The position numbers and the translations under genes are program-made. Shown piece by piece: positions 1 to 64,000 of a stretch of 64,000 bases of DNA (the stretch's first letter is position 1; each line of letters opens with the position of its first letter). Below the pieces are notes generated by a model. That model was not told the DNA's origin. It did not search any database and saw only the letters and a program-made list of their open reading frames with translations. Source of the stretch: Podarcis liolepis (taxonomy: Eukaryota); NCBI GenBank assembly GCA_965112155.1, contig OZ218103.1; one strand, 5' to 3'.

Positions 1-3000
1 TCTGTAACGTTATCTGTGATGGGCTGCCCCTTATGACTATGAAAAATTCAGCTACAGCAGAATAAACCAGCATAAAATGCAACATTGGGTTGTGTCAATG
101 TCTCATCACCTGCAATGGCTTTCTATTGTTTTTCAGGTACCACTCAAATTGCAAGTTTTCTATAAAAAAAATTCTAAACAGGCTGGACCAAACACACCCT
201 AAGAACCACCACCCATTCATTTTCTTCACCAGTTTCCAATATCAATTGCCTCTTTGTAGTGCCATATATGCACTACATCAGACACATACCCCAAATCTAG
301 AGACTCCATCCATCTGGGGACTATAACACATGAGCATCTTTTGAAAGTTCTGTCAGAACCCTTAATCTGAGCTAATGGAAAGTTGCATAGTTCCTTGCAT
401 AGATAGAAAGCATCAATAAGGACAACTGTGTAGCCTTCCCCAACGTGGTACTTATCCTTGATACCTAACAACTTCCATCAGTCCCAGCCAGCATGCCTAA
501 TGGTCAGGGATCACAAGAGTTGTGGAGGTACAACATATGGAGGGAACAAAGAGAGAGAAGCCTAACGGTCATTATCATCTTCAGAGTCCTTTAAGTGCCT
601 CCTAAAATTAGGCCAGGTTTCGTAAACTGAAGGGCAGCACGTATCTACAATAAATGAATAAATGAGCAAATGACCTCATTATGTCACCTAAACCAGTATG
701 CACACAGCTTTTGCACTGCTCAGTATCAGACATAAAAAGCAGACCACAGTGACTCCTCCTGCGTAAGCTGTCATGGCACTCTGCATAGGAGACCTGCATG
801 AAGAAGCCAGAGGAGATCTCAGGAGGAAGGTTTCAGTCTCAATGGAGAGGATCAATGCCTCCATTCAAGACAAAGTGTGTTTGCATTGCTGTGAATGTGA
901 GGAGAGACAGCATTTTTCAGGGGAAAGTGGGGAGAGGCACATGCACAAAGGAAAATGAATGCTACAACAGTAGACCCATGGCAGAAAGTATTGTGAGCTG
1001 CTTAGCAGGTCATTGGGAAGGAGCAAAACAGAGGGGAAACCAAAATCCAGAGAGATGTGAATATGATCTTTACCAGGCACAGCCTACATTTTATGTATCT
1101 AGCCAGCAGACAGGGGGAAACAACAAGACCAGAACCCATAGCTACACTTTGACCACCAAGCCAAAGGTGTGCACAGAGTAACTTATGGAGGGCCCTTTGT
1201 AGTCTCCTATGACATGCCACTTACTCCTCTCAAGCACCCCAATGCACAGGAAGGCTCCTAGTCATGTGGACCAAAGGAGCACTATGTGCATCCATAACCC
1301 AATGGAAAAGCACAGATGCAGCATGCCAAAGCCTTCAGAGTCACTACTAGCTACAGAATCCCAGGAGAAATGGTTGCGAAGAACCATAGACAAACCAAGA
1401 CAGAGCAATGAGATATCCAGTTAATGTCATTTGCACAGACCAATCATTTCTCTGTCAGTTTAATTCATACTCCAGAACACTTCTCATTTTGCCAGGCCTA
1501 CTTCATCCCATTCAGAAATATATTCATTTCGACAACTGCTGCATGTGTTGGTTAGTGTCCCGTGTGACCTTGTGATCAGTTTGACCCACAGCCACCCCTG
1601 CATTCCCTCTCTCCGTGCAGCCCAGTTGGTAGGTTTTTCATTACAAAGAAAGTCAGGTAGAGGAGGCAACCCATTCACCATTACTAGTACTTCTATTTCA
1701 AAGCTATAGGCAAGATGCTGATCCACAGTCCTACTGTGTTGTTGTAGCAAGGAACTCACTGTTCCCTTGACTAGTTTGTGTGCCTCTCTTGGGAGACAAC
1801 TGAGCAGAGCAAAAATTGGAGGGTGATGGTTCCCTACCTGCCAACCGTCATGAGAAAACAGACAAAGCTGAAACACAGCTTCACAACATCCCAGCTTTTA
1901 TTAAACCATATCAGTGGCAGGTATAAGTTCTGACAGCAACACAGAAGAATCAAGGCTGTTGTCTTTGCGTTCTTGCAGGATTTCTGTATGCTTGAAAACT
2001 GCAAGAGAAAGAAGAGTAATAGATGCAGGTTTCCTTATCACTATTCATGCTGGCTACCCCTGTTTACATTATGGGCTATCACACCTGATGGAAAAGCTGT
2101 AGGCACCAAGACGGAAGCCCAACAAAGGCATATCTGCCTTCAACTAGTTGTTGCTGTTGCTGCTGCTTGCTGCAGGTGCCATTTGTGGTCTGCATGATAC
2201 TAGGAATGGGAATCATCCTTGCCTCTCAGAATATGGAATGGCTGCCTTGTTGCCTACAGGGAGACAAGTAATGAATAACAGGGATCAGCAGCAACTGATA
2301 GATCCAGTGACTAAGTGCCATTATGGGTAGGTGAGTGAGCAGAGGCAACAAAAGATGCTATCACTAGGTGCTATTTCACCCTGCATGCCTCACCTCAGCT
2401 TCCCATTCTCCCACTGGCAGGCCACTCTCCCACTCTATGTTTGGAGGCTTCTCCTGTAGGGGAAGACAATGCAGTCATTGCAAGAACACTCACCTGTCCA
2501 TTGTAGGGACTGGAATGTTTGTCTGCAGTTTGCAGCTTCTTTTGTTCTGTATGCTCTGGCTGTACTGGAGTGGAGAAAATACATCATGAGTGTTTTGCCA
2601 GCTGTAGCAATAGACAGAGATAAGTGCCTAGCATTCAGTAGCAAAGCTGGCTGTTATCCACTGCACTCATTGGTGCTTTGTGGAAGCTCACCAACATCTG
2701 GAATAAACAGAAGTCCCCTTTCTACACTGTGTATATTTATCCTGTGTCCCACAGCTGTCTGCTGTGAAGGGAAGCTTGTAAAGTTAAATGTTTCTCAGGG
2801 ATTGATGGGAGACACTCTTGAGGCCATGGGTGGCCATCACTTTTATTGGAAAAGTTGGAGAAGAAGTGTAGGCATCATATGATGAAACATAATGCCCCCC
2901 TCCCTGGTGACCCCCAACAACCACCTGACCTTGCCTACCTCTTATGGGGTGCTTTTTCCTTGCAGCTCTGGTTGCAGGCTTAGAGTTGAAGTTTGCATCT

Positions 3001-4358
3001 GGAGTCCCAAGGCATAGGAATTCTGAGAAGACAAGTGTTGCTCATCAGTCCTTCATATCTTCTTTGTTATCCTTGACTTTGGGGTGTGCGTTGTTTGTGA
3101 ACAGTGCTCATTTCGTGCCATTCATTTCATTCATTGGATCATTTATTTACTGCTTTTTGGCCCCAAAAGAAGCCCCTGGATTGACTTACAACAAAAACTA
3201 TTAAGACACAGTGATATGTCCCCACCTGTTGGTCCCTAGTTCTCTAGACAGTGATGGAGATCCATGCTATAGTTTTGATACATGAGATCTGTGTTCAGTG
3301 GCTGGGGCAAAAGGCCAAACTGTGCATTATGTGGGAGGACCATGATTCGATCTGATTTTTGTTCTTACTGAAATGCAGCCATGTGGAGTGGAGAGCTACA
3401 AATTTCTTTGCAGCAGCACAGGGAAGGATGGAATATTAAACTATTTCCCCCATACTCTTTTCCTAATCAAAATTGCCCCCTGGCCCTCTTCCCAGGGAAA
3501 CAGTAACCTAGGAAAGGAGTTTATGGCTATAAAAATGGGGCCCCAGTTTCAGTATCTTTTTGCCTTTGCCACTACTGTGACACCCTCTGTGCTGAGAATG
3601 CAGGGTATATATTTAATAGTAAAATCAGCATTAAACAAACAGGAAAATAACAGACCAACTGGCTTGAAAATATTGGTCTTTGTAATACAGTACTTTGCAG
3701 GTATGCTACTAAAGAGGAAGAAACAGCCACTTAGGTGGCACTATTTTAAAAAGATCGCTCCTTTCATTTGGGAATAGGGCCATCATTGACAGTGATACTC
3801 TGTCACCATTGGGTTGACTTTTTGATGTCCACCAGAAACAATAGCTTGGAATTTCTCACCCTGATAATCACGAACAGATTAAAAAAAAAACACAAACATG
3901 CAAAGGATCTCCTTTTGAAGTAAGAGCCTTCTCTATGCTTACAATACGTATGGCTTCTGTGTAATAGATCTTTCCTTTGGAATACATGGATTCATATGTT
4001 CTGGGTGCAAGTAAAAAAAATTGAAGCAATGTCATCTTCTCAAAGTCCTCATTCTCACCTTGTGGGTGAAGCAAAAACCCTGAACATAAAATGAGAATAA
4101 TGCACATCACTTATTCCTAGAGCTGGGAGTTCCTAGTCATCTTAATGGCCTAGATCCAAAGAACAATGCAATTAGTTCTGCCAATCATATCTCCCCATGC
4201 TGCGTGGCCTCTTTTGGAACCAAGGAGAAATTTCCAAAGTAGTTTGGGGCGCATGGGACTTGCAATGAAATGTTGCACCATGGAGAGCTCCTGTTCACTG
4301 TTCCAGCCCTACCTTCCTCCATTATTTTCCATTTCTCCCTCACCTCATCCCTACTGAC

Positions 4359-4489
4359 CAGGCAAACTCGGCCCTCCAGATGATTTGGGACTACAATTCC
4401 CATCATCCCTGACCACTGGTCCTGTTAGCTAGGGATAATGGGAGTTGTAGTCCCAAAACATCTGAAGGGCTGAGTTTGCCTATGCCTAC
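4359..4489. mobile_element. Palindromic non-autonomous hAT MITE
   Basis: Hairpin arms GGCAAACT..GGGACTACAATTCCCATCATCCCT and AGGGATAATGGGAGTTGTAGTCCC..AGTTTGCC; 8-bp TSD CTACTGAC at 4351-4358 and 4490-4497. Confidence 0.8.
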
Positions 4490-4497
4490 CTACTGAC

Positions 4498-4560
4498 GTG
4501 CTCTGGTCCATGGGGTCACGAAGAGTCGGACACGACTAAACGACTAAACAACAACAACAA
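4498..4560 (+). mobile_element. Bov-B (RTE) LINE 3' tip
   Basis: TCCATGGGGTCACGAAGAGTCGGACACGACT followed by a (CAA)n tail; flanked by CCTACTGAC duplications. Confidence 0.85.
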
Positions 4561-6707
4561 CCTACTGACAGTCAACAATCTATGCACACTGCACACTTCT
4601 AGTCCTTGGACTGTTTTGGATATTCTCCCCACCATCACCACCACCTTTACAGCTTTTTCTCAAAAACAAAATTTGGGTTGTATCCAACGTAGGATTTCTG
4701 CTCGTGCAACAGAACATTCCCTCATCTCCATCCCCAGATGTGTTCTAGAGGTTCCCTCAACCCTGCCCCAGAGATCTGGGAGGGGTGGGAAGCTCTGTTG
4801 CACAAGCACAAATCCTTGCACTAATGGAATGATTGGACTGGATACCACCCACTGTACTTTTGTAAACCTTTGGGTTCCCCTAAGTGCCGTAATAGCTCCT
4901 GTGTTTTCATGGATGGTGCCATTTTGGCTACATAAAGCAATGGCACTCATGCCTAAACATCTGAAATAGAGGGAACGATATGGGGCGGGGAGAGAGAGAG
5001 AGACTGCTGCTCAGAGAAAATCTCACAGTCCCATTAGGCATGCCTAAGCCCTAGGATGCACCCAAAGTGACTCTCTGGATCCTGGCCAAAGAGTTCTTGC
5101 TTTGTGATAATATTCCACACACATCAAAATTAGGATTTAACCATTTCAACCAATAAGCAAAAGAAGAAAGCAATATTCCTATAGTGCTCCCCCTTCCCTC
5201 TTATCCTTTCTCTCCAGACAAACTTGCAAGCTGAAATTCACACAGACAACACTATTATGACCGATTTCGCTGGCACAGCTCTACACCCGACGCTAATTAG
5301 CCCAGTTCTCAGCTGGTGAAAATTACAAGGCTCAATTGCAGCTCCATATAGTGCCACAAATAACTGTGGGCTTGGCCAATAAATTTATCATAGTGTGCTG
5401 AATTTAGTGGCTGAAAATAATAGTAGACGGGAATGTTGAATGGGATCAAGTAAGATCGCCACACACAGATCTTAGTTTCATACAAAAAACATAAAATTGT
5501 ATGCTAGTAGAGCTCTGAATCTCATAAAATGTACACACATACCACAAATAGAAGTATCCCCATTCAATTGCTACTATATTTGCTGAAAACAATTTTAAGA
5601 AAATTAAATTGGCTGAATGTCTGGTGTCTTTGGGCATTATCTACCACACATTTTGCTTTACCAAGGTTTAAGGTGGCTTGAAAGTCACTGAATCAGGACC
5701 TCACAGCTGGCATGAGTAACTAACTTGCAGCTCTATAGATTCATTTTGATAAGTGGAATCAAGTTACAGAAAGCAATGCACTAGTGGCTAATATTGCAAC
5801 ACATACTGAATTCCAATAGCTATATAGAGATATCCTGATATTTACTCTGGAAGTCACTTGGATTGAAATCAGTAGAAATGCTTCGGAGCAGGTAGCTTTA
5901 CTGCAATTCTAAAAATGCAGGAAACAAAACTCTTTCAGAAATTAAGCATTTAAAAAATAAAATAATAGGAAGTAAAATGAGACTTGATCTTAAAACTAAG
6001 GGGTTAGAAATGTCTGATTATTCAAAGATGGTATATTTTATACACCATAAGCAAGAATAACACTTCTTGCAGCAGCAAACAGCTCACCTGTGTCTGTCTG
6101 ATATTCCACAGCCCCAGTTGTGTGTATACGAGTATACATTCCCCAGATGATTTGAATATTTCTCAGCCCAACACTTTTGGATTCATCTGCATCTATTTCC
6201 CCAGATTTTCATCCTTCTGTAATAAATGCTTTTGGTCTTGTTCTTCAGTGCCATACGTGTTTTGAAAGTGGAGCTGCCATTTGTGTCAGGAGGGGTGTTT
6301 TGCATAAAACTAGGTCATGCGCCATGATTTAATGTATCATTTCATCAAAAGAAGCAGAGATGGTGTCATCTTTATAAATCTTCTATGCAGCTTTGTAGGT
6401 AGCATATATAGACTTTTCAATTATCAGGCACCAAATTGTAAGGGAGGGTTTGAAGCTTGCTTTTATATGGAACAGATGTTATGATTCTTTTAGGATGTGC
6501 AGAACAACAAAAACTATTCCATATCATCCTTTTTCCCCTTCTTCTATAGGCTCCAGAACTTTTAGAATTCTGCACATCTAAAAATGGTGCATATAGAATA
6601 ATGCCTAGTTTCCACACCTAAATCTCTCTGGGATTAATGGTGTGTGTGTGTGTGATCAGAGCAGCGGCTTTTCTGCGGAACCACAGAAGTTCGAACCATC
6701 TGGAAGG

Positions 6708-6803
6708 GTTACTATGGAAACAGCAAAGGACTGGGGGAGGGAGGGAATGGATGCCATGACAACCTTTGGGAGTTTCCCAGGAAACCAAAGTTGCTATGGA
6801 AAC
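6708..6803. promoter_or_regulatory. Cluster of four RFX X-box-like motifs (putative enhancer)
   Basis: GTTACTATGGAAAC 6708-6721, GATGCCATGACAAC 6750-6763, GTTTCCCAGGAAAC 6772-6785, GTTGCTATGGAAAC 6790-6803. Confidence 0.6.
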
Positions 6804-7761
6804 TGCATCACTCAGGTCCAAATTAGTAACTTCCGCTGCAAGGCGTGTTTGCCACTTTAATCTTCTTGTGATAGATGCAACCGCTTATCTTAAATGCATT
6901 GGCAATGGATGGAAATGCCCCCTTTGTTTCTAAGGTTTGGATGGGTTTCAACTGAGGCTACAGTCACTGTGAAAAGCCCATCAGTGACTTACCAGAAGCC
7001 TAAAACTTCATGATATGCAGAAAGCCAAACACTCAGGATATGATCCAGTTAGACAATTGTTCAACCTTGTGATGTAGGAAGAAGTATTTTCCACTATATT
7101 GTGCAGGTAGAATTTTGAATTCAAGGAAGCAATTCTGTAGTTCTGTGGATCAAAGAAATCCAAACTTACAATGAAGACTTTCCCCTCGCTATATCAAAAC
7201 AATTATACGTATGCCTAGGGCAAATTCAGACTGCACACAGGCTTTAACCTGGCATTAACAAAAGCAAAACTGTACCCTCGTATGACACGCATTAGATGAT
7301 GTGAGCATCATTTTGCAGCGTGATGGCAGAGATGCTTTGTGAAATTTCAGTGCCTATATTTTCTACTCACTGCAACACACTTGCATCCGCGTTTCTTTCA
7401 CTTCATAACTTTCATTCCAACAAGTGCACACATTCAAGGAAAGGAAAATCAACAAATGAGCTGCTCTTTGCTAAATTTCCCAGCAAACCCCCCAAAGCCC
7501 TGCAACAAACAGCACAGAACAAAAACCTGTTTCTAGAAGAAGCAGCCCAGACTTCTTTGTATCCTCTTATCTATCTGCTTTCTTAACATCTGCTTAGTTG
7601 TTTGGTTTTTTACCTTCTAAAAATGCCCATCTTCAGAAAGAAGGATCAGAAAAGTACATGTATTAAACAAGAGCACAAAGAATGACGATGGTGCATGTTC
7701 CTCACAATACTGATTACGGAGACCTTCTGTAATATTTTTATATATCCTTGAAAGGTGTCTT

Positions 7762-9603
7762 TTAAACATCCGTAAAGATCTTTTTAATATTCACACAGTT
7801 TGGATTGTTTGTGGCTGTACAGTTGCCTGTTTTGAAGGCAGCCTGTTTGAATGCACTGTTGCTGATGCCTCCCTCTTCTATCACCATGTACTCTGACTTG
7901 CTGAGAGTGGAATTGCTCCGAGCTTTCCTCAGCTCCTCAGTGGAGGAGAGATGCTGGCAGCTTCCTACATGCATATACTGGGCTTGTTCTTCACCTTCCG
8001 TTTCTCGGTGATAAAAGTAGTTAAAGTTGGAGACTATCACGGGCACAGGCAAGGCAATGGTCAGCACCCCAGCTATGGCACAGAGAGACCCTACTATTTT
8101 GCCCCCAATAGTGACTGGGTGCATGTCACCATAACCCACTGTAGTCATGGTCACTACAGCCCACCAAAAGGCATCAGGGATACTGCTGAAGCTGGACGTG
8201 GGATCATCAGCCTCTGCAAAGTAGACAGCACTGGAAAAGAGGATAACTCCAATGAAGAGGAAGAAAATGAGCAAGCCCAGCTCCCTCATGCTGGCCTTGA
8301 GGGTCTGCCCCAAGATCTGCAACCCCTTGGAGTGCCGAGAGAGCTTGAATATACGGAAGACTCTGACTAACCGGATGACCCTGAGAATGGCCAGAGACAT
8401 CGCTTGTTGACCATTGCCCTGCCTCTCGGCCAGCTCAGTGCCCAAGGTGATGAAATAAGGAATAATAGCCACAATGTCAATTATGTTCATAATGTTCTTG
8501 GAGAAGGTGGGTTTGCTGGGACAAGCAAAGAAACGGACAAGCAGCTCAAAGGAGAACCAGATAATGCACAGAGTCTCCACCACAAAAAAAGGATCAGTGA
8601 AAGAAGACACCATGGAGGTTGCTGGAGAAGAGGAATTTAGGAAGATATCTGCCACGAAAGGTCCACCACTGGTCCCAAATGTCCCTGTGGTGCTGTCATA
8701 GTCACGGTCATCTCTGAACTCAGGCAAGGTTTCCAGGCAGAAAATGACAATGGAGATGAGGATAACTAAGACTGAGACGATCGCAATGCCCCGAGCTGGT
8801 CCAGAGCTCTCCGGGTACTCAAAGAGGAGCCACACCTGGCGCTGGAACTCCTTCTCGGGCAGAGGTCTCTGCTCTTCACGGATGAAACCTTCATCTTCTC
8901 GGAATTTCTCCATGGCCTCCTCGCCCAACTGGTAGAAGCGGATTTCTTCCGAGAAGATGTCAATGGGGACGTTGACAGGGCGCCGGATGCGGCCTCCGGA
9001 CTGGTAGTAGTATAGGATGGCATCGAAGCTGGGTCGGTTGCGGTCAAAGAAATACTCGTTGCGGAGGGGGTCAAAGTAGCGCATCCTCTTGCGGGGGTCC
9101 CCCAGCAGGGTCTCGGGGAACTGGGCGAGCGTCTTGAGCTGGGTCTCGAAGCGCAGCCCAGAGATGTTGATCACCACCCGCTCGCAACACTCGTGCTCCC
9201 CGGCGTCCCCCCCACTGCCCACCTGGTGATGCCCAGGGGGAGGCAGGGTGTGGGCCATGGAGGGGTGGTCGTAGCGCTCCCCTCCCAGCAGGGCATGGGG
9301 GTGCTGGGTCTCCTCGAGCAGAGGGTCCTCTCCCCCCACCACGGTCATGCCCCCCTCCAGCTCCCCGTCGCCCACGTCCTCCTCGACGCCCTCCTCGTCG
9401 TCTTCCTGCCCTTCCCCGGGCCCCGAGAGCGCGCCTTCGGGGAAGAACTGCTCACTGTAGCCCAAGTTGTGGTGGCTGCTGCCCACGGCGACGACGCCCG
9501 CGACGACGACGCCAGCGCCGCCGCCGCCGCTGCTGCCGCCCCTCGGGTGCCTGCCGGAGGACAGGGCGGCCGGCGAGCGCAGCAGGCTCAGGTGCTCGTC
9601 CAT
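7762..9603 (-). CDS. KCNA3: Voltage-gated potassium channel Kv1.3, intronless, 613 aa from ATG 9603; a second in-frame start MTVV at 9348 gives 528 aa
   Basis: T1 domain ([19 protein letters not shown]), S4 ([19 protein letters not shown]), pore [12 protein letters not shown] with the Kv1.3-type His, C-terminus KKIFTDV, and N-terminus [10 protein letters not shown] resembling human MDERLSLLRS. The ORF-track start at 9738 is a TTG. Confidence 0.97.
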
Positions 9604-10450
9604 GGAGGTGGCGGCAGAGCCGAGGGGAGGCTGCCTCCCCGGCCGACCAAGCGACACCTCAGGCAGAGCGCCAGAGTGACCCTCCCGGCTGCACCCGCCG
9701 CCGCCGTCGCTCTGAGGTGCCCGCCCGACGCGGCTCAAAAAATCCGCCCCCAGCCCGGACGCCGCCTCTCGCCCTCCTCAGTCACTCGCTCCGCGCCGTC
9801 GCCGCCCACGCCGTCGCCCTCCCGCCAGAGCGCCGAGGAGGAGGGCGAGGGGAGCGGACGCTTCTGGAACGAGGGAGGGGTCTCCCCGCTTCCCCCACCT
9901 GTGAGAGCCCAGAGCTGCTGCTGCAGCAGCAACAACAACAGCGAGAGAGAGAGAGCGCGCACTCGGCTGCTGGACGCTGCCAGCGAGCAACACGTTACGC
10001 GCGGGGGGAAGTTTGCAAGAGCGCCTCGCCCTCCCCGCGGCTGCAAAGCCGCTGCGTCGCGCGCTTAACCTTGGAGTAACTCCCCGTCAGCGCTACGAGG
10101 CGTACTTTCAAGAGGCAGGTTCCCGCGCATCGGCCTCTTCAGGAGCATTTCCCCTCCGCCAAAAAAAAACCACACGCGCACACACGCCTGGGCTCTGAAA
10201 TAACGTCAAGGTTTAGTGCTGGAACATAGGGAATAATGGCTTTCTCGTATCGTGAGGAGCAGAGGCTCGGGCGTGCGTTTGGCTGTGTTGTTGACGCCAG
10301 CCAGTTTGCTGCCCCGGGGTTGTTGTTGCAGCGGGCAACCCTGTGCTGGTCAGGATCCCGCCGGCCACTGTGCAAGCTTGGTGAGAGATGCGGCTCCTCC
10401 TGGTGCAGGGCGCGTCTTCTGCAGTGATCCGAGGGGCTCACTTCCAGGGC
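8900..10450. promoter_or_regulatory. CpG island covering the KCNA3 5' CDS and promoter
   Basis: Very GC- and CpG-rich stretch in an otherwise CpG-depleted background, overlapping the KCNA3 start. Confidence 0.8.
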
Positions 10451-10950
10451 CACAAGGAGCCGCGCTCTCTGGACCCCTTGCTCAAAGCACTCTGGGCTCA
10501 CATCCACACCGTGCATTTAAAGTACATGGCTTCCCCCAAACGGATCTGGGGGTGGCATTCCACCCCTTGCAGAGCTATAATTCCCAGCACCCTTGACAAA
10601 CTACACTTTGGGAGAAGCCATGTGGTGCAGAGGTGACCAGGTTCTCCTTGTACTGCTTGCCTTCACCTGGCAAATGCTTATCCATTCCCTTTGTCATTAT
10701 CCCCCAAAAAAGCAATGTCTGGTGTTGTTTGTGCAGTGGGGCTGGTCCTGTCTGCATGCTGTTATCCCAAATACATTTATTCATTTACATCAGAAGAGAC
10801 CCTCTAGTTCAGACCAAAGGCCCACATAGTCCAGCATCCTGTTCTCACAACCACCAGCCAGATTCCTATTGGAAGCACACAAGCAGGAGCTTACTTCAAT
10901 AGCATTCTCCACACTTGATATTTCTAGCAACTGGGATTCAGAGGCATACT

Positions 10951-11222
10951 GAGAGCCAGTGTGGTGTAGTGGTTAAGAGCGATAGACTTGTAATCTGGGG
11001 AACCGGGTTCGCGTCTCCGCTCCTCCACATGCAGCTGCTGAGTGACCTTGGGCCAGTCACACTTCTCTGAAGTCTCTCAGCCCCACTCACCTCACAGAGT
11101 GTTTGTTGTGGGGGAGGAAGGGAAAGGAGAATGTTAGCCAGTTTGAGACTCCTTTGGGTAGTGATAAAGCAGGATATCAAATCCAAGCTCTTCTTCTTCT
11201 TCTTCTTCTTCTTCTTCTTCTG
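10951..11222 (+). mobile_element. tRNA-derived squamate SINE (Squam3-like) with (TTC)n tail
   Basis: 5' GAGAGCCAGTGTGGTGTAGTGGTTAAGAG with A/B-box-like motifs, GTGACCTTGGGCCAGTCAC core and (TTC)n tail at 11189-11220; inserted in an older CR1. Confidence 0.8.
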
Positions 11223-11229
11223 CTTCTGC

Positions 11230-12580
11230 TTCCAACAGTGGAGATAGAAGGTAACCAAAGTGACTACTGGGAGTGAGTGCCATGGTTTAACCAGATGTTG
11301 TGTGAAGTACTTTATTTTGCCTAGCCTGAATCTTCCAACATTGGGCTTCATTTGATGGTCCCAGGTTCTAGTATGAGAGGGGGAGAAAGATTTCTCCTTT
11401 TCCACACAATGCATAACCTTGTACACCTCTATCATATGACCGCTTACCTTTTCTTTAAACTAAAAAGCCAGAAAGGTAACCTTTCCTCATAGAGGAGTTG
11501 GGTCATTTTGGTCATCCTTTTCTGAAACTTTTCCAGAGCTACAATACCCATTTTGAGGTACGGCACCCAGAACTGTACACAGTATTCAGAGAGTGGTCAC
11601 ACCATAGATTTGTATGATATTGACAGTTCTATTTTAATTCCCTTTCCTAATGATCCCTGCTAACATGGAATCTGCTTTTTTCAGAGCTTAGGAGAAGGAA
11701 AACTCTGATCCTAAACCTCCTCTGCCTTGCAGGACATCTTTGAGAGAAGAAAAGGCTAAGGAGTAAACCCTACACAAATCTGGAGTGGAGTCCCTAAGAT
11801 GGTTGGACGGTGCCTTGTACATTTCCCTCCAGCAACTCCTTCAGCCAAGCTCGTGCCAAATGTATCGTTCTGCTTTCCTTTGGGCCAGAGGGAAGTCTTG
11901 TTATCTGGGCAGCCCAGGACCTCCCCACACACTGCCCCAGGAAGGTCACTTGAGGGCTGCAAACACAGCAGTTTGAGTTCACGCCCTGAGGCACATGTCA
12001 TTGTCTCTTGAGATGTCAACAACAACAACACATGGGTCAGCATCTTCTTTGAGCTATCCACTACGGCCCCACAATCTTATTCCTGAGAATGAGACTCACT
12101 AGCATATATGTGAAATTAAGATATTTTGACCAAGCATGCATCACTTTACACTTGCAAATTACATTTGCCATTTTAATTCCCATTCAGCCAATTTAGAGAG
12201 ATCATTTTGGATCTCCTCGCACTTCCTTTTTGTTCTGAACAATTCGCTATCATCACCAAATCTGGCTATCTCACCACTCACCCCAACAGTAAATCATTTA
12301 TGACTGCTCTGTATTGCTGTTCTGGGTTTTTTTATTCATATTTCAAAACTGAGATAAAAAATTTTATTTAAAAAATCTAGAGCATTTATAAACTAATTAA
12401 AAAGCACAGCCTCCAGTACCAATCCCCCAATACCACTTTCAACATCCCTCCATTGGAAGAATGTATGCTCATTCCTCTTCTCATTCCTGTTCCATAACCA
12501 GTTACAGAAACATAAATGGATCTCTCCTCTTATCCCATAGCTGCTAAACTTACTCACTAGACCTTGCTGGAATTCCAAAT
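11230..12580 (-). mobile_element. Degraded CR1 LINE 3' region, interrupted by a younger element
   Basis: Minus-strand translations IEVYKVMH...FTQHLVKPWHSLP and SSYGIRGEIHLCFCNWL...QWRDVESG resemble CR1 ORF2; the CR1 3' UTR continues at about 10790-10950. Confidence 0.75.
11688..12030 (+). mobile_element. RTE-associated short retroposon with (CAA)n tail, inserted in CR1
   Basis: Distinct block that splits the CR1 and ends in CAACAACAACAACA. Confidence 0.5.
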
Positions 12581-13404
12581 CTTCAAAGACGTATCAGCCA
12601 CAGAAATTGGGTTTGAATAATACAATCACAGTTAAATCTGGGACCTCAGAGACCATCTTGGCCACCCCTCTCAAAGTAAGAAATCTGCAGGATCAATGGT
12701 CATAAATCTCTACTTTAAAATCACTAATGAAGGAAAGTTTTTAACTGGGTACATTCATGCCTTTCCTCTGTTCGTAGGGATGTAAATGTTGGCACTCCCT
12801 ATGTAAATGGCCAGTACAGAAATTAAAATTAAGGTTTTAACCACTTGCTGCTGAACATTAGCTGTGCAGTCGAGCTGCCTGTGCTATTTAATGTATAGAT
12901 TCAAAGTGTATGCATTAATTCAGTTGTGTACACTATTATATTTTTGTTCTGAGAACTGCCCTGAGACCACCAGGTATAAGGCACTGTATAAATTCAATAA
13001 ATAATAATAATATTTGGCTAAGAACATGTGAGGGAAGGGCAATAGCTCAGTGATAGGCTGCATGCTTTGCGTGCAAAAGGTCCAAGGTTCAATCTCTGGC
13101 AGATTACTTTCTGAAACCCTGGAGAGTTGAAGCCTGTCAGGGTAGACTACATTGAGCAAGTGGACTAATAGTCTGCATTGGTATACTGCAGCTTCTTATA
13201 TTCCGCCTCATACATACATGGAGCAGTAAGGTGCAGCTGGTCATGCCTACCTGATGCAATACACATATATGTTATCATGTAACATGCACATTTAGTCATT
13301 TCAGTTGTACCAGTGTACTCTTACACAAATAAATGGCTGCTGCTGCTGCTGTTACTACTAATACTACTACACCATAGGAACCACCCCTTAGAACTAAGTG
13401 ACTT

Positions 13405-13915
13405 TGGTGTTGCCCCAGCTTCTGCCAACCTAGCAGTTCAAAAGCACACCAGTGCAAGTAGATAAATAGGTACCGCTGCAGCGGAAAGGTAAATGGTGTT
13501 TCCGTGCGCTCTGGTTTCTGTCACAGTGTCACATTGCGCCAGAAGCAGTTTAGTCATTCTGGCCACATGATCTGGAAAGCTGTCTGTGGACAAACGCCCG
13601 CTTCCTCAGCCTGAAGTGAGATGAGCGCTGCAACCCCATACAGTGGTACCTCAGGTTACAGGCGCTTCGGGTTACAAACTCCGCTAACCAGGAAGTGGTT
13701 GCTCCACGTTAAGAACTTTGCCCCAGGATAAGAACGGAAATTGCGTGCCAGTGGCGCAGCAGCAGTGAGAGGCCCCATTAGCGAAAGCATGCCTCAGGTT
13801 AAGAACAGCTTCAGGTTAAGAATGGACCTCCAGAAAAAATTAAGTTCTTAACCCGAGGTACCACTATAGTCAGATTCGACTGAACTTAACTGTCCAGGGC
13901 TCCTTTACCTTTACC
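13405..13915 (+). mobile_element. Sauria SINE (5'-truncated), interrupted by a mariner MITE
   Basis: GCCAACCTAGCAGTTC..GCAAGTAGATAAATAGGTACCGCT..GGCCACATGA..; resumes after the MITE with a CCTTTACCTTTACC tail. Confidence 0.85.
13641..13866. mobile_element. Tc1/mariner (Tigger-like) MITE
   Basis: TIRs CAGTGGTACCTC..GAGGTACCACT[A]; TA target duplication. Confidence 0.85.
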
Positions 13916-16900
13916 TTTTTCTTCACTACCTAATGTTATTACAGTATAATACTTTTTTCCCATTTTCTGTGTGGTGAATTATTTCCCCAAGCAGTCACTC
14001 TACACCTCAATGTGCTTCACACATTTTTTTTTCTGCATACAAAGATGCCAGGGGTGCCCATAGGAAGCTCAGTGGGTGATGAGGTAGGGGGCAAAGTTCA
14101 TTTCTGTAAGTGCAAGCTTTGTCCCATGTATTAGACTTTTAAATGAAAAGGGAAAGAATCTGGTGGGGGTGTAAGACCAGAACAGCATGTGGATATTTAT
14201 ACATATTTATATAGCCAACAAATTGTTTTCTGAGTATAGAAAAAATCAAGGGGACTCAAAATTATGGGAACATGGAATCATGAGGCTTTATCGCGGGATT
14301 CATTGCTACAAGCAGCAGAATAAGCAAGCGCTTAGCACACAGAGAATGCTTGGGCAAGATTTTTAAATAGAAAGTTGATGAACATGAACAAATGTCTAGC
14401 AATGAAGAACCCAGGATCAAGACAGGTAATAATTTTAGGGAACCAAATTTGCTTAGCTGTCTGGAACAGCAAGGCAAAGAATGGAACAAGGTTATTACCA
14501 AGGGGAAGACTAAAATATTTAGGGAGCCAGTCAGAAGGAAACACCCCAATTTGAATGGTGGCAGAAAAAGGAAATAAAAGACTGTGGTTGGGTGGAGACA
14601 GACAGGAGGCACTAGAGGAAGAAGGAATTGCATAAGTACAGGGGTGGTTAGGGGAGAAGACCTGGGATGAAGGAACTAATGAGAGAGAACCTAAGCAGGC
14701 ACAGGAGAAAGGATAGATGAGAAGGACAAAACTCAGCAAGATGGGATGAGTAAGCTGGCAAAAATGGGCTTTATATGTGTTCATAATTGTTGTGTATTTT
14801 TATGTTTCCTTTGTACTGTATTTCTGATTCTTTGGTCTGTTGTAGCTCTAGATTAATGAAACTTTCAACTATTTTGAACTTGTCTGATCTATCACTGCAT
14901 GGGTCAGATGATCAGAAAACCACAATGGACTCCAGGTTCACAGTAGGATCTCTGCTGGAAAGTGTTGGAGTCACAATGTAAAATATCTCACAAAAAGTCC
15001 TACAGGGGGCAGGCAGTTAGTTGCCTGGGGGTTGCTTGTCCCCCCACCTCCTCTGGTGCCACATATGAAGAAACTCCCATGTGGACATGCCCTCATCCCT
15101 TGGAGAGATGGTCCGTCCATCTTGACAACAGTAGAAATCAGGTCCCAGTCAAGTCAGACCGGAAGGTAGAAGGCGCCATTCTTCTCGCCCCCCATTAAGA
15201 TGGAAGGCAATATGTGCTCACACAGTGGTTTCCTGGCTAATGCAAAGACACAGCTTCATGCACTTAGTCACTGAATAAGAGGCTTAATCTCTTCCTTAAT
15301 TTGTGTGTCCTAGTTTCTTATACTGAATATGAATATTGCATTATTGCGTTTTTTCAGTCTTGTTTCTGTTTCTATGCAGGAGTAGTCATTTTCTGGGCGA
15401 GTCAAATGGAAACTCTTTAAACTACAATCCTATAAAAACTTACTTGGAAGTAAGTCCAGTTGAGCAAAGTCAGACATACACTCAAGTGTGGATGTATAGC
15501 AGGGATGTCCAACATGTCGATCGTGATCTACTGGTTGATCCCTGCAAGGTTTTGGTAGATTGCGGTCGATCGCTGACCCCCTTCCAGCCCCGGCCCCTCT
15601 CCCTGCGCCAGTGGTGTTAAGCACACAAAAGCAACTATATACATTATGTAGCAAAGCAGAATGAGCAAAATGTAACTGTCAGTATATTGTTGCTAGAGGC
15701 ATAAATTACAAAATAAACAATTCCAAAACACTATGAAAAATAGCTTTTCTGTATGCTCAGTAATATTTACAATTTTAAAAACTAGATGTTTCCAACCTTT
15801 TATCTAGTCTAAGAGGAAGATCATCCTAAGGCTGTAACAGTAACCATAATACTTTACCCCTGAACAATGAGATTTGTTGACTGAACAATATCAGCTTCTC
15901 CCCCCCTCTCAAATTACACAGTGTTATTTAGCTAGATGACTCCATTGACATTGATGGGAGCAGCCTAGCTAAATCCCATTCATCTCTTTAGATATATAGA
16001 AAGTTACAACTCAGAGTACAAGGAGATCCATTTTAATATTCTAAAAGTATGATTACAGTATGGGATTATGCTGGGCAAACAATGTTAATTCATATTTCCA
16101 CATAATGGAGATCATATTATAGGACTATTACAATAGCAACAAAGGATATGCAGTAAGTCTGCAGAGCTCCTGTTACATGTCATTATTTTATCATAAGATA
16201 CAAGATCATGTTTGCAAAGCAAAGGGAATCTCTAATCTGCAGCTTTGCACTAGTTGAAAGGTTCGTACAAATGTGGAACACCTCACATAAAGCTGAAATA
16301 CATTATGCTGAACTTGAAGCAATGGTCACACAAATCTTTTGAAATATTATTACAGTGCTGCTTGGACCACAATATCAGTGCACATTCAAAAAGGACATTG
16401 TTCGGGAATCATTCTTTTATGCCCAGATGAAAAGGTGACAGAATTCTTTTGTAAATGACAGGTAAGATGGGCAACAAATTCAGTAGATAAATTGTGTCAT
16501 CATTTTCACTTTTTTTTCCTGTGTAGTGGGTGTGAATCTACTCAGTTCTGGAGAAAGCTACAGCCACAAAGTAAGGGTCTAATTTTAAACAGACTGTGGG
16601 GAATCTCTCACAGGGGCAGGATAATTCTCCAGTGAAGCTTGCTTTAAACACTTTTGGAAATGCATTATTGCATGTATAGTTAAGGAAAGTATGTTATGAG
16701 TGGTACTCATATGTAAGAATGGCGTATAAAAGGAAAGGGAAGGGAAAGGGGGAATTTTGCTTGTTCTTCTCATAGACTTTCCTATTGGGCATCGATTCCA
16801 GAGATGGGCTACCAGGAGCTCATGAAATCTGAAACAGCAGCTGCAGGATTGCACATCAAGTTTCCTCTTTTGCTGCTGCTGCTTTGCAAGAGCAGTTGTA

Positions 16901-17868
16901 TGCTTCAGTTTCTTGTATAAAGCACCAACCTGCTATCATCGTTAGACAGGCATGCCTAACAGCAGATGATTCAGTGTGCTTCCAACATCTTTCATGTCAT
17001 TATCAAGGACATTCAGATGGCACATGAGAATAGACTGTGGCTTTGAAATAAAATTATTCTCTTCTTAGTGAAAGGCAAGGAGAATACGGGCTTTGTCTCT
17101 TAGAACAATTTTATCCATTATTCAAAAATCTTTGCAACCTTTAATTTATTAGATCAATGAGCATCATAACAGAGATGTGTATCATCCAGTCTTGGTTTGC
17201 AGAAGCATGATGAGAAAGCTCTAGAGAGCAACTGATTAAAAAGAATGTACTGGGGGGGTGTTTAAGACATTTTTAGTGATAATGAGAAGCAGAATTGCAG
17301 CCAAGAAATAATGCAATTCTGTCCTCAGTTTACACTAATTGAACAAGACAGAATTGTGATTGTCACTAAATCCCCTATGCCAGTGCAACTCCTAAGTTAC
17401 ATGGCATAGTAGTGACTGAGGATGGATTCAGTTTACATTTATGTTGATGTGCTAAGATTCAAACTAGAAATTGGAGAGATCAATTATGTTCTATTGAAGT
17501 GATGTTCTGGAACATCCCTTGAAAACTGAGAGGTTTCAGTCGTACATAAGATTTCACTATGAACAACTATCTGGTCATAGCAGGCTTTACATATTAGGGT
17601 ATTATAGGTTTTGGGGATAGCCAGGGAAACCGATGATAGAAATAAATGTGTCCTGTCTCATACATTTAAAAAACTGAGTCTCATGGAATCAACAAGTTTT
17701 CTTAAAATATGGACAGAAACCATAAGAAGTGATTTTAAAAGATTTGCCTCTGCAAAGAGAAACATAAACTCTAATTAGGCACAAGTAACAAAACAAAAAA
17801 AGAAAGCCCAAAACTTTATTGCCCAGATGACTCAAGAAGAATGAAAACAACGATCAAAATCAAGTCTA

Positions 17869-18110
17869 CAGTAGTACCTCGGGTTAAGTACTTAATTTGT
17901 TCCAGAGGTCCATACTTAACCTGAAACTGTTCTTAACCTGAAGCACCACTTTAGCTAATGGGGCCTCCTGCTGCTGCTGCGCCGCCAGAGCACGATTTCT
18001 GTTCTCATCCTGAAGCAAAGTTCTTAACCTGAAGCACTATTTCTGGGTTAGTGGAGTCTGTAACCTGAAGCATTTGTAACCTGAAGCGTATGTAACCCGA
18101 GGTACCACTG
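17869..18110. mobile_element. Tc1/mariner (Tigger-like) MITE
   Basis: TIRs CAGTAGTACCTCGGGTTA..TAACCCGAGGTACCACTG; flanked by TA. Confidence 0.88.
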
Positions 18111-18159
18111 TATATCTATATATTAAAGGGTCAAGGGACCCCTGACCGTTAGGTCCAGC

Positions 18160-18334
18160 CAGTGGCGTAGCGTGGGTTGTCAGCACCCGGGGCAAGGCAA
18201 GTAATTTGCGCCCCCTAACCCGTGGATTTTAGCACTCGAGCCAGGTAGGGGCAGAGAGCTGCGAGTGCGAGCGCCCCCCCAGATGTTGCGCCCGGTGCGG
18301 CCGCCCCCCCTGCACCCCCCACGCTACGCCACTG
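18160..18334. mobile_element. Young hAT MITE inside a minus-strand Sauria SINE fragment (~18125-18395)
   Basis: Perfect 17-bp TIRs CAGTGGCGTAGCGTGGG / CCCACGCTACGCCACTG; perfect 8-bp TSD GGTCCAGC at 18152-18159 and 18335-18342. Confidence 0.9.
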
Positions 18335-21300
18335 GGTCCAGCCATGGACGACTCTGGGGTTGCAGCACTCATCGCGCTTTATTGGCCAAGGGAGCATACA
18401 TTAAAGAGCAGTAAATCCTAAGCAGGCCAAAGTGGGTTAATTTGTTGGCTAAATCTTTGTCATTAATGAATCAATTGATGTAGTTGACAGTCTGCCCTAG
18501 CTTTTTATAACCTTCAGGGCTGCAAACAGTCAATTAATTCAGTGGGTCACATTATTATTTGCAGATTTTGAATGTGAATTTTAATTGAATCTTAATCAGT
18601 GCTGCTTCATAAACGTGTTCCATGCAGCTGATGTTGTAAACAATGTGGATAGTTTGTTTCAGGCTACACGTTGAAGATGATTTTCCAAATTGTAATTGAT
18701 TTGTCTGTATTATTTAGCAAAATTAAACTTATCATCTGTAACAAGACAGTATAGAGATTTTAACCCATTAACAAACCAATTGAAAGCATCACAACTAACA
18801 GGAAAGGTAATCCGATGGTCCTGCCACAATGGGAGGGGGTAGTATGTGAGGATAAATCGTCAGGCCTCGTATCACATCCATGGCTGAAGATGATATGTGC
18901 TGGGGCCCATCACCAAGGATGACACCTCCCAGGGCTTCTGCTCTGCGTCAGGTTCCAAAGTAATTGGACCACCTCAGGCTGCAAAGTATCTTGGAGTGAT
19001 CCTGCCTTTCACTACCTCCTCACCTCCACAAAATTTCTAGTTGCAAGCCTGAGAGACAGGGAGGCTATCCTGAACTTATACAAGTTGGGAGGTGGGATGT
19101 AAACAATATAGGGTGGGGCACTGGGGATGCTGAAACAGAGGATCACTCAAAATCTGGTGGAATTCCACACAAGATTTGACAATTTTCCCTTCCCCATTCA
19201 AGCTTCCTGCCTGCCCCCACCCCAGAGTTGCATCCTCAGGGTAGCTGAAGCTAGATCATACTAGGGGGTAGGCAAAGATCTGTTGGTACATCACGGTTCT
19301 CTTCACCACATATCCAGACCATAATTCAACCCATTTTTATTGTGCCATACTGCCAGCTCACTTCTGGAAGTTTTGTAGCATGTGAAATACAGATGCATGT
19401 GATTTTCCCTCATGCTGGCCCTCAGTGCAGAAACCGAGTTTTCTCCCAGCACAGATAAAGCCATCAGTCAGTTGGGCCAAACAATCACTGATTCAAATTT
19501 CAACCCTTTGTACCCTGTACTATTCATTTTCCCATAGTCTTTTCAACAACCTCAGAGGGTGTGATGATTGATGTCATTACTAAGAAGTGCCAGAAACATT
19601 CCCTCTCATCGCATTATCAGAAACTTATCACTATCAAAGAACCCATCAGACTGAGGAAAATGTAATGGGGAAGGTCATAAATATTTATTTTGCCTAGGCA
19701 GGAAAGAGTTACACCTAGATTGTCAACAAAAATGTGGCCTTAATTGTAGAACTTAATTTCCAAGAGTCATGCATGCATTAGCCAATTAAGGAAGGAAGAA
19801 GCAGGGAAACAGATCAAACTTCAATAATGAATTTGGAACAACGACACAAACATTTTTATTTAACCATTTTCTCTGGGAATTAAAGCCATATTAGGAGGTC
19901 ATACACAATCCAGACTATTCTTCCTTCCCCAGATCTTGCATTAGACCTTCTGTGCTGCTTTCCACAATCATTTATTCAGTGTTTAATGTTTTGAGGCCAC
20001 TCATTTCCTTCCTATGCCTGAGTTGTTATCAAAGACAGACATCCCCCATTTTATGTTTCTCCTTCTGGAAATCCTATTAGTCATATATCACCAAACATTG
20101 GATTGATTTGACACAGTGGTATATCTGAAAATAATGATGCTGTCTGTTTTAGTCCTCTTGTTCCCATTCTGCTTTCTGAAAACTGCATTGTTTCAATTTT
20201 TTACACTCATGATCTAAATATATCCTCTCTTTGTGCAGATGTGATGTGACCCTGTCCCAGTATTGTATGCAGAGGAGAGTGTAAGATGCAGGCTGTGGCC
20301 ATTCCTAAGCCTAGGAGACAAGCTGAGATGTTCATGTAATTGCATATCCTGATGTCTTTGGTTAAAAGCGGGTGCAGTAGGGAGAATTTGGTTTGGTACC
20401 ATGGTATTGGGGGAAGAAGAGTTAACCCTGCCTGGTCTTTCTCCATACTGTTTTTTATTATTTAGATCATTCCTCTCTCCAAGAGACAGCTATCATACAA
20501 GTCCCTGTCTTTCTCTGCCACCATGGTTAATAGCAGCTTTGAGTGTGATCTAAACTGGGGACAAGACACTGGAGGCAGAGTGTTAAAATTTATATCCAAG
20601 CAGCGCAGGCCCAGTTTAAATTGCCCATCCTCACACAAAAATGTTGGGAGATCTGATCATGGATCAGAGGATCTCCCATGTTAATTGTGTTGCGGTAAAG
20701 AATCCTTACTCCCACTTAAGTGTCTTCCGCAGGAAGAAGACTTCCTGGAGCTCAAGAGAGAGAAAACACATCATATCCTCCCAGTTGACTTCACTCTTGT
20801 TTTCTTCTTGTAACCATTGCCCCTGGGAACTGGCAGAGAAAAAGAAATTCAGATTTATGTAGCTGGTATGGTGAAATATGTATGCAGATCAAAGACTATA
20901 AAGACTGAAATAATACAAAAACAGCACTTATAGCACATGGGAGAGAAAGTTAAGTGAAAAGATTAGCTGTTAGTCCTCTCCCCTCAAGTCTGGTGGCCTG
21001 TCCTCCTTTCAAAAAGATAATGATAACAAAGTTAGTGACCGCCTACAAAATCCTGATGAGCATGATGCTTTCTCATTCCTTCATGTTGCATTTACCCAGG
21101 TCGCAGTTAGGTTTGCATCTGCATGGGAAGAGCATGACTTCTGCACTGAGATGAGATCCCTGTCTATGGCAGTGTGCCTCTTTAAATGCCACACATTATT
21201 AAGACAGACAGCCCCAGCCCCTAGCACAGGCTCCACTGCCTAGCCAAATGCCAATATGTTGCAACCATACATCAGTTCTAAGTACTTTCTCTCTAACTGG

Positions 21301-24300
21301 GCATCAGCTTGTATGTATGAAAGAGCCTGAGCTGGATGTGTCAATTTTGAATATGGACAAGGTGCTTAATCAGCCGAGGAACCCAAATCCCCTTTGCCAC
21401 AGCCAGGGGCACTGGGGCTTGAATTGGGCAGAGGTACCCTCCACACAGCCCTGCCAGCCCCCAGCAGGCTTCTGCCAACCACTGCCTGCAGAGGGATGCC
21501 ACCATCACTCTGCTGCTGCTGAACTCCTGCTTTGAGTGGAAGTGTAGTGTGGGGGTTTGCATTGTTGACGGCCTGTAAAAAAACAATGGGGGCATGGCAC
21601 AGCACAAAATGGCTGCCACATCCAAAACAGCTGAAAAGGAAATTACACACACACACACACACCACATTGGCCACACCACCAATGGGGGAAAGACCTGCTT
21701 CAGCCACTGCCATGCTACCTCTTTGCACCTCTCCTCTGTTCAGAATCAATGGGAGAGTGGTTATCCAATGAAACACGGGTCTGATGGAGAGACTGAGCCA
21801 GTGCAAACAGGAACTGAGTGAGGTGAGTAAACAGTCTCTTGTGGGATGTGGATAGAGATGGAGGTAGAATTCAGTTTAGTTTGCCTTTGAGCCTATGCAA
21901 TTCACACTTTGGAAACAATACACAAACCAAAACACAGCAGTCCTTCAAAATTCATAGTTCTCTGAATTTTTCAATGCCGTTCCCCTGTCAAGTAATCCAT
22001 ACCAAAAAAAGGCATATTATATGGTAAAGTATGCACAGAAATGCATATATTAGTGAACATAACAATCCAAACTGTATTGTGTAGGGCAAAACTGCATGCA
22101 AAAATGTGTACATTAGAATAAATTCATAACGCTGATTAAAAGAAAACAATTGCAATCAAATATGGAAATGTGGGGAATGAGTTTAAGACTAGAAAAATGA
22201 GGGGGGGAGTTAAGTTTGTTGCTTTGTGTCCTTCTCTCACTGGATTTATTTAGCCTTCTCCCCTGATCCAACCTTCAAATTTGTCTTATTAATTGCCTTA
22301 ACTTAACTGAACACATATAGGTCAATTGCATAGACAGGTAGTCACAACCATTCACCTGCAGCTACCACACCTGTCAAGTGTTCAGTTGCTTCAGCGGCTG
22401 CAGTTTCCATCTCTTTTGTTCTTGTCTCTTCTTTCAATTCCACCTGATGTTTTCAGCTTCAGGACTGAAAGAGAGGTGGAATGTTTTCTGGTCTATCAAT
22501 GATGAGACATCATGAATAAACCAAGTATAGAACTCAGTGAAGAACTGTCTAAAAATGAAAGTATCACAAAGGGAAGACCAGTAACTTGCCAACTTTAAAT
22601 TGAGGATAACACCTCCTTGGAGTATGTGTGTCCTACATATTTCTTAAAACAGCAGCAGAGTCATGTGACAACCTATAAACTTGCTCTTGTTCTGTTTTCT
22701 GTATGCCTTGCAGCAACCGAAATGTCAAAGGAGTCACTTACAGATATCTGCTGTTTAAAACAAAGAGGGCCATATCCCAAGATGGTATCTATTTGTGTCA
22801 CTTCACTGAAATCAGCTGAGCGATGCTGATTCACACCAGCTCAAGAAATCATTCAGAAGACTCTCTGCCATGTTAGGTGACCTTCCATAGCCACACAGAA
22901 GCACTGGGCCAAAAATTACTTACATCCCCTTCTTCATCCATTGTGCCAATCTATGTGCTCCAGTTCTACGGTGAGATAGAGAAGGCATACCAAGCCATAG
23001 CTTTCTGTATGAAGTTGTCATACCACTGTACACATTGTTGTGAGTCTCTGGAGTGGTACAGGACATGGTTCATGGGCCAGATCTGGCAGGGCACATCCTT
23101 TTGTTAGATTAACTACAATCAATATGTTGCCATAGAAATGAAATGTTTCGCCAGCTACTTCTTGAAGTAGGATCATTTTAGGAATGTTCTGAGTAGGAAA
23201 AACTGAGAAGAGAAGGGGGCAGGTCTTCCTCTTTGTCATGCCTGACTCAGGTCTGAGCCAGGACAACTTCTCCTCCCATGAAGACCCCCTGACACAAAAT
23301 CTGAAGAGCCTATGGAGGCTCCTGACTCTAGCATTGCAACAGCCACTTCCACCATCTCCAGAGAAACAATGCCAGGCCCTTGACAAATCAAGGCAGGGCA
23401 CTCCTTCCCAGCAAAGGGCACAGTAATCCAGGTGCCTGTCTATACAGGACAGACAGCAGTTTGAGTTGGAAAGAAGTGAAGGGACAGAGAGCTGAGTTTA
23501 ATATCTGTATGGATCACAGGTTTCTGGCAGTCTCCATAGAGATCTTGTGTAGGACCAGTGGACTTCAAGCCTATCTGTTTTGAATGTTTAAGCTGCATCT
23601 CTCCAACTCTGCTCAACTTGTACATTTGTAAACACTGTAAATGTAAATATTTTATCTCCAGTGACTTCCAAAAGAAAACCAAACCTGGGTTAGCAGCACC
23701 CCTAAAACTTCACACTACTCATTAAAGTGGAGTTTTCCCAGGGTGAGGCTCATCCATTGCACTCTGGGTGCACTGACCCCTGCAATTTCCCCAAATATGG
23801 GAAACTTGACTGAGTAATTTATGATTAGAATAGTTTGCTGGCTCGACATTTCTACTGCACATCTTCAGCATCCCCTTTCAACTTGTCTAAAAGTTGTTTG
23901 GAGCCAATAATGGCCTCCTGTGAGTATTATGTTCTGTGATAGCAGTTGCTGACATAAAAGCAAATCAGATTAGAAGAGATTTGTTCCTCAGAACCACACA
24001 TTTGTAAGATGAATTAAAAATAATTCAGTTTATAGAGGAATCTTCTAGAGAAGGATTATATCTTAAGCAGAAGTCCCATGATAGAAAGTACTAGAACAAC
24101 TCATAAAAACATTTGATGTTCATGGTATATAAGTGAAGGAACTGGGTTCAAAAGTTTGCTCACTGCTGAAGTTTAATGGCACTTTAGCCCACAAGTATTT
24201 CACATCATTACAGTTAGTACAGAAACGCTGGCTGATTAGGAATAAGAATAACCTTTCTTCATTATTCCTAATCATCAAAGGACAGAAAGAACAATTAGGT

Positions 24301-24773
24301 TAATGCCATATTCATATGCAAGATTAAGTGGTTTTATTAAAAATGGATACGCAGCTTATTCCTGTTTTGCTCCCTCTGAATAGCAGACTGGGGGTCTGTC
24401 CAATAATTGTTTGGCTACAGAAATGGTCATAGTAACAAATAATTTCCCATGGAGCCTGGGAAAGTTCCTATGGGCTGGTGCTGAAGCAGGAACACTTGAA
24501 CTCAAAATTAGAATAATATGGATTCACATATTGTAGTGTAGCAACTATTAAGAGAGAATGGTTTTTGAAGGAAAGTTATAATGTGTGTGTGGTGTGATGG
24601 GCTTGCTTTTATGTTTGTGTGTATGCTCTGAGCAGTTGTTTCATTGTTTGCTATACTAATATAGCAGGTTTGGGGTACTAATAAAAATATTTAAAATACA
24701 ACTATAAGACATAAAAAAGCAAAAAATATATAACAACATAAAAATTCCAGCAGCAGAGAGTAAAAGCAGTATA

Positions 24774-25124
24774 CAGTGGTACCTCGCAAGACGAATGCCT
24801 CGCAAGACAAAAAACTCGCTAGACGAAAGGGGTTTTTGTTTTTTGAGCTGCTTCACAAGACGATTTTCCCTATGGGCTTGCTTTGCAAGACGGAAACATC
24901 TTGCAAGCTTGTTTCCTTTTTCTTAACACAATACAGTTGCGACTTGACTTTGAGGAGCAACTCATAAAACGCGGTGTGGTAGCCTTTTTTTAGGTTTTTA
25001 AAGACTTTGGTGATTTTTGAAGCTTTTCCCAAACTTTCCCGACACCGTGCTTCGCAAGACGAAAAAAATCGCAAGACGACAAAACTCGCGGAACGAATTA
25101 ATTTCGTCTTGCGAGGCACCACTG
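24774..25124. mobile_element. Tc1/mariner MITE, second subfamily
   Basis: TIRs CAGTGGTACCTCGCAAGACGAA..TTCGTCTTGCGAGGCACCACTG; TA TSD; internal GCAAGACG repeats. Confidence 0.88.
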
Positions 25125-25174
25125 TAATGTTTTGGGTTCTCTTATTTTTTTAGAAGTGGTAATGGTGCCTGAAA

Positions 25175-25441
25175 TCTGCCAACCTAGCTGTTTGAAAGCA
25201 CGCCAAAAAGTGCAAGTAGATAAATAGGTGCCGCTCCAGCAGGAAGGTAAACGACGTTTCCGAGCACTGCTCTGGTTTTGGTGTTCTGTTGCGCCAGAAG
25301 CGGCTTAGTCATGCTGGCCACATGACCCGGAAAAACTGTCTGCGGACAAACGCCGGCTCTCTCGGCCAGTAAAGCATGATGAGCGCCGCAACCCCAGGGT
25401 CATCTGCAACTGGACTTAACTCTCAGGGGTCCTTTACCTTT
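25175..25441 (+). mobile_element. Sauria SINE (5'-truncated)
   Basis: Same body as the copies at 13405 and 28562; ends GGGGTCCTTTACCTT. Confidence 0.85.
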
Positions 25442-26318
25442 TTAAGAATATAAGAATAACTTGTTGGATCAACCCAGTGGTCCGTCCAGTCCAGCATTCT
25501 GTTTTCACAGTGGCCAACCAGATGCCAATCAGAAGCCACAAGCAGGATATGAGGATCTGAGGTACTCTCCCCTGCTGCAGTTTCCAGCAAGTTGTATTCA
25601 GAAGTATACTGCCCCCAACAGTGGAATTAGAACATAGCAAGTGGGTTATCAGCACACTCATCCACAATCAGCAGCCTTGGATCAGAAAAGGTTAAATTGA
25701 GAATGGAAAATGACTCCTCCATCTCTTGAGCATTCATATTGGTGTAAAAGCAGGTTTCTGAGTTCAACTTCCAATCTTGATATATGCCATTTAATTGTTT
25801 GATTGCTGGATGTGATAGCGACTTGGTGTACTCAGACCCATCCCTGTATTGATGTACCTTCACACCATCACTAACCTCAGGTTCTTTGCTGATAGGTCTT
25901 ATCTGTGGGGCTACAGTCAGAATTTCTGTCTCCACTATCCTGACCAGTGTACCAGTTATGGCATTCAAATCCAAAACTTCCTTTTCCAGTGTGATAATTC
26001 TGCAAAGATTCCCTTTGCTGTTTGTCTAGACAGGAGACATTGGTCATGCAAAAGTTCCCACAGTGAATAAGTTTCAGTCTGTGTTGCGGCTGAGTCTATC
26101 ACACCAAGATTGCTATTACACCTAGCTGAGGTTTCATTACATGGAAGAAGGTGAGATTGCCTTGGAGCATATCTATCAGTGCCTAACATGTCCAGATGAA
26201 TTGGCCAGTTAGCTAAGCTTTCATTAGAGGAATATGTAGCAAAACCTCTCACTTGGGTTTAGGCTTTTCCAGCCCCATTACTTGCACTCTCACAATGTAA
26301 AGGGCCAGGCTTGTCCAT

Positions 26319-26834
26319 GTTGTTGTTGTTGTTTAGTCGTTTAGTCATGTCTGACTCTTCGTGACCCCGTGTACTAGAGTACGCCAGGCACTCCTGTCTT
26401 CCACTGCCTCCCGCAGTTTGGTCAAACTCATGCTGGTAGCTTCGAGAACACTGTCCAACCATCTCGTCCTCTGTTGTCCCCTTCTCCTTGTGCCCTCCAA
26501 CATCAGGGTCTTTTCCAAGGAGTCTTCTCTTCTCATGAGGTGACCAAAGTATTGGAGCCTCAGCTTCACGATCTGTCCTTCCAGTGAGCACTCGGGGCTG
26601 ATTTCCTTCAGAATGGATAGGTTTGATCTTCTTGCAGTCCATGGGACTCTCAAGAGTCTCCTCCAGCACCATAATTTAAAAGCATCAATTCTTCGGCGAT
26701 CAGCCTTCTTTATGGTCCAGCTCTCACTTCCATACATCACTACTGGGAAAACCATAGTTTTAACTATATGGACCTTTGTTGGCAAGGTAATGTCTCTGCT
26801 TTTTAAGATGTTGTCTAGGTTTGTCATTGCTTTT
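26319..26834 (-). mobile_element. Bov-B LINE 3' fragment
   Basis: Translation AMTNLDNILKSRDITLPTKVHIVKTMVFPVVMYGSESW..WCWRRLLRVPWTARRSN..YFGHLMRR; (CAA)n tail at 26319-26335. Confidence 0.95.
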
Positions 26835-27108
26835 ACCTCTGCCTCCCTTGCCGAGTCACAATAGTCCAGCATAGATTTTTGGACTAAATTTGGCAATGGA
26901 GTTCTGAAGTACTGCAGGTCTGTGCTCTTGTAATAACCATGTTAAGAACTGTTAAATGTGCTGAGTATCCTTTGGTCGATATGGTCTTCTAAGTGTTTCT
27001 TATCAGTTAAAAACGCTGAGCCAAAACAGCTGCTCTTCCAACTCCTGTCCTTCAGTGAAAATATATGGCTTTTAAGCCCACATAGAAGTAAAACAGATAA
27101 AACAGATA

Positions 27109-27343
27109 CAGTGGTACCTCTGGTTACAAACTTAATTCATTCCAGAGGTCCGTTCTTAACCTGAAACCATTCTTAACCTGAAGTACCACTTTAGCTAAAG
27201 GGGCCTCCCGCCACCACACGATTTCTGTTCTCATCCTGAGGTAAAGTTCTTAACTGGAGGTACTACTTAACCGGAGGTACTTAACGGAGTCTGTAACCCG
27301 AAGTGTTTGTAACCCGAGGTGTTTGTAACCCAAGGTACCACTG
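27109..27343. mobile_element. Tc1/mariner (Tigger-like) MITE
   Basis: TIRs CAGTGGTACCTC..AAGGTACCACTG; TA TSD; same family as the copy at 17869. Confidence 0.85.
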
Positions 27344-28561
27344 TATGCACCTTGCCTACATGAAACAATTAGCATTAATTGCTGAGCCAACTGACTTTAA
27401 ACATTTAAAAATGTTCAAGAGAAAAACAAATTAAACTAGAACAGACCACAGCACTCAAGGGCAAGCAGTCTTATTTGTCGCCATCTTCACTCAGAAGTCA
27501 AAGTGTGAAATCACTTCTTTTGTTCAAAGCACATGAGCTGTCACCTGACCAGAGGGGGCAGGGAACCCAAACCAGACTAGCCTGGTCTGCTTTCTTTAAA
27601 AGCATCTTGCTCTGTGGAAATCAACAGAAGAAAGATAAGCTGGCTCTCATTTTCAGTGTGGCTAAGCCAGGATTTCACATTGTGAAAGGCATTGTATTTG
27701 ACACTTGGTTTTGTGTGTGTGTGTGTTTTGTCAAACCCTGTTTACTGTTACCAGTGACACCCATAACACATCAACCCCTCAACCAGAGGTAGCTTAGACT
27801 TGTGTACATATGTGGTGCCTGTCAAAATGAAATAGAATGGAAAGATAGCAGTGTGGCAGCAGAAACCATTACTTAAAGACCCCACCAGCTTTCCTGATGG
27901 ACTTAGCTCTGGTGCAGGCAAATTGTAGTGATCTGTAGGCACATTTAGAGATTTGTGGCTACTTCCCAGCCATCTGGGTTAGGCTTTTCTAAATGAGAAT
28001 GAAATTCCTTTCCCATTGATGCTGTCCGTATTCCTGATGAAATTTATCAGCCATAGACTAAAAAAAATAGCAACATATTAGAATATTAGAACAGAAAAAT
28101 AGTTGGTATATCCCGAGTGAGAGTAGAACACCACCTGGTGGATAGATAATGTCATATCTAAGATCATTGCAATTACCTCCTATCTCATTTAATCCTTCCA
28201 TTTGCTGTACAGTTTCTCTTTAAGGTAATGTTAATATCATTTGACAATAAACTAGCAGGATAAAAACTCCTTTGCGGGAGTAAGGAATGCTGGCATTTCT
28301 TGGCAAGAGCCTATTATCGACTAACTCTGCTCTGGCTCTTCTCTAGAATGTGGTTGCCAACTCTTTCTGGCAGGGCTCCTATGCCATTAATATATGCATA
28401 AAAAGCAGGAATTCAACAGGTAAAGCTTTTTTTAGCATGCAGGTGCAGTGATAGAGAGTGAAAAGTTGCCACATCCTTGCCCAAAGGTTGTGCTCATAAT
28501 TTTTATTGTGTGTACTCTGAGGAAGGGGGTGGAAGGCAACAGCACCCCTCTTCTGTACACA

Positions 28562-28915
28562 GCGGGTGGCGCTGTGGTCTAAACCACTGAGCCTCTTGGG
28601 CTCACCAAGTGGAAGGTCGGCGGTTCGAATCCATGTGACAGGGTGAGCTCCCATTGCTCTGTCCCAGCTTCTGCCAACCTAGCAGTTCAAAAGCATACTA
28701 GTGCAAGTAAATAAACGGGTACCACTGTGGCAGGAAGGTAAACAGTGTTTCTGTGCACTCTGGTCAAAAGTGGTTTAGTCATGCTGGCCACATGACACGG
28801 GAAGCTGTCTGTGGACAAATGCTGGCTCCCTCTGTCTGAAAAGCGAGATGAGCACCGCACCCCATAGTCACCTTTGACTGGTCTTAATTGTCCACGGGTC
28901 CTTGACCTTGACCTT
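28562..28915 (+). mobile_element. Near full-length Sauria SINE
   Basis: tRNA-like head GCGGGTGGCGCTGTGGTCTAAACC..GGTTCGAATCC, body as in the other copies, CCTTGACCTTGACC tail. Confidence 0.88.
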
Positions 28916-29462
28916 ATACACATAATCTGCATAAACCCTCTGGGTGGTGTGCTGCTATTCCACTCATGTAGCAGACATGCATTTGCACAACAGAACAACC
29001 CTCTCTTCCTCTCTGCACCCCCTATTCACCCTTCCAAATCTACTCCAGAACACTGAGGGACCCTGCAGAGCAGATTTGAGCCCCACTACAGAAACATAAC
29101 TCTGCTCACAGTGGCAGATAAAAACTGGGAGACAAGACATGGGCGAGGGAGGATGGTGGTCATGTGCTCTACTTCTTTTTTGAAAGACTTTTACTCCTTC
29201 AATTCTGTTTTAAAGAGCCATGAGAAGGACTCCTGAGAAGTCCTTGAAGTTGCCCATCAACATTAACACCTGAACAAGAGACTGAGCAGGCACACAGGTC
29301 ACTTGGTCGCAGTCTTCCCCTCCATGGTGAGATTTCTGTTTCAATTCTGTTTCTAAGCTTGCCTCTATAAACCTATGCAAATTTCACATAAATATCTGTC
29401 CTCTTTTTTGCATTTCCTCTTTTCCACTGATGCATACATGGCCACTCTATTCTTTATTCATA

Positions 29463-29466
<4 letters not shown>

Positions 29467-29546
<80 letters not shown>
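29467..29546. repeat. Compound (TA)n(CA)n microsatellite
   Basis: Directly visible. Confidence 0.95.
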
Positions 29547-29548
<2 letters not shown>

Positions 29549-32500
29549 CCTATTTTGCTTTTTAAAACCACACCCTTTGCCACCCTTATTTCTATATTGT
29601 GAGGGTCAGGTGGTGGTTCCCGATTAAACACACAGAACTGCAGCCACTACAGCTAGACCGGTCCAGACTGTCAGCTGCTGATTGATTGTGAACCTTCATC
29701 ACTGCAGGTATGTTTCATAAAAAGTCCAGCTGACTGCCTTGTTTCACAGCTGATAAAGACATAGGAAGTACCACAGAAAGAGTTGTCGACCCTGCTTGGA
29801 GCCAGTTGATTTTGAATGCCAAAGTTTGACCCACATTCGAGGATGACGCTACATGTTAACACAGGCTAGATCTCCCCAAGTTTTTATTTTCACTTAAAAG
29901 CAGTTGCAGGAGGAAAGGACTGAGTGGTCCATAGCTCAGTGGCAGAGCACCTGTTTTGTCTTCAAAAAGTCTGAGATTTAATCTCTGGCATCTTCAACCC
30001 TGGTAGGATAGGGAAAGATCCCTGTCTGAAACTCTGGAGAGCTTTTGCCCATCAGTATAAATACTACTGATCTAGATGAACCAATGGTCTGCCATGGTGT
30101 AGGGCAGCTTCCTATGATGAGAGCAGGAAGGGTCTTAACCCTTTCCAGCAACACCATTTCCCCCTATCTGAATGTCTCCCCTCACTCCTTAGGCTGCTAT
30201 TTGCCTGGCAGGGAATCTACATAGGTTCAAAAGTGGCAAATAGCAACTGGGGGTGGGATTTAGATCAGGAAAGTGGCACTGGGGAAAATGTTCACCGCTC
30301 TTCCCCACTCCACTGCTCTCATGCAGTTCAGACCACCACCACCCCATGCCCTGCAGCTGTTTTTCTAGCCTGCAAAACACTGAGAGAGCTTATCTCCTCC
30401 TACATAATGTGTGCAGTTTGACCCTAAGCAGGAAATGTGGATTGGACAACTGCTGATAAGTCAGGATTCTTTATCGCGTGGGTCATGTTAATAATAATAA
30501 ATCTGGCCTCTAGCACGGTTTGCACTGATAGATCCTGAAGCTTAGAGACGTGAGATTCTAAAAATAACAAGTCTACTTCCAAGCCCTCCACCCCCTTCTT
30601 TCTGAGCCTTCCTTAACCTTGCACACCCTTGGTTAAGACAGAAATCTATTCTTGCCTCACCTCGGGCCTTGTGAAAAATAGCATTACTGTCATATGTATA
30701 TAAATGGCTTTATTTGCTGCTGTGTTTCATGCTGTAAAGTATTTGTTTTCACAACTGCCATCACTTTTAGCAACAAAAATGAGGCTATGAGCTTGCAACC
30801 ATTGCATCATCCAGCAGCTACATTTTAAAGTCCCGTTGATTTCAGTGGAAGAGATTTGTAATGGAAGCTATTTTAGGCACACTTTTACCATTCCTGTTGA
30901 ACTAAATGAGACTTTAACTAAGCAATCCTATACACCATTTTGGGGGGCAGGGAGATGCTGCTGCTACACCTACACAAACAGTTGTGAAAGCCCACTCTTG
31001 CCCAGTTCAGGAGCAGGTGAGACCACACAAAGTCCTGTCATAACCAACACTTCAGCACGGTGATATAAGCTGGGTGGCTGGCAGGTTGGAGAGGATTTCA
31101 TGGTTTTTTGGTGTTTTTCCTGCCTTGCATAAGCAGAAGTGTTTTCTATTACCACAAAACTGCCATTGAATTCAACCTAATAGTTATTAGACCTGCACAG
31201 TCCAGCTCAATCTGATCCAAACCGTCTTTTAACATAGTCACTACCAGGGGCCTTGGTCACTTCACATGCATATTTTCCCAGTGAGCTACTGTAACAATCC
31301 CAGCAACTCAGGTTTCTTTTGTACCAACCTCGGTGCAACATGGGATCTGTCTTGCTGTGCTGAAATCAACAGCAACTTCTCCATGGAGCTGTATGTACTT
31401 CACCACTTTCCTTTGGGGGACATCACTGATGATTCCACGCAGGCCCTCAATGAGCCGCTCTCCAGTACTGAGGGTGCTGATCGGGTTGCCAGCTGGCCAG
31501 ATAAAACAGCTTTGCTTGCTCGTGTGCTTTTGACAGCCACTTGATCTGCAGAAATCAGCAGGGAAGGCTTTCATTGGGGGAAAGAAATCAATAGTACCTG
31601 CTGCTATCTGCACATCAAACTGCTCTCAAAGGAGGGGTGGGGAACCTGTGGCCCTGTGGATGTTGTTGGACTCCAACTTCCTTCAGCCCCAGCCATCATA
31701 GTTACCAGTAATGCCGAGGGCTGGTGGGAGTTGGGCCATAGGTGGCCCATCCCTGTGTTAGGGAGACAACAGCCCATCAAAGAAGTTGGCAAACTTAAAA
31801 GCTGAATCTCGGGGATCTGTGATTCCAATTATGAAATTGTCATCTACTGAGCCTGTTGTTGGCCAATGCCTGGGTCATCATCATATTACCAAAACTGAGA
31901 ATTTTGTTTAACATCTAAGCACCGGCTGCGCTCAGAACAACAAACAGTGGTGCAAAACACTACTGCTGCTTGATTGTCTGCCAGCAATGCACTCAGTTAA
32001 CCTGCCTCCCTTCTTATCCTTGTTGACAAGATTAATATTGGGCATTTTGTCTGAAATGGAGCCTCAGTTCAGGCCCATTTATCCTCTTTCCCATTAGCAA
32101 GACATTCTGTGAGCTCTTTATCAGGAGCTGGCAGATGGGGGCTGTATTTATCATGGCTGCCCAGAAACTCAGTCAGCTTTGGGGGAAATAGCAGGGCCTG
32201 TCAGATTCGGCCTAACTACAGGTGTGCTCGGTGTCTTCTCCTAGAAAAGTAAAATGCACACACATGCAAAAAAGAAAAGAAAGCCCCATAGTGGTACTTG
32301 AGTCAACCAAGCACCCAAAGCCAAACATTTGGTGAGTAGGCTGAACAAATGATCAGTGGGAGAGAGCAACTGGCACTGAGCCTGACTTGGGGTGGGGTGT
32401 TAGGCTCTTCCCAACGCAGCAAGCATAGGGCTGGCAACACCCCTTGCGCAGTGGTTCCCAAGCACCCAACATCCCCTCCATCAACCATGTGATGTCATAA

Positions 32501-33508
32501 TGACACCATGCAACTGACAGATGAGTTGTCTCAAATTCCATCCACCTGTCAAAGTTAACCTGTCCTGCTCGAAGCCAAACAGTTCCCCCACCTCTTTGTA
32601 AGAGGGTAGGACAGTGGGCCTGAACCCCAGTTATACATATTATGTGTGTGTGTGTGTATATACTAAAGCAAAGTACTAATCATCTTAATTTGCCCGGTAG
32701 TGTCTAAACATATAAATTAACATGTGAATGTTATTTTTTTTTTAAATGTGTCTTGGGCCTGTGCCCCAAGTCCTTTAAGTAGCTACTAGCAATGCCCCTG
32801 GAGCCAGGGCTCGATCCCTGGAGTGAAGAGGAGCCCAAGGTTGTGCATGCAGCGGAGTGAGATGGCAGAGTAGACTGTGCAGCATGAGTGCAGAATTGCC
32901 CCTCTTCTGTCTGGGTAGGTGCCTTATTCCGTTCCCTTCTTGGGTGGAAATCCCATGGCCCTATCATCTCAATTTTTAGGAAGCAACTAACTGCATTCCC
33001 TCCCCACTTCTTACTTATTTAGGAATACAGCAGCTGATGCCCAACATAGGCATCACATATCAAACACCTACACAAGTTAGATAAATATATATATGCATAC
33101 ACCCCTGCGTTGTTATTATTTTTGCACCCAATAACTTAACAATGCCAAAAATGATACCTTTTGAGACAAATAAACTGGCATGCAATGTATTCTTTTAAAG
33201 GTACTTGCTGATTTCCCCACCCGTACCCCAAACTTTCCTCCCCTGAGCGTGCATCTCTCTGTGTGTACATATAATTTATGGAACTGAATGTGCAGCTGGC
33301 TTTTTTTCTGACTCACCAAGAGAGGTGGGGCAGGAAGCTATTCGGAATAAAAGGATACAGCACAGCTCCTGCTTTGTCTCTGCCTGTGTCTACATGTGAA
33401 GAGCAGTAAGGAAACTGATAGGAATGAAACATGTTGTTGGAGGGGTAGACTACTCCTGCAAAGGGAGGCTCTGTTGATAAACTTATGCTGCAAAGAAAGA
33501 AATGTGAG

Positions 33509-33511
<3 letters not shown>

Positions 33512-33559
<48 letters not shown>
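33512..33559. repeat. (TG)n microsatellite
   Basis: Directly visible. Confidence 0.95.
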
Positions 33560-33560
<1 letters not shown>

Positions 33561-36509
33561 TGCCAGTTATGTACACACACATGCACAGGAAACAGCTGAA
33601 AATAAATAAATGAATGGGTAAGAGTCTTGCATGGAGTCCATAGGCTTCCCATGAAAAGGATTTGAGTCCTGTAGTTGAAGCAATGTCTCCAGGGAGACAA
33701 ACTTCCATTAATACTGCCTATGTACAACACATATGCACTGCTGTCTCTGCAATGTCAATCTGCATTTTGCAGCGGAGAACAGGCATGGGCAGCCCCAACA
33801 CTGTGGTTGTCCTGCGTACGGAGAGACAACAGAATTAACTTCATCCATTCCGTTCACAAAGGGCAATCTTCCGCAGTGAACTATGTACCAAACCAAGGTC
33901 AGACTTGAATGGTCACAGCCACAAGATGTCACTATTGCCTTACCTGTGTGCCTCCACTTGGGCTTGAAGCAAAATTACCTGCTTGGTGGGCTTCATCCTA
34001 TGCCACCCCAGGGCCATTTTGAAGTAGTATTTGGAACCAGGTGGGCAGGCCCATTGGGACACCTTAGCATTCAAAAACAGCCGTCTTCCCAAGCTATGGT
34101 AATTCTGAATTGGGCTTTATTCAACCCACACTAAAGGAAAGAGCAGTTTAAATTTGTCGTGGATGTAACATTGAAAACAGCCTCTCTGAAGTGATTGCTC
34201 CCCATCCAAGCCAACCATATCTTTCAGATGTACAGCTTATAAGTATTGAAGCTGTCACATTGTGAGTCTCCCCCACTGTCCATCGTGGCCACAAGACAGA
34301 TCTTTTGCATCAGCCTTTAGAAAACAGAACTGACTTGTGTTAGCTTGATATTGATGGCATGGATTATTATTTTTAAACTTGTTCCCTAATGGAAAGCACT
34401 AATGAGTCCTTGCTTTGAAACATTAATATGTTTTAAATTAATAATCTCTTGCCGCAATGGATTGCACAATTGCTTTCATTTCATTTTCAAATGATCTAAG
34501 GCAGGGGTGGAAACCTGTGGGCCATTTATTACCCCCCCCTCCCCCAGTAGTTTTTTTACCTCCAAGATTCCCAACCCCAAATGACTTCCTCCAAAGAATT
34601 CTAGAAACTGTAGTTTACGCCTCACAGCGCTACAATTCGCAGCACCCTTGAACTACGGTTCCCAGGACTCTTTTGGGGAGGAAGGAGAGGGATGCGCTTC
34701 AAATTATTGCTACCATAAAAATAAAAAAAATATTGTTGCCAACAAAAGGTCCAAGGGGCAGGAGACCTCCAAGGTGCCCTGGAGATAATTTCTGGGTTAA
34801 GACAGTGAGCCCCACAAAAAACTCTGGGGCACACTTTTGAGCAATCTGGTTAGCAATGATACAAGTGTAAAAAGAGTACTCTTAAAACTCCAGTTCACGT
34901 GTACGTATCTACCTTCAACGTGACTTTTCTCATTTGTAAGCACCCAATGGGTAACGCCTTAACTGCCTGGAGTGTGTGCACCATTAATGCCAAGTACCAT
35001 TCAGTCGAGTAGCATTTCAGATTGCTTGATGCATTCACTTGAAGATGTCTTCATGTCACTTGATGAGGAGTACAGTATCTCTCCATCTTGAGGCTTGGCA
35101 TTTTCTCTTGATTTGCTTTGCCGGTGCCTGAAATTGATTACCTCAGCTAAACCCACATACGTCCCAGTACATAATGTGCAAGGTTTTGAACTCCTTTGAT
35201 CTGAGATTATGTTTTATATCAACCAATATAAAATGGAACTGCTTTGTTTATGCTGAACAAATATGAAAACATAGGGATGAGCCCGGAGAGCATACCCAGA
35301 TCATAGTGAAAACTAGTAACAGGGGAGCTAGAATGATAACAGGTATTTGCTAAGGAATACAAGTGGGGAGGAGATACCTAGAGTTGGGGTTACAAGGCTC
35401 TGGGAAATCACAAAACAGTGGGGAAACAGTGGCAATTTTCAGGCTTTGCTTCTGTTTTGTATTTTGCATTGTAACAGATTTCTTCTGCGTGTGACCTACA
35501 GAAAATGAATTGACTTGACATCTGCTTAATCAGATTGCATTGAGTAGCTGCATTTGACTTTAAGCCAATTTACCCATTCCATGGGAGCTGTAAATATCTG
35601 AAAACTTGTGGGCACTCTGAGATGTTCTTATAAGACGTAGAAACCCCACCACACAGTTGAACAGTTGTAAAAGTTAGAACCGTGGCTGCTCTCCCTATAG
35701 GCAGGCAATCCCCAATCATAAATCTGTTATTTAACTACAGGACGGAATGACAAGGGAAAGGCTCTAGAATATTTCAGAGAGTGCTCTTCCACCTATGAGC
35801 TCCCTCACCTATTAAGATGATCAGGAAAGCCCTCCCGCCCCCCGCCCCCGTATCCAATGCTCAACAGAACTGCTGTGCAATGGAGCAGGGCCTTCTCAGT
35901 AGTGGCCCTGAGGCTTTTGAATTGTCTCCAAATTCACCTCCATAAATAATAAAGGAGCCGTGTATCTGTTCAGGCCTTTGGTAGCTAGGAGGAGAGGAGT
36001 TTGAGTCTGCTGTTTTTGACGTTTCAGTCAAAATGAACTGGCTTGGTTTTTCAACTTCCATTCATAAAGGTCAGCCCACAGTGCTGCCACCACATATTGA
36101 CATCTTCTCGGTTGGGTAATAGCCAGAAGCATAAAACAATCACTGCAGGATTTGCTGCTTCATTTGTGGTGCTGTTAGGTTAGAGCCTTCAGCCGCTTCA
36201 CTGCAGTTGCTTGCCCAGTCTGAGCATAACCCTCCATGCCCTCTAGAAATTAAAGATTAGCTCAGTGTCCTTTCAGGCCGCTCGCTTCCAACACTGGTTT
36301 TGTTAGGAGACTGGGGTGCAGTGTGTTATGGCTAGGGATGAAGAAGTTTTCAGTTCTCCCATGATCTTCTAGATGCAGAACCCAACTCAAGAAAATAGGA
36401 GGCCTTGTAGGGCCCAGACCTTGAGGAAGGGAACAAGTGGTTAGTATTCTCAGCAACCTTTAAGAACATGTGAAGCAGGTCTGTTTGTTGGACATGAATT
36501 TACTGGGAG

Positions 36510-39500
36510 TCATGTACTTTCAAAATCTGAGACAGGTGAGGATGATGGGAACACAACATTTTCAATAACAGGCTGCTCTTCTAGCTCAAAAAGGGGTGGC
36601 AAAATAGCCCCACCTGGCTCTTCCTCTGGATTGGGAGGAGTTGGAAACATGACACCTTCTTGGTCAGGATTCTCCAAAGTGGGAGAAGGCAACAGGGGAG
36701 AGTCATCTTTGTCAGGATTCTCCAAAGTGATAGAAGGCAACAAGGGGGGGTCATCTTTTTCAGCATTCTCCAAAGTGGGAGAAGGCAACAGGGGAGAGTC
36801 ATCTTTGTCAGGATTCTCCAAAGTGATAGAAGGCAACAGGGGAGAGTCATCTTTTGGGGAGTCCGGAACAGCAAGGACTGTGACTTCTTTTTCCTGCTTG
36901 GTCTCGCCATCACCTTTAGGAAAAGAATCCTGTTTCTTCTTCCTTCTACGACGGAAGTACCAGCAGCAGCTGCACAGAGACAGGGAATCTTTATTACCAT
37001 AAGGCATGTGGATCTTAGTAGGCACCCCTCCCATACAGCTCTGGTTGCCCAGAACCCCATGAGCAAAATACAGGGAGGGACACATATAAGGAATATGGAA
37101 GCCAGATTCATAGGAAAGTGGTAACATCCCCCTTGCCCAAGAACTCTGTTGGGTTAGGGCAGGGGTAGTCAACCGAAGGCCCGTGGGCCGGGTGCAGCCC
37201 AATCGCCTTCTCAATCCGGCCCGCGGACAGTCTGGGAATCAGCGTGTTTTCACATGAGTAGAATGTGTCCTTTTATTTAAAATGCATCTCTGGGTTATTT
37301 GTGGGGCCTGCCTGGTGTTTTTACATGAGTGGAGTGTGTGCTTTTATTTAAAATGCATCTCTGGGTTTTTTGTGGGGCATAGGATTTCATTCATTATTAT
37401 TTTTTTCAAAATATAGTCCGGCCAACCACATGGTCTGAGGGACGGTGGACCGGCCCATGGCTGAAAAAGGTTGCTGACCCCTGGGTTAGGGTATGCTGGT
37501 TGGGGTATCTTGGCCAGGATCAGGTGGTGGTTACTGAAAAGTGATAATAATCAAATTGTAGAAAGGCATGTGGGGAAACTATGCAAGGGGGCTGTATTCA
37601 GAGGAAGGGCAAAGGTGGAATGAAAGCAATACCTGTTTGGTGCACTCTAGTCCCAGAAGCCAGGAAAGTAGAGAGCTGGTGGTGCAGGTATATGATCCCA
37701 TAGTGGAGGCATTCCCTAGGCACCCCCACCCCCAATTATCTGTGATAACTGGTTGCACAGCCACTGTCATTTCTTGGGACCCTGCCCTCACTTAATGACC
37801 AGCCACACATCTCTTTGGCCCACCAAATTTTACAGAAGTGGGCTTAGACAGGAAAGAAGAAAACCCAGAACTCACAGCACAATGATACAGAGGCAAGTAA
37901 GCAGCAGGACGACAAAGATCACCAACAGAGCAGGAAACCCATGTGTTGGAGGGACTGCGTGGAAAGAGACACAGATCACTCAAGAGTGCCAGTTCTCCTC
38001 AGCACCCAGAGCCAAGCTGCCTATCCAGCAGTAGCACCTGCCTCTATTAAGTTAAACAGGAGGGGAGCTTAAGTATCACAGTGGAAAGAAAGGCCAAAGG
38101 GAAATAGGCAGCCAGTATAAACAAACACTGTTTGGACCAAATTCACACATGCGCAGAACTGTTCCCTCACTAGATGCTCGTATATATGGTTGCAGTCTAG
38201 GAGCGCTGTTTCTTAGGTACCTAAGAACACAAGAAAAGCCTTGCTAGATCAGGCCAAAGGACCACCTCCTTCAGCATCTTGCTCTCACTGAGGTCTGCAG
38301 GAAGCCTGCAAGCAGGACATGAGTGCAACAGCCAATAGTGGAGGTGGAACATAGCCATCTGAAGATAAATCTGTCTTTGGATTTAACATACAGGTTTGAG
38401 GGGGCATTAAGTATACAGAGCATCACCTTAGGGAAGATGGATAATTAACACGATCACAGGAGGTGAAATTTAACTCTCCTGTTGTGAGTCTTGTGGTAAG
38501 AATTTACTTCTACATCACTTTGTCTGTTACCCAGGTGAGGGGCCACCTTTTAAATAAAACACAGAACCAAGGAAACTAATTCAAGTCCAGCATCCAGGAC
38601 TGAAGTAAATCCCTCCTCTGGAGCTAGTATTTCCATTGGGAAGAAATTCCCCTTTGCAGCAAATCTTCCCAACTTCAGAGGAGGGATTTTTCTCAGGACT
38701 ATGGCAAGGAAAGTGTTAAAATCCCCCCCTTCACCCCCTACAATCATGATACTTATCAGCCCCAGCCACACAGCTGATGCTATGTGCATTTTTTAAAACC
38801 TTGAACATATTTTACGTTGCATCTAGCTTGACTCTCAGCATGCTAAATCCAAGAACCAGTGCTGGAAAATCCAGAGAGGTCTCTCAGGAAGCCCTTCCTC
38901 ATGTCTCCCACCTGATACATACCTTCTGGGCTGATGCATTCCGCAGCTGTTCTGGCAGCAGGGTGCAAGGTTGACCCGTTGTGGTAGCACTGAATGCACA
39001 CAGTTGCCCCATAGCGCAGGCTGTATGTTCCAATTGGGCAGGGAACACAATTTCCAGCTGCAGACACACTATATGTTCCAGGAGGGCACGCAGCTGTCAA
39101 GCAAAATGGCAGATAAAGGCATGGAGGGGGGAGCGAAAGGAGCAGAGCCTGAAATATAGACAGCACACAGGTTTCATTCCTCCATCAGCTAAGCTGGAGG
39201 GGTGGGGAGGGATTAGGGAAAGAGGGATTTCAAAGCTGGCCGCATACCATGTGAGCCCTACCCAAGGGGCATCGTTTTTCAATTGTGCTCCTCAAAGGAG
39301 TTGTGGAGAAGGTGTCTCTTCCTGGAGTCGAGGGAGTCATGCTTAGCGCAATGTGTTAAACAGGTGGACAAAATAGCTCTGACTGGATGGAATTACAGAT
39401 CGGATCCAAGGGCTGTGTACACATCATGCATTTAAAGCATATGACTTCCCCCCAAAAATATTGGGAAGTGTAGTTTGTTAAGGTTGCTGAGAAATATAGC

Positions 39501-42500
39501 TCCACGAGGGGTGAAAACTAAAGTGTACACAGCCCAAGGGCACCTGGCAGAGCTACAGTGAAACTCTAGAACAGTCTTTCCCAACCTTGGGTCTCCAGCT
39601 GTCTTCAGACGACAGTTCCCATCATCCCTGACCACTGGTCTTGCTAGCTAGGGATGATGGGAGTTGTAGTCCAAAAACAGCTGGAGACCCAAGGTTGGGA
39701 AACACTGCTCTAGAGGAAGGGAAGGTAGAGAGAAGAGAGCCATTACAAACCCAGTGCTCTCCAGATGTTTTGGGGCTGGTGGGAGTTGTGTTCCAAAACA
39801 TCTGGAAGGCACTGGGTTTGCAAAGGCTGGGGTGACAGCTAAGAACAAATGTGGCGAGAGGCTTCCCAGTGGCATGAACAAACACTGCAGCCTATGGGAC
39901 CAGAGGCAGCGTCTGAGGAGGGATGAGGCAGCAGCTCATGGATCACCTGCTCCACTCACTACAGCAGTCGGGACAGCGTGCCTGTAGCTCCGGGGTCTGT
40001 CCATAACCTTCCAGGCATGTTCCACCCTCCAGGAAGTTGACAAAGGTGTTGACGAAGGAGGTGCGGGAGGTGGGCGCCTCTCCCAAGGGGAAACGTTTGT
40101 TGTTCTCCATGAATATGGTTATTGCTTCCTCGGCCTGTAGGAAGATGCATAGGGTGGTTCAAGAGTGGGCTAAGGAAGACTGGGAGGTCTGCTTTTTGTT
40201 ATTGATCTGTTTTTCTGAAAAAGGAAGGAAAACAGGATTGCAGGGAAAACAGAGAAGTATAAGAATCTGATGACAGGGTCATCACAAGAGTGAATGAACA
40301 AAATGTGGCAATTCCATTGTAAATGCCTAGAATGCAAGCACCCATTGTTTCTTCGAAATATGCATAACCATGCGATTCTTGCTTGTATTGCCTCAAAGTA
40401 AATAACCCCAGTCATTCCATGTGCAGCGATGCACATTAGCCTTGTTCCGGAAGATAAAAGACATGATTTCCCTTTGCAGCTCAGCAACATATGTAGGTAC
40501 AAAGCCCCAGCAAACTTATTTCCTGGTAGGGGAGAAATGAGGTTTGGTGACGTACCTGCTGCAGATTGCTCAAGACAGCTCCATTATAACAATCAAATTC
40601 CAGTGCATCAGCCTTGGGGGAGCAGAACTTATCCCAGCCCTTCCCAAAAGGAGATACTAGAAAACAATGACAAATATGTTACGGTCCCTTTGCCAATAGG
40701 CTCGCTCTTCCATCTGTGCACACAGAGTCCAAACCCTCATTCCAGGATATGGCAAAACAGATCCACTATATGATGCCTGCATGAATGCAGTTAAATATGT
40801 TAATTCAACTTAGCGCAACCCTCCAGATCATGATACATATCCATTGCCACCCTTGCTGCTTAAGAAATGTTCCTCCGGCCAATCCAAGGGAATGTACCTT
40901 TACCCAAAATCTGTCTGTTCTCAGCAAAGACACACACTGAGGCTACACTTACTTCTGGTGTTTTCAGTAGGCAGTCCTAGCTGGTGAAATCCTGCCTTTC
41001 TGCACGAGCCTCTCCTGCTCCAAACTTCACTTCCTCCCCAAACTGTGACTGAACCCAGCCAACCTGACTGCCATCCTCTAGAACAGTGTTTTTCAACCAC
41101 TGTTCCGCGGCACACTAGTGTGCCGTGAGATGTTGCCTGGTGTGCCGTGGGAAAAATTAAAAAATTCGAAAGATTTTTTTTTTTTTTAAAGTCACATTTT
41201 CGATTGGGGCGCCGTCCCCGGAGGGAGGCGGGCGAGTCGGGCGGCGAGAGGCGGGGCGGCAGCGGCGAGGAGAGGCCGCCCAGCGCGGGGCTCTCGCCGT
41301 CTGCCTGCCTGGCTGCCTGCGAGCTCGGCGGGCAGCGCCTCCGTCCGCAGCGCCCGCCTCGCGGCTCTCATTCCTTGCCCCTGCCAAAGCTCACCCAGCC
41401 AAGCCGCGGTCTCCTTCCTGCCTCGCTTTGCTGCCTCCTCCCCCCCACCCCCAAAGCTTGGAGGTTCCCCGGCGCCGACCTGCAGGTTTGACCCCCTTCT
41501 CACACCTGTTCGCACTCCTTGCACGGAATGGGGCGGATGGGGAGGAACGGGGCTCGCCGCTGCCTCCGCTCGCCCTCCCCCCCTCCGCCGGCGGTCCCGC
41601 GATTCTTGGCTTTTTGGCGGTTGGCACAGAAGGAAGGCAAGGGGGAGGGGAAAAAATTGAAACTTACACTTTCGTGCGTCCCTCCCGGCGTGACGCTGCG
41701 CGCTGACGTCACGGGGCTGTAATGGTGGTGTGCCTCGAGATTTTTTTCATGAAACAAGTGTGCCTTTGCCCAAAAAAGGTTGGGAAACACTGCTCTAGAA
41801 ACACCCTGAATTTCTTGGTTCTGACCTTCAAGCTCTACCTGGAAGTTGAACTCATCCAAGGGTTTCTCCATGGTGGGGAAGCAGCTGATGGCGCCAAGCA
41901 GAAGTTCACAGTGGAGGTGGTGCACCACCTCACTCAGATGCTCTCGCAGGGTCTTCAGGAACCCGTGCGTCAATTCCTCATCGCAAGAGTTGCACTGAAA
42001 AAGCAGTAGGACGTGCAGCTCTGCACGTATGTGGTAGCCTGGGGAAATAGGCAGAGAAAGGGGAATCTGGAAGGCAGCTTCTCCTACAAAAACAGGAGCT
42101 CAAAAGACAAAGGCAAAAGTCACATCTTCCACATCATGTCCACTATGAAGAAGTTAAAGAGGACGGAAAGAAATTGTAAACACCTAAGAAAGACAGTGGA
42201 TCCTTAGGAGAACAGAGAGAAACCACCTATGTTTGGCCACAGCGTCTGGCCACAGGCCAAAATTTCTCCCAGTATATGTCCCCCCCCCCTCCACTAGCTT
42301 CCTCCTGGTTCCAGCCAATCACCCATCTAGTCAAATAGTTCAGTCCCCTTTGTTTCACTATCCTTCAAGACATCTGGAATCCACTCACCCACCACTGTGT
42401 GATAGAAAGTTTTAGCATGGAGCTGGCCATCCGTGGTGTAGGAGACTGTGCAGACATACAGTCCACTGTCATCAGTATGAAAATCATGCAGAGTCAGGGA

Positions 42501-45500
42501 AGCATCACCACTGAGGGGATGGGTTCCTGAAAGTAGAGGGCAGAATCAGCCTAAGGAGAACAATGTTCTGTTACAACCAGCTTAGGCACCAATACTGAGG
42601 TCAAGAGAAACCCCCTGTCTTTTAATACTTCTATAGCTTCATGTGGCTCTCGGCTCATTGGTACATGGATGCATCGAGAGAGTCTAATTATTTTCTGCTG
42701 CCCTTGTGCCATGAATGCCCATACAAAATACCTTTCTGGAATCCCGACATTCTACACCGTATTTTCTTATTATAGGAACCATGCACTGGGTAGCTTAGAT
42801 TGGCAGGTACAGTTAGTCAATATTTTGTGACATGCTGATACTATTTTACAACCAAGTTTTGGGTTTGGAAAAGCAAGTTGTCTCACAGCTTGCTTCAGTC
42901 ATACCTTTTAAGTAACAGGAACCTTAAAAAGCTGAGCTCTGGGTCAATTTCATTTCCAGTAGTTCTGATGTTTTTGCCAATATGCCTGTTGTGAAGAATA
43001 ATCTCTCCAGACTTTAATTTGGGTGGTCAGTTTCAGGTCAACTTGGTTTCACATCTGGGAAACTTAACAGGTGCATCAATGTGTTTGCAAGTTACCTTTT
43101 CATGCATCTTCAAGCCTCACCCCAAGCAGGGATTGAACTGGTATAAGAGGTAAAGATGGGCCCAATCCCCACACACTCCAAATTTAGCAACATAATGGCC
43201 TCTCTGTAGCATTAGGAGGAGGAGTGACATAACATGGGCTCTTGCCCAAGGCACAAGGACACAGAGGGCATAGGAAAGACTAAACTAATTCTCAACATAA
43301 AATGCTTGGGAAATATTTATCTTGGGTGCTAAAGTTCAAATCAGTCTGAGGTGCAAAAAAATCTCTGTTGCTGATCATTCTAGAAAAAACATTGGCAGCC
43401 CTGGGACACCAACAGGTGCCTTTTCCCAAGTAATCCATCCTCTTCTTTCCCTCACACATCTGTCCCTGACATCTACTGAAAGATCCTAGAGTCCCAAGCA
43501 ATAAGGCCTAACCTTCGTTTTCCAGGCTCCAGTTGTAGGTGGGATTCATACCAATCACAACATCCATCTCTGAAGACTTGCAGGGGATAGTAAATTCCTT
43601 GGCACCAATGTGGACAAAGATGGTGTCTGAAAAAATAGGCAGATATAGTGGTTTGCACATCTGACTAGAACCAAGAACACCTGGGTTCAAATCCTCCCTT
43701 GGCCATGAAGCTCCCTAGATGACCTTGAGCCAGCCACTACCTCTCAGCCTAATCTACCTCATAGGGTTGCCATGAAGATAAATGGAAGGTGGAAGAGCTG
43801 TGTACTCTGTCTTGGGCTTTTTACTAAATTTTTACTAAATTTAGTAAACAACGAATAAATCAGAATCAATTTGGCATTGGTGATAGGGCAATGGGAAAAC
43901 AAGGTTCTTGGTTGGGCTTTGTGTTAATGGGCTCAAATCATCTAATGATCATCTATCGCTTGGCTAGCTCAGGTGGCCAGAGCGCAGTGCCAAGGCCATG
44001 GATTCAAGGCACAGATCAGATGGCCACTGAAGATGGATGAAACAAGGCCACAGTGGATTGAGCTGATCAGATGATGTCCCCATTTATTGCTTGTTTATTT
44101 TACTTAGTGCAGTGTCAGCTAAATGGAACTGATCTTTATTACATTCTCACCCATCTCTCCAGCTGTCTTTCTAACACGTGCCAGTCCTGCAGGAGTTCCA
44201 TTGTCAGACAAGTCAAGGTGAAGTCCACAGCCTGAAAAGGAGCAGACTTCAGCATGGTGCCTCCTTTGGAAAGTATCATTACAGACTTGTCTGCTGTATC
44301 TGTGTGTTCATAAAACGGTAGTTCCCAGCTTCATGGTACATTGTGCGGTCTGAAACCCACCCCAGAGCTCCTGTGTTTTGACCAGGGAGAGTCGGAAGTT
44401 AAATTGGGATATACTGGCAAATCCCCGGATGACACAGAGTATTTCCACAACAGCAAGTAAAACTGATATATACAGTGGACGCTTGGGTTGCGAACGTGAT
44501 CCGTGCAGGAGGCACGTTCACAACCCGCAGCGTTCGCAACTCACAGCGCCGCGTCTGCGCACACGTGGGTTGCAATTTGGCACTTCTGTGCATGCGCAAA
44601 GCATGATTTAGTGTTTCTGCACATGCGCGAGTGCTGAACCCAGAAGTAACCCATTCCTGTACTTCCGGGTTTGGAGCGGTGTGCAACCCGAAAACATGCA
44701 ACCTGAAGCATCTGTAACCTGAGGTATGACTGTATCTGCCATTGGTGACTTTATAGAAATCACTTATCTCTCAGCCTGTGTTCCTCACCTGGAAAGTTGG
44801 CAGCAATATTAACACCATACCCAAGAGGAAGCCCTAGTAAATTCAACAGGACTTCCTTCTGAGTACACATGGAATTGCATTAATGGCTGCCGCTGGCCAG
44901 TTTTAGAATTCTGTGTTAAAATCCCTAAACTGTAGTAACTTAGATGTTGAATTATTAATTATATATTTATTTTTTGATGTAGTTATTGTTACAGTACATT
45001 TTCATTTGTGTATATAGTTTATTCCAGTGTATGGTTTGTGGGGTGAAACAGGTAATTCTGCCTGCTGAACCACCCTTTTCCATGGGGTGCCAATCCTGTT
45101 CCCACCGCCACCTTTGTACAATGTGGCTCTGTACTGTCCACCCACCCCAGCCAGGATCTTGCTCCTGACACCATTTGGTAGACCTCAGGAGGATAGCAAT
45201 ATACAAAGTCAGTTTCAGAAGTCTCAAATTGAACTTCACGATTCAGCTCTCTAGCTCCATGAAGGAGCCATTTCGGGCCAGAATATTGTGTTTTTGAGCT
45301 GCCTGCGAGGCGATTCCATCCGTTTTTGAGGGCAGATTCGAATGTTAATTGAATTAATAAACTCGTATAACAGGCAGGCGTTTAGGAGACCGTGCCCTTG
45401 GCTCTTTTCACAAGCGACTGCAGCTCTGATGTGCTACCACCACATCCTCGAGGAGACACCCGGTTGCAGCCTAGCCCCTCGACAGCACCCTTCTCCGTAC

Positions 45501-45594
45501 CGGGCCCATCACACAGCAATAGGACTAGGATCCCCAAAGCGACGCCGGCCGACCAGCAAGACATGTAGCCAGACTTAAGGGCGATATGTCCCAT
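36510..45594 (-). CDS. Membrane-anchored zona pellucida-binding protein (ZPBP/Sp38)-like type I transmembrane protein, 10 exons, 541 aa (531 aa from Met at 45564)
   Basis: Exons on -: 45594-45501, 44231-44151, 43626-43513, 42526-42389, 42038-41826, 40656-40556, 40134-39960, 39093-38923, 37954-37876, 36969-36510. All introns are GT-AG, all phases match, total 1626 nt with no internal stop. Signal peptide (MSCWSAGVALGILVLLLCDGPG); Ig domain (FTIPCK..PTYNW..LTLHDFHTDDSGLYVCTVSY); ZPBP-like region (FLKTLREHLSEVVHHLHCE..TCLEGYGQTPELQARCPDCCTACPPGTYS); TM helix (ALLVIFVVLLLTCLCIIVLCCWYF) followed by RRRRKKK. Confidence 0.85.
36663..36854 (-). repeat. Coding minisatellite, 4 x 48 bp (16-aa unit KDD[SP]PLLPS[IP]TLEN[PA][DE])
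   Basis: Four near-identical 48-bp units; the I/P alternation suggests a 96-bp higher-order duplication. Confidence 0.95.
37160..37483. mobile_element. Non-autonomous hAT (Charlie-like) element in intron 9 of the ZPBP-like gene
   Basis: Termini CAGGGGT..ACCCCTG; perfect TSD GGTTAGGG at 37152-37159 and 37484-37491; internal duplication of about 70 bp. Confidence 0.88.
39572..39707. mobile_element. Palindromic hAT MITE in intron 7 of the ZPBP-like gene
   Basis: TIRs CAGTCTTTCCCAACCTTGGGTCTCCAGCTG..CAGCTGGAGACCCAAGGTTGGGAAACACTG; TSD CTCTAGAA / CTCTAGAG. Confidence 0.88.
41084..41792. mobile_element. CpG-rich non-autonomous hAT element in intron 5 of the ZPBP-like gene
   Basis: TIRs CAGTGTTTTTCAACC..GGTTGGGAAACACTG; perfect TSD CTCTAGAA at 41076-41083 and 41793-41800. 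Confidence 0.9.
43640..43860 (+). mobile_element. Old tRNA-derived SINE (Squam3-like)
   Basis: TAGTGGTT..CCTGGGTTCAAATCC..GACCTTGAGCCAGCCACT..CTCTCAGCCTAATCTACCTCATAGGGTTG. Confidence 0.65.
44473..44732. mobile_element. Tc1/mariner MITE in intron 1 of the ZPBP-like gene
   Basis: TA-CAGTGGACGCTTGGGTT..AACCTGAGGTATGACTG-TA; related to the other Tigger-like MITEs. Confidence 0.75.
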
Positions 45595-45880
45595 TCTAGA
45601 GCCCCCCGTGAGAACGGGGGGGTCTCAGTAATCCCTGCAAGAGCCATGCGGTTGCTACGCAGCCTAGAGCTCCTTCGTGACGTCGAGGCGTTCTAGAACC
45701 CATCTCCGCCACCGTCCCAGCAGAAGACGCTGCTAAAGTTGCTTTCGCCTCTGATAGTTTCTGGTCCTCGGCGGCCCCCGTCGGCGCGTTTTTATGCGTC
45801 ATCCGATTGCGACAACCTGGAAGCAACGGCTTTTCGCAAACTAGGCGGCGTTGTGTTTGAGGACTGAGGACTACCGGAAG
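45595..45880. promoter_or_regulatory. CpG-rich bidirectional promoter shared by the ZPBP-like gene (-) and SNAPC2 (+)
   Basis: Divergent starts: ATG at 45594 (-) and a putative non-coding SNAPC2 exon-1 donor CCGGAAG|gtaacg after 45880. CRE-like TGACGTCG 45678-45685, CGTCA near 45797, RFX-like half site GTTGCT at 45650, ETS CCGGAAG at 45874. Confidence 0.65.
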
Positions 45881-46029
45881 GTAACGAGCAGCGTTGTGTC
45901 GCCTTAGAAGCCAGGAACGGGTGGCTAGAGGTGAGGGGCTAAAGAGAATAGGAGCTGGGCGGGTGGCAATTGACACCCCTGGGCGTATTTTAGGTTCTTA
46001 GCTTTATATTGTTTTCTCTTCTCAGCGCC

Positions 46030-48609
46030 ATGAAGCCGCCTTCCAGGCAGCGTTCAGCCCCTGCTCGCTACAGGACGGCCCCCACGAGCCAGGCTTGGAC
46101 GGACCCAGAAAAGCGACGCCTTCTTCGGGCCTTGAGAGCTCACGGCCAGGGTCCGCTGCGGCCCGAGCTGTTGAAGAAGTACCTGCCTTCGAGGGATGAA
46201 GAAGAGGTGGGTTGAGGCGTGGCCACGTGGTGGAGGGCAGGATTCGAACTTGGCCGGGCTGTGAGCTTCCTAACAACCCCACGAGTTGGCGGACTGATGA
46301 CCAGCATGCAGGGTTTGGAGACAAGGACTCTATCTCTGGTCAGCCAGGTGGCCTTGACAGATAAATCATAAGGGACGACATGGGAGGATGAATTGGGAGA
46401 GGACCTATGCTCCTTTTTTAAGCCTCTACACATTCATACTGGCAAATCCTAGTTAAAGGGGAGTAATTGCAAACTTTCTGCCTTGAAGAAATGCTCAGTT
46501 TTTATGTCTTCAGAAAGATAGATACTGTCTTTCCCAAAACATTCCATGTATGTCCCCTAAGTTGTGCTGCTCTTGCAGATCATGGCATTTGTGGAGCACC
46601 TGAAAGAGCGTGTGGCAAAGGAAGCAGTCAAGGAACAATATCAGTATCGCCAGCGTAAACAGAAGGATGCTCCTATTCCAGCACCTATTGAGGTATGAGA
46701 GTTTTAAAGGTGTAGGTAATGTGATATGGCACAACATAAGCTAAGGGCTATTCACACAACTGACATTTCCTTTTTTTAGATATGGACAGAGTTAGCTGAG
46801 AAATTGACAGGTCCCCTTGAGGATGCTGTGGCAACTGCTTTTTCCCAGGTAACCTTTTCTATGATCTTAATAAGATAGATATTGTTCTTGGTGTAGTCAT
46901 TTAAGATATCTGTATGTCTCCATCTGACAAAATATCTCTGAAATACATGGCTCTGTCCTGGTTCTCTTGGTTCTTGTATAACTTTTCAGACAGATTTAAT
47001 GCTGGGAAATGTATTTGGTTTACTAGAGAACCCCTGACTACTTGGCATACAAAGCCCATACTTGATTGTGACTTTTTCTCTACTCATTAGGTTTGGACAA
47101 TTGCATCTACTGAGCCACTCACCTTGCTCCATTCCGTGCCTCCAAAGTCAGTGGTGATAAAGAATTCTCAATGTTCATCCCAAAATCTTCATAGTGAGAG
47201 TAGGAAATCCGATGAAGAATCTCATGAACCAACTGTATCATCAAATGTAGAGGAAATAGCCCCTGCAGAAAACAGTGGGTTCCATGTGGACTTTGAAAAG
47301 ATCTACAAGTACCTTTCTGTGATCTCACGTGGCTGTAAGGCACCTGAACTCCCACCATGTGGTAAGTCGGCATTTGTGTTGGACCAAGATGACTTTAAAT
47401 AACAGGCAGCTACTGGAAGAAATGTTTCTGCACTGGAATGTGACTCCAGGTAACCAAGACATCTATTACAGCATGCCTACATTGGTGCCAGGCAAAAACA
47501 TTTCTCCTTATGGAAACTGCCTTATTGAGTTTTATTTGCAGTCATTCCATCCCTTCCTTTTTATACTGTTGCTTTTTCTTTATTGTGCCATTTTTGTCAT
47601 CGGCTGTGGAGTTCTATTTCAGCTGAAGGGCTGGACACTAAATCTTAAAAACGCTTCCCAGAAATGGAGCATCCCCTAGGACTGGAAACACTATGTGTCC
47701 TGCCAAAAATTGTACTCCTTCTGCCAAAACTTCCAACATATTTAGTGCTACTAAAAGCAACAACCACCTTGCTGGGCATAGTTTGGTAACCTTTGAGGTT
47801 ACTGTTGTGGATGATGGGTGGGATTTGAGGGACCAAGGAAAACATTTCAGAAGGGAATTGTTTGTTATGTTTCTCCCCACCCCCCAGTGAAAATATAAGT
47901 GGCCCGTGAGCATGGAGACAGGTAGAGTTTTCCTAGGTGAGAGGAAACAGCAACTTGTCATATAACGTAAAACAGATAAAAGGTTCTCATCAGATTTCCA
48001 GTTTTTAAAATAAAACTTCTTATATAGAAAGTTATCCTTAACCTCTAAGACGTAATTTTTAAAAATCTAAAATAGCTTAGCTGTTAATGTGAGAAAATTT
48101 ACTACTTCATTTGTTACACATGTTGGAGGCAGGGTGAAGTTTCAGAATCTGTAACTGGAGAGCAGGAGATAAAAAAATCCTGCCTATGTTTCTGCCAAAG
48201 TGAGTGTAGCCACTCTCCTCATACATTTTGCTTGCTTTCTGCAGAGTCAGCTGTGGTCCTAGATTTGCTACTGTCACTGCCAGAAGAGCTGGGCTTTCTG
48301 GACTTTAAGAAGCTGAAGAGTCACATGCACAAATGTTACACAGAGTTGAACACCCACTGCACAGGTGAAAGAAGCAGAATGAAAGAGGGCAACCAGCCTG
48401 TAAACAATAATGGGGAGCTATTTCCGCATGTGCAGCCAGCTACAAGTGGCTTACCACAACAGGAGGAGAGTAGTAGTTCTACCACCACTTCCAAAGATGA
48501 TGCAACTTCTGCCTCTGCCATGGACTGGAAAACTCTGGGTATCTGCCCTTTGAATCCATTCTTGTTTCCTTTAGCTATCCTTGCACGTAAAGAAGAAAGC
48601 TTTGACTGA
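46030..48609 (+). CDS. SNAPC2: snRNA-activating protein complex subunit 2 (SNAP45), 331 aa
   Basis: Exons 46030-46206, 46579-46692, 46780-46848, 47091-47361, 48245-48609 (996 nt, GT-AG, phases consistent). Motifs [82 protein letters not shown]. Confidence 0.93.
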
Positions 48610-50124
48610 GGGAACTGGATTCTGTGCTGCCCAGTAATGAACTATGTCCTCTCATAACATGTGTGGGAAGACTAAACAAGCTTGCCTGCTCTTTTACACC
48701 TTGGCTCATAAGTATGATACTTGTTTTGTATTACACTGAAGTCTGGTCTTACTACGCCATGACAGCTGCTAGATCTTATTTGGCCAGTTGCTATGTAGCA
48801 GCTCAGAGATGGCCTTGAGTGTTAATCTTGACCTTGGTCTACAGATCATTGTGGTTAGTAAAATAAGTGATGATGAATATCATTCCTGAGTCACAGAATA
48901 GTCAAATTATTTTGTAATAACCGTTTTTTTTAAAAAAAAAATATGGACTACAAAAATATCAGTTGCAAAGCTGTAATAATCTCATATTACTTGCCAAGTG
49001 CCTTTTGCCTTCTACCTGTAACATACTCACCAGGGGTTACCTTCAATACGGTTTGAGGAGCTATAGAAGCCATGAAGGCTTTAACTGAAATAAACTAGGC
49101 AAAGTTAACTTATAACATGCTTAGGAATGTTACTGTTAAGCAATGCTTGATGATGCAGTATATCTTCTTGGAAGAAATGCCCCCCATCTACCACTAACAC
49201 AATACTGAACTGTTATAGTTGTAGGCACTGAAGAATGCAAAGATGAAGTTACTACGTTATAGCATAGAAGCATAAATGCTACAGCAGCCTGTGTCAAAAC
49301 GTAAACCCTCCATGTAGCATTAGTACTTATTTTATTAAGGAGATATTAGTATGGATATACTTGGACTCATAACAGCTCATAGCAGTATTTGCCATAAACT
49401 GGTGGGACTGGGGAAAGAAAGCATACTTTGTAACATAACATAACTAGCACCTTAAGTAATTATTACTTCAAACATAGATTAAATGCACTTCTCAAAATCT
49501 GAATTTTAACTGAACCATGTTAACTTGGGAAGGAGTTCCTAGCTCCTAAATTGGCAACATGCATATATAGTTTAACAAATTACTACAATTTAGCATCTTT
49601 GCTTTATTTATTTTATTTGAAGAGGCCTCTGTAGAGAATGTAAGTAACAGGCAGGTCCTAGAAGACTAGTGTGCCATCTTTGTAAACTCAGACTCTTAGC
49701 ATGTCGTACACGCATTATGTGCTGCACTGAGAGCAGCAATTTCATTCACTTTTATGTCCTTTAAAAATAAAGTGCATTCTTTATTATTCAGTGTGTCAAA
49801 CTCTTGCCATAGGTACAATACTGTCAATGCTGATGTTTGAATTAAAAGACTTCTTGAAGGTATTATAGCAGAACATCTTACTTCCGTCCTAATAACAGTT
49901 TTTGGTTAAAAAAATGACTTTCAGGTTCATCTCTTGAACTATGATAGTCTGTGGAAAATGTTTCCAGGATGATGTTCTAATGCTAGAAAACAGAATGATC
50001 CTGGAAGTATCAGGAGCTGCAGTGCAGAAAATCCATGAGCTGAGCTGATTCTCCATGGAAGAAGTTTCCCACTTAGTGGTGTAGATTCAATAAAAGTACA
50101 AGGAGCAATAAAAGCATGTCAAGT

Positions 50125-53100
50125 TCAGGCAGCTTCTTCATTTTCTTTATTAGCTTGAATAGAGGAGTGCAGCAAAGCCTAATGAACAAAAGTAACAAAT
50201 TATACACAGCTACTCACACTTTGTATGATCCCCCAGGGGTGGAGGAAGGGGTGTGTGGTGGGGGTGGGCCGCCCCAGGTTTCACCACTGAGGGGGGGTGA
50301 CAAAATACAGGGCGGCACTCACCGCGGGGCCCGCAGCGCGCCTGAGCCACGCGTCTCTCCTGGGAGTGACACAATGACTTGGGCGCCCGCAGGCTCCACA
50401 CTGCCCCAAACGCTGTAGGGCGGCTGAGTGGGAGAAGGCAGGCAGACTCCTCCGAGGCCCCACTGCCCCGGCTTGGGTGGCCCCGCCCCTGGGCACAGGG
50501 CATGTGTGCCTCCCCAGGTGCCCAATCAGCTTGCTCTGCCACTGTGATCCCCTGGGGGGGACGGGACATTTCTGCCATATGGAAGGAAGGGGCAAGGATT
50601 CACTATGACCTTCCACTACTTTTTTCTTTAATAAAGTATGAGCTTGTAGCAGTATATTCTTCTTTGGAGAGGGAAATGTAGGGAAGATACATTTTGCAAT
50701 TAGGGCTGCAGACAGATAATCACTCAAGAGCGTTGTGTCTATTTCAGGGTTACAGAGGAATGGTGGCCAGATATCCCTAATTCACAATGCCATTAGTCAC
50801 CTGTGGCCCTTGTTCCAGGCTCCTATATTGCCCTTCCTTTCTCCCACCCTCCTCCCTTTGCAGTTTATACAACACAAAATCAGAATGTCTAAGTTGCAGA
50901 TGGTTATGGTAGCCTAGTGGCAGATTATCACTTTACCTGGGTTAGAAATTTTTCTCTCTTCAAGTGCTTGTAGAACTGCAAGACGTATGGATTGGCTCTC
51001 ACTACCTTGGGATCAAAATCCAGAACACGAAGACCTGCAAGGCTACGTGCTCGAGAAAGTGCTACATAAGCCTGGCCAAATTCAAAAACACGAGCCAAGG
51101 AAATCTCAACGCAGTCCAGAGACATACCCTAGTAAAAGAGAAAAAGTCAGGAAGCAGATACTCCCTAGTTATTCTGATAAGTATGTGCACCCCCAGTACA
51201 GTAAAGTACCTATATATTTTATGTATGATGCTTGATTCCGCAAAATGGGTACCAGGCAAATAGGAAGAACTAACACTGCTGAACAACATTTCCACAGTTC
51301 CCTCACCCTTTATAATTTTGTTTGCAGGGTGGTGTGATTTTCCAGTGTTTCTAGAACAGCCACGTGTTGCAAGGAAAACAGCTTGAGTTTGATTGATGTA
51401 CAGGATTGGTCCACCTAGATTACACTAACTTATAATTAATCGCGGGAGGGGGGGGAAGGCAAATGATCAGATTCTTACAGATCCTGCATAGATGTGGGGC
51501 CCAACTGGTAACATCCCAGAACCATAGTAACTTTGGTGGGAGCTTTAGTACAGATAAACCTAGATAAACACAAGTTCCTTACAGACGTCCCATTATGGAC
51601 CATTTTTACTGTCTTGATTTCTTGTACAGAATATCACACAATGTATCACTAACCTGGCTCTTGTGGATGGAAATGGCCCAGGCAAGTTTCAGTGGCAGCT
51701 GCTGGCGACTCAGATAAATTCCTGCTGGTCCCTTTAAAACCCATCGTTCCAACCCAACAACATTAGTGACGCCACACAGAAATCTCACTTTCGGTAGCCC
51801 TGTATAAAGAGAGCCAAGTCAGAACTTTGATCTCCTATGCCCAGGAGTCAGGGCCAGGTAACCTCCCAAATATCTATTGTCTTTAAGGAGATACTGCAAG
51901 GCAGCCTAGAACTCATCCACTTGAGTTCTTGCAAATGGGACGCCAATAGAATAGCAGCTCATGTACAAAAAACTGGATGGCAAAGAACAGCAACTATGTC
52001 TCAAAAAATCCTCCACCTCTGGCACAGTGCAGAGGCACCCACCAAAGTTTCATTGTGAATCTAGAAGAGTTCAGACACAGTCCGAAGAACACCCAGTCAT
52101 GGGTGATAAGTGCATCTGTCAGAAACTAACCTTTTCCTTCTGTTTCAAATCCAATCACAACTCCGCGAGCCCCATTCACAAGACCTTGGGACACATCAAG
52201 ATTCTTAGTAAGCATCACCTAGTGAAAGAATGTAAAAATTGCTAATGAAGAAAAACATCCTAGCTTTCACCTGTCTGGTCAGTCGACTTTATTGTACATA
52301 GTCAGCATTAACAGTAGAGTCTCAAGAACTGCCACTGAAAACAAACAAGAATGTCCCCACCCTGTTCCTCGGGTAGGGAAAGCCTCATACTTGTTTGGAT
52401 GTTATTGATTGTATACACTTATCCTGCTTTTCAAGAAGGCAGCACACAAGGTAAATAACCAAACGAACAGTCAAATATTAAATACATACATATGAGACCA
52501 GAAAAAACCCAGTAATCCATCTGATAAAGTGAATAATGTGTTGAAAATGGTAACTGGTCTCAGTTAAACTTTAATATTACAATACAATCACAGTTAAACA
52601 GCATCACAGATTTGCCACCCATATTTAATAGCTGGGTGCAGCTCTTAAAAGTCAAGGACTCTGTGGCATTTGGCATGGCCTGACTTCCCAGTTTTAAGGT
52701 TTAAAAGTTATCGAAAGCAGTGCACAACCAGCTCAAAGAAAGCAAATGGCAGCCACTAGGGTCCATAAGAGTATCATTTCACTCAGCTGATACTCTAGGC
52801 TCTGTCATGTAAAGATCTGTCCAACCTTGCCATGGCAGTGCAGGTAACAATTCCTAAGAAGCTATCATCAGTGCTAGCCAGCCACGCATTTGTAAGAGAG
52901 AAATCAGTATTAATAGAATGCAAGGAGTAATTGAATTGCTCAGCAGGTGAAATACTGAGCACATATAAATAGATTGCAGATGTGTCCAAGCCTATAGCTC
53001 TGACATTCCAAGCTACAGTCAACAATTACCTGTAAGTGCCACCATGACTCCCTCAGACAAACTATATAATAGATATTTGTTATAGAAACCATTCGTTTTA

Positions 53101-56100
53101 CAATTACTCTGCTTGCCTGCTCCTGTAAGATCCAGCCAGCATTTGCCTGTAACACTTTGTGCTGTCATATTCTGCATCAAGAGGACTCCAGTATCCTAGG
53201 GTTGGGGACCCCTTTTGTGAGACCCCATGGGAAAGGTGAAGAATACAGGACTGTGGCACTAGTGTGAGAAGCAGATAACATAAAAACCTTCCCCCCCACA
53301 CACAAAAAAGCAAAATTCCATTGCCTACTAAAGAACCGCCTCTCGCTTGGGCAATGCTCACCTGGGCACCTTGCTTAAGTTCAATGTTGCTGCTTACTGG
53401 ACACTGTGCATCAAGAGTTTTCACCAGTACAGGGTCACTATCCACTGCCTTGAAGGACCTTCGTTCTCCTAGAAGACAGACAAGATGTAAAAAACTTGCA
53501 TCCCTCCTGCCTGATGTGTTTTGAAAGGGTTACTCCCTAATAGCTGAGCTGCATGTAGGGGGCTCTGTTTCATCCTTCCACAGCCCCAGGTGTTGTGAGC
53601 TCCAAGTATTAGGCTCTGCACACTATTCTGAAAGCATAATTCTGTAGAATTCCAGACAATACATATCATAATATGTTTCCCATTTCTGCAGGTATCAGCA
53701 ACAGAAGAAAATATTATAAATAAATAAATGTGTCCTTGTATTCACCTATCGAAAACTGGTGGCAAGAATATCAGGCCTGGAAAACTTAACTATTGGTGTC
53801 AGTAGGATGTATTGCCTAATTTTATAATGGTCTTATGTTGTTTTATTCAGGAAGAAGAGGGGCAGGGCAAGTTCCCAAGTGTTGGTTCCCAGCTCTTAGC
53901 TGAAAGTCTGTCTCTAAAAGGAAAGGGCTACTTGTCACAGTTGGAGTCATTGCAGCATTCTCACCAGGCAACTCATCCAGCCTTCTAGCATTTGTGAGCT
54001 CCACATCATCCTTGTGGGTGCACAACCGGGTAGCCAAGATTCCATCTTTCTCCACCCGATGGGTAGCTGTAAGTGTTAGCTGTCTGGTAACCTCCTCTGT
54101 GCATCTGAATGGGGACAATTAAAATTAAGAAGACATTTGTATCGGATGAGAAACATTGAAGACCAAGAAGAACTATCAAGCTTGCTACTGTGCCCATTCA
54201 AATTACTTTCCATGAGAACACGAGGCCGTAACCAGCACCAAAACATGGAGATCAACTCTGTGCATCGCTAGCATGAGAGCGAGGATGCTTGCAGGTGAAG
54301 GAATACCCCAGCAAACCCGGCACCTCTAAATTCCCCATTCCTCCAAACCCAGTGTCTCCCAGCATTTCTCCATGGTTCCTCAGAATACTTGACCCAAATT
54401 TCAAACAGTGCAATGAGTTTGAAGGAAGTATTGGAGCAGGCCAGCCAACTTGGCAGAAGCAGCTATATCAGCATTCAAATGTTTGGTAATGTCTCTCTAG
54501 ACATAGGACTTCCATCCCCATGAGATTAGAATCTCCCCAGCCAGATATTCTGCTGGGGGAGGATGGCATCTCACCTGCCCAGGCGGACAGTATGCAGAAG
54601 AGAAATGAAGTCCCTGTCAGTCTGCCTCCGCACCTCTGTCAGCTCCATGTTCAGGTGGATACACTTGCGCCAGCTCTTTGCCTGTGAAGGAAACCCTTTG
54701 ATCAAACTACAGCTCAGCCTGTGACAAGAGCATGCAGTGACAAGAGCATGCAGTGACAAAGAGCAACAGCAGCACACCTGGAAACAGAACCTGGGCTGCT
54801 CGGAGGATTTGCTGACAGGAGGCAGCTGCAAGAAGTCTCCACATACGATGAGTTGGATTCCTCCAAATGGATCCTCACATTTCCTGACAGCTCTACCAAA
54901 AGAGAATGGAGACACCTTCAGGGAGCAGATTTTATTCTGGTCCAAGAGAAAAGAAATGCAATGTCCTAGACCAAGGATGGGAAGCCTGTGGCCCTCCAGA
55001 TGTTGTTCTACTGCAGTCCCCATGATGCCTGGCTGTTGGTCATGCTGCTTGGGACTGGTGGGAATTGTAATCCAATTGCATCTGGAAGATTCCCTGTTCC
55101 TGTTTCCCTTGCAACACTTACACATGCTCTGCATACGCTAAGACAGAGTAACAAATATAATTCAGTTCTGCTTCTCTCTGTGGCTGAAAACCCCCTTCTA
55201 GGACCACATTATACTTAAGGAGTCATATTAGAACTATGCATGGACAGGAGCATGGGAAACAGACAGGACTGAAGCACAGAGATGGCAATGCTGACTGGTG
55301 GCTCTGGGTGGGCACTGGCCACAGCGTTACCAAAACTAGATGCGGGACTGAAGAGAATACATAGGCAAAGCTGTGAGTGTGAGACTGTTTGCTGCAGAAT
55401 TGCATCAAGTGCCTGCTTAGTCAGAACTTTAAAACAACTATGCAATGTTTTGTCTTCTGCCCTATTAATACCCTCCCCAAAGCCATGTACACACAGGATT
55501 AATGCAAGTGCAGCAATATCCCCCAAAAGGAAGGCTCCACCCACCTAGCTACTGCCTCCAGTTTATCAAAGAAATCCCCCTCCACCATAGAGATTTCATC
55601 TATGATCAGATGGCGGCTGTTCAGCCATTGCTGCCGAATTCCGGGTCTCTGAGCCAGCTCAATGCACTGATGTAGGGAGGCCTTTCCGGACCCAATACCT
55701 ATCAAAGGAGAGGGGAAAGAGTATATCAGCAGTAACCCATCACTAGGCCCATTTCCGCTTCCCTCCTTTCCCAGGATCCCAGTTACCTGCAAAGGCATGG
55801 AGAGTAGTGCCACCAATCTGACATGCTGCCACCCCTGTGCTGGCTGTGGCGTAAGTGCTGTTTGGAGGTAGCGAGGCCATGATCTTTTTCAGCAGGTAGG
55901 ATTTCCCAGTCCCTACAGAGAGAGCCCTTGTATTTAGAGGCAAACAATCTAAATTTCAGTTTTACAATTATTCCAGCACCATTGATACTTCCCTCCAAAG
56001 CGGAACCATTTACATGGCAAGAGGCAGGTGTAAAACTTGATCAGTTTTAGAAGTGACACCTAGATTGTAAATCAAAGTCGACTCAATGGTATCTGCCTCT

Positions 56101-57721
56101 CATAAATCTCCACCTGCCCCATGCCACTACCCCAAAAAAGGGAGACATCAGAATCACCGACTTTACATACCTTAAATTCCAGGTTTGTTCAGTCTAGAAG
56201 GAATGCAAGATTCCCACCATAGTAGATGAAGCCACTACAACCTCTAACCTGCAAACACATAGACCCTCCTTGACCCTCTTCTCTCACCAGCACTGCCTGT
56301 GAAGAAAACATTCTTCCCACTCAGCACTGCATTCAACACCATTGACTGTTCCTGGGAGAGTTTTGCTTGGGAGCACATGGACCAAGTCTTCTTCACCTGC
56401 TGCTGAAAAGAGCACAGAAACCTGCCTTATGTTGAGTCAGACCAGTGGCTCATCTTGTTCAGTACTGTATCCACTGATTGGGAGCAGCTTCAGACAGGGG
56501 TGTTTTTTTAGCCCCATCTGGAGATTATGTGGGTTGAGCCTATAACATTCTGCCTGCATAACATAACTTACTACATTCCCCAAAAGGCAAACTCCTCTGA
56601 ATCCAAAGTGCTCATGAGAGCTTTCCATCCCATCTCCCTTGATTACAGCAGCCAGAGAGGAGAATGCCTCTCTTATCCAGAGGGATAGTTCTTTGAATTT
56701 CAATTGGACCAAAGAAGCCTTACGTTCAAATAGAATAATAATTTGACCTTGCCCATACTACTTTGGAGGTTCTGCTCAGGTATCTGCCAGTAAGACCAGC
56801 ATGCATTGGAGGAAGGGCCTACTCTGTGGTGGCCTCAGTTATGGAACTTGCTAAGTGAGTTTCTGAAGTGCTTAAGGAGTGCATGAATCTGTCACTTTGC
56901 ATAACCACAACTTCAGCATCTGGGATTAGCAGGTGAGTATGTCCACTTCTCAGAAACTAGCCACCACTCTTATGCCAAGGATGGGGAACCTCTGGGTATC
57001 CTTGGACTCCAACTCCCAGAAATCCCAGCTAGCACTGCCAGAACAGGGGTGATGGGGGTTGGAGTCCAACAATAGCTGGACGGCCAGAGATCCTTTTATT
57101 ATGGGCAGATCCAACTCCCAGCTAGATCATGCTTTTCGGCAGAAGCCGACTCACCTGTTTCCCATCGATGGACTCACTCCGGATCCGCTTCCGAGACGCG
57201 CAGCGTAAGGGCTGACCTTTCCGCGGGGTGCTTGTCACGTCAGTCAGAGCCTGCCGGGCGCTCGCCTGCTGCAAGTCGCGAGTCTGCACCGGGCTCACCG
57301 TGTCGAACGTCCGCGGTCGGCTAGCGAGAAGCCGCGTTCGCTCGGCCACAGGCTTGGTCCCCTGCTGGGCGGCTGCGTGCTTGATGCGCAGCGTGTGGAC
57401 GAAGCGGCGCAGCCGATCCGGAGGACAATTAGAGAGCAGCAGCTGCACGTGATTGTGGTTTGCACCGAGCTGCACCGAACTCTTCCCCTCCTTCACGAAG
57501 CGTGTGAACAGCCGCACTTCACCTCGCCGCAAGGGGAAGTTCTGGGGGCTCCCCGGACCGGCGGCGCTGGCCACTTGCAGAACCAGCTCCTGGAACTCGT
57601 CCCGGCCCAGCGTGACCCAAGCATCGCGGAGAAGCACACGATTCGGGGCTGCTGCAGCACCCAGGTGCTCGATCGCTACGGTGCAGCGAACCCGACCATC
57701 CGCTTCGGAGCCTGGTTGCAT
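50125..57721 (-). CDS. PIF1: ATP-dependent 5'-3' DNA helicase PIF1, 12 coding exons, 636 aa
   Basis: Exons on -: 57721-57155, 56402-56288, 55912-55787, 55698-55545, 54892-54778, 54681-54575, 54104-53965, 53468-53362, 52218-52131, 51799-51654, 51128-50937, 50178-50125 (1911 nt). Motifs [62 protein letters not shown]. The last exon ([17 protein letters not shown]) is the least certain. Confidence 0.95.
50234..50544. mobile_element. GC-rich hAT MITE in the last intron of PIF1
   Basis: Imperfect TIRs CAGGGGTGGAGGAAG / CTTGCTCTGCCACTG; perfect 8-bp TSD TGATCCCC at 50226-50233 and 50545-50552. Confidence 0.8.
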
Positions 57722-57859
57722 CCCGTCCAACTGAAAACGAGGAGGCAACGCAGAAGTCGAGACCAGCTAAAATGTCTGTACTAAAAAGACGCCGACTTCT
57801 TGCTGCCTTTCCCTTTCGCGTTGATTTCGGCAGCCACTTATTTCTCCCATGTACCTAAG

Positions 57860-58134
57860 TAACTCTTCCAGCCGTGCCTCAGCTCCTGTCGCAAGCGGAT
57901 TCAAACCTTTAACGGGGGTCGCAGCAGCCAATCAGCGCTGCGGGAGATTTAACTCCTCGGCCAATGAAAAAGAGAAGGGGCGCGGTCAGAATCCCGGCGC
58001 AACTTTAGGCTGCGACGTTCCGCTCGGTTGCTAGGATACGAAAAGGTGGGGAAACGCCGCCCGCAACATACACGAAGGGCATTTCGGGGCGCTCCGGGCA
58101 CGTTCTAAATAGTCTCCCACCCAGTTAGCGGCAG
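57860..58134. promoter_or_regulatory. Bidirectional CpG-rich promoter for PIF1 (-) and CFAP144 (+)
   Basis: CHR element TTTGAA on - at 57900-57905; CCAAT boxes at 57928 and 57961 (33 bp apart); X-box-like GTTGCTAGGATAC at 58027-58039; putative PIF1 non-coding exon-1 donor at 57854. Confidence 0.7.
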
Positions 58135-58531
58135 ATGGCAGGAGCCGTGCGGGTCCCAAAGGAACCATTGGACCCAGTAAGCCAGAACAAGATCTTCTGT
58201 GAGACGGTCCGGAAGGAGCTACGATGCCAGCGCCTGCAGACGGAATACGCGATGAACCCCCTGATGACGGGTACGGGGGTACCGGGGGGAGGGGAGAGAC
58301 TTCTCCCCTTCTCATGGGCAGACGGAGCTTCCCAGTTAGGTCTATGGGAGTTCCCTGGCTCTTGACTCCAGCTGGCTCTAGTTTCCCCCCTTTCCACGAA
58401 TGAACCGTGTATGGGTGCTAATTGTCATACGTTTCTAGGTCAAGTCAACTTGCTGCAAACTAAAACAAAAAAACCCCAACCACCACCAGAGGGGTTTGTG
58501 GCACTTTAAAGAGTGTGAGCCACAGGTTTCT

Positions 58532-58570
<39 letters not shown>

Positions 58571-61500
58571 CTGTAAAGGAGGGGAAGTGGTAGGTTGGAA
58601 ACAAGTAGCAAAGGAATGCAAAAGCAGTACATACTGTATTGGCAGTTGAATTAGAGCTTAAATGTATGCAGACCGATCCTCACAGCAGCAGCAATTTGTG
58701 TTATCACATAAAGTGCACTTTAAATGCCCCAGCAGAAATATGAGCTGCAATATGATCTCCATAGGATCAGGGGCATTTAGAGGTGCAATAACTAAAGGGG
58801 AGGGGCTGTAGCTCAGTGCATGCAGAAGGTCTCAAGTTCAATCCTCAGCATCTCTAGGTGAGGCTGGGAGAAAATCCTGCCTGAAATCCTGGAGAGCGGT
58901 TGCCAGCTGGTGTGGACCATACTGTGTTACATGGACTTGGTATAAGGCAGCTTCCTATATTCCTAAACCACATTCTCAGTGCCAAACTGAATTCAGGAGG
59001 GATTCATAGAATAGAGCCATTTGTTGGTAACATATTTGCAGTTTTCTGTGTACCTGGATTTGCAATCCTAAAACTCAGTCAAGAAGACTTACGAAGAGCT
59101 GTTTCATAAACACATCAAAAAAGCTTGTTAAAATACCCTTTGGCCTCCACAAACTAAGGATATGTTCACATTACTGCTTTCTCCCCATCCAGGGCACCCA
59201 CTACTTTTTGAAGCTGCATTCACACGATGTTAGCCACAATCCATACTGATCTTGTACTTTGACAAATACTATTGTTTGATGCATTTCCCAGCCCCCCTCC
59301 CAAATTAGCTTTAATCTGGCTGGAAAACTGGATCGGGAGTAAACAGCAATGTGAACATTTGAGACAGCTATCTCACATGCCCAGATGAGCACACTTATAC
59401 AGATGACAGCTTCATGAATAGGAGTTGGAAGGTGGGGATTGCAGGGGCAAGAAATCGAAAAGATGTCACATGTGGGAAGACAACCCTGCCCTATCTCTGA
59501 TGCGAACACCACTGTGCAAAAGCAGCTTGAAACACAGCAGCAGGGGCAATGGCCTTACTGCATTTTAAGCCACTAACGTAACCATACCCTAACAGGCCTA
59601 CCCCTCTGGAAACTGACATATTACACAAATCTAATAGTTTTGATCCCAAGTGCCAGTCTTTCCCTCTAAAACGATGCACTGGCTTTGTAGTGTCTCCCAT
59701 GCCTATCTGTGGGACCCCCAAAAGTTATGCAACAGTTGTCCCCCAAATATCCTTGTGGTTCTTTGAAAACCTGCATTTAAGAAAAAGGCCTAAATTCCTG
59801 CCAAAGACAGGTGGTGTGGGGAAAAAATGATAAATTTCTAAGCTTTGTTAGTTTTCCTCTGCCCTGGCTTAAGGTTATCTAGTGATTAATTTGCCTTATT
59901 TTGCTTTTACCTTTAGTTTACACCATAACTCGAAAGCCTACCTCTTGGCATGATAACTTAGAGGAACCTGCAGATGGTAAGCACATGCTTTTAAACAGTT
60001 ACATTTAAGTTAGTGAAACAGAGAGGAGTCATTTATGAAATGTTTTCCAGCATGAATCAAAGACGGCAAAGTATGTAGCACCATACTGAAGTCTAAACGT
60101 CAAACTTCACTCTCTTTCTCCCTCTGTAAACCAAAAAGCATTATACTATACAATCTGCAGTGGAATGTGGCAAGAGACAGCTGATAGCTCCAATTTTTGT
60201 ATTTCTTGTTTTTTTTGGGATCAATCTTTTATTGGATCAATTCCTTTCCATGTATGTCGGAGTGCTGAAACTTTCAAGTTAAGAAAAAAGTCACTGCCAT
60301 TATGTTTTTTTCTTAATAATGATATATTTTTGCAAATAAATATTTAAAAGCACAAGCTTCAATATTCAAAGCAACAAACCCCAACTTACCTAGCCACACA
60401 GTGATACTATCAAATTTGACTTCCAACTTAGTATTATTTCATTAAAAGTAACATCTAATTAGTTCCCATTTCATCTTTTTAATTCTTTACCTTTCTAAGG
60501 GTTCTGAGAGACCTAAAAGCTGCTTGTTATGTTGAAATGCCTTTATCCAGGATATTGGTTTCAGGATGGACACTGGTTTGTGGCCTTTTTGTAACTTGAA
60601 TTCTTGCCAGCAAATAATGTTGTAATATAGGACAATTGTACTGGCTGGGGCTGATGGAAGTTGTGGTCCCAAGCATCTAGAGGGCACCAGGTTGCCGAAG
60701 GGTGGGCTATCCTATTCTATGACCTTGTCATTAAATACAAAGAAAATTCAATTGCATTTTTACTAGGTTTGCCAGTGTTTTTAGATATTTGACACACACA
60801 GAACGAAAGATACCAACTTTTTTTGCAATGCTGCTCACAGACTAGGCAAAGCAGCTGTCCTTCCTCATTCACAGCAGGAACCAAAAGCATGTTCAACTCC
60901 TGTAACATTTTTTGAGGGGGTAGATGGTGGGAAAGATGGAGGGCACAAGGAGAAGGGGACGACCGAGGACGAGATGGTTGGATAGTGTTCTCGAGGCTAC
61001 CAGCATGAGTTTGAGCAGACTGCGGGAGGCAGTGGAAGACAGAAGTGCCTGGCGTGCTCTGGTCCATGGGGTCACGAAGAGTCGGACACGACTAAATGAC
61101 CAAACAACAACAGGTGGTGGGTATTATTGGTATATGATTAATTTTGTTGTATCGTTTTGTTGTTGTTTGATGCAAGCCAACTTGAGAGAATTGACCATGA
61201 AAGGCAGTATATGCATTGTGAAATGAATGAAGTATGTAAAAACTTCAGGTGCAAGCTAATAAGTTATGCGAGCAGAACAAACATTGAAATTGATAGTGTA
61301 TAAGCATTTAACAGAGCACTGTAGCATCATCACATCTAAAAATTTCAGTGCAATTTAAATGCCTTGCACCCAGTCTACACTAAGCAAGTCTCATTGCCAA
61401 TGCTTTAACCCTATAGCTAAGTTCCTGAAACTAATTCATCATGCCGCACTTGAACCAAACAAGAAATACACAGAACCACAAACAGAAAGCCAAGAAATCG

Positions 61501-61890
61501 GCTGGTTTTCCTCACCTTTGGTAAGTGGGTTTTTAAGGAGCTTCTGGGGAAGTGTATGTAGTTGTCTGGCATTTTAAGAATCCAGACTTTACAGAAAAAT
61601 AATTTTAAGCTGTTATAGCTATGGATAAAGCTTTGAAAGTTTGTAGGGAGTACCTGGTTGGCTATCAGAATCTAGACATTTCACCAAATGGGGAGATAGT
61701 TTGGGAAAAATATTCAAATCCTAGCTCCTCCCTTATGCCAAATGTTCTTATACTATAGTAATATTCTCCTTCACAGATCAGTGTAAACCGGAATGACAAC
61801 AGGCTATACTTCCCAAGTCGGAGCACTGAAATCACCAGATATATGGCTGCTATGTGGCGCCTGAAGGGGATGACAAAAGATAAGCGATAA
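58135..61890 (+). CDS. CFAP144: Cilia- and flagella-associated protein 144 (FAM183A), 137 aa
   Basis: Exons 58135-58270, 59917-59976, 61417-61520, 61777-61890 (414 nt, phases consistent). FAM183 motifs [65 protein letters not shown]. Tail-to-tail with EBNA1BP2, as in human. Confidence 0.92.
58533..58569. repeat. (AC)n microsatellite in CFAP144 intron 1
   Basis: Directly visible. Confidence 0.95.
58797..58960 (+). mobile_element. tRNA-derived SINE (Squam2-like); related copies at ~13033-13200 and ~29925-30115
   Basis: GGGGCTGTAGCTCAGTG..GTTCAATCC..GCATCTC..CCTGGAGAGC..GCAGCTTCCTAT is shared among three dispersed copies. Confidence 0.65.
60922..61112 (+). mobile_element. Bov-B LINE 3' end in CFAP144 intron 2
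   Basis: [35 protein letters not shown] followed by a (CAA)n tail. Confidence 0.92.
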
Positions 61891-62690
61891 AGGAACACAG
61901 CATTGCAGGACTTTAAGGGAAGGACTGTAGACATAAATTTAGGCTTCCAGACTTCCATCTTTTAATTATTGCAAAGCATAAGACAGAGGCCTGACACAGG
62001 GTGCAAGGCAGTGGGTATAGGAAAGTCCTGTGTTATGTGAACATTTAGTATTACAATAAACCTGACCTGAAACTGCCTGCTATTCTTTCTGCTACCGTAT
62101 TCATTTTGTGCAAGTCATCAGTTTTTATAGTGTGTGGATAGGACAATCTGTTTCTCAACCAGAAGTTGTGGTATGAGCAGCAACAGTAGTTCATGTGATT
62201 ATTTGCTGGTAGACCACCATCTTCTGCTGTTGAATGGAAGAGGACCCAATGCCCTTAGCAAAGAAGGTCATAAAGTGGCAGAAATACAAAAGCTGTTGCT
62301 TAGTACTTTGCATGCACCACTGCTGGGTGACAAGGAGGAGCACACATGCTGATGTTATGTATGAGGTACCAAAAAAATTGAAGGATTTAGTGAGACCCAA
62401 TGCAAACCAGAAAGGATCTCTCCCAACCTGACACAGATGATCAAGCTATCAAGACTTTTTAATTCACAAGGAGGATCAAGAAAGACCAAATCAGTATGAA
62501 ATATAGGCAACCAGAAGCATCTGCTTGTTATTTATGTACGAGAAGTCGTACACCCAGTGTCAGGCAGTACCACTTGCTGACTCTGAATGGCAATCTGAAC
62601 GGCTATGTTGTCCAGGTCAGCATCACTTCACGCCAACGTTCCGTAGGGAGTCACACTTCACGAAGAAGGAAAGGTCACCCGTTTTACTCG

Positions 62691-63552
62691 TTATCGGGAA
62701 CGGTTCTTCATCTTCTGCCTCACCTTCTTGCCAGGCCTCTTCTAAAATGAGATACAAGTTGAATGTTATCATTTTACTACCTTAGCTATACCGTACAAGG
62801 GAAAGGGTGATGGCAGGGAGGGAGAGGGGGAGCTGTTTACCACAATGGGCTGGTTCACATGTAATGGCAAGCCAAGCCTTGTGGGTTGCTTTTCTGGGTC
62901 CAGGCAGGGCAGAGTGACTGAACAGTCCTGCTTGTTGCTCATTCACAGAACACCATGGTTTACTTGTTACTGTGGCTTAATGTGAGGTGTGAACCAGCTC
63001 AGCGAATGCTCCACTAGCAGCCAGATTACAGCAAGATTTTCCCAGTTGGCAGCTGTTAGCTAATTTTTATTTATGCCAGCAGAAGACACCCTGATAAATT
63101 TTAATCATTTAATTTATGCACTTATAAATTTAATGAATTTATACCCTGCCTTACAAAGTTCACTTAAAAAAAAGATAGCAATATATAAAGCAATGTAAGT
63201 AAAACTCAAACACACACCCTCAATATAATAAACAGCAGCCATAAATAAATACTAAGAGCCCACTCTAAACCATAAGAAGTGTAGCCTGCTTAAAATCCCT
63301 CCAAATTATATGAATGCATTGGTAATTTATTATAAGCCACTTCTGTTCATTAATTGTCTAAATAAAAACAATTCATGGCAGGTACTCACATTGGCAGCCT
63401 TTTTCCCTGCTTTCCCAGGACCCTTGTGGTGGGCCACACTAGCACGGAAGTTGGACGTATCATTGTGACTTTCTCGAGTGTTCCATTTTGACCCTTTCTT
63501 CTTGCCACCAAAACCAAACTTCTGATTCTTGTAGCGTCGTTTGGCACTTGGT
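62691..63552 (-). CDS. EBNA1BP2: rRNA-processing protein EBP2, last two coding exons (gene continues beyond the window)
   Basis: Exon 63552-63390 (PSAKRRYKNQKFGFGGKKKGSKWNTRES...) and exon 62741-62691 (KRPGKKVRQKMKNRSR*), with canonical splice sites; matches the EBP2 C-terminus. Confidence 0.93.
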
Positions 63553-64000
63553 CTGAAAGAAAAACAAGCAGCTAATTATGGCTGGATACTTAGCCATCTC
63601 TCTCCCCAAAAACTGGCCGGCTCCTCAGCACACATTTTTATCTTTCTCTCCCTGCCCTCAAAAGGAATTATTCCAACTGCAGTACACCATTATTTTAAGC
63701 AGCACCCCACACCCCATCCTGACACTTCACAACCTGATTCCCACTTTGCCAGACACCTAATGGCAAAGACTACTCATTCAGCATCAAACAGAAACACTGG
63801 AAGCCAGTAGTTAGTTTGCTTTTTCTGTGCACCCAAACAGCAACAGTTCTAAGGCTGTAGGTCTCAGACAGTTCAGTCTTACTAGGCTAGTTTTAGCTGT
63901 AGCGATCAAGCACTCTGAGGGCATTAGTCTTAGGTGTTAGGTATGAAAGAAGTTAAATTTTTATCTTGGGCTCCAATGCTGTCGGGTGTGATGGCAGTGA

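Follow-up and report, generated by a model that had tools for sequence, protein, structure and literature searches.

The zona pellucida-binding proteins ZPBP1 (Sp38/IAM38) and ZPBP2 share one layout, in which a signal peptide is followed by an Ig domain, a middle domain, and a Cys-rich end, with the Sp38 N-terminal Ig and EGF_Sp38_C as their terminal Pfam domains. To our knowledge, no other member of the family has been described, and the two are soluble proteins of the acrosomal matrix. Both are testis-specific, and their genes are linked to IKZF1 (ZPBP1) and IKZF3 (ZPBP2). The fertilization molecules of birds and reptiles are poorly known, and our literature search for a membrane-anchored or "-like" ZPBP as a distinct class found nothing relevant. 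Here, we describe a gene in a 64,000-nucleotide stretch of the Podarcis liolepis genome (contig OZ218103.1; hereafter the window, by whose positions all coordinates are given) that belongs to a gene family with the same terminal Pfam domains and whose product is a type I membrane protein joining an ectodomain of ZPBP layout to a transmembrane (TM) helix. Unlike ZPBP1 and ZPBP2, the sauropsid protein does not end at the Cys module but adds a stalk, the TM helix, and a cytoplasmic tail of 100–370 aa, and the lizard gene adjoins SNAPC2 rather than IKZF1 or IKZF3 and has low profile scores.

The ten-exon model of the initial annotation was reproduced exactly, in its boundaries, phases, and stop-free frame, by a scripted splice of the window: ten minus-strand exons running from 45594 to 36510 give a CDS of 1626 nt and 541 aa with a single terminal stop, and all nine introns are GT..AG, with phases 1,1,1,1,1,0,1,1,2. 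The same boundaries were returned by tblastn of P0033, a near-identical database protein (Podarcis raffonei LOC128415914 isoform X1), which matched all ten exons in the window at 89–100% identity per exon, excepting a short exon 2 match that overruns the exon. Single exons and P0033, standing in for the joined 541-aa model, were the queries for our profile, fold, and comparison work. Exon 1 (45501–45594) opens with the start codon (45594), encodes the signal peptide, and ends in a phase 1 donor; the Met conserved among orthologs is the second Met of this exon, at 45564 (MSCW...), and in alignment A2, M11 shows almost no variation. Exon 2 (44151–44231) is an 81-nt spacer (CGLHLDLSDNGT...) of phase 1-1, present in P0033, P0001, and P0002, and its SDNGT motif is common to other squamates. 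The Ig domain is divided between exon 3 (43513–43626), with the B-strand Cys and C-strand Trp, and exon 4 (42389–42526), with the motif DSGLYVC. An alpha/beta middle domain begins in exon 5 (41826–42038; YHIRAEL...FLKTLREHL...FNFQVELE), which is 100% identical to Podarcis proteins and 37–70% identical to those of other sauropsids, continues through exon 6 (40556–40656; SPFGKGWDKFC..., phase 1 to 0), and ends in exon 7 (39960–40134), where the first half of a Cys-rich module follows (CLEGYGQT...CPDCC) and the donor is that of the membrane-anchored isoform. The second half of this module lies in exon 8 (38923–39093), the stalk and TM helix in exon 9 (37876–37954; FPALLVIFVVLLLTCLCIIV), and the juxtamembrane CCWYFRRRRKKK and an acidic, Pro-rich, disordered tail in exon 10 (36510–36969; stop at 36510–36512), which is represented in contigs of two RNA studies (X1 and X2). 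Two other readings of the locus were discarded. An eight-exon model of 1476 nt, without exons 2 and 6 and with acceptor 42083 for exon 5, was overturned by RNA joints and orthologs, and an alternative GT at 41839 in exon 5, where one RNA contig ends, was rejected as the exon boundary because a stop then arises in exon 6. A minus-strand scan from the stop to 34530 found no AATAAA.

The encoded protein comprises a signal peptide, one Ig domain, the alpha/beta domain, the Cys-rich module (EGF_Sp38_C/Ephrin-receptor-like), in which 16 cysteines are conserved, the TM helix, and the disordered acidic tail. It has two hydrophobic segments, the signal peptide at about residues 9–37 and the TM segment at about residues 369–392, the latter followed by CCWYFRRRRKKK. 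The type I topology first read from the lizard sequence holds from birds to lizards, with a TM segment in every full-length ortholog, and the conserved helix has cysteines on its flanks and is followed by a basic stop-transfer sequence, after which the tail evolves fast. In an AF2 model, pLDDT is 81–95 over most of residues 61–360, with dips to 67–75; the Ig fold is matched at Z 9–11 by IL-1RAcP and similar chains, the TM helix spans residues 369–403, and the tail has a pLDDT of 32–47. The tail also contains a tandem repeat (36658–36854, minus strand; 4.1 copies of 48 nt) of 16-aa units, each with DDSPLL, and copy number varies among Podarcis species. The four acidic-dileucine motifs ([DE]xxxL[LI]) were rejected as a conserved signal, being confined to Podarcis, with 0–1 in other taxa.

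Assignment to the ZPBP/Sp38 family, which had been proposed from sequence motifs, is supported by Pfam searches on near-identical and orthologous proteins and by the ESM Atlas. EGF_Sp38_C (PF20626; cut-off 24) scores 27.6 bits in P0033 and 28.8–31.1 bits in P0001, P0004, and P0006; in the window, exon 7 carries one part of this domain and exon 8 the other, the latter matching by itself at E 0.046. The Sp38 N-terminal Ig (PF07354) scores 16.3–16.6 bits in the lizard protein against a cut-off of 23.1 (exon 4 alone, E 0.0097) and 28.7 and 32.4 bits in the bird orthologs P0012 and P0052, and precomputed annotations carry the domain in most birds and sea turtles. Exon 4 alone also matches the Pfam V-set at 27 bits; exons 1, 3, 5, 7, and 10, each searched alone, had no Pfam match. 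In the ESM Atlas, the nearest clusters are ZPBP1, ZPBP, and ZPBP2 at 0.97, with 221–226 of 256 features in common, while exon 7 alone as a query returned no match. The Ephrin-receptor-like module, initially taken for an addition to the family plan, does not stand apart: exon 8 matches Ephrin_rec_like (PF07699) at 39.5 bits (E 4.9e-10; cut-off 23.1), but this match and EGF_Sp38_C overlap by 28 residues (287–338 and 311–358 in P0033), making one Cys module. As PF07699 is also carried by 11% of one Atlas ZPBP2 cluster, the Ephrin-like region is probably an extended version of the C-terminal Cys module proper to the family, judging from these sequence matches. The secreted, anchor-free state of the family is not shared by the long isoform, with its TM helix; soluble forms would be confined to the two isoforms described below.

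Other single-Ig sperm proteins invite comparison, as IZUMO1, SPACA6, and TMEM81 are likewise single-pass type I proteins with one Ig domain and a short stalk, though this likeness implies no homology. In these proteins an N-terminal helical bundle precedes the Ig domain, whereas the lizard protein has its Ig domain first, followed by the alpha/beta and Cys-rich regions: no helical bundle is seen ahead of the Ig domain in the AF2 model, where only the signal peptide and spacer precede it, and the Izumo-Ig profile reaches 11.5–18.1 bits, under its cut-off of 26.7. Foldseek returned thyroglobulin (7n4y, E 2e-9), whose GCC2/GCC3-type region matches the profile too, and the Ig and S6-like pair of the alpha-dystroglycan N-terminal region (E 3e-5). 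Both alignments cover about 260–280 columns with low TM-scores and an rmsd of 14–18 Å, and what is common to these proteins is therefore domain types alone, with no rigid arrangement. No ZPBP structure was found in the PDB.

The gene is not new to annotation pipelines: its orthologs are already predicted by RefSeq, B10K, and others in about 90 sauropsid species, covering squamates, turtles, Alligator, and birds. Podarcis raffonei P0033, P. muralis XP_028589641.2, and Pogona vitticeps XP_020638856.3 represent the same gene with the same architecture and TM segment, as do, with a TM segment too, Alligator KYO46517.1, chicken A0A8V0ZRT0, and the "ZPBP2 protein, partial" of many birds. These RefSeq and B10K entries are automatic predictions with inconsistent names, among them "ZPBP2-like," "ZPBP2 protein, partial," and "uncharacterized LOC," and this one locus goes under at least five different names across annotations. 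The gene is thus already predicted by pipelines; as a membrane-anchored ZPBP class, it has no published description that we could find. Among 39 aligned sequences, 33 columns are invariant, 13 of them cysteines, and, exon by exon, the ectodomain is 59–69% identical to that of Pogona and the tail 36%. Four Podarcis species keep the 1626-nt frame open, with no disabling change. Ten of the 13 exon differences listed between sequencing runs and the window are protein-changing (nonsynonymous:synonymous 10:3), which suggests that constraint is weak or that the protein evolves rapidly over short spans of time.

The initial annotation proposed a divergent third paralog; the gene may instead be the sauropsid ortholog of mammalian ZPBP2 (or ZPBP1), relocated, with an anchor that was kept or gained here and is absent from mammals. 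Such a reading would fit the names "ZPBP2 protein" and "zona pellucida-binding protein 2" given to bird proteins and "zona pellucida-binding protein 1" given to that of Pogona, the Atlas ZPBP2 cluster of which part bears Ephrin_rec_like, and the lack of a separate sauropsid ZPBP1/2 among our search returns. Homology searches gave 92 matches, of which 85 had a source name and were all sauropsid bar one, a camel hemicentin with a weak Ig match (E 1e-3), and six were nameless short fragments. No mammalian counterpart was found, in agreement with the initial annotation, and no amphibian or fish relative was returned; these searches, with their word prefilter and length limits, also returned no true ZPBP1/2 from any sauropsid or mammal, a failure attributable to the word prefilter, and their negatives do not show that such relatives are absent. 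RefSeq names for the gene are mostly "-like" or "uncharacterized LOC," which are given to genes without an ortholog assignment, and the Sp38 profile scores are low (16–32 bits), as for an outlying branch. Its placement beside SNAPC2, with no IKZF gene, was also upheld: in the window, the gene lies head to head with SNAPC2 and has PIF1 and a Kv1 channel as further neighbors, and the IKZF1/IKZF3 neighborhood of ZPBP1/ZPBP2 was not encountered in the window. Moreover, according to PMC7647744, which cites Lin et al. 2007, birds have ZPBP1 and ZPBP2 side by side. On balance, we consider a relocated ortholog unlikely.

We find the best explanation, which we hold with slightly better than even confidence, to be that this ortholog of LOC128415914 is a divergent, membrane-anchored member of the ZPBP/Sp38 family, sauropsid-wide and with a spermatid or acrosomal role. 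RNA contigs from the two studies (X1, X2) confirm three of the nine junctions first proposed, namely 42389>42038 (in an X2 contig, supporting the exon 5 acceptor), 40556>40134 (in X1 and X2 contigs, plus one X24 read), and 38923>37954 (in an X1 contig), but they place the exon 7 donor at 39947 and not at 39960. The joint 39093>39947 is present in X1 and X2 contigs with zero mismatches. Use of this downstream donor extends exon 7 by 13 nt (GTGAGTGGAGCAG; 39947–39959, minus strand) and shifts the frame, with the result that a premature TAG at codon 318 (39069–39071, minus strand; ...CPDCCSEWSSCVPSWNI*) is reached in exon 8, 146 nt ahead of the exon 8 donor and upstream of the TM exon. The product of this +13 isoform would be truncated and soluble, or its transcript degraded. 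Transcripts ending before the TM exon, which the initial annotation had named as evidence against its receptor, are in part what we see, as the sole RNA at exon 7/8 is the +13 form; the joint 39960>39093 was absent from the exon 7/8 contigs of the two studies, an absence that is no evidence in itself since Logan contigs drop minor variants.

The SEWS... reading of the +13 donor is also present in models of Pogona, Varanus, Anolis, and Rhineura (Ophiophagus has SELS), and an early ending of the codon 318 type is annotated in Pogona and Varanus too; from these readings, the donor would be no younger than the squamate families in which SEWS occurs. The exon 7/8 junction made with the 39960 donor, CPDCC|T(A/L)CPPG, is common to about 70 ortholog models. 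The existence of a membrane-anchored isoform is supported by these pipeline models and by deep conservation of the downstream frame. An exon 7 frame that keeps the +13 donor open was rejected, as it loses conserved cysteines; it is adopted only by the P. lilfordi annotation (P0002), in which the frame is bent inside exon 7 to suit this donor. Gene predictors are thus led astray by the 13-nt donor choice, examples being the models of P. lilfordi and Anolis. In the models of P. muralis and P. raffonei isoform X3, the TM exon (exon 9) is skipped, and these forms would be soluble too.

Could the lacertid locus, then, yield mainly non-productive transcripts and little or no membrane protein, its intact ORF reflecting past selection or selection in other lineages? 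Every exon 7/8 contig of the two studies uses 39947, and the bent frame in P. lilfordi, the skipped TM exon in P. muralis and P. raffonei isoform X3, and the 10:3 ratio of nonsynonymous to synonymous differences all lean this way. However, the 1626-nt frame is undamaged in four Podarcis species, lineages that bear SEWS still hold their downstream exons open and conserved, and contigs that omit minor variants give the missing 39960 joint no weight. We therefore regard a largely non-productive locus as doubtful.

A CpG island (45400–46400; GC 0.58–0.59, CpG o/e 0.65–0.97) spans exon 1 and the first exon of SNAPC2 and is likely a bidirectional promoter common to the ZPBP-like gene and the divergent SNAPC2. 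The introns had been said to carry at least five transposon insertions; three intronic blocks (37130–37529, 39530–39929, and 40930–41929) do show run depths of hundreds to tens of thousands, as for multi-copy elements, but within-window BLAST found few repeats, and the transposon claim thus has read depth as its basis. On the gene's exons, bulk RNA-seq of the species (two runs, X23 and X24) yields almost no reads. An exon 1 within a CpG island common to a housekeeping gene is consistent with a ZPBP-fold surface receptor acting outside the germ line, for instance in epithelial, neural, or immune cells, in which case family membership would say nothing on fertilization; such a setting is expected more of genes with broad expression. 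The metadata of the runs with spliced exons are coded, and the modules of the ectodomain are generic to adhesion proteins and receptors: its Ig domain resembles those of IL-1RAcP and IgLON chains, and its Cys-rich part is Ephrin-receptor-like. Against this, both characterized family members are testis-specific acrosomal proteins, the near-zero expression in two bulk runs suggests a restricted pattern, and a fast-evolving tail with a surplus of protein-changing differences between close species is common in reproductive proteins. We consider a role outside the germ line rather unlikely.

For the anchored ZPBP-family member that we favor, we infer a role in sperm by analogy with the family. By the same analogy with ZPBP1 and ZPBP2, the long form would be made in spermatids and would hold an ectodomain of ZPBP type at the membrane of the acrosome or sperm, where it may take part in organizing the acrosomal matrix or in binding to the egg coat, and the exon 7 splice choice would set the amount of anchored protein. 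A bolder proposal, that sauropsids keep an anchored form of the ZPBP fold, lacking in mammals, as a receptor for the egg's perivitelline coat in the acrosomal or sperm plasma membrane, and that the squamate-wide 13-nt donor is a switch deciding whether this protein or a truncated or degraded product is made, is speculative, and we think it improbable as a whole.

If our favored interpretation is true, birds and reptiles would have in this conserved, tethered ZPBP member a candidate for sperm–egg coat binding or acrosome assembly, and the "ZPBP2" of bird and turtle selection and proteome studies may denote another gene than mammalian ZPBP2.

Independent rebuilding of the ZPBP-like gene, a predicted relative of ZPBP1 and ZPBP2, yielded a model identical to that of the initial annotation: ten exons running from 45594 to 36510 on the minus strand, GT-AG boundaries at nine of nine introns, intron phases of 1,1,1,1,1,0,1,1,2, and a 1626-nt CDS whose one stop is terminal, giving a protein of 541 aa. 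Eight exons came from open blocks and splice sites, and the other two, together with one acceptor, from RNA joints and database orthologues; the window is free of N runs and of tRNA genes. The spliced protein has an N-terminal signal peptide and a single strongly hydrophobic segment (about aa 369-392), followed by CCWYFRRRRKKK. A tblastn search of the window with P0033, the near-identical 557-aa isoform X1 of Podarcis raffonei LOC128415914, matched all ten exons at the same boundaries. Exon 5 (70 aa), compared with 1.84 billion representatives, gave matches of 100% identity in Podarcis and of 37-70% in other sauropsids. Against Pogona, ectodomain exons were 59-69% identical and the tail 36%; against Alligator and duck, ectodomain values were 33-48%. 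The window is thus Podarcis-like lacertid sequence that differs from those of P. raffonei, P. muralis and P. lilfordi.

Pfam was run exon by exon, with P0033 standing in for whole-protein tests. Exon 4 alone matched V-set (27 bits) and, weakly, the Sp38 Ig domain (E 0.0097), and exon 8 alone matched Ephrin_rec_like (39.5 bits, E 4.9e-10). Membership in the ZPBP/Sp38 family, as had been proposed, is supported by orthologues that pass the Pfam cut-offs: the C-terminal Cys-rich domain EGF_Sp38_C scored 27.6-31.1 bits in the Podarcis, Vipera and Pogona proteins (cut-off 24), and the N-terminal Sp38 domain 28.7-32.4 bits in two bird proteins (cut-off 23.1). Sp38 is also precomputed in most bird and sea turtle orthologues, and the ESM Atlas agrees, with the Pogona short isoform adjoining the ZPBP1, ZPBP and ZPBP2 clusters (0.97). 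The claim of an extra Ephrin-receptor-like module was overstated. In P0033, Ephrin_rec_like (311-358) overlaps EGF_Sp38_C (287-338), and PF07699 occurs in 11% of one Atlas ZPBP2 cluster; for these reasons the most plausible reading is that the module is the Cys-rich end proper to the family itself. AlphaFold2, run with a 39-sequence alignment, predicts an Ig domain (residues 60-146), an alpha/beta domain (149-284), a Cys-rich module (287-360), a TM helix (369-403) and a disordered tail (405-557), with ectodomain pLDDT of 81-95 over most of 61-360 and dips to 67-75. The Ig fold was borne out by structure comparison (Z 9-11). Foldseek also matched the model to thyroglobulin (E 2e-9) and to the alpha-dystroglycan Ig and S6-like pair (E 3e-5), but the rigid-body fit was poor in both cases.

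Protein searches with the Pogona protein, a turtle ectodomain and a profile as queries recovered about 90 related proteins, whose sources are Alligator, squamates, turtles and a wide range of birds, chicken and turkey among them. The gene is already widely predicted by annotation, under labels such as 'zona pellucida-binding protein 2-like', 'ZPBP2 protein, partial', 'zona pellucida-binding protein 1', 'mucin-1-like', 'Ig-like domain-containing protein' and 'uncharacterized LOC'. No mammal, amphibian or fish proteins were among the matches of these searches, whose sensitivity is limited, since true ZPBP1 and ZPBP2 were absent as well. The 39-sequence orthologue alignment has 33 invariant columns, 13 of them cysteines, and the TM segment is kept in all full-length members as R(F/I)P...PPL.C.C.I.L.C(Y/W), ending ...CYW in birds, in support of the membrane-anchored topology first put forward.

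The locus also lies, as suggested, in a neighbourhood other than that of IKZF: no IKZF-like gene was found in the window, which holds exons of SNAPC2 (46009-48609, plus strand; Pfam PF11035, 34.7 and 92.5 bits), exons of a PIF1 helicase (54571-57748, minus strand; PF05970 plus an N-terminal PH_LRR1-like domain) and a single-exon Kv1-type potassium channel of 658 aa (7762-9738, minus strand; BTB_2 and Ion_trans, C-terminal TDV). SNAPC2 and the ZPBP-like gene are divergently arranged, with start codons about 415 bp apart and first exons that share one CpG island. As PF05970 and PF11035 exons occur in one window, SNAPC2 and PIF1 are neighbours here; in human they lie on different chromosomes. The channel ORF sits in a GC-rich block (GC 0.61 at 8001-10000). 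Elsewhere in the window, two overlapping reverse-transcriptase-like ORFs at 26259-26896 on the minus strand (…WCWRRLLRVPWTARRSN…) are probably a LINE fragment, and a (TG/CA)n microsatellite at 33313-33730 (minus) gives a THTHTH stretch in each of two ORFs.

With the last exon as query, eight small runs belonging to two studies were retrieved, each with about half of the query words, corresponding to the exonic half. Read and contig comparison spanned 36530-42529, with exons 1-3 beyond that range. Logan contigs of two runs, X1 and X2, contained the GT-AG junctions 42389>42038 (exon 4 to exon 5), 40556>40134 (exon 6 to exon 7) and 38923>37954 (exon 8 to exon 9, the TM exon), the second of which was also seen in one raw read of X24; this bulk RNA-seq run and another of the same species label, X23, had almost no reads on the exons of the gene. 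Three intronic blocks (37130-37529, 39530-39929 and 40930-41929) are multi-copy, transcribed repeats: in all four runs their read or contig depths range from hundreds up to tens of thousands, and irregular joints and loose ends are numerous. The stretch at 41150-41700 combines a very high GC content with long open frames on each strand.

The exon 7 donor in both X1 and X2 was 39947 rather than 39960, joined to 39093, with the 13 added bases present without mismatch. This +13 donor shifts the frame, and the protein ends ...CPDCCSEWSSCVPSWNI* at codon 318; 146 nt separate this stop from the exon 8 donor, and two further junctions lie 3' of the stop. Because only four of the module's ten cysteines precede the stop, we read this form as a truncated or NMD-prone product. 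Regarding transcripts that end before the TM exon, the anchored ORF is intact in the genome, but the only transcripts seen at the exon 7/8 junction do not encode the anchor; Logan contigs lose minor variants, so the 39960 junction, unseen in X1 and X2, may still be used. The pair is echoed at exon 5, where an alternative GT at 41839, 13 nt upstream of the donor at 41826 (minus strand), is exactly where an X2 contig ends. Use of 41839 would place a stop in exon 6, and so the two shifted donors together restore no frame. The +13 donor is, on sequence comparison, old, its ending being annotated in several squamate models: CPDCC is followed by SEWSSLVPSWNI in Pogona isoform X4 (P0029), SEWSSLVPSWNIQ in Varanus (P0039), SEWS... 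in Anolis carolinensis X2 and Rhineura X3, and SELS... in Ophiophagus, and in the P. lilfordi model (P0002) the frame is bent within exon 7 to fit this donor. In P. muralis and P. raffonei, RefSeq isoform X3 skips the TM exon and continues in a second open frame of exon 10, which encodes the tail (36581-37111, minus strand, 176 aa). From the +13 donor and the TM-exon-skipping models, it follows that anchored and non-anchored forms come from one locus.

Within the tail, 4.1 copies of a 48-nt unit (36658-36854) encode 16-mers that contain DDSPLL. The motif [DE]xxxL[LI] occurs four times in Podarcis and 0-1 times in every other taxon, which rules it out as a widely shared signal and makes it lineage-specific. 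The cytoplasmic features with a wider distribution are a juxtamembrane cluster of Cys and basic residues and, except in birds, the motif (V/F)FP(S/P)(S/P) at the C-terminus. Between run contigs and the window, 10 of 13 listed exon differences alter the protein (with 57 more differences beyond those listed), though several of the 13 sit in the tail repeat and could be register errors, making this only a hint of rapid change between close relatives.

We found no description of a membrane-anchored ZPBP in the literature. Bird and tortoise studies describe a 'ZPBP2' that is variously testis-expressed, fast-evolving or under positive selection, the locus meant not being stated there. In conclusion, the observation of a ten-exon gene is correct, and its family assignment and topology are supported; its status as a separate ZPBP paralog and a role in sperm are inferences.
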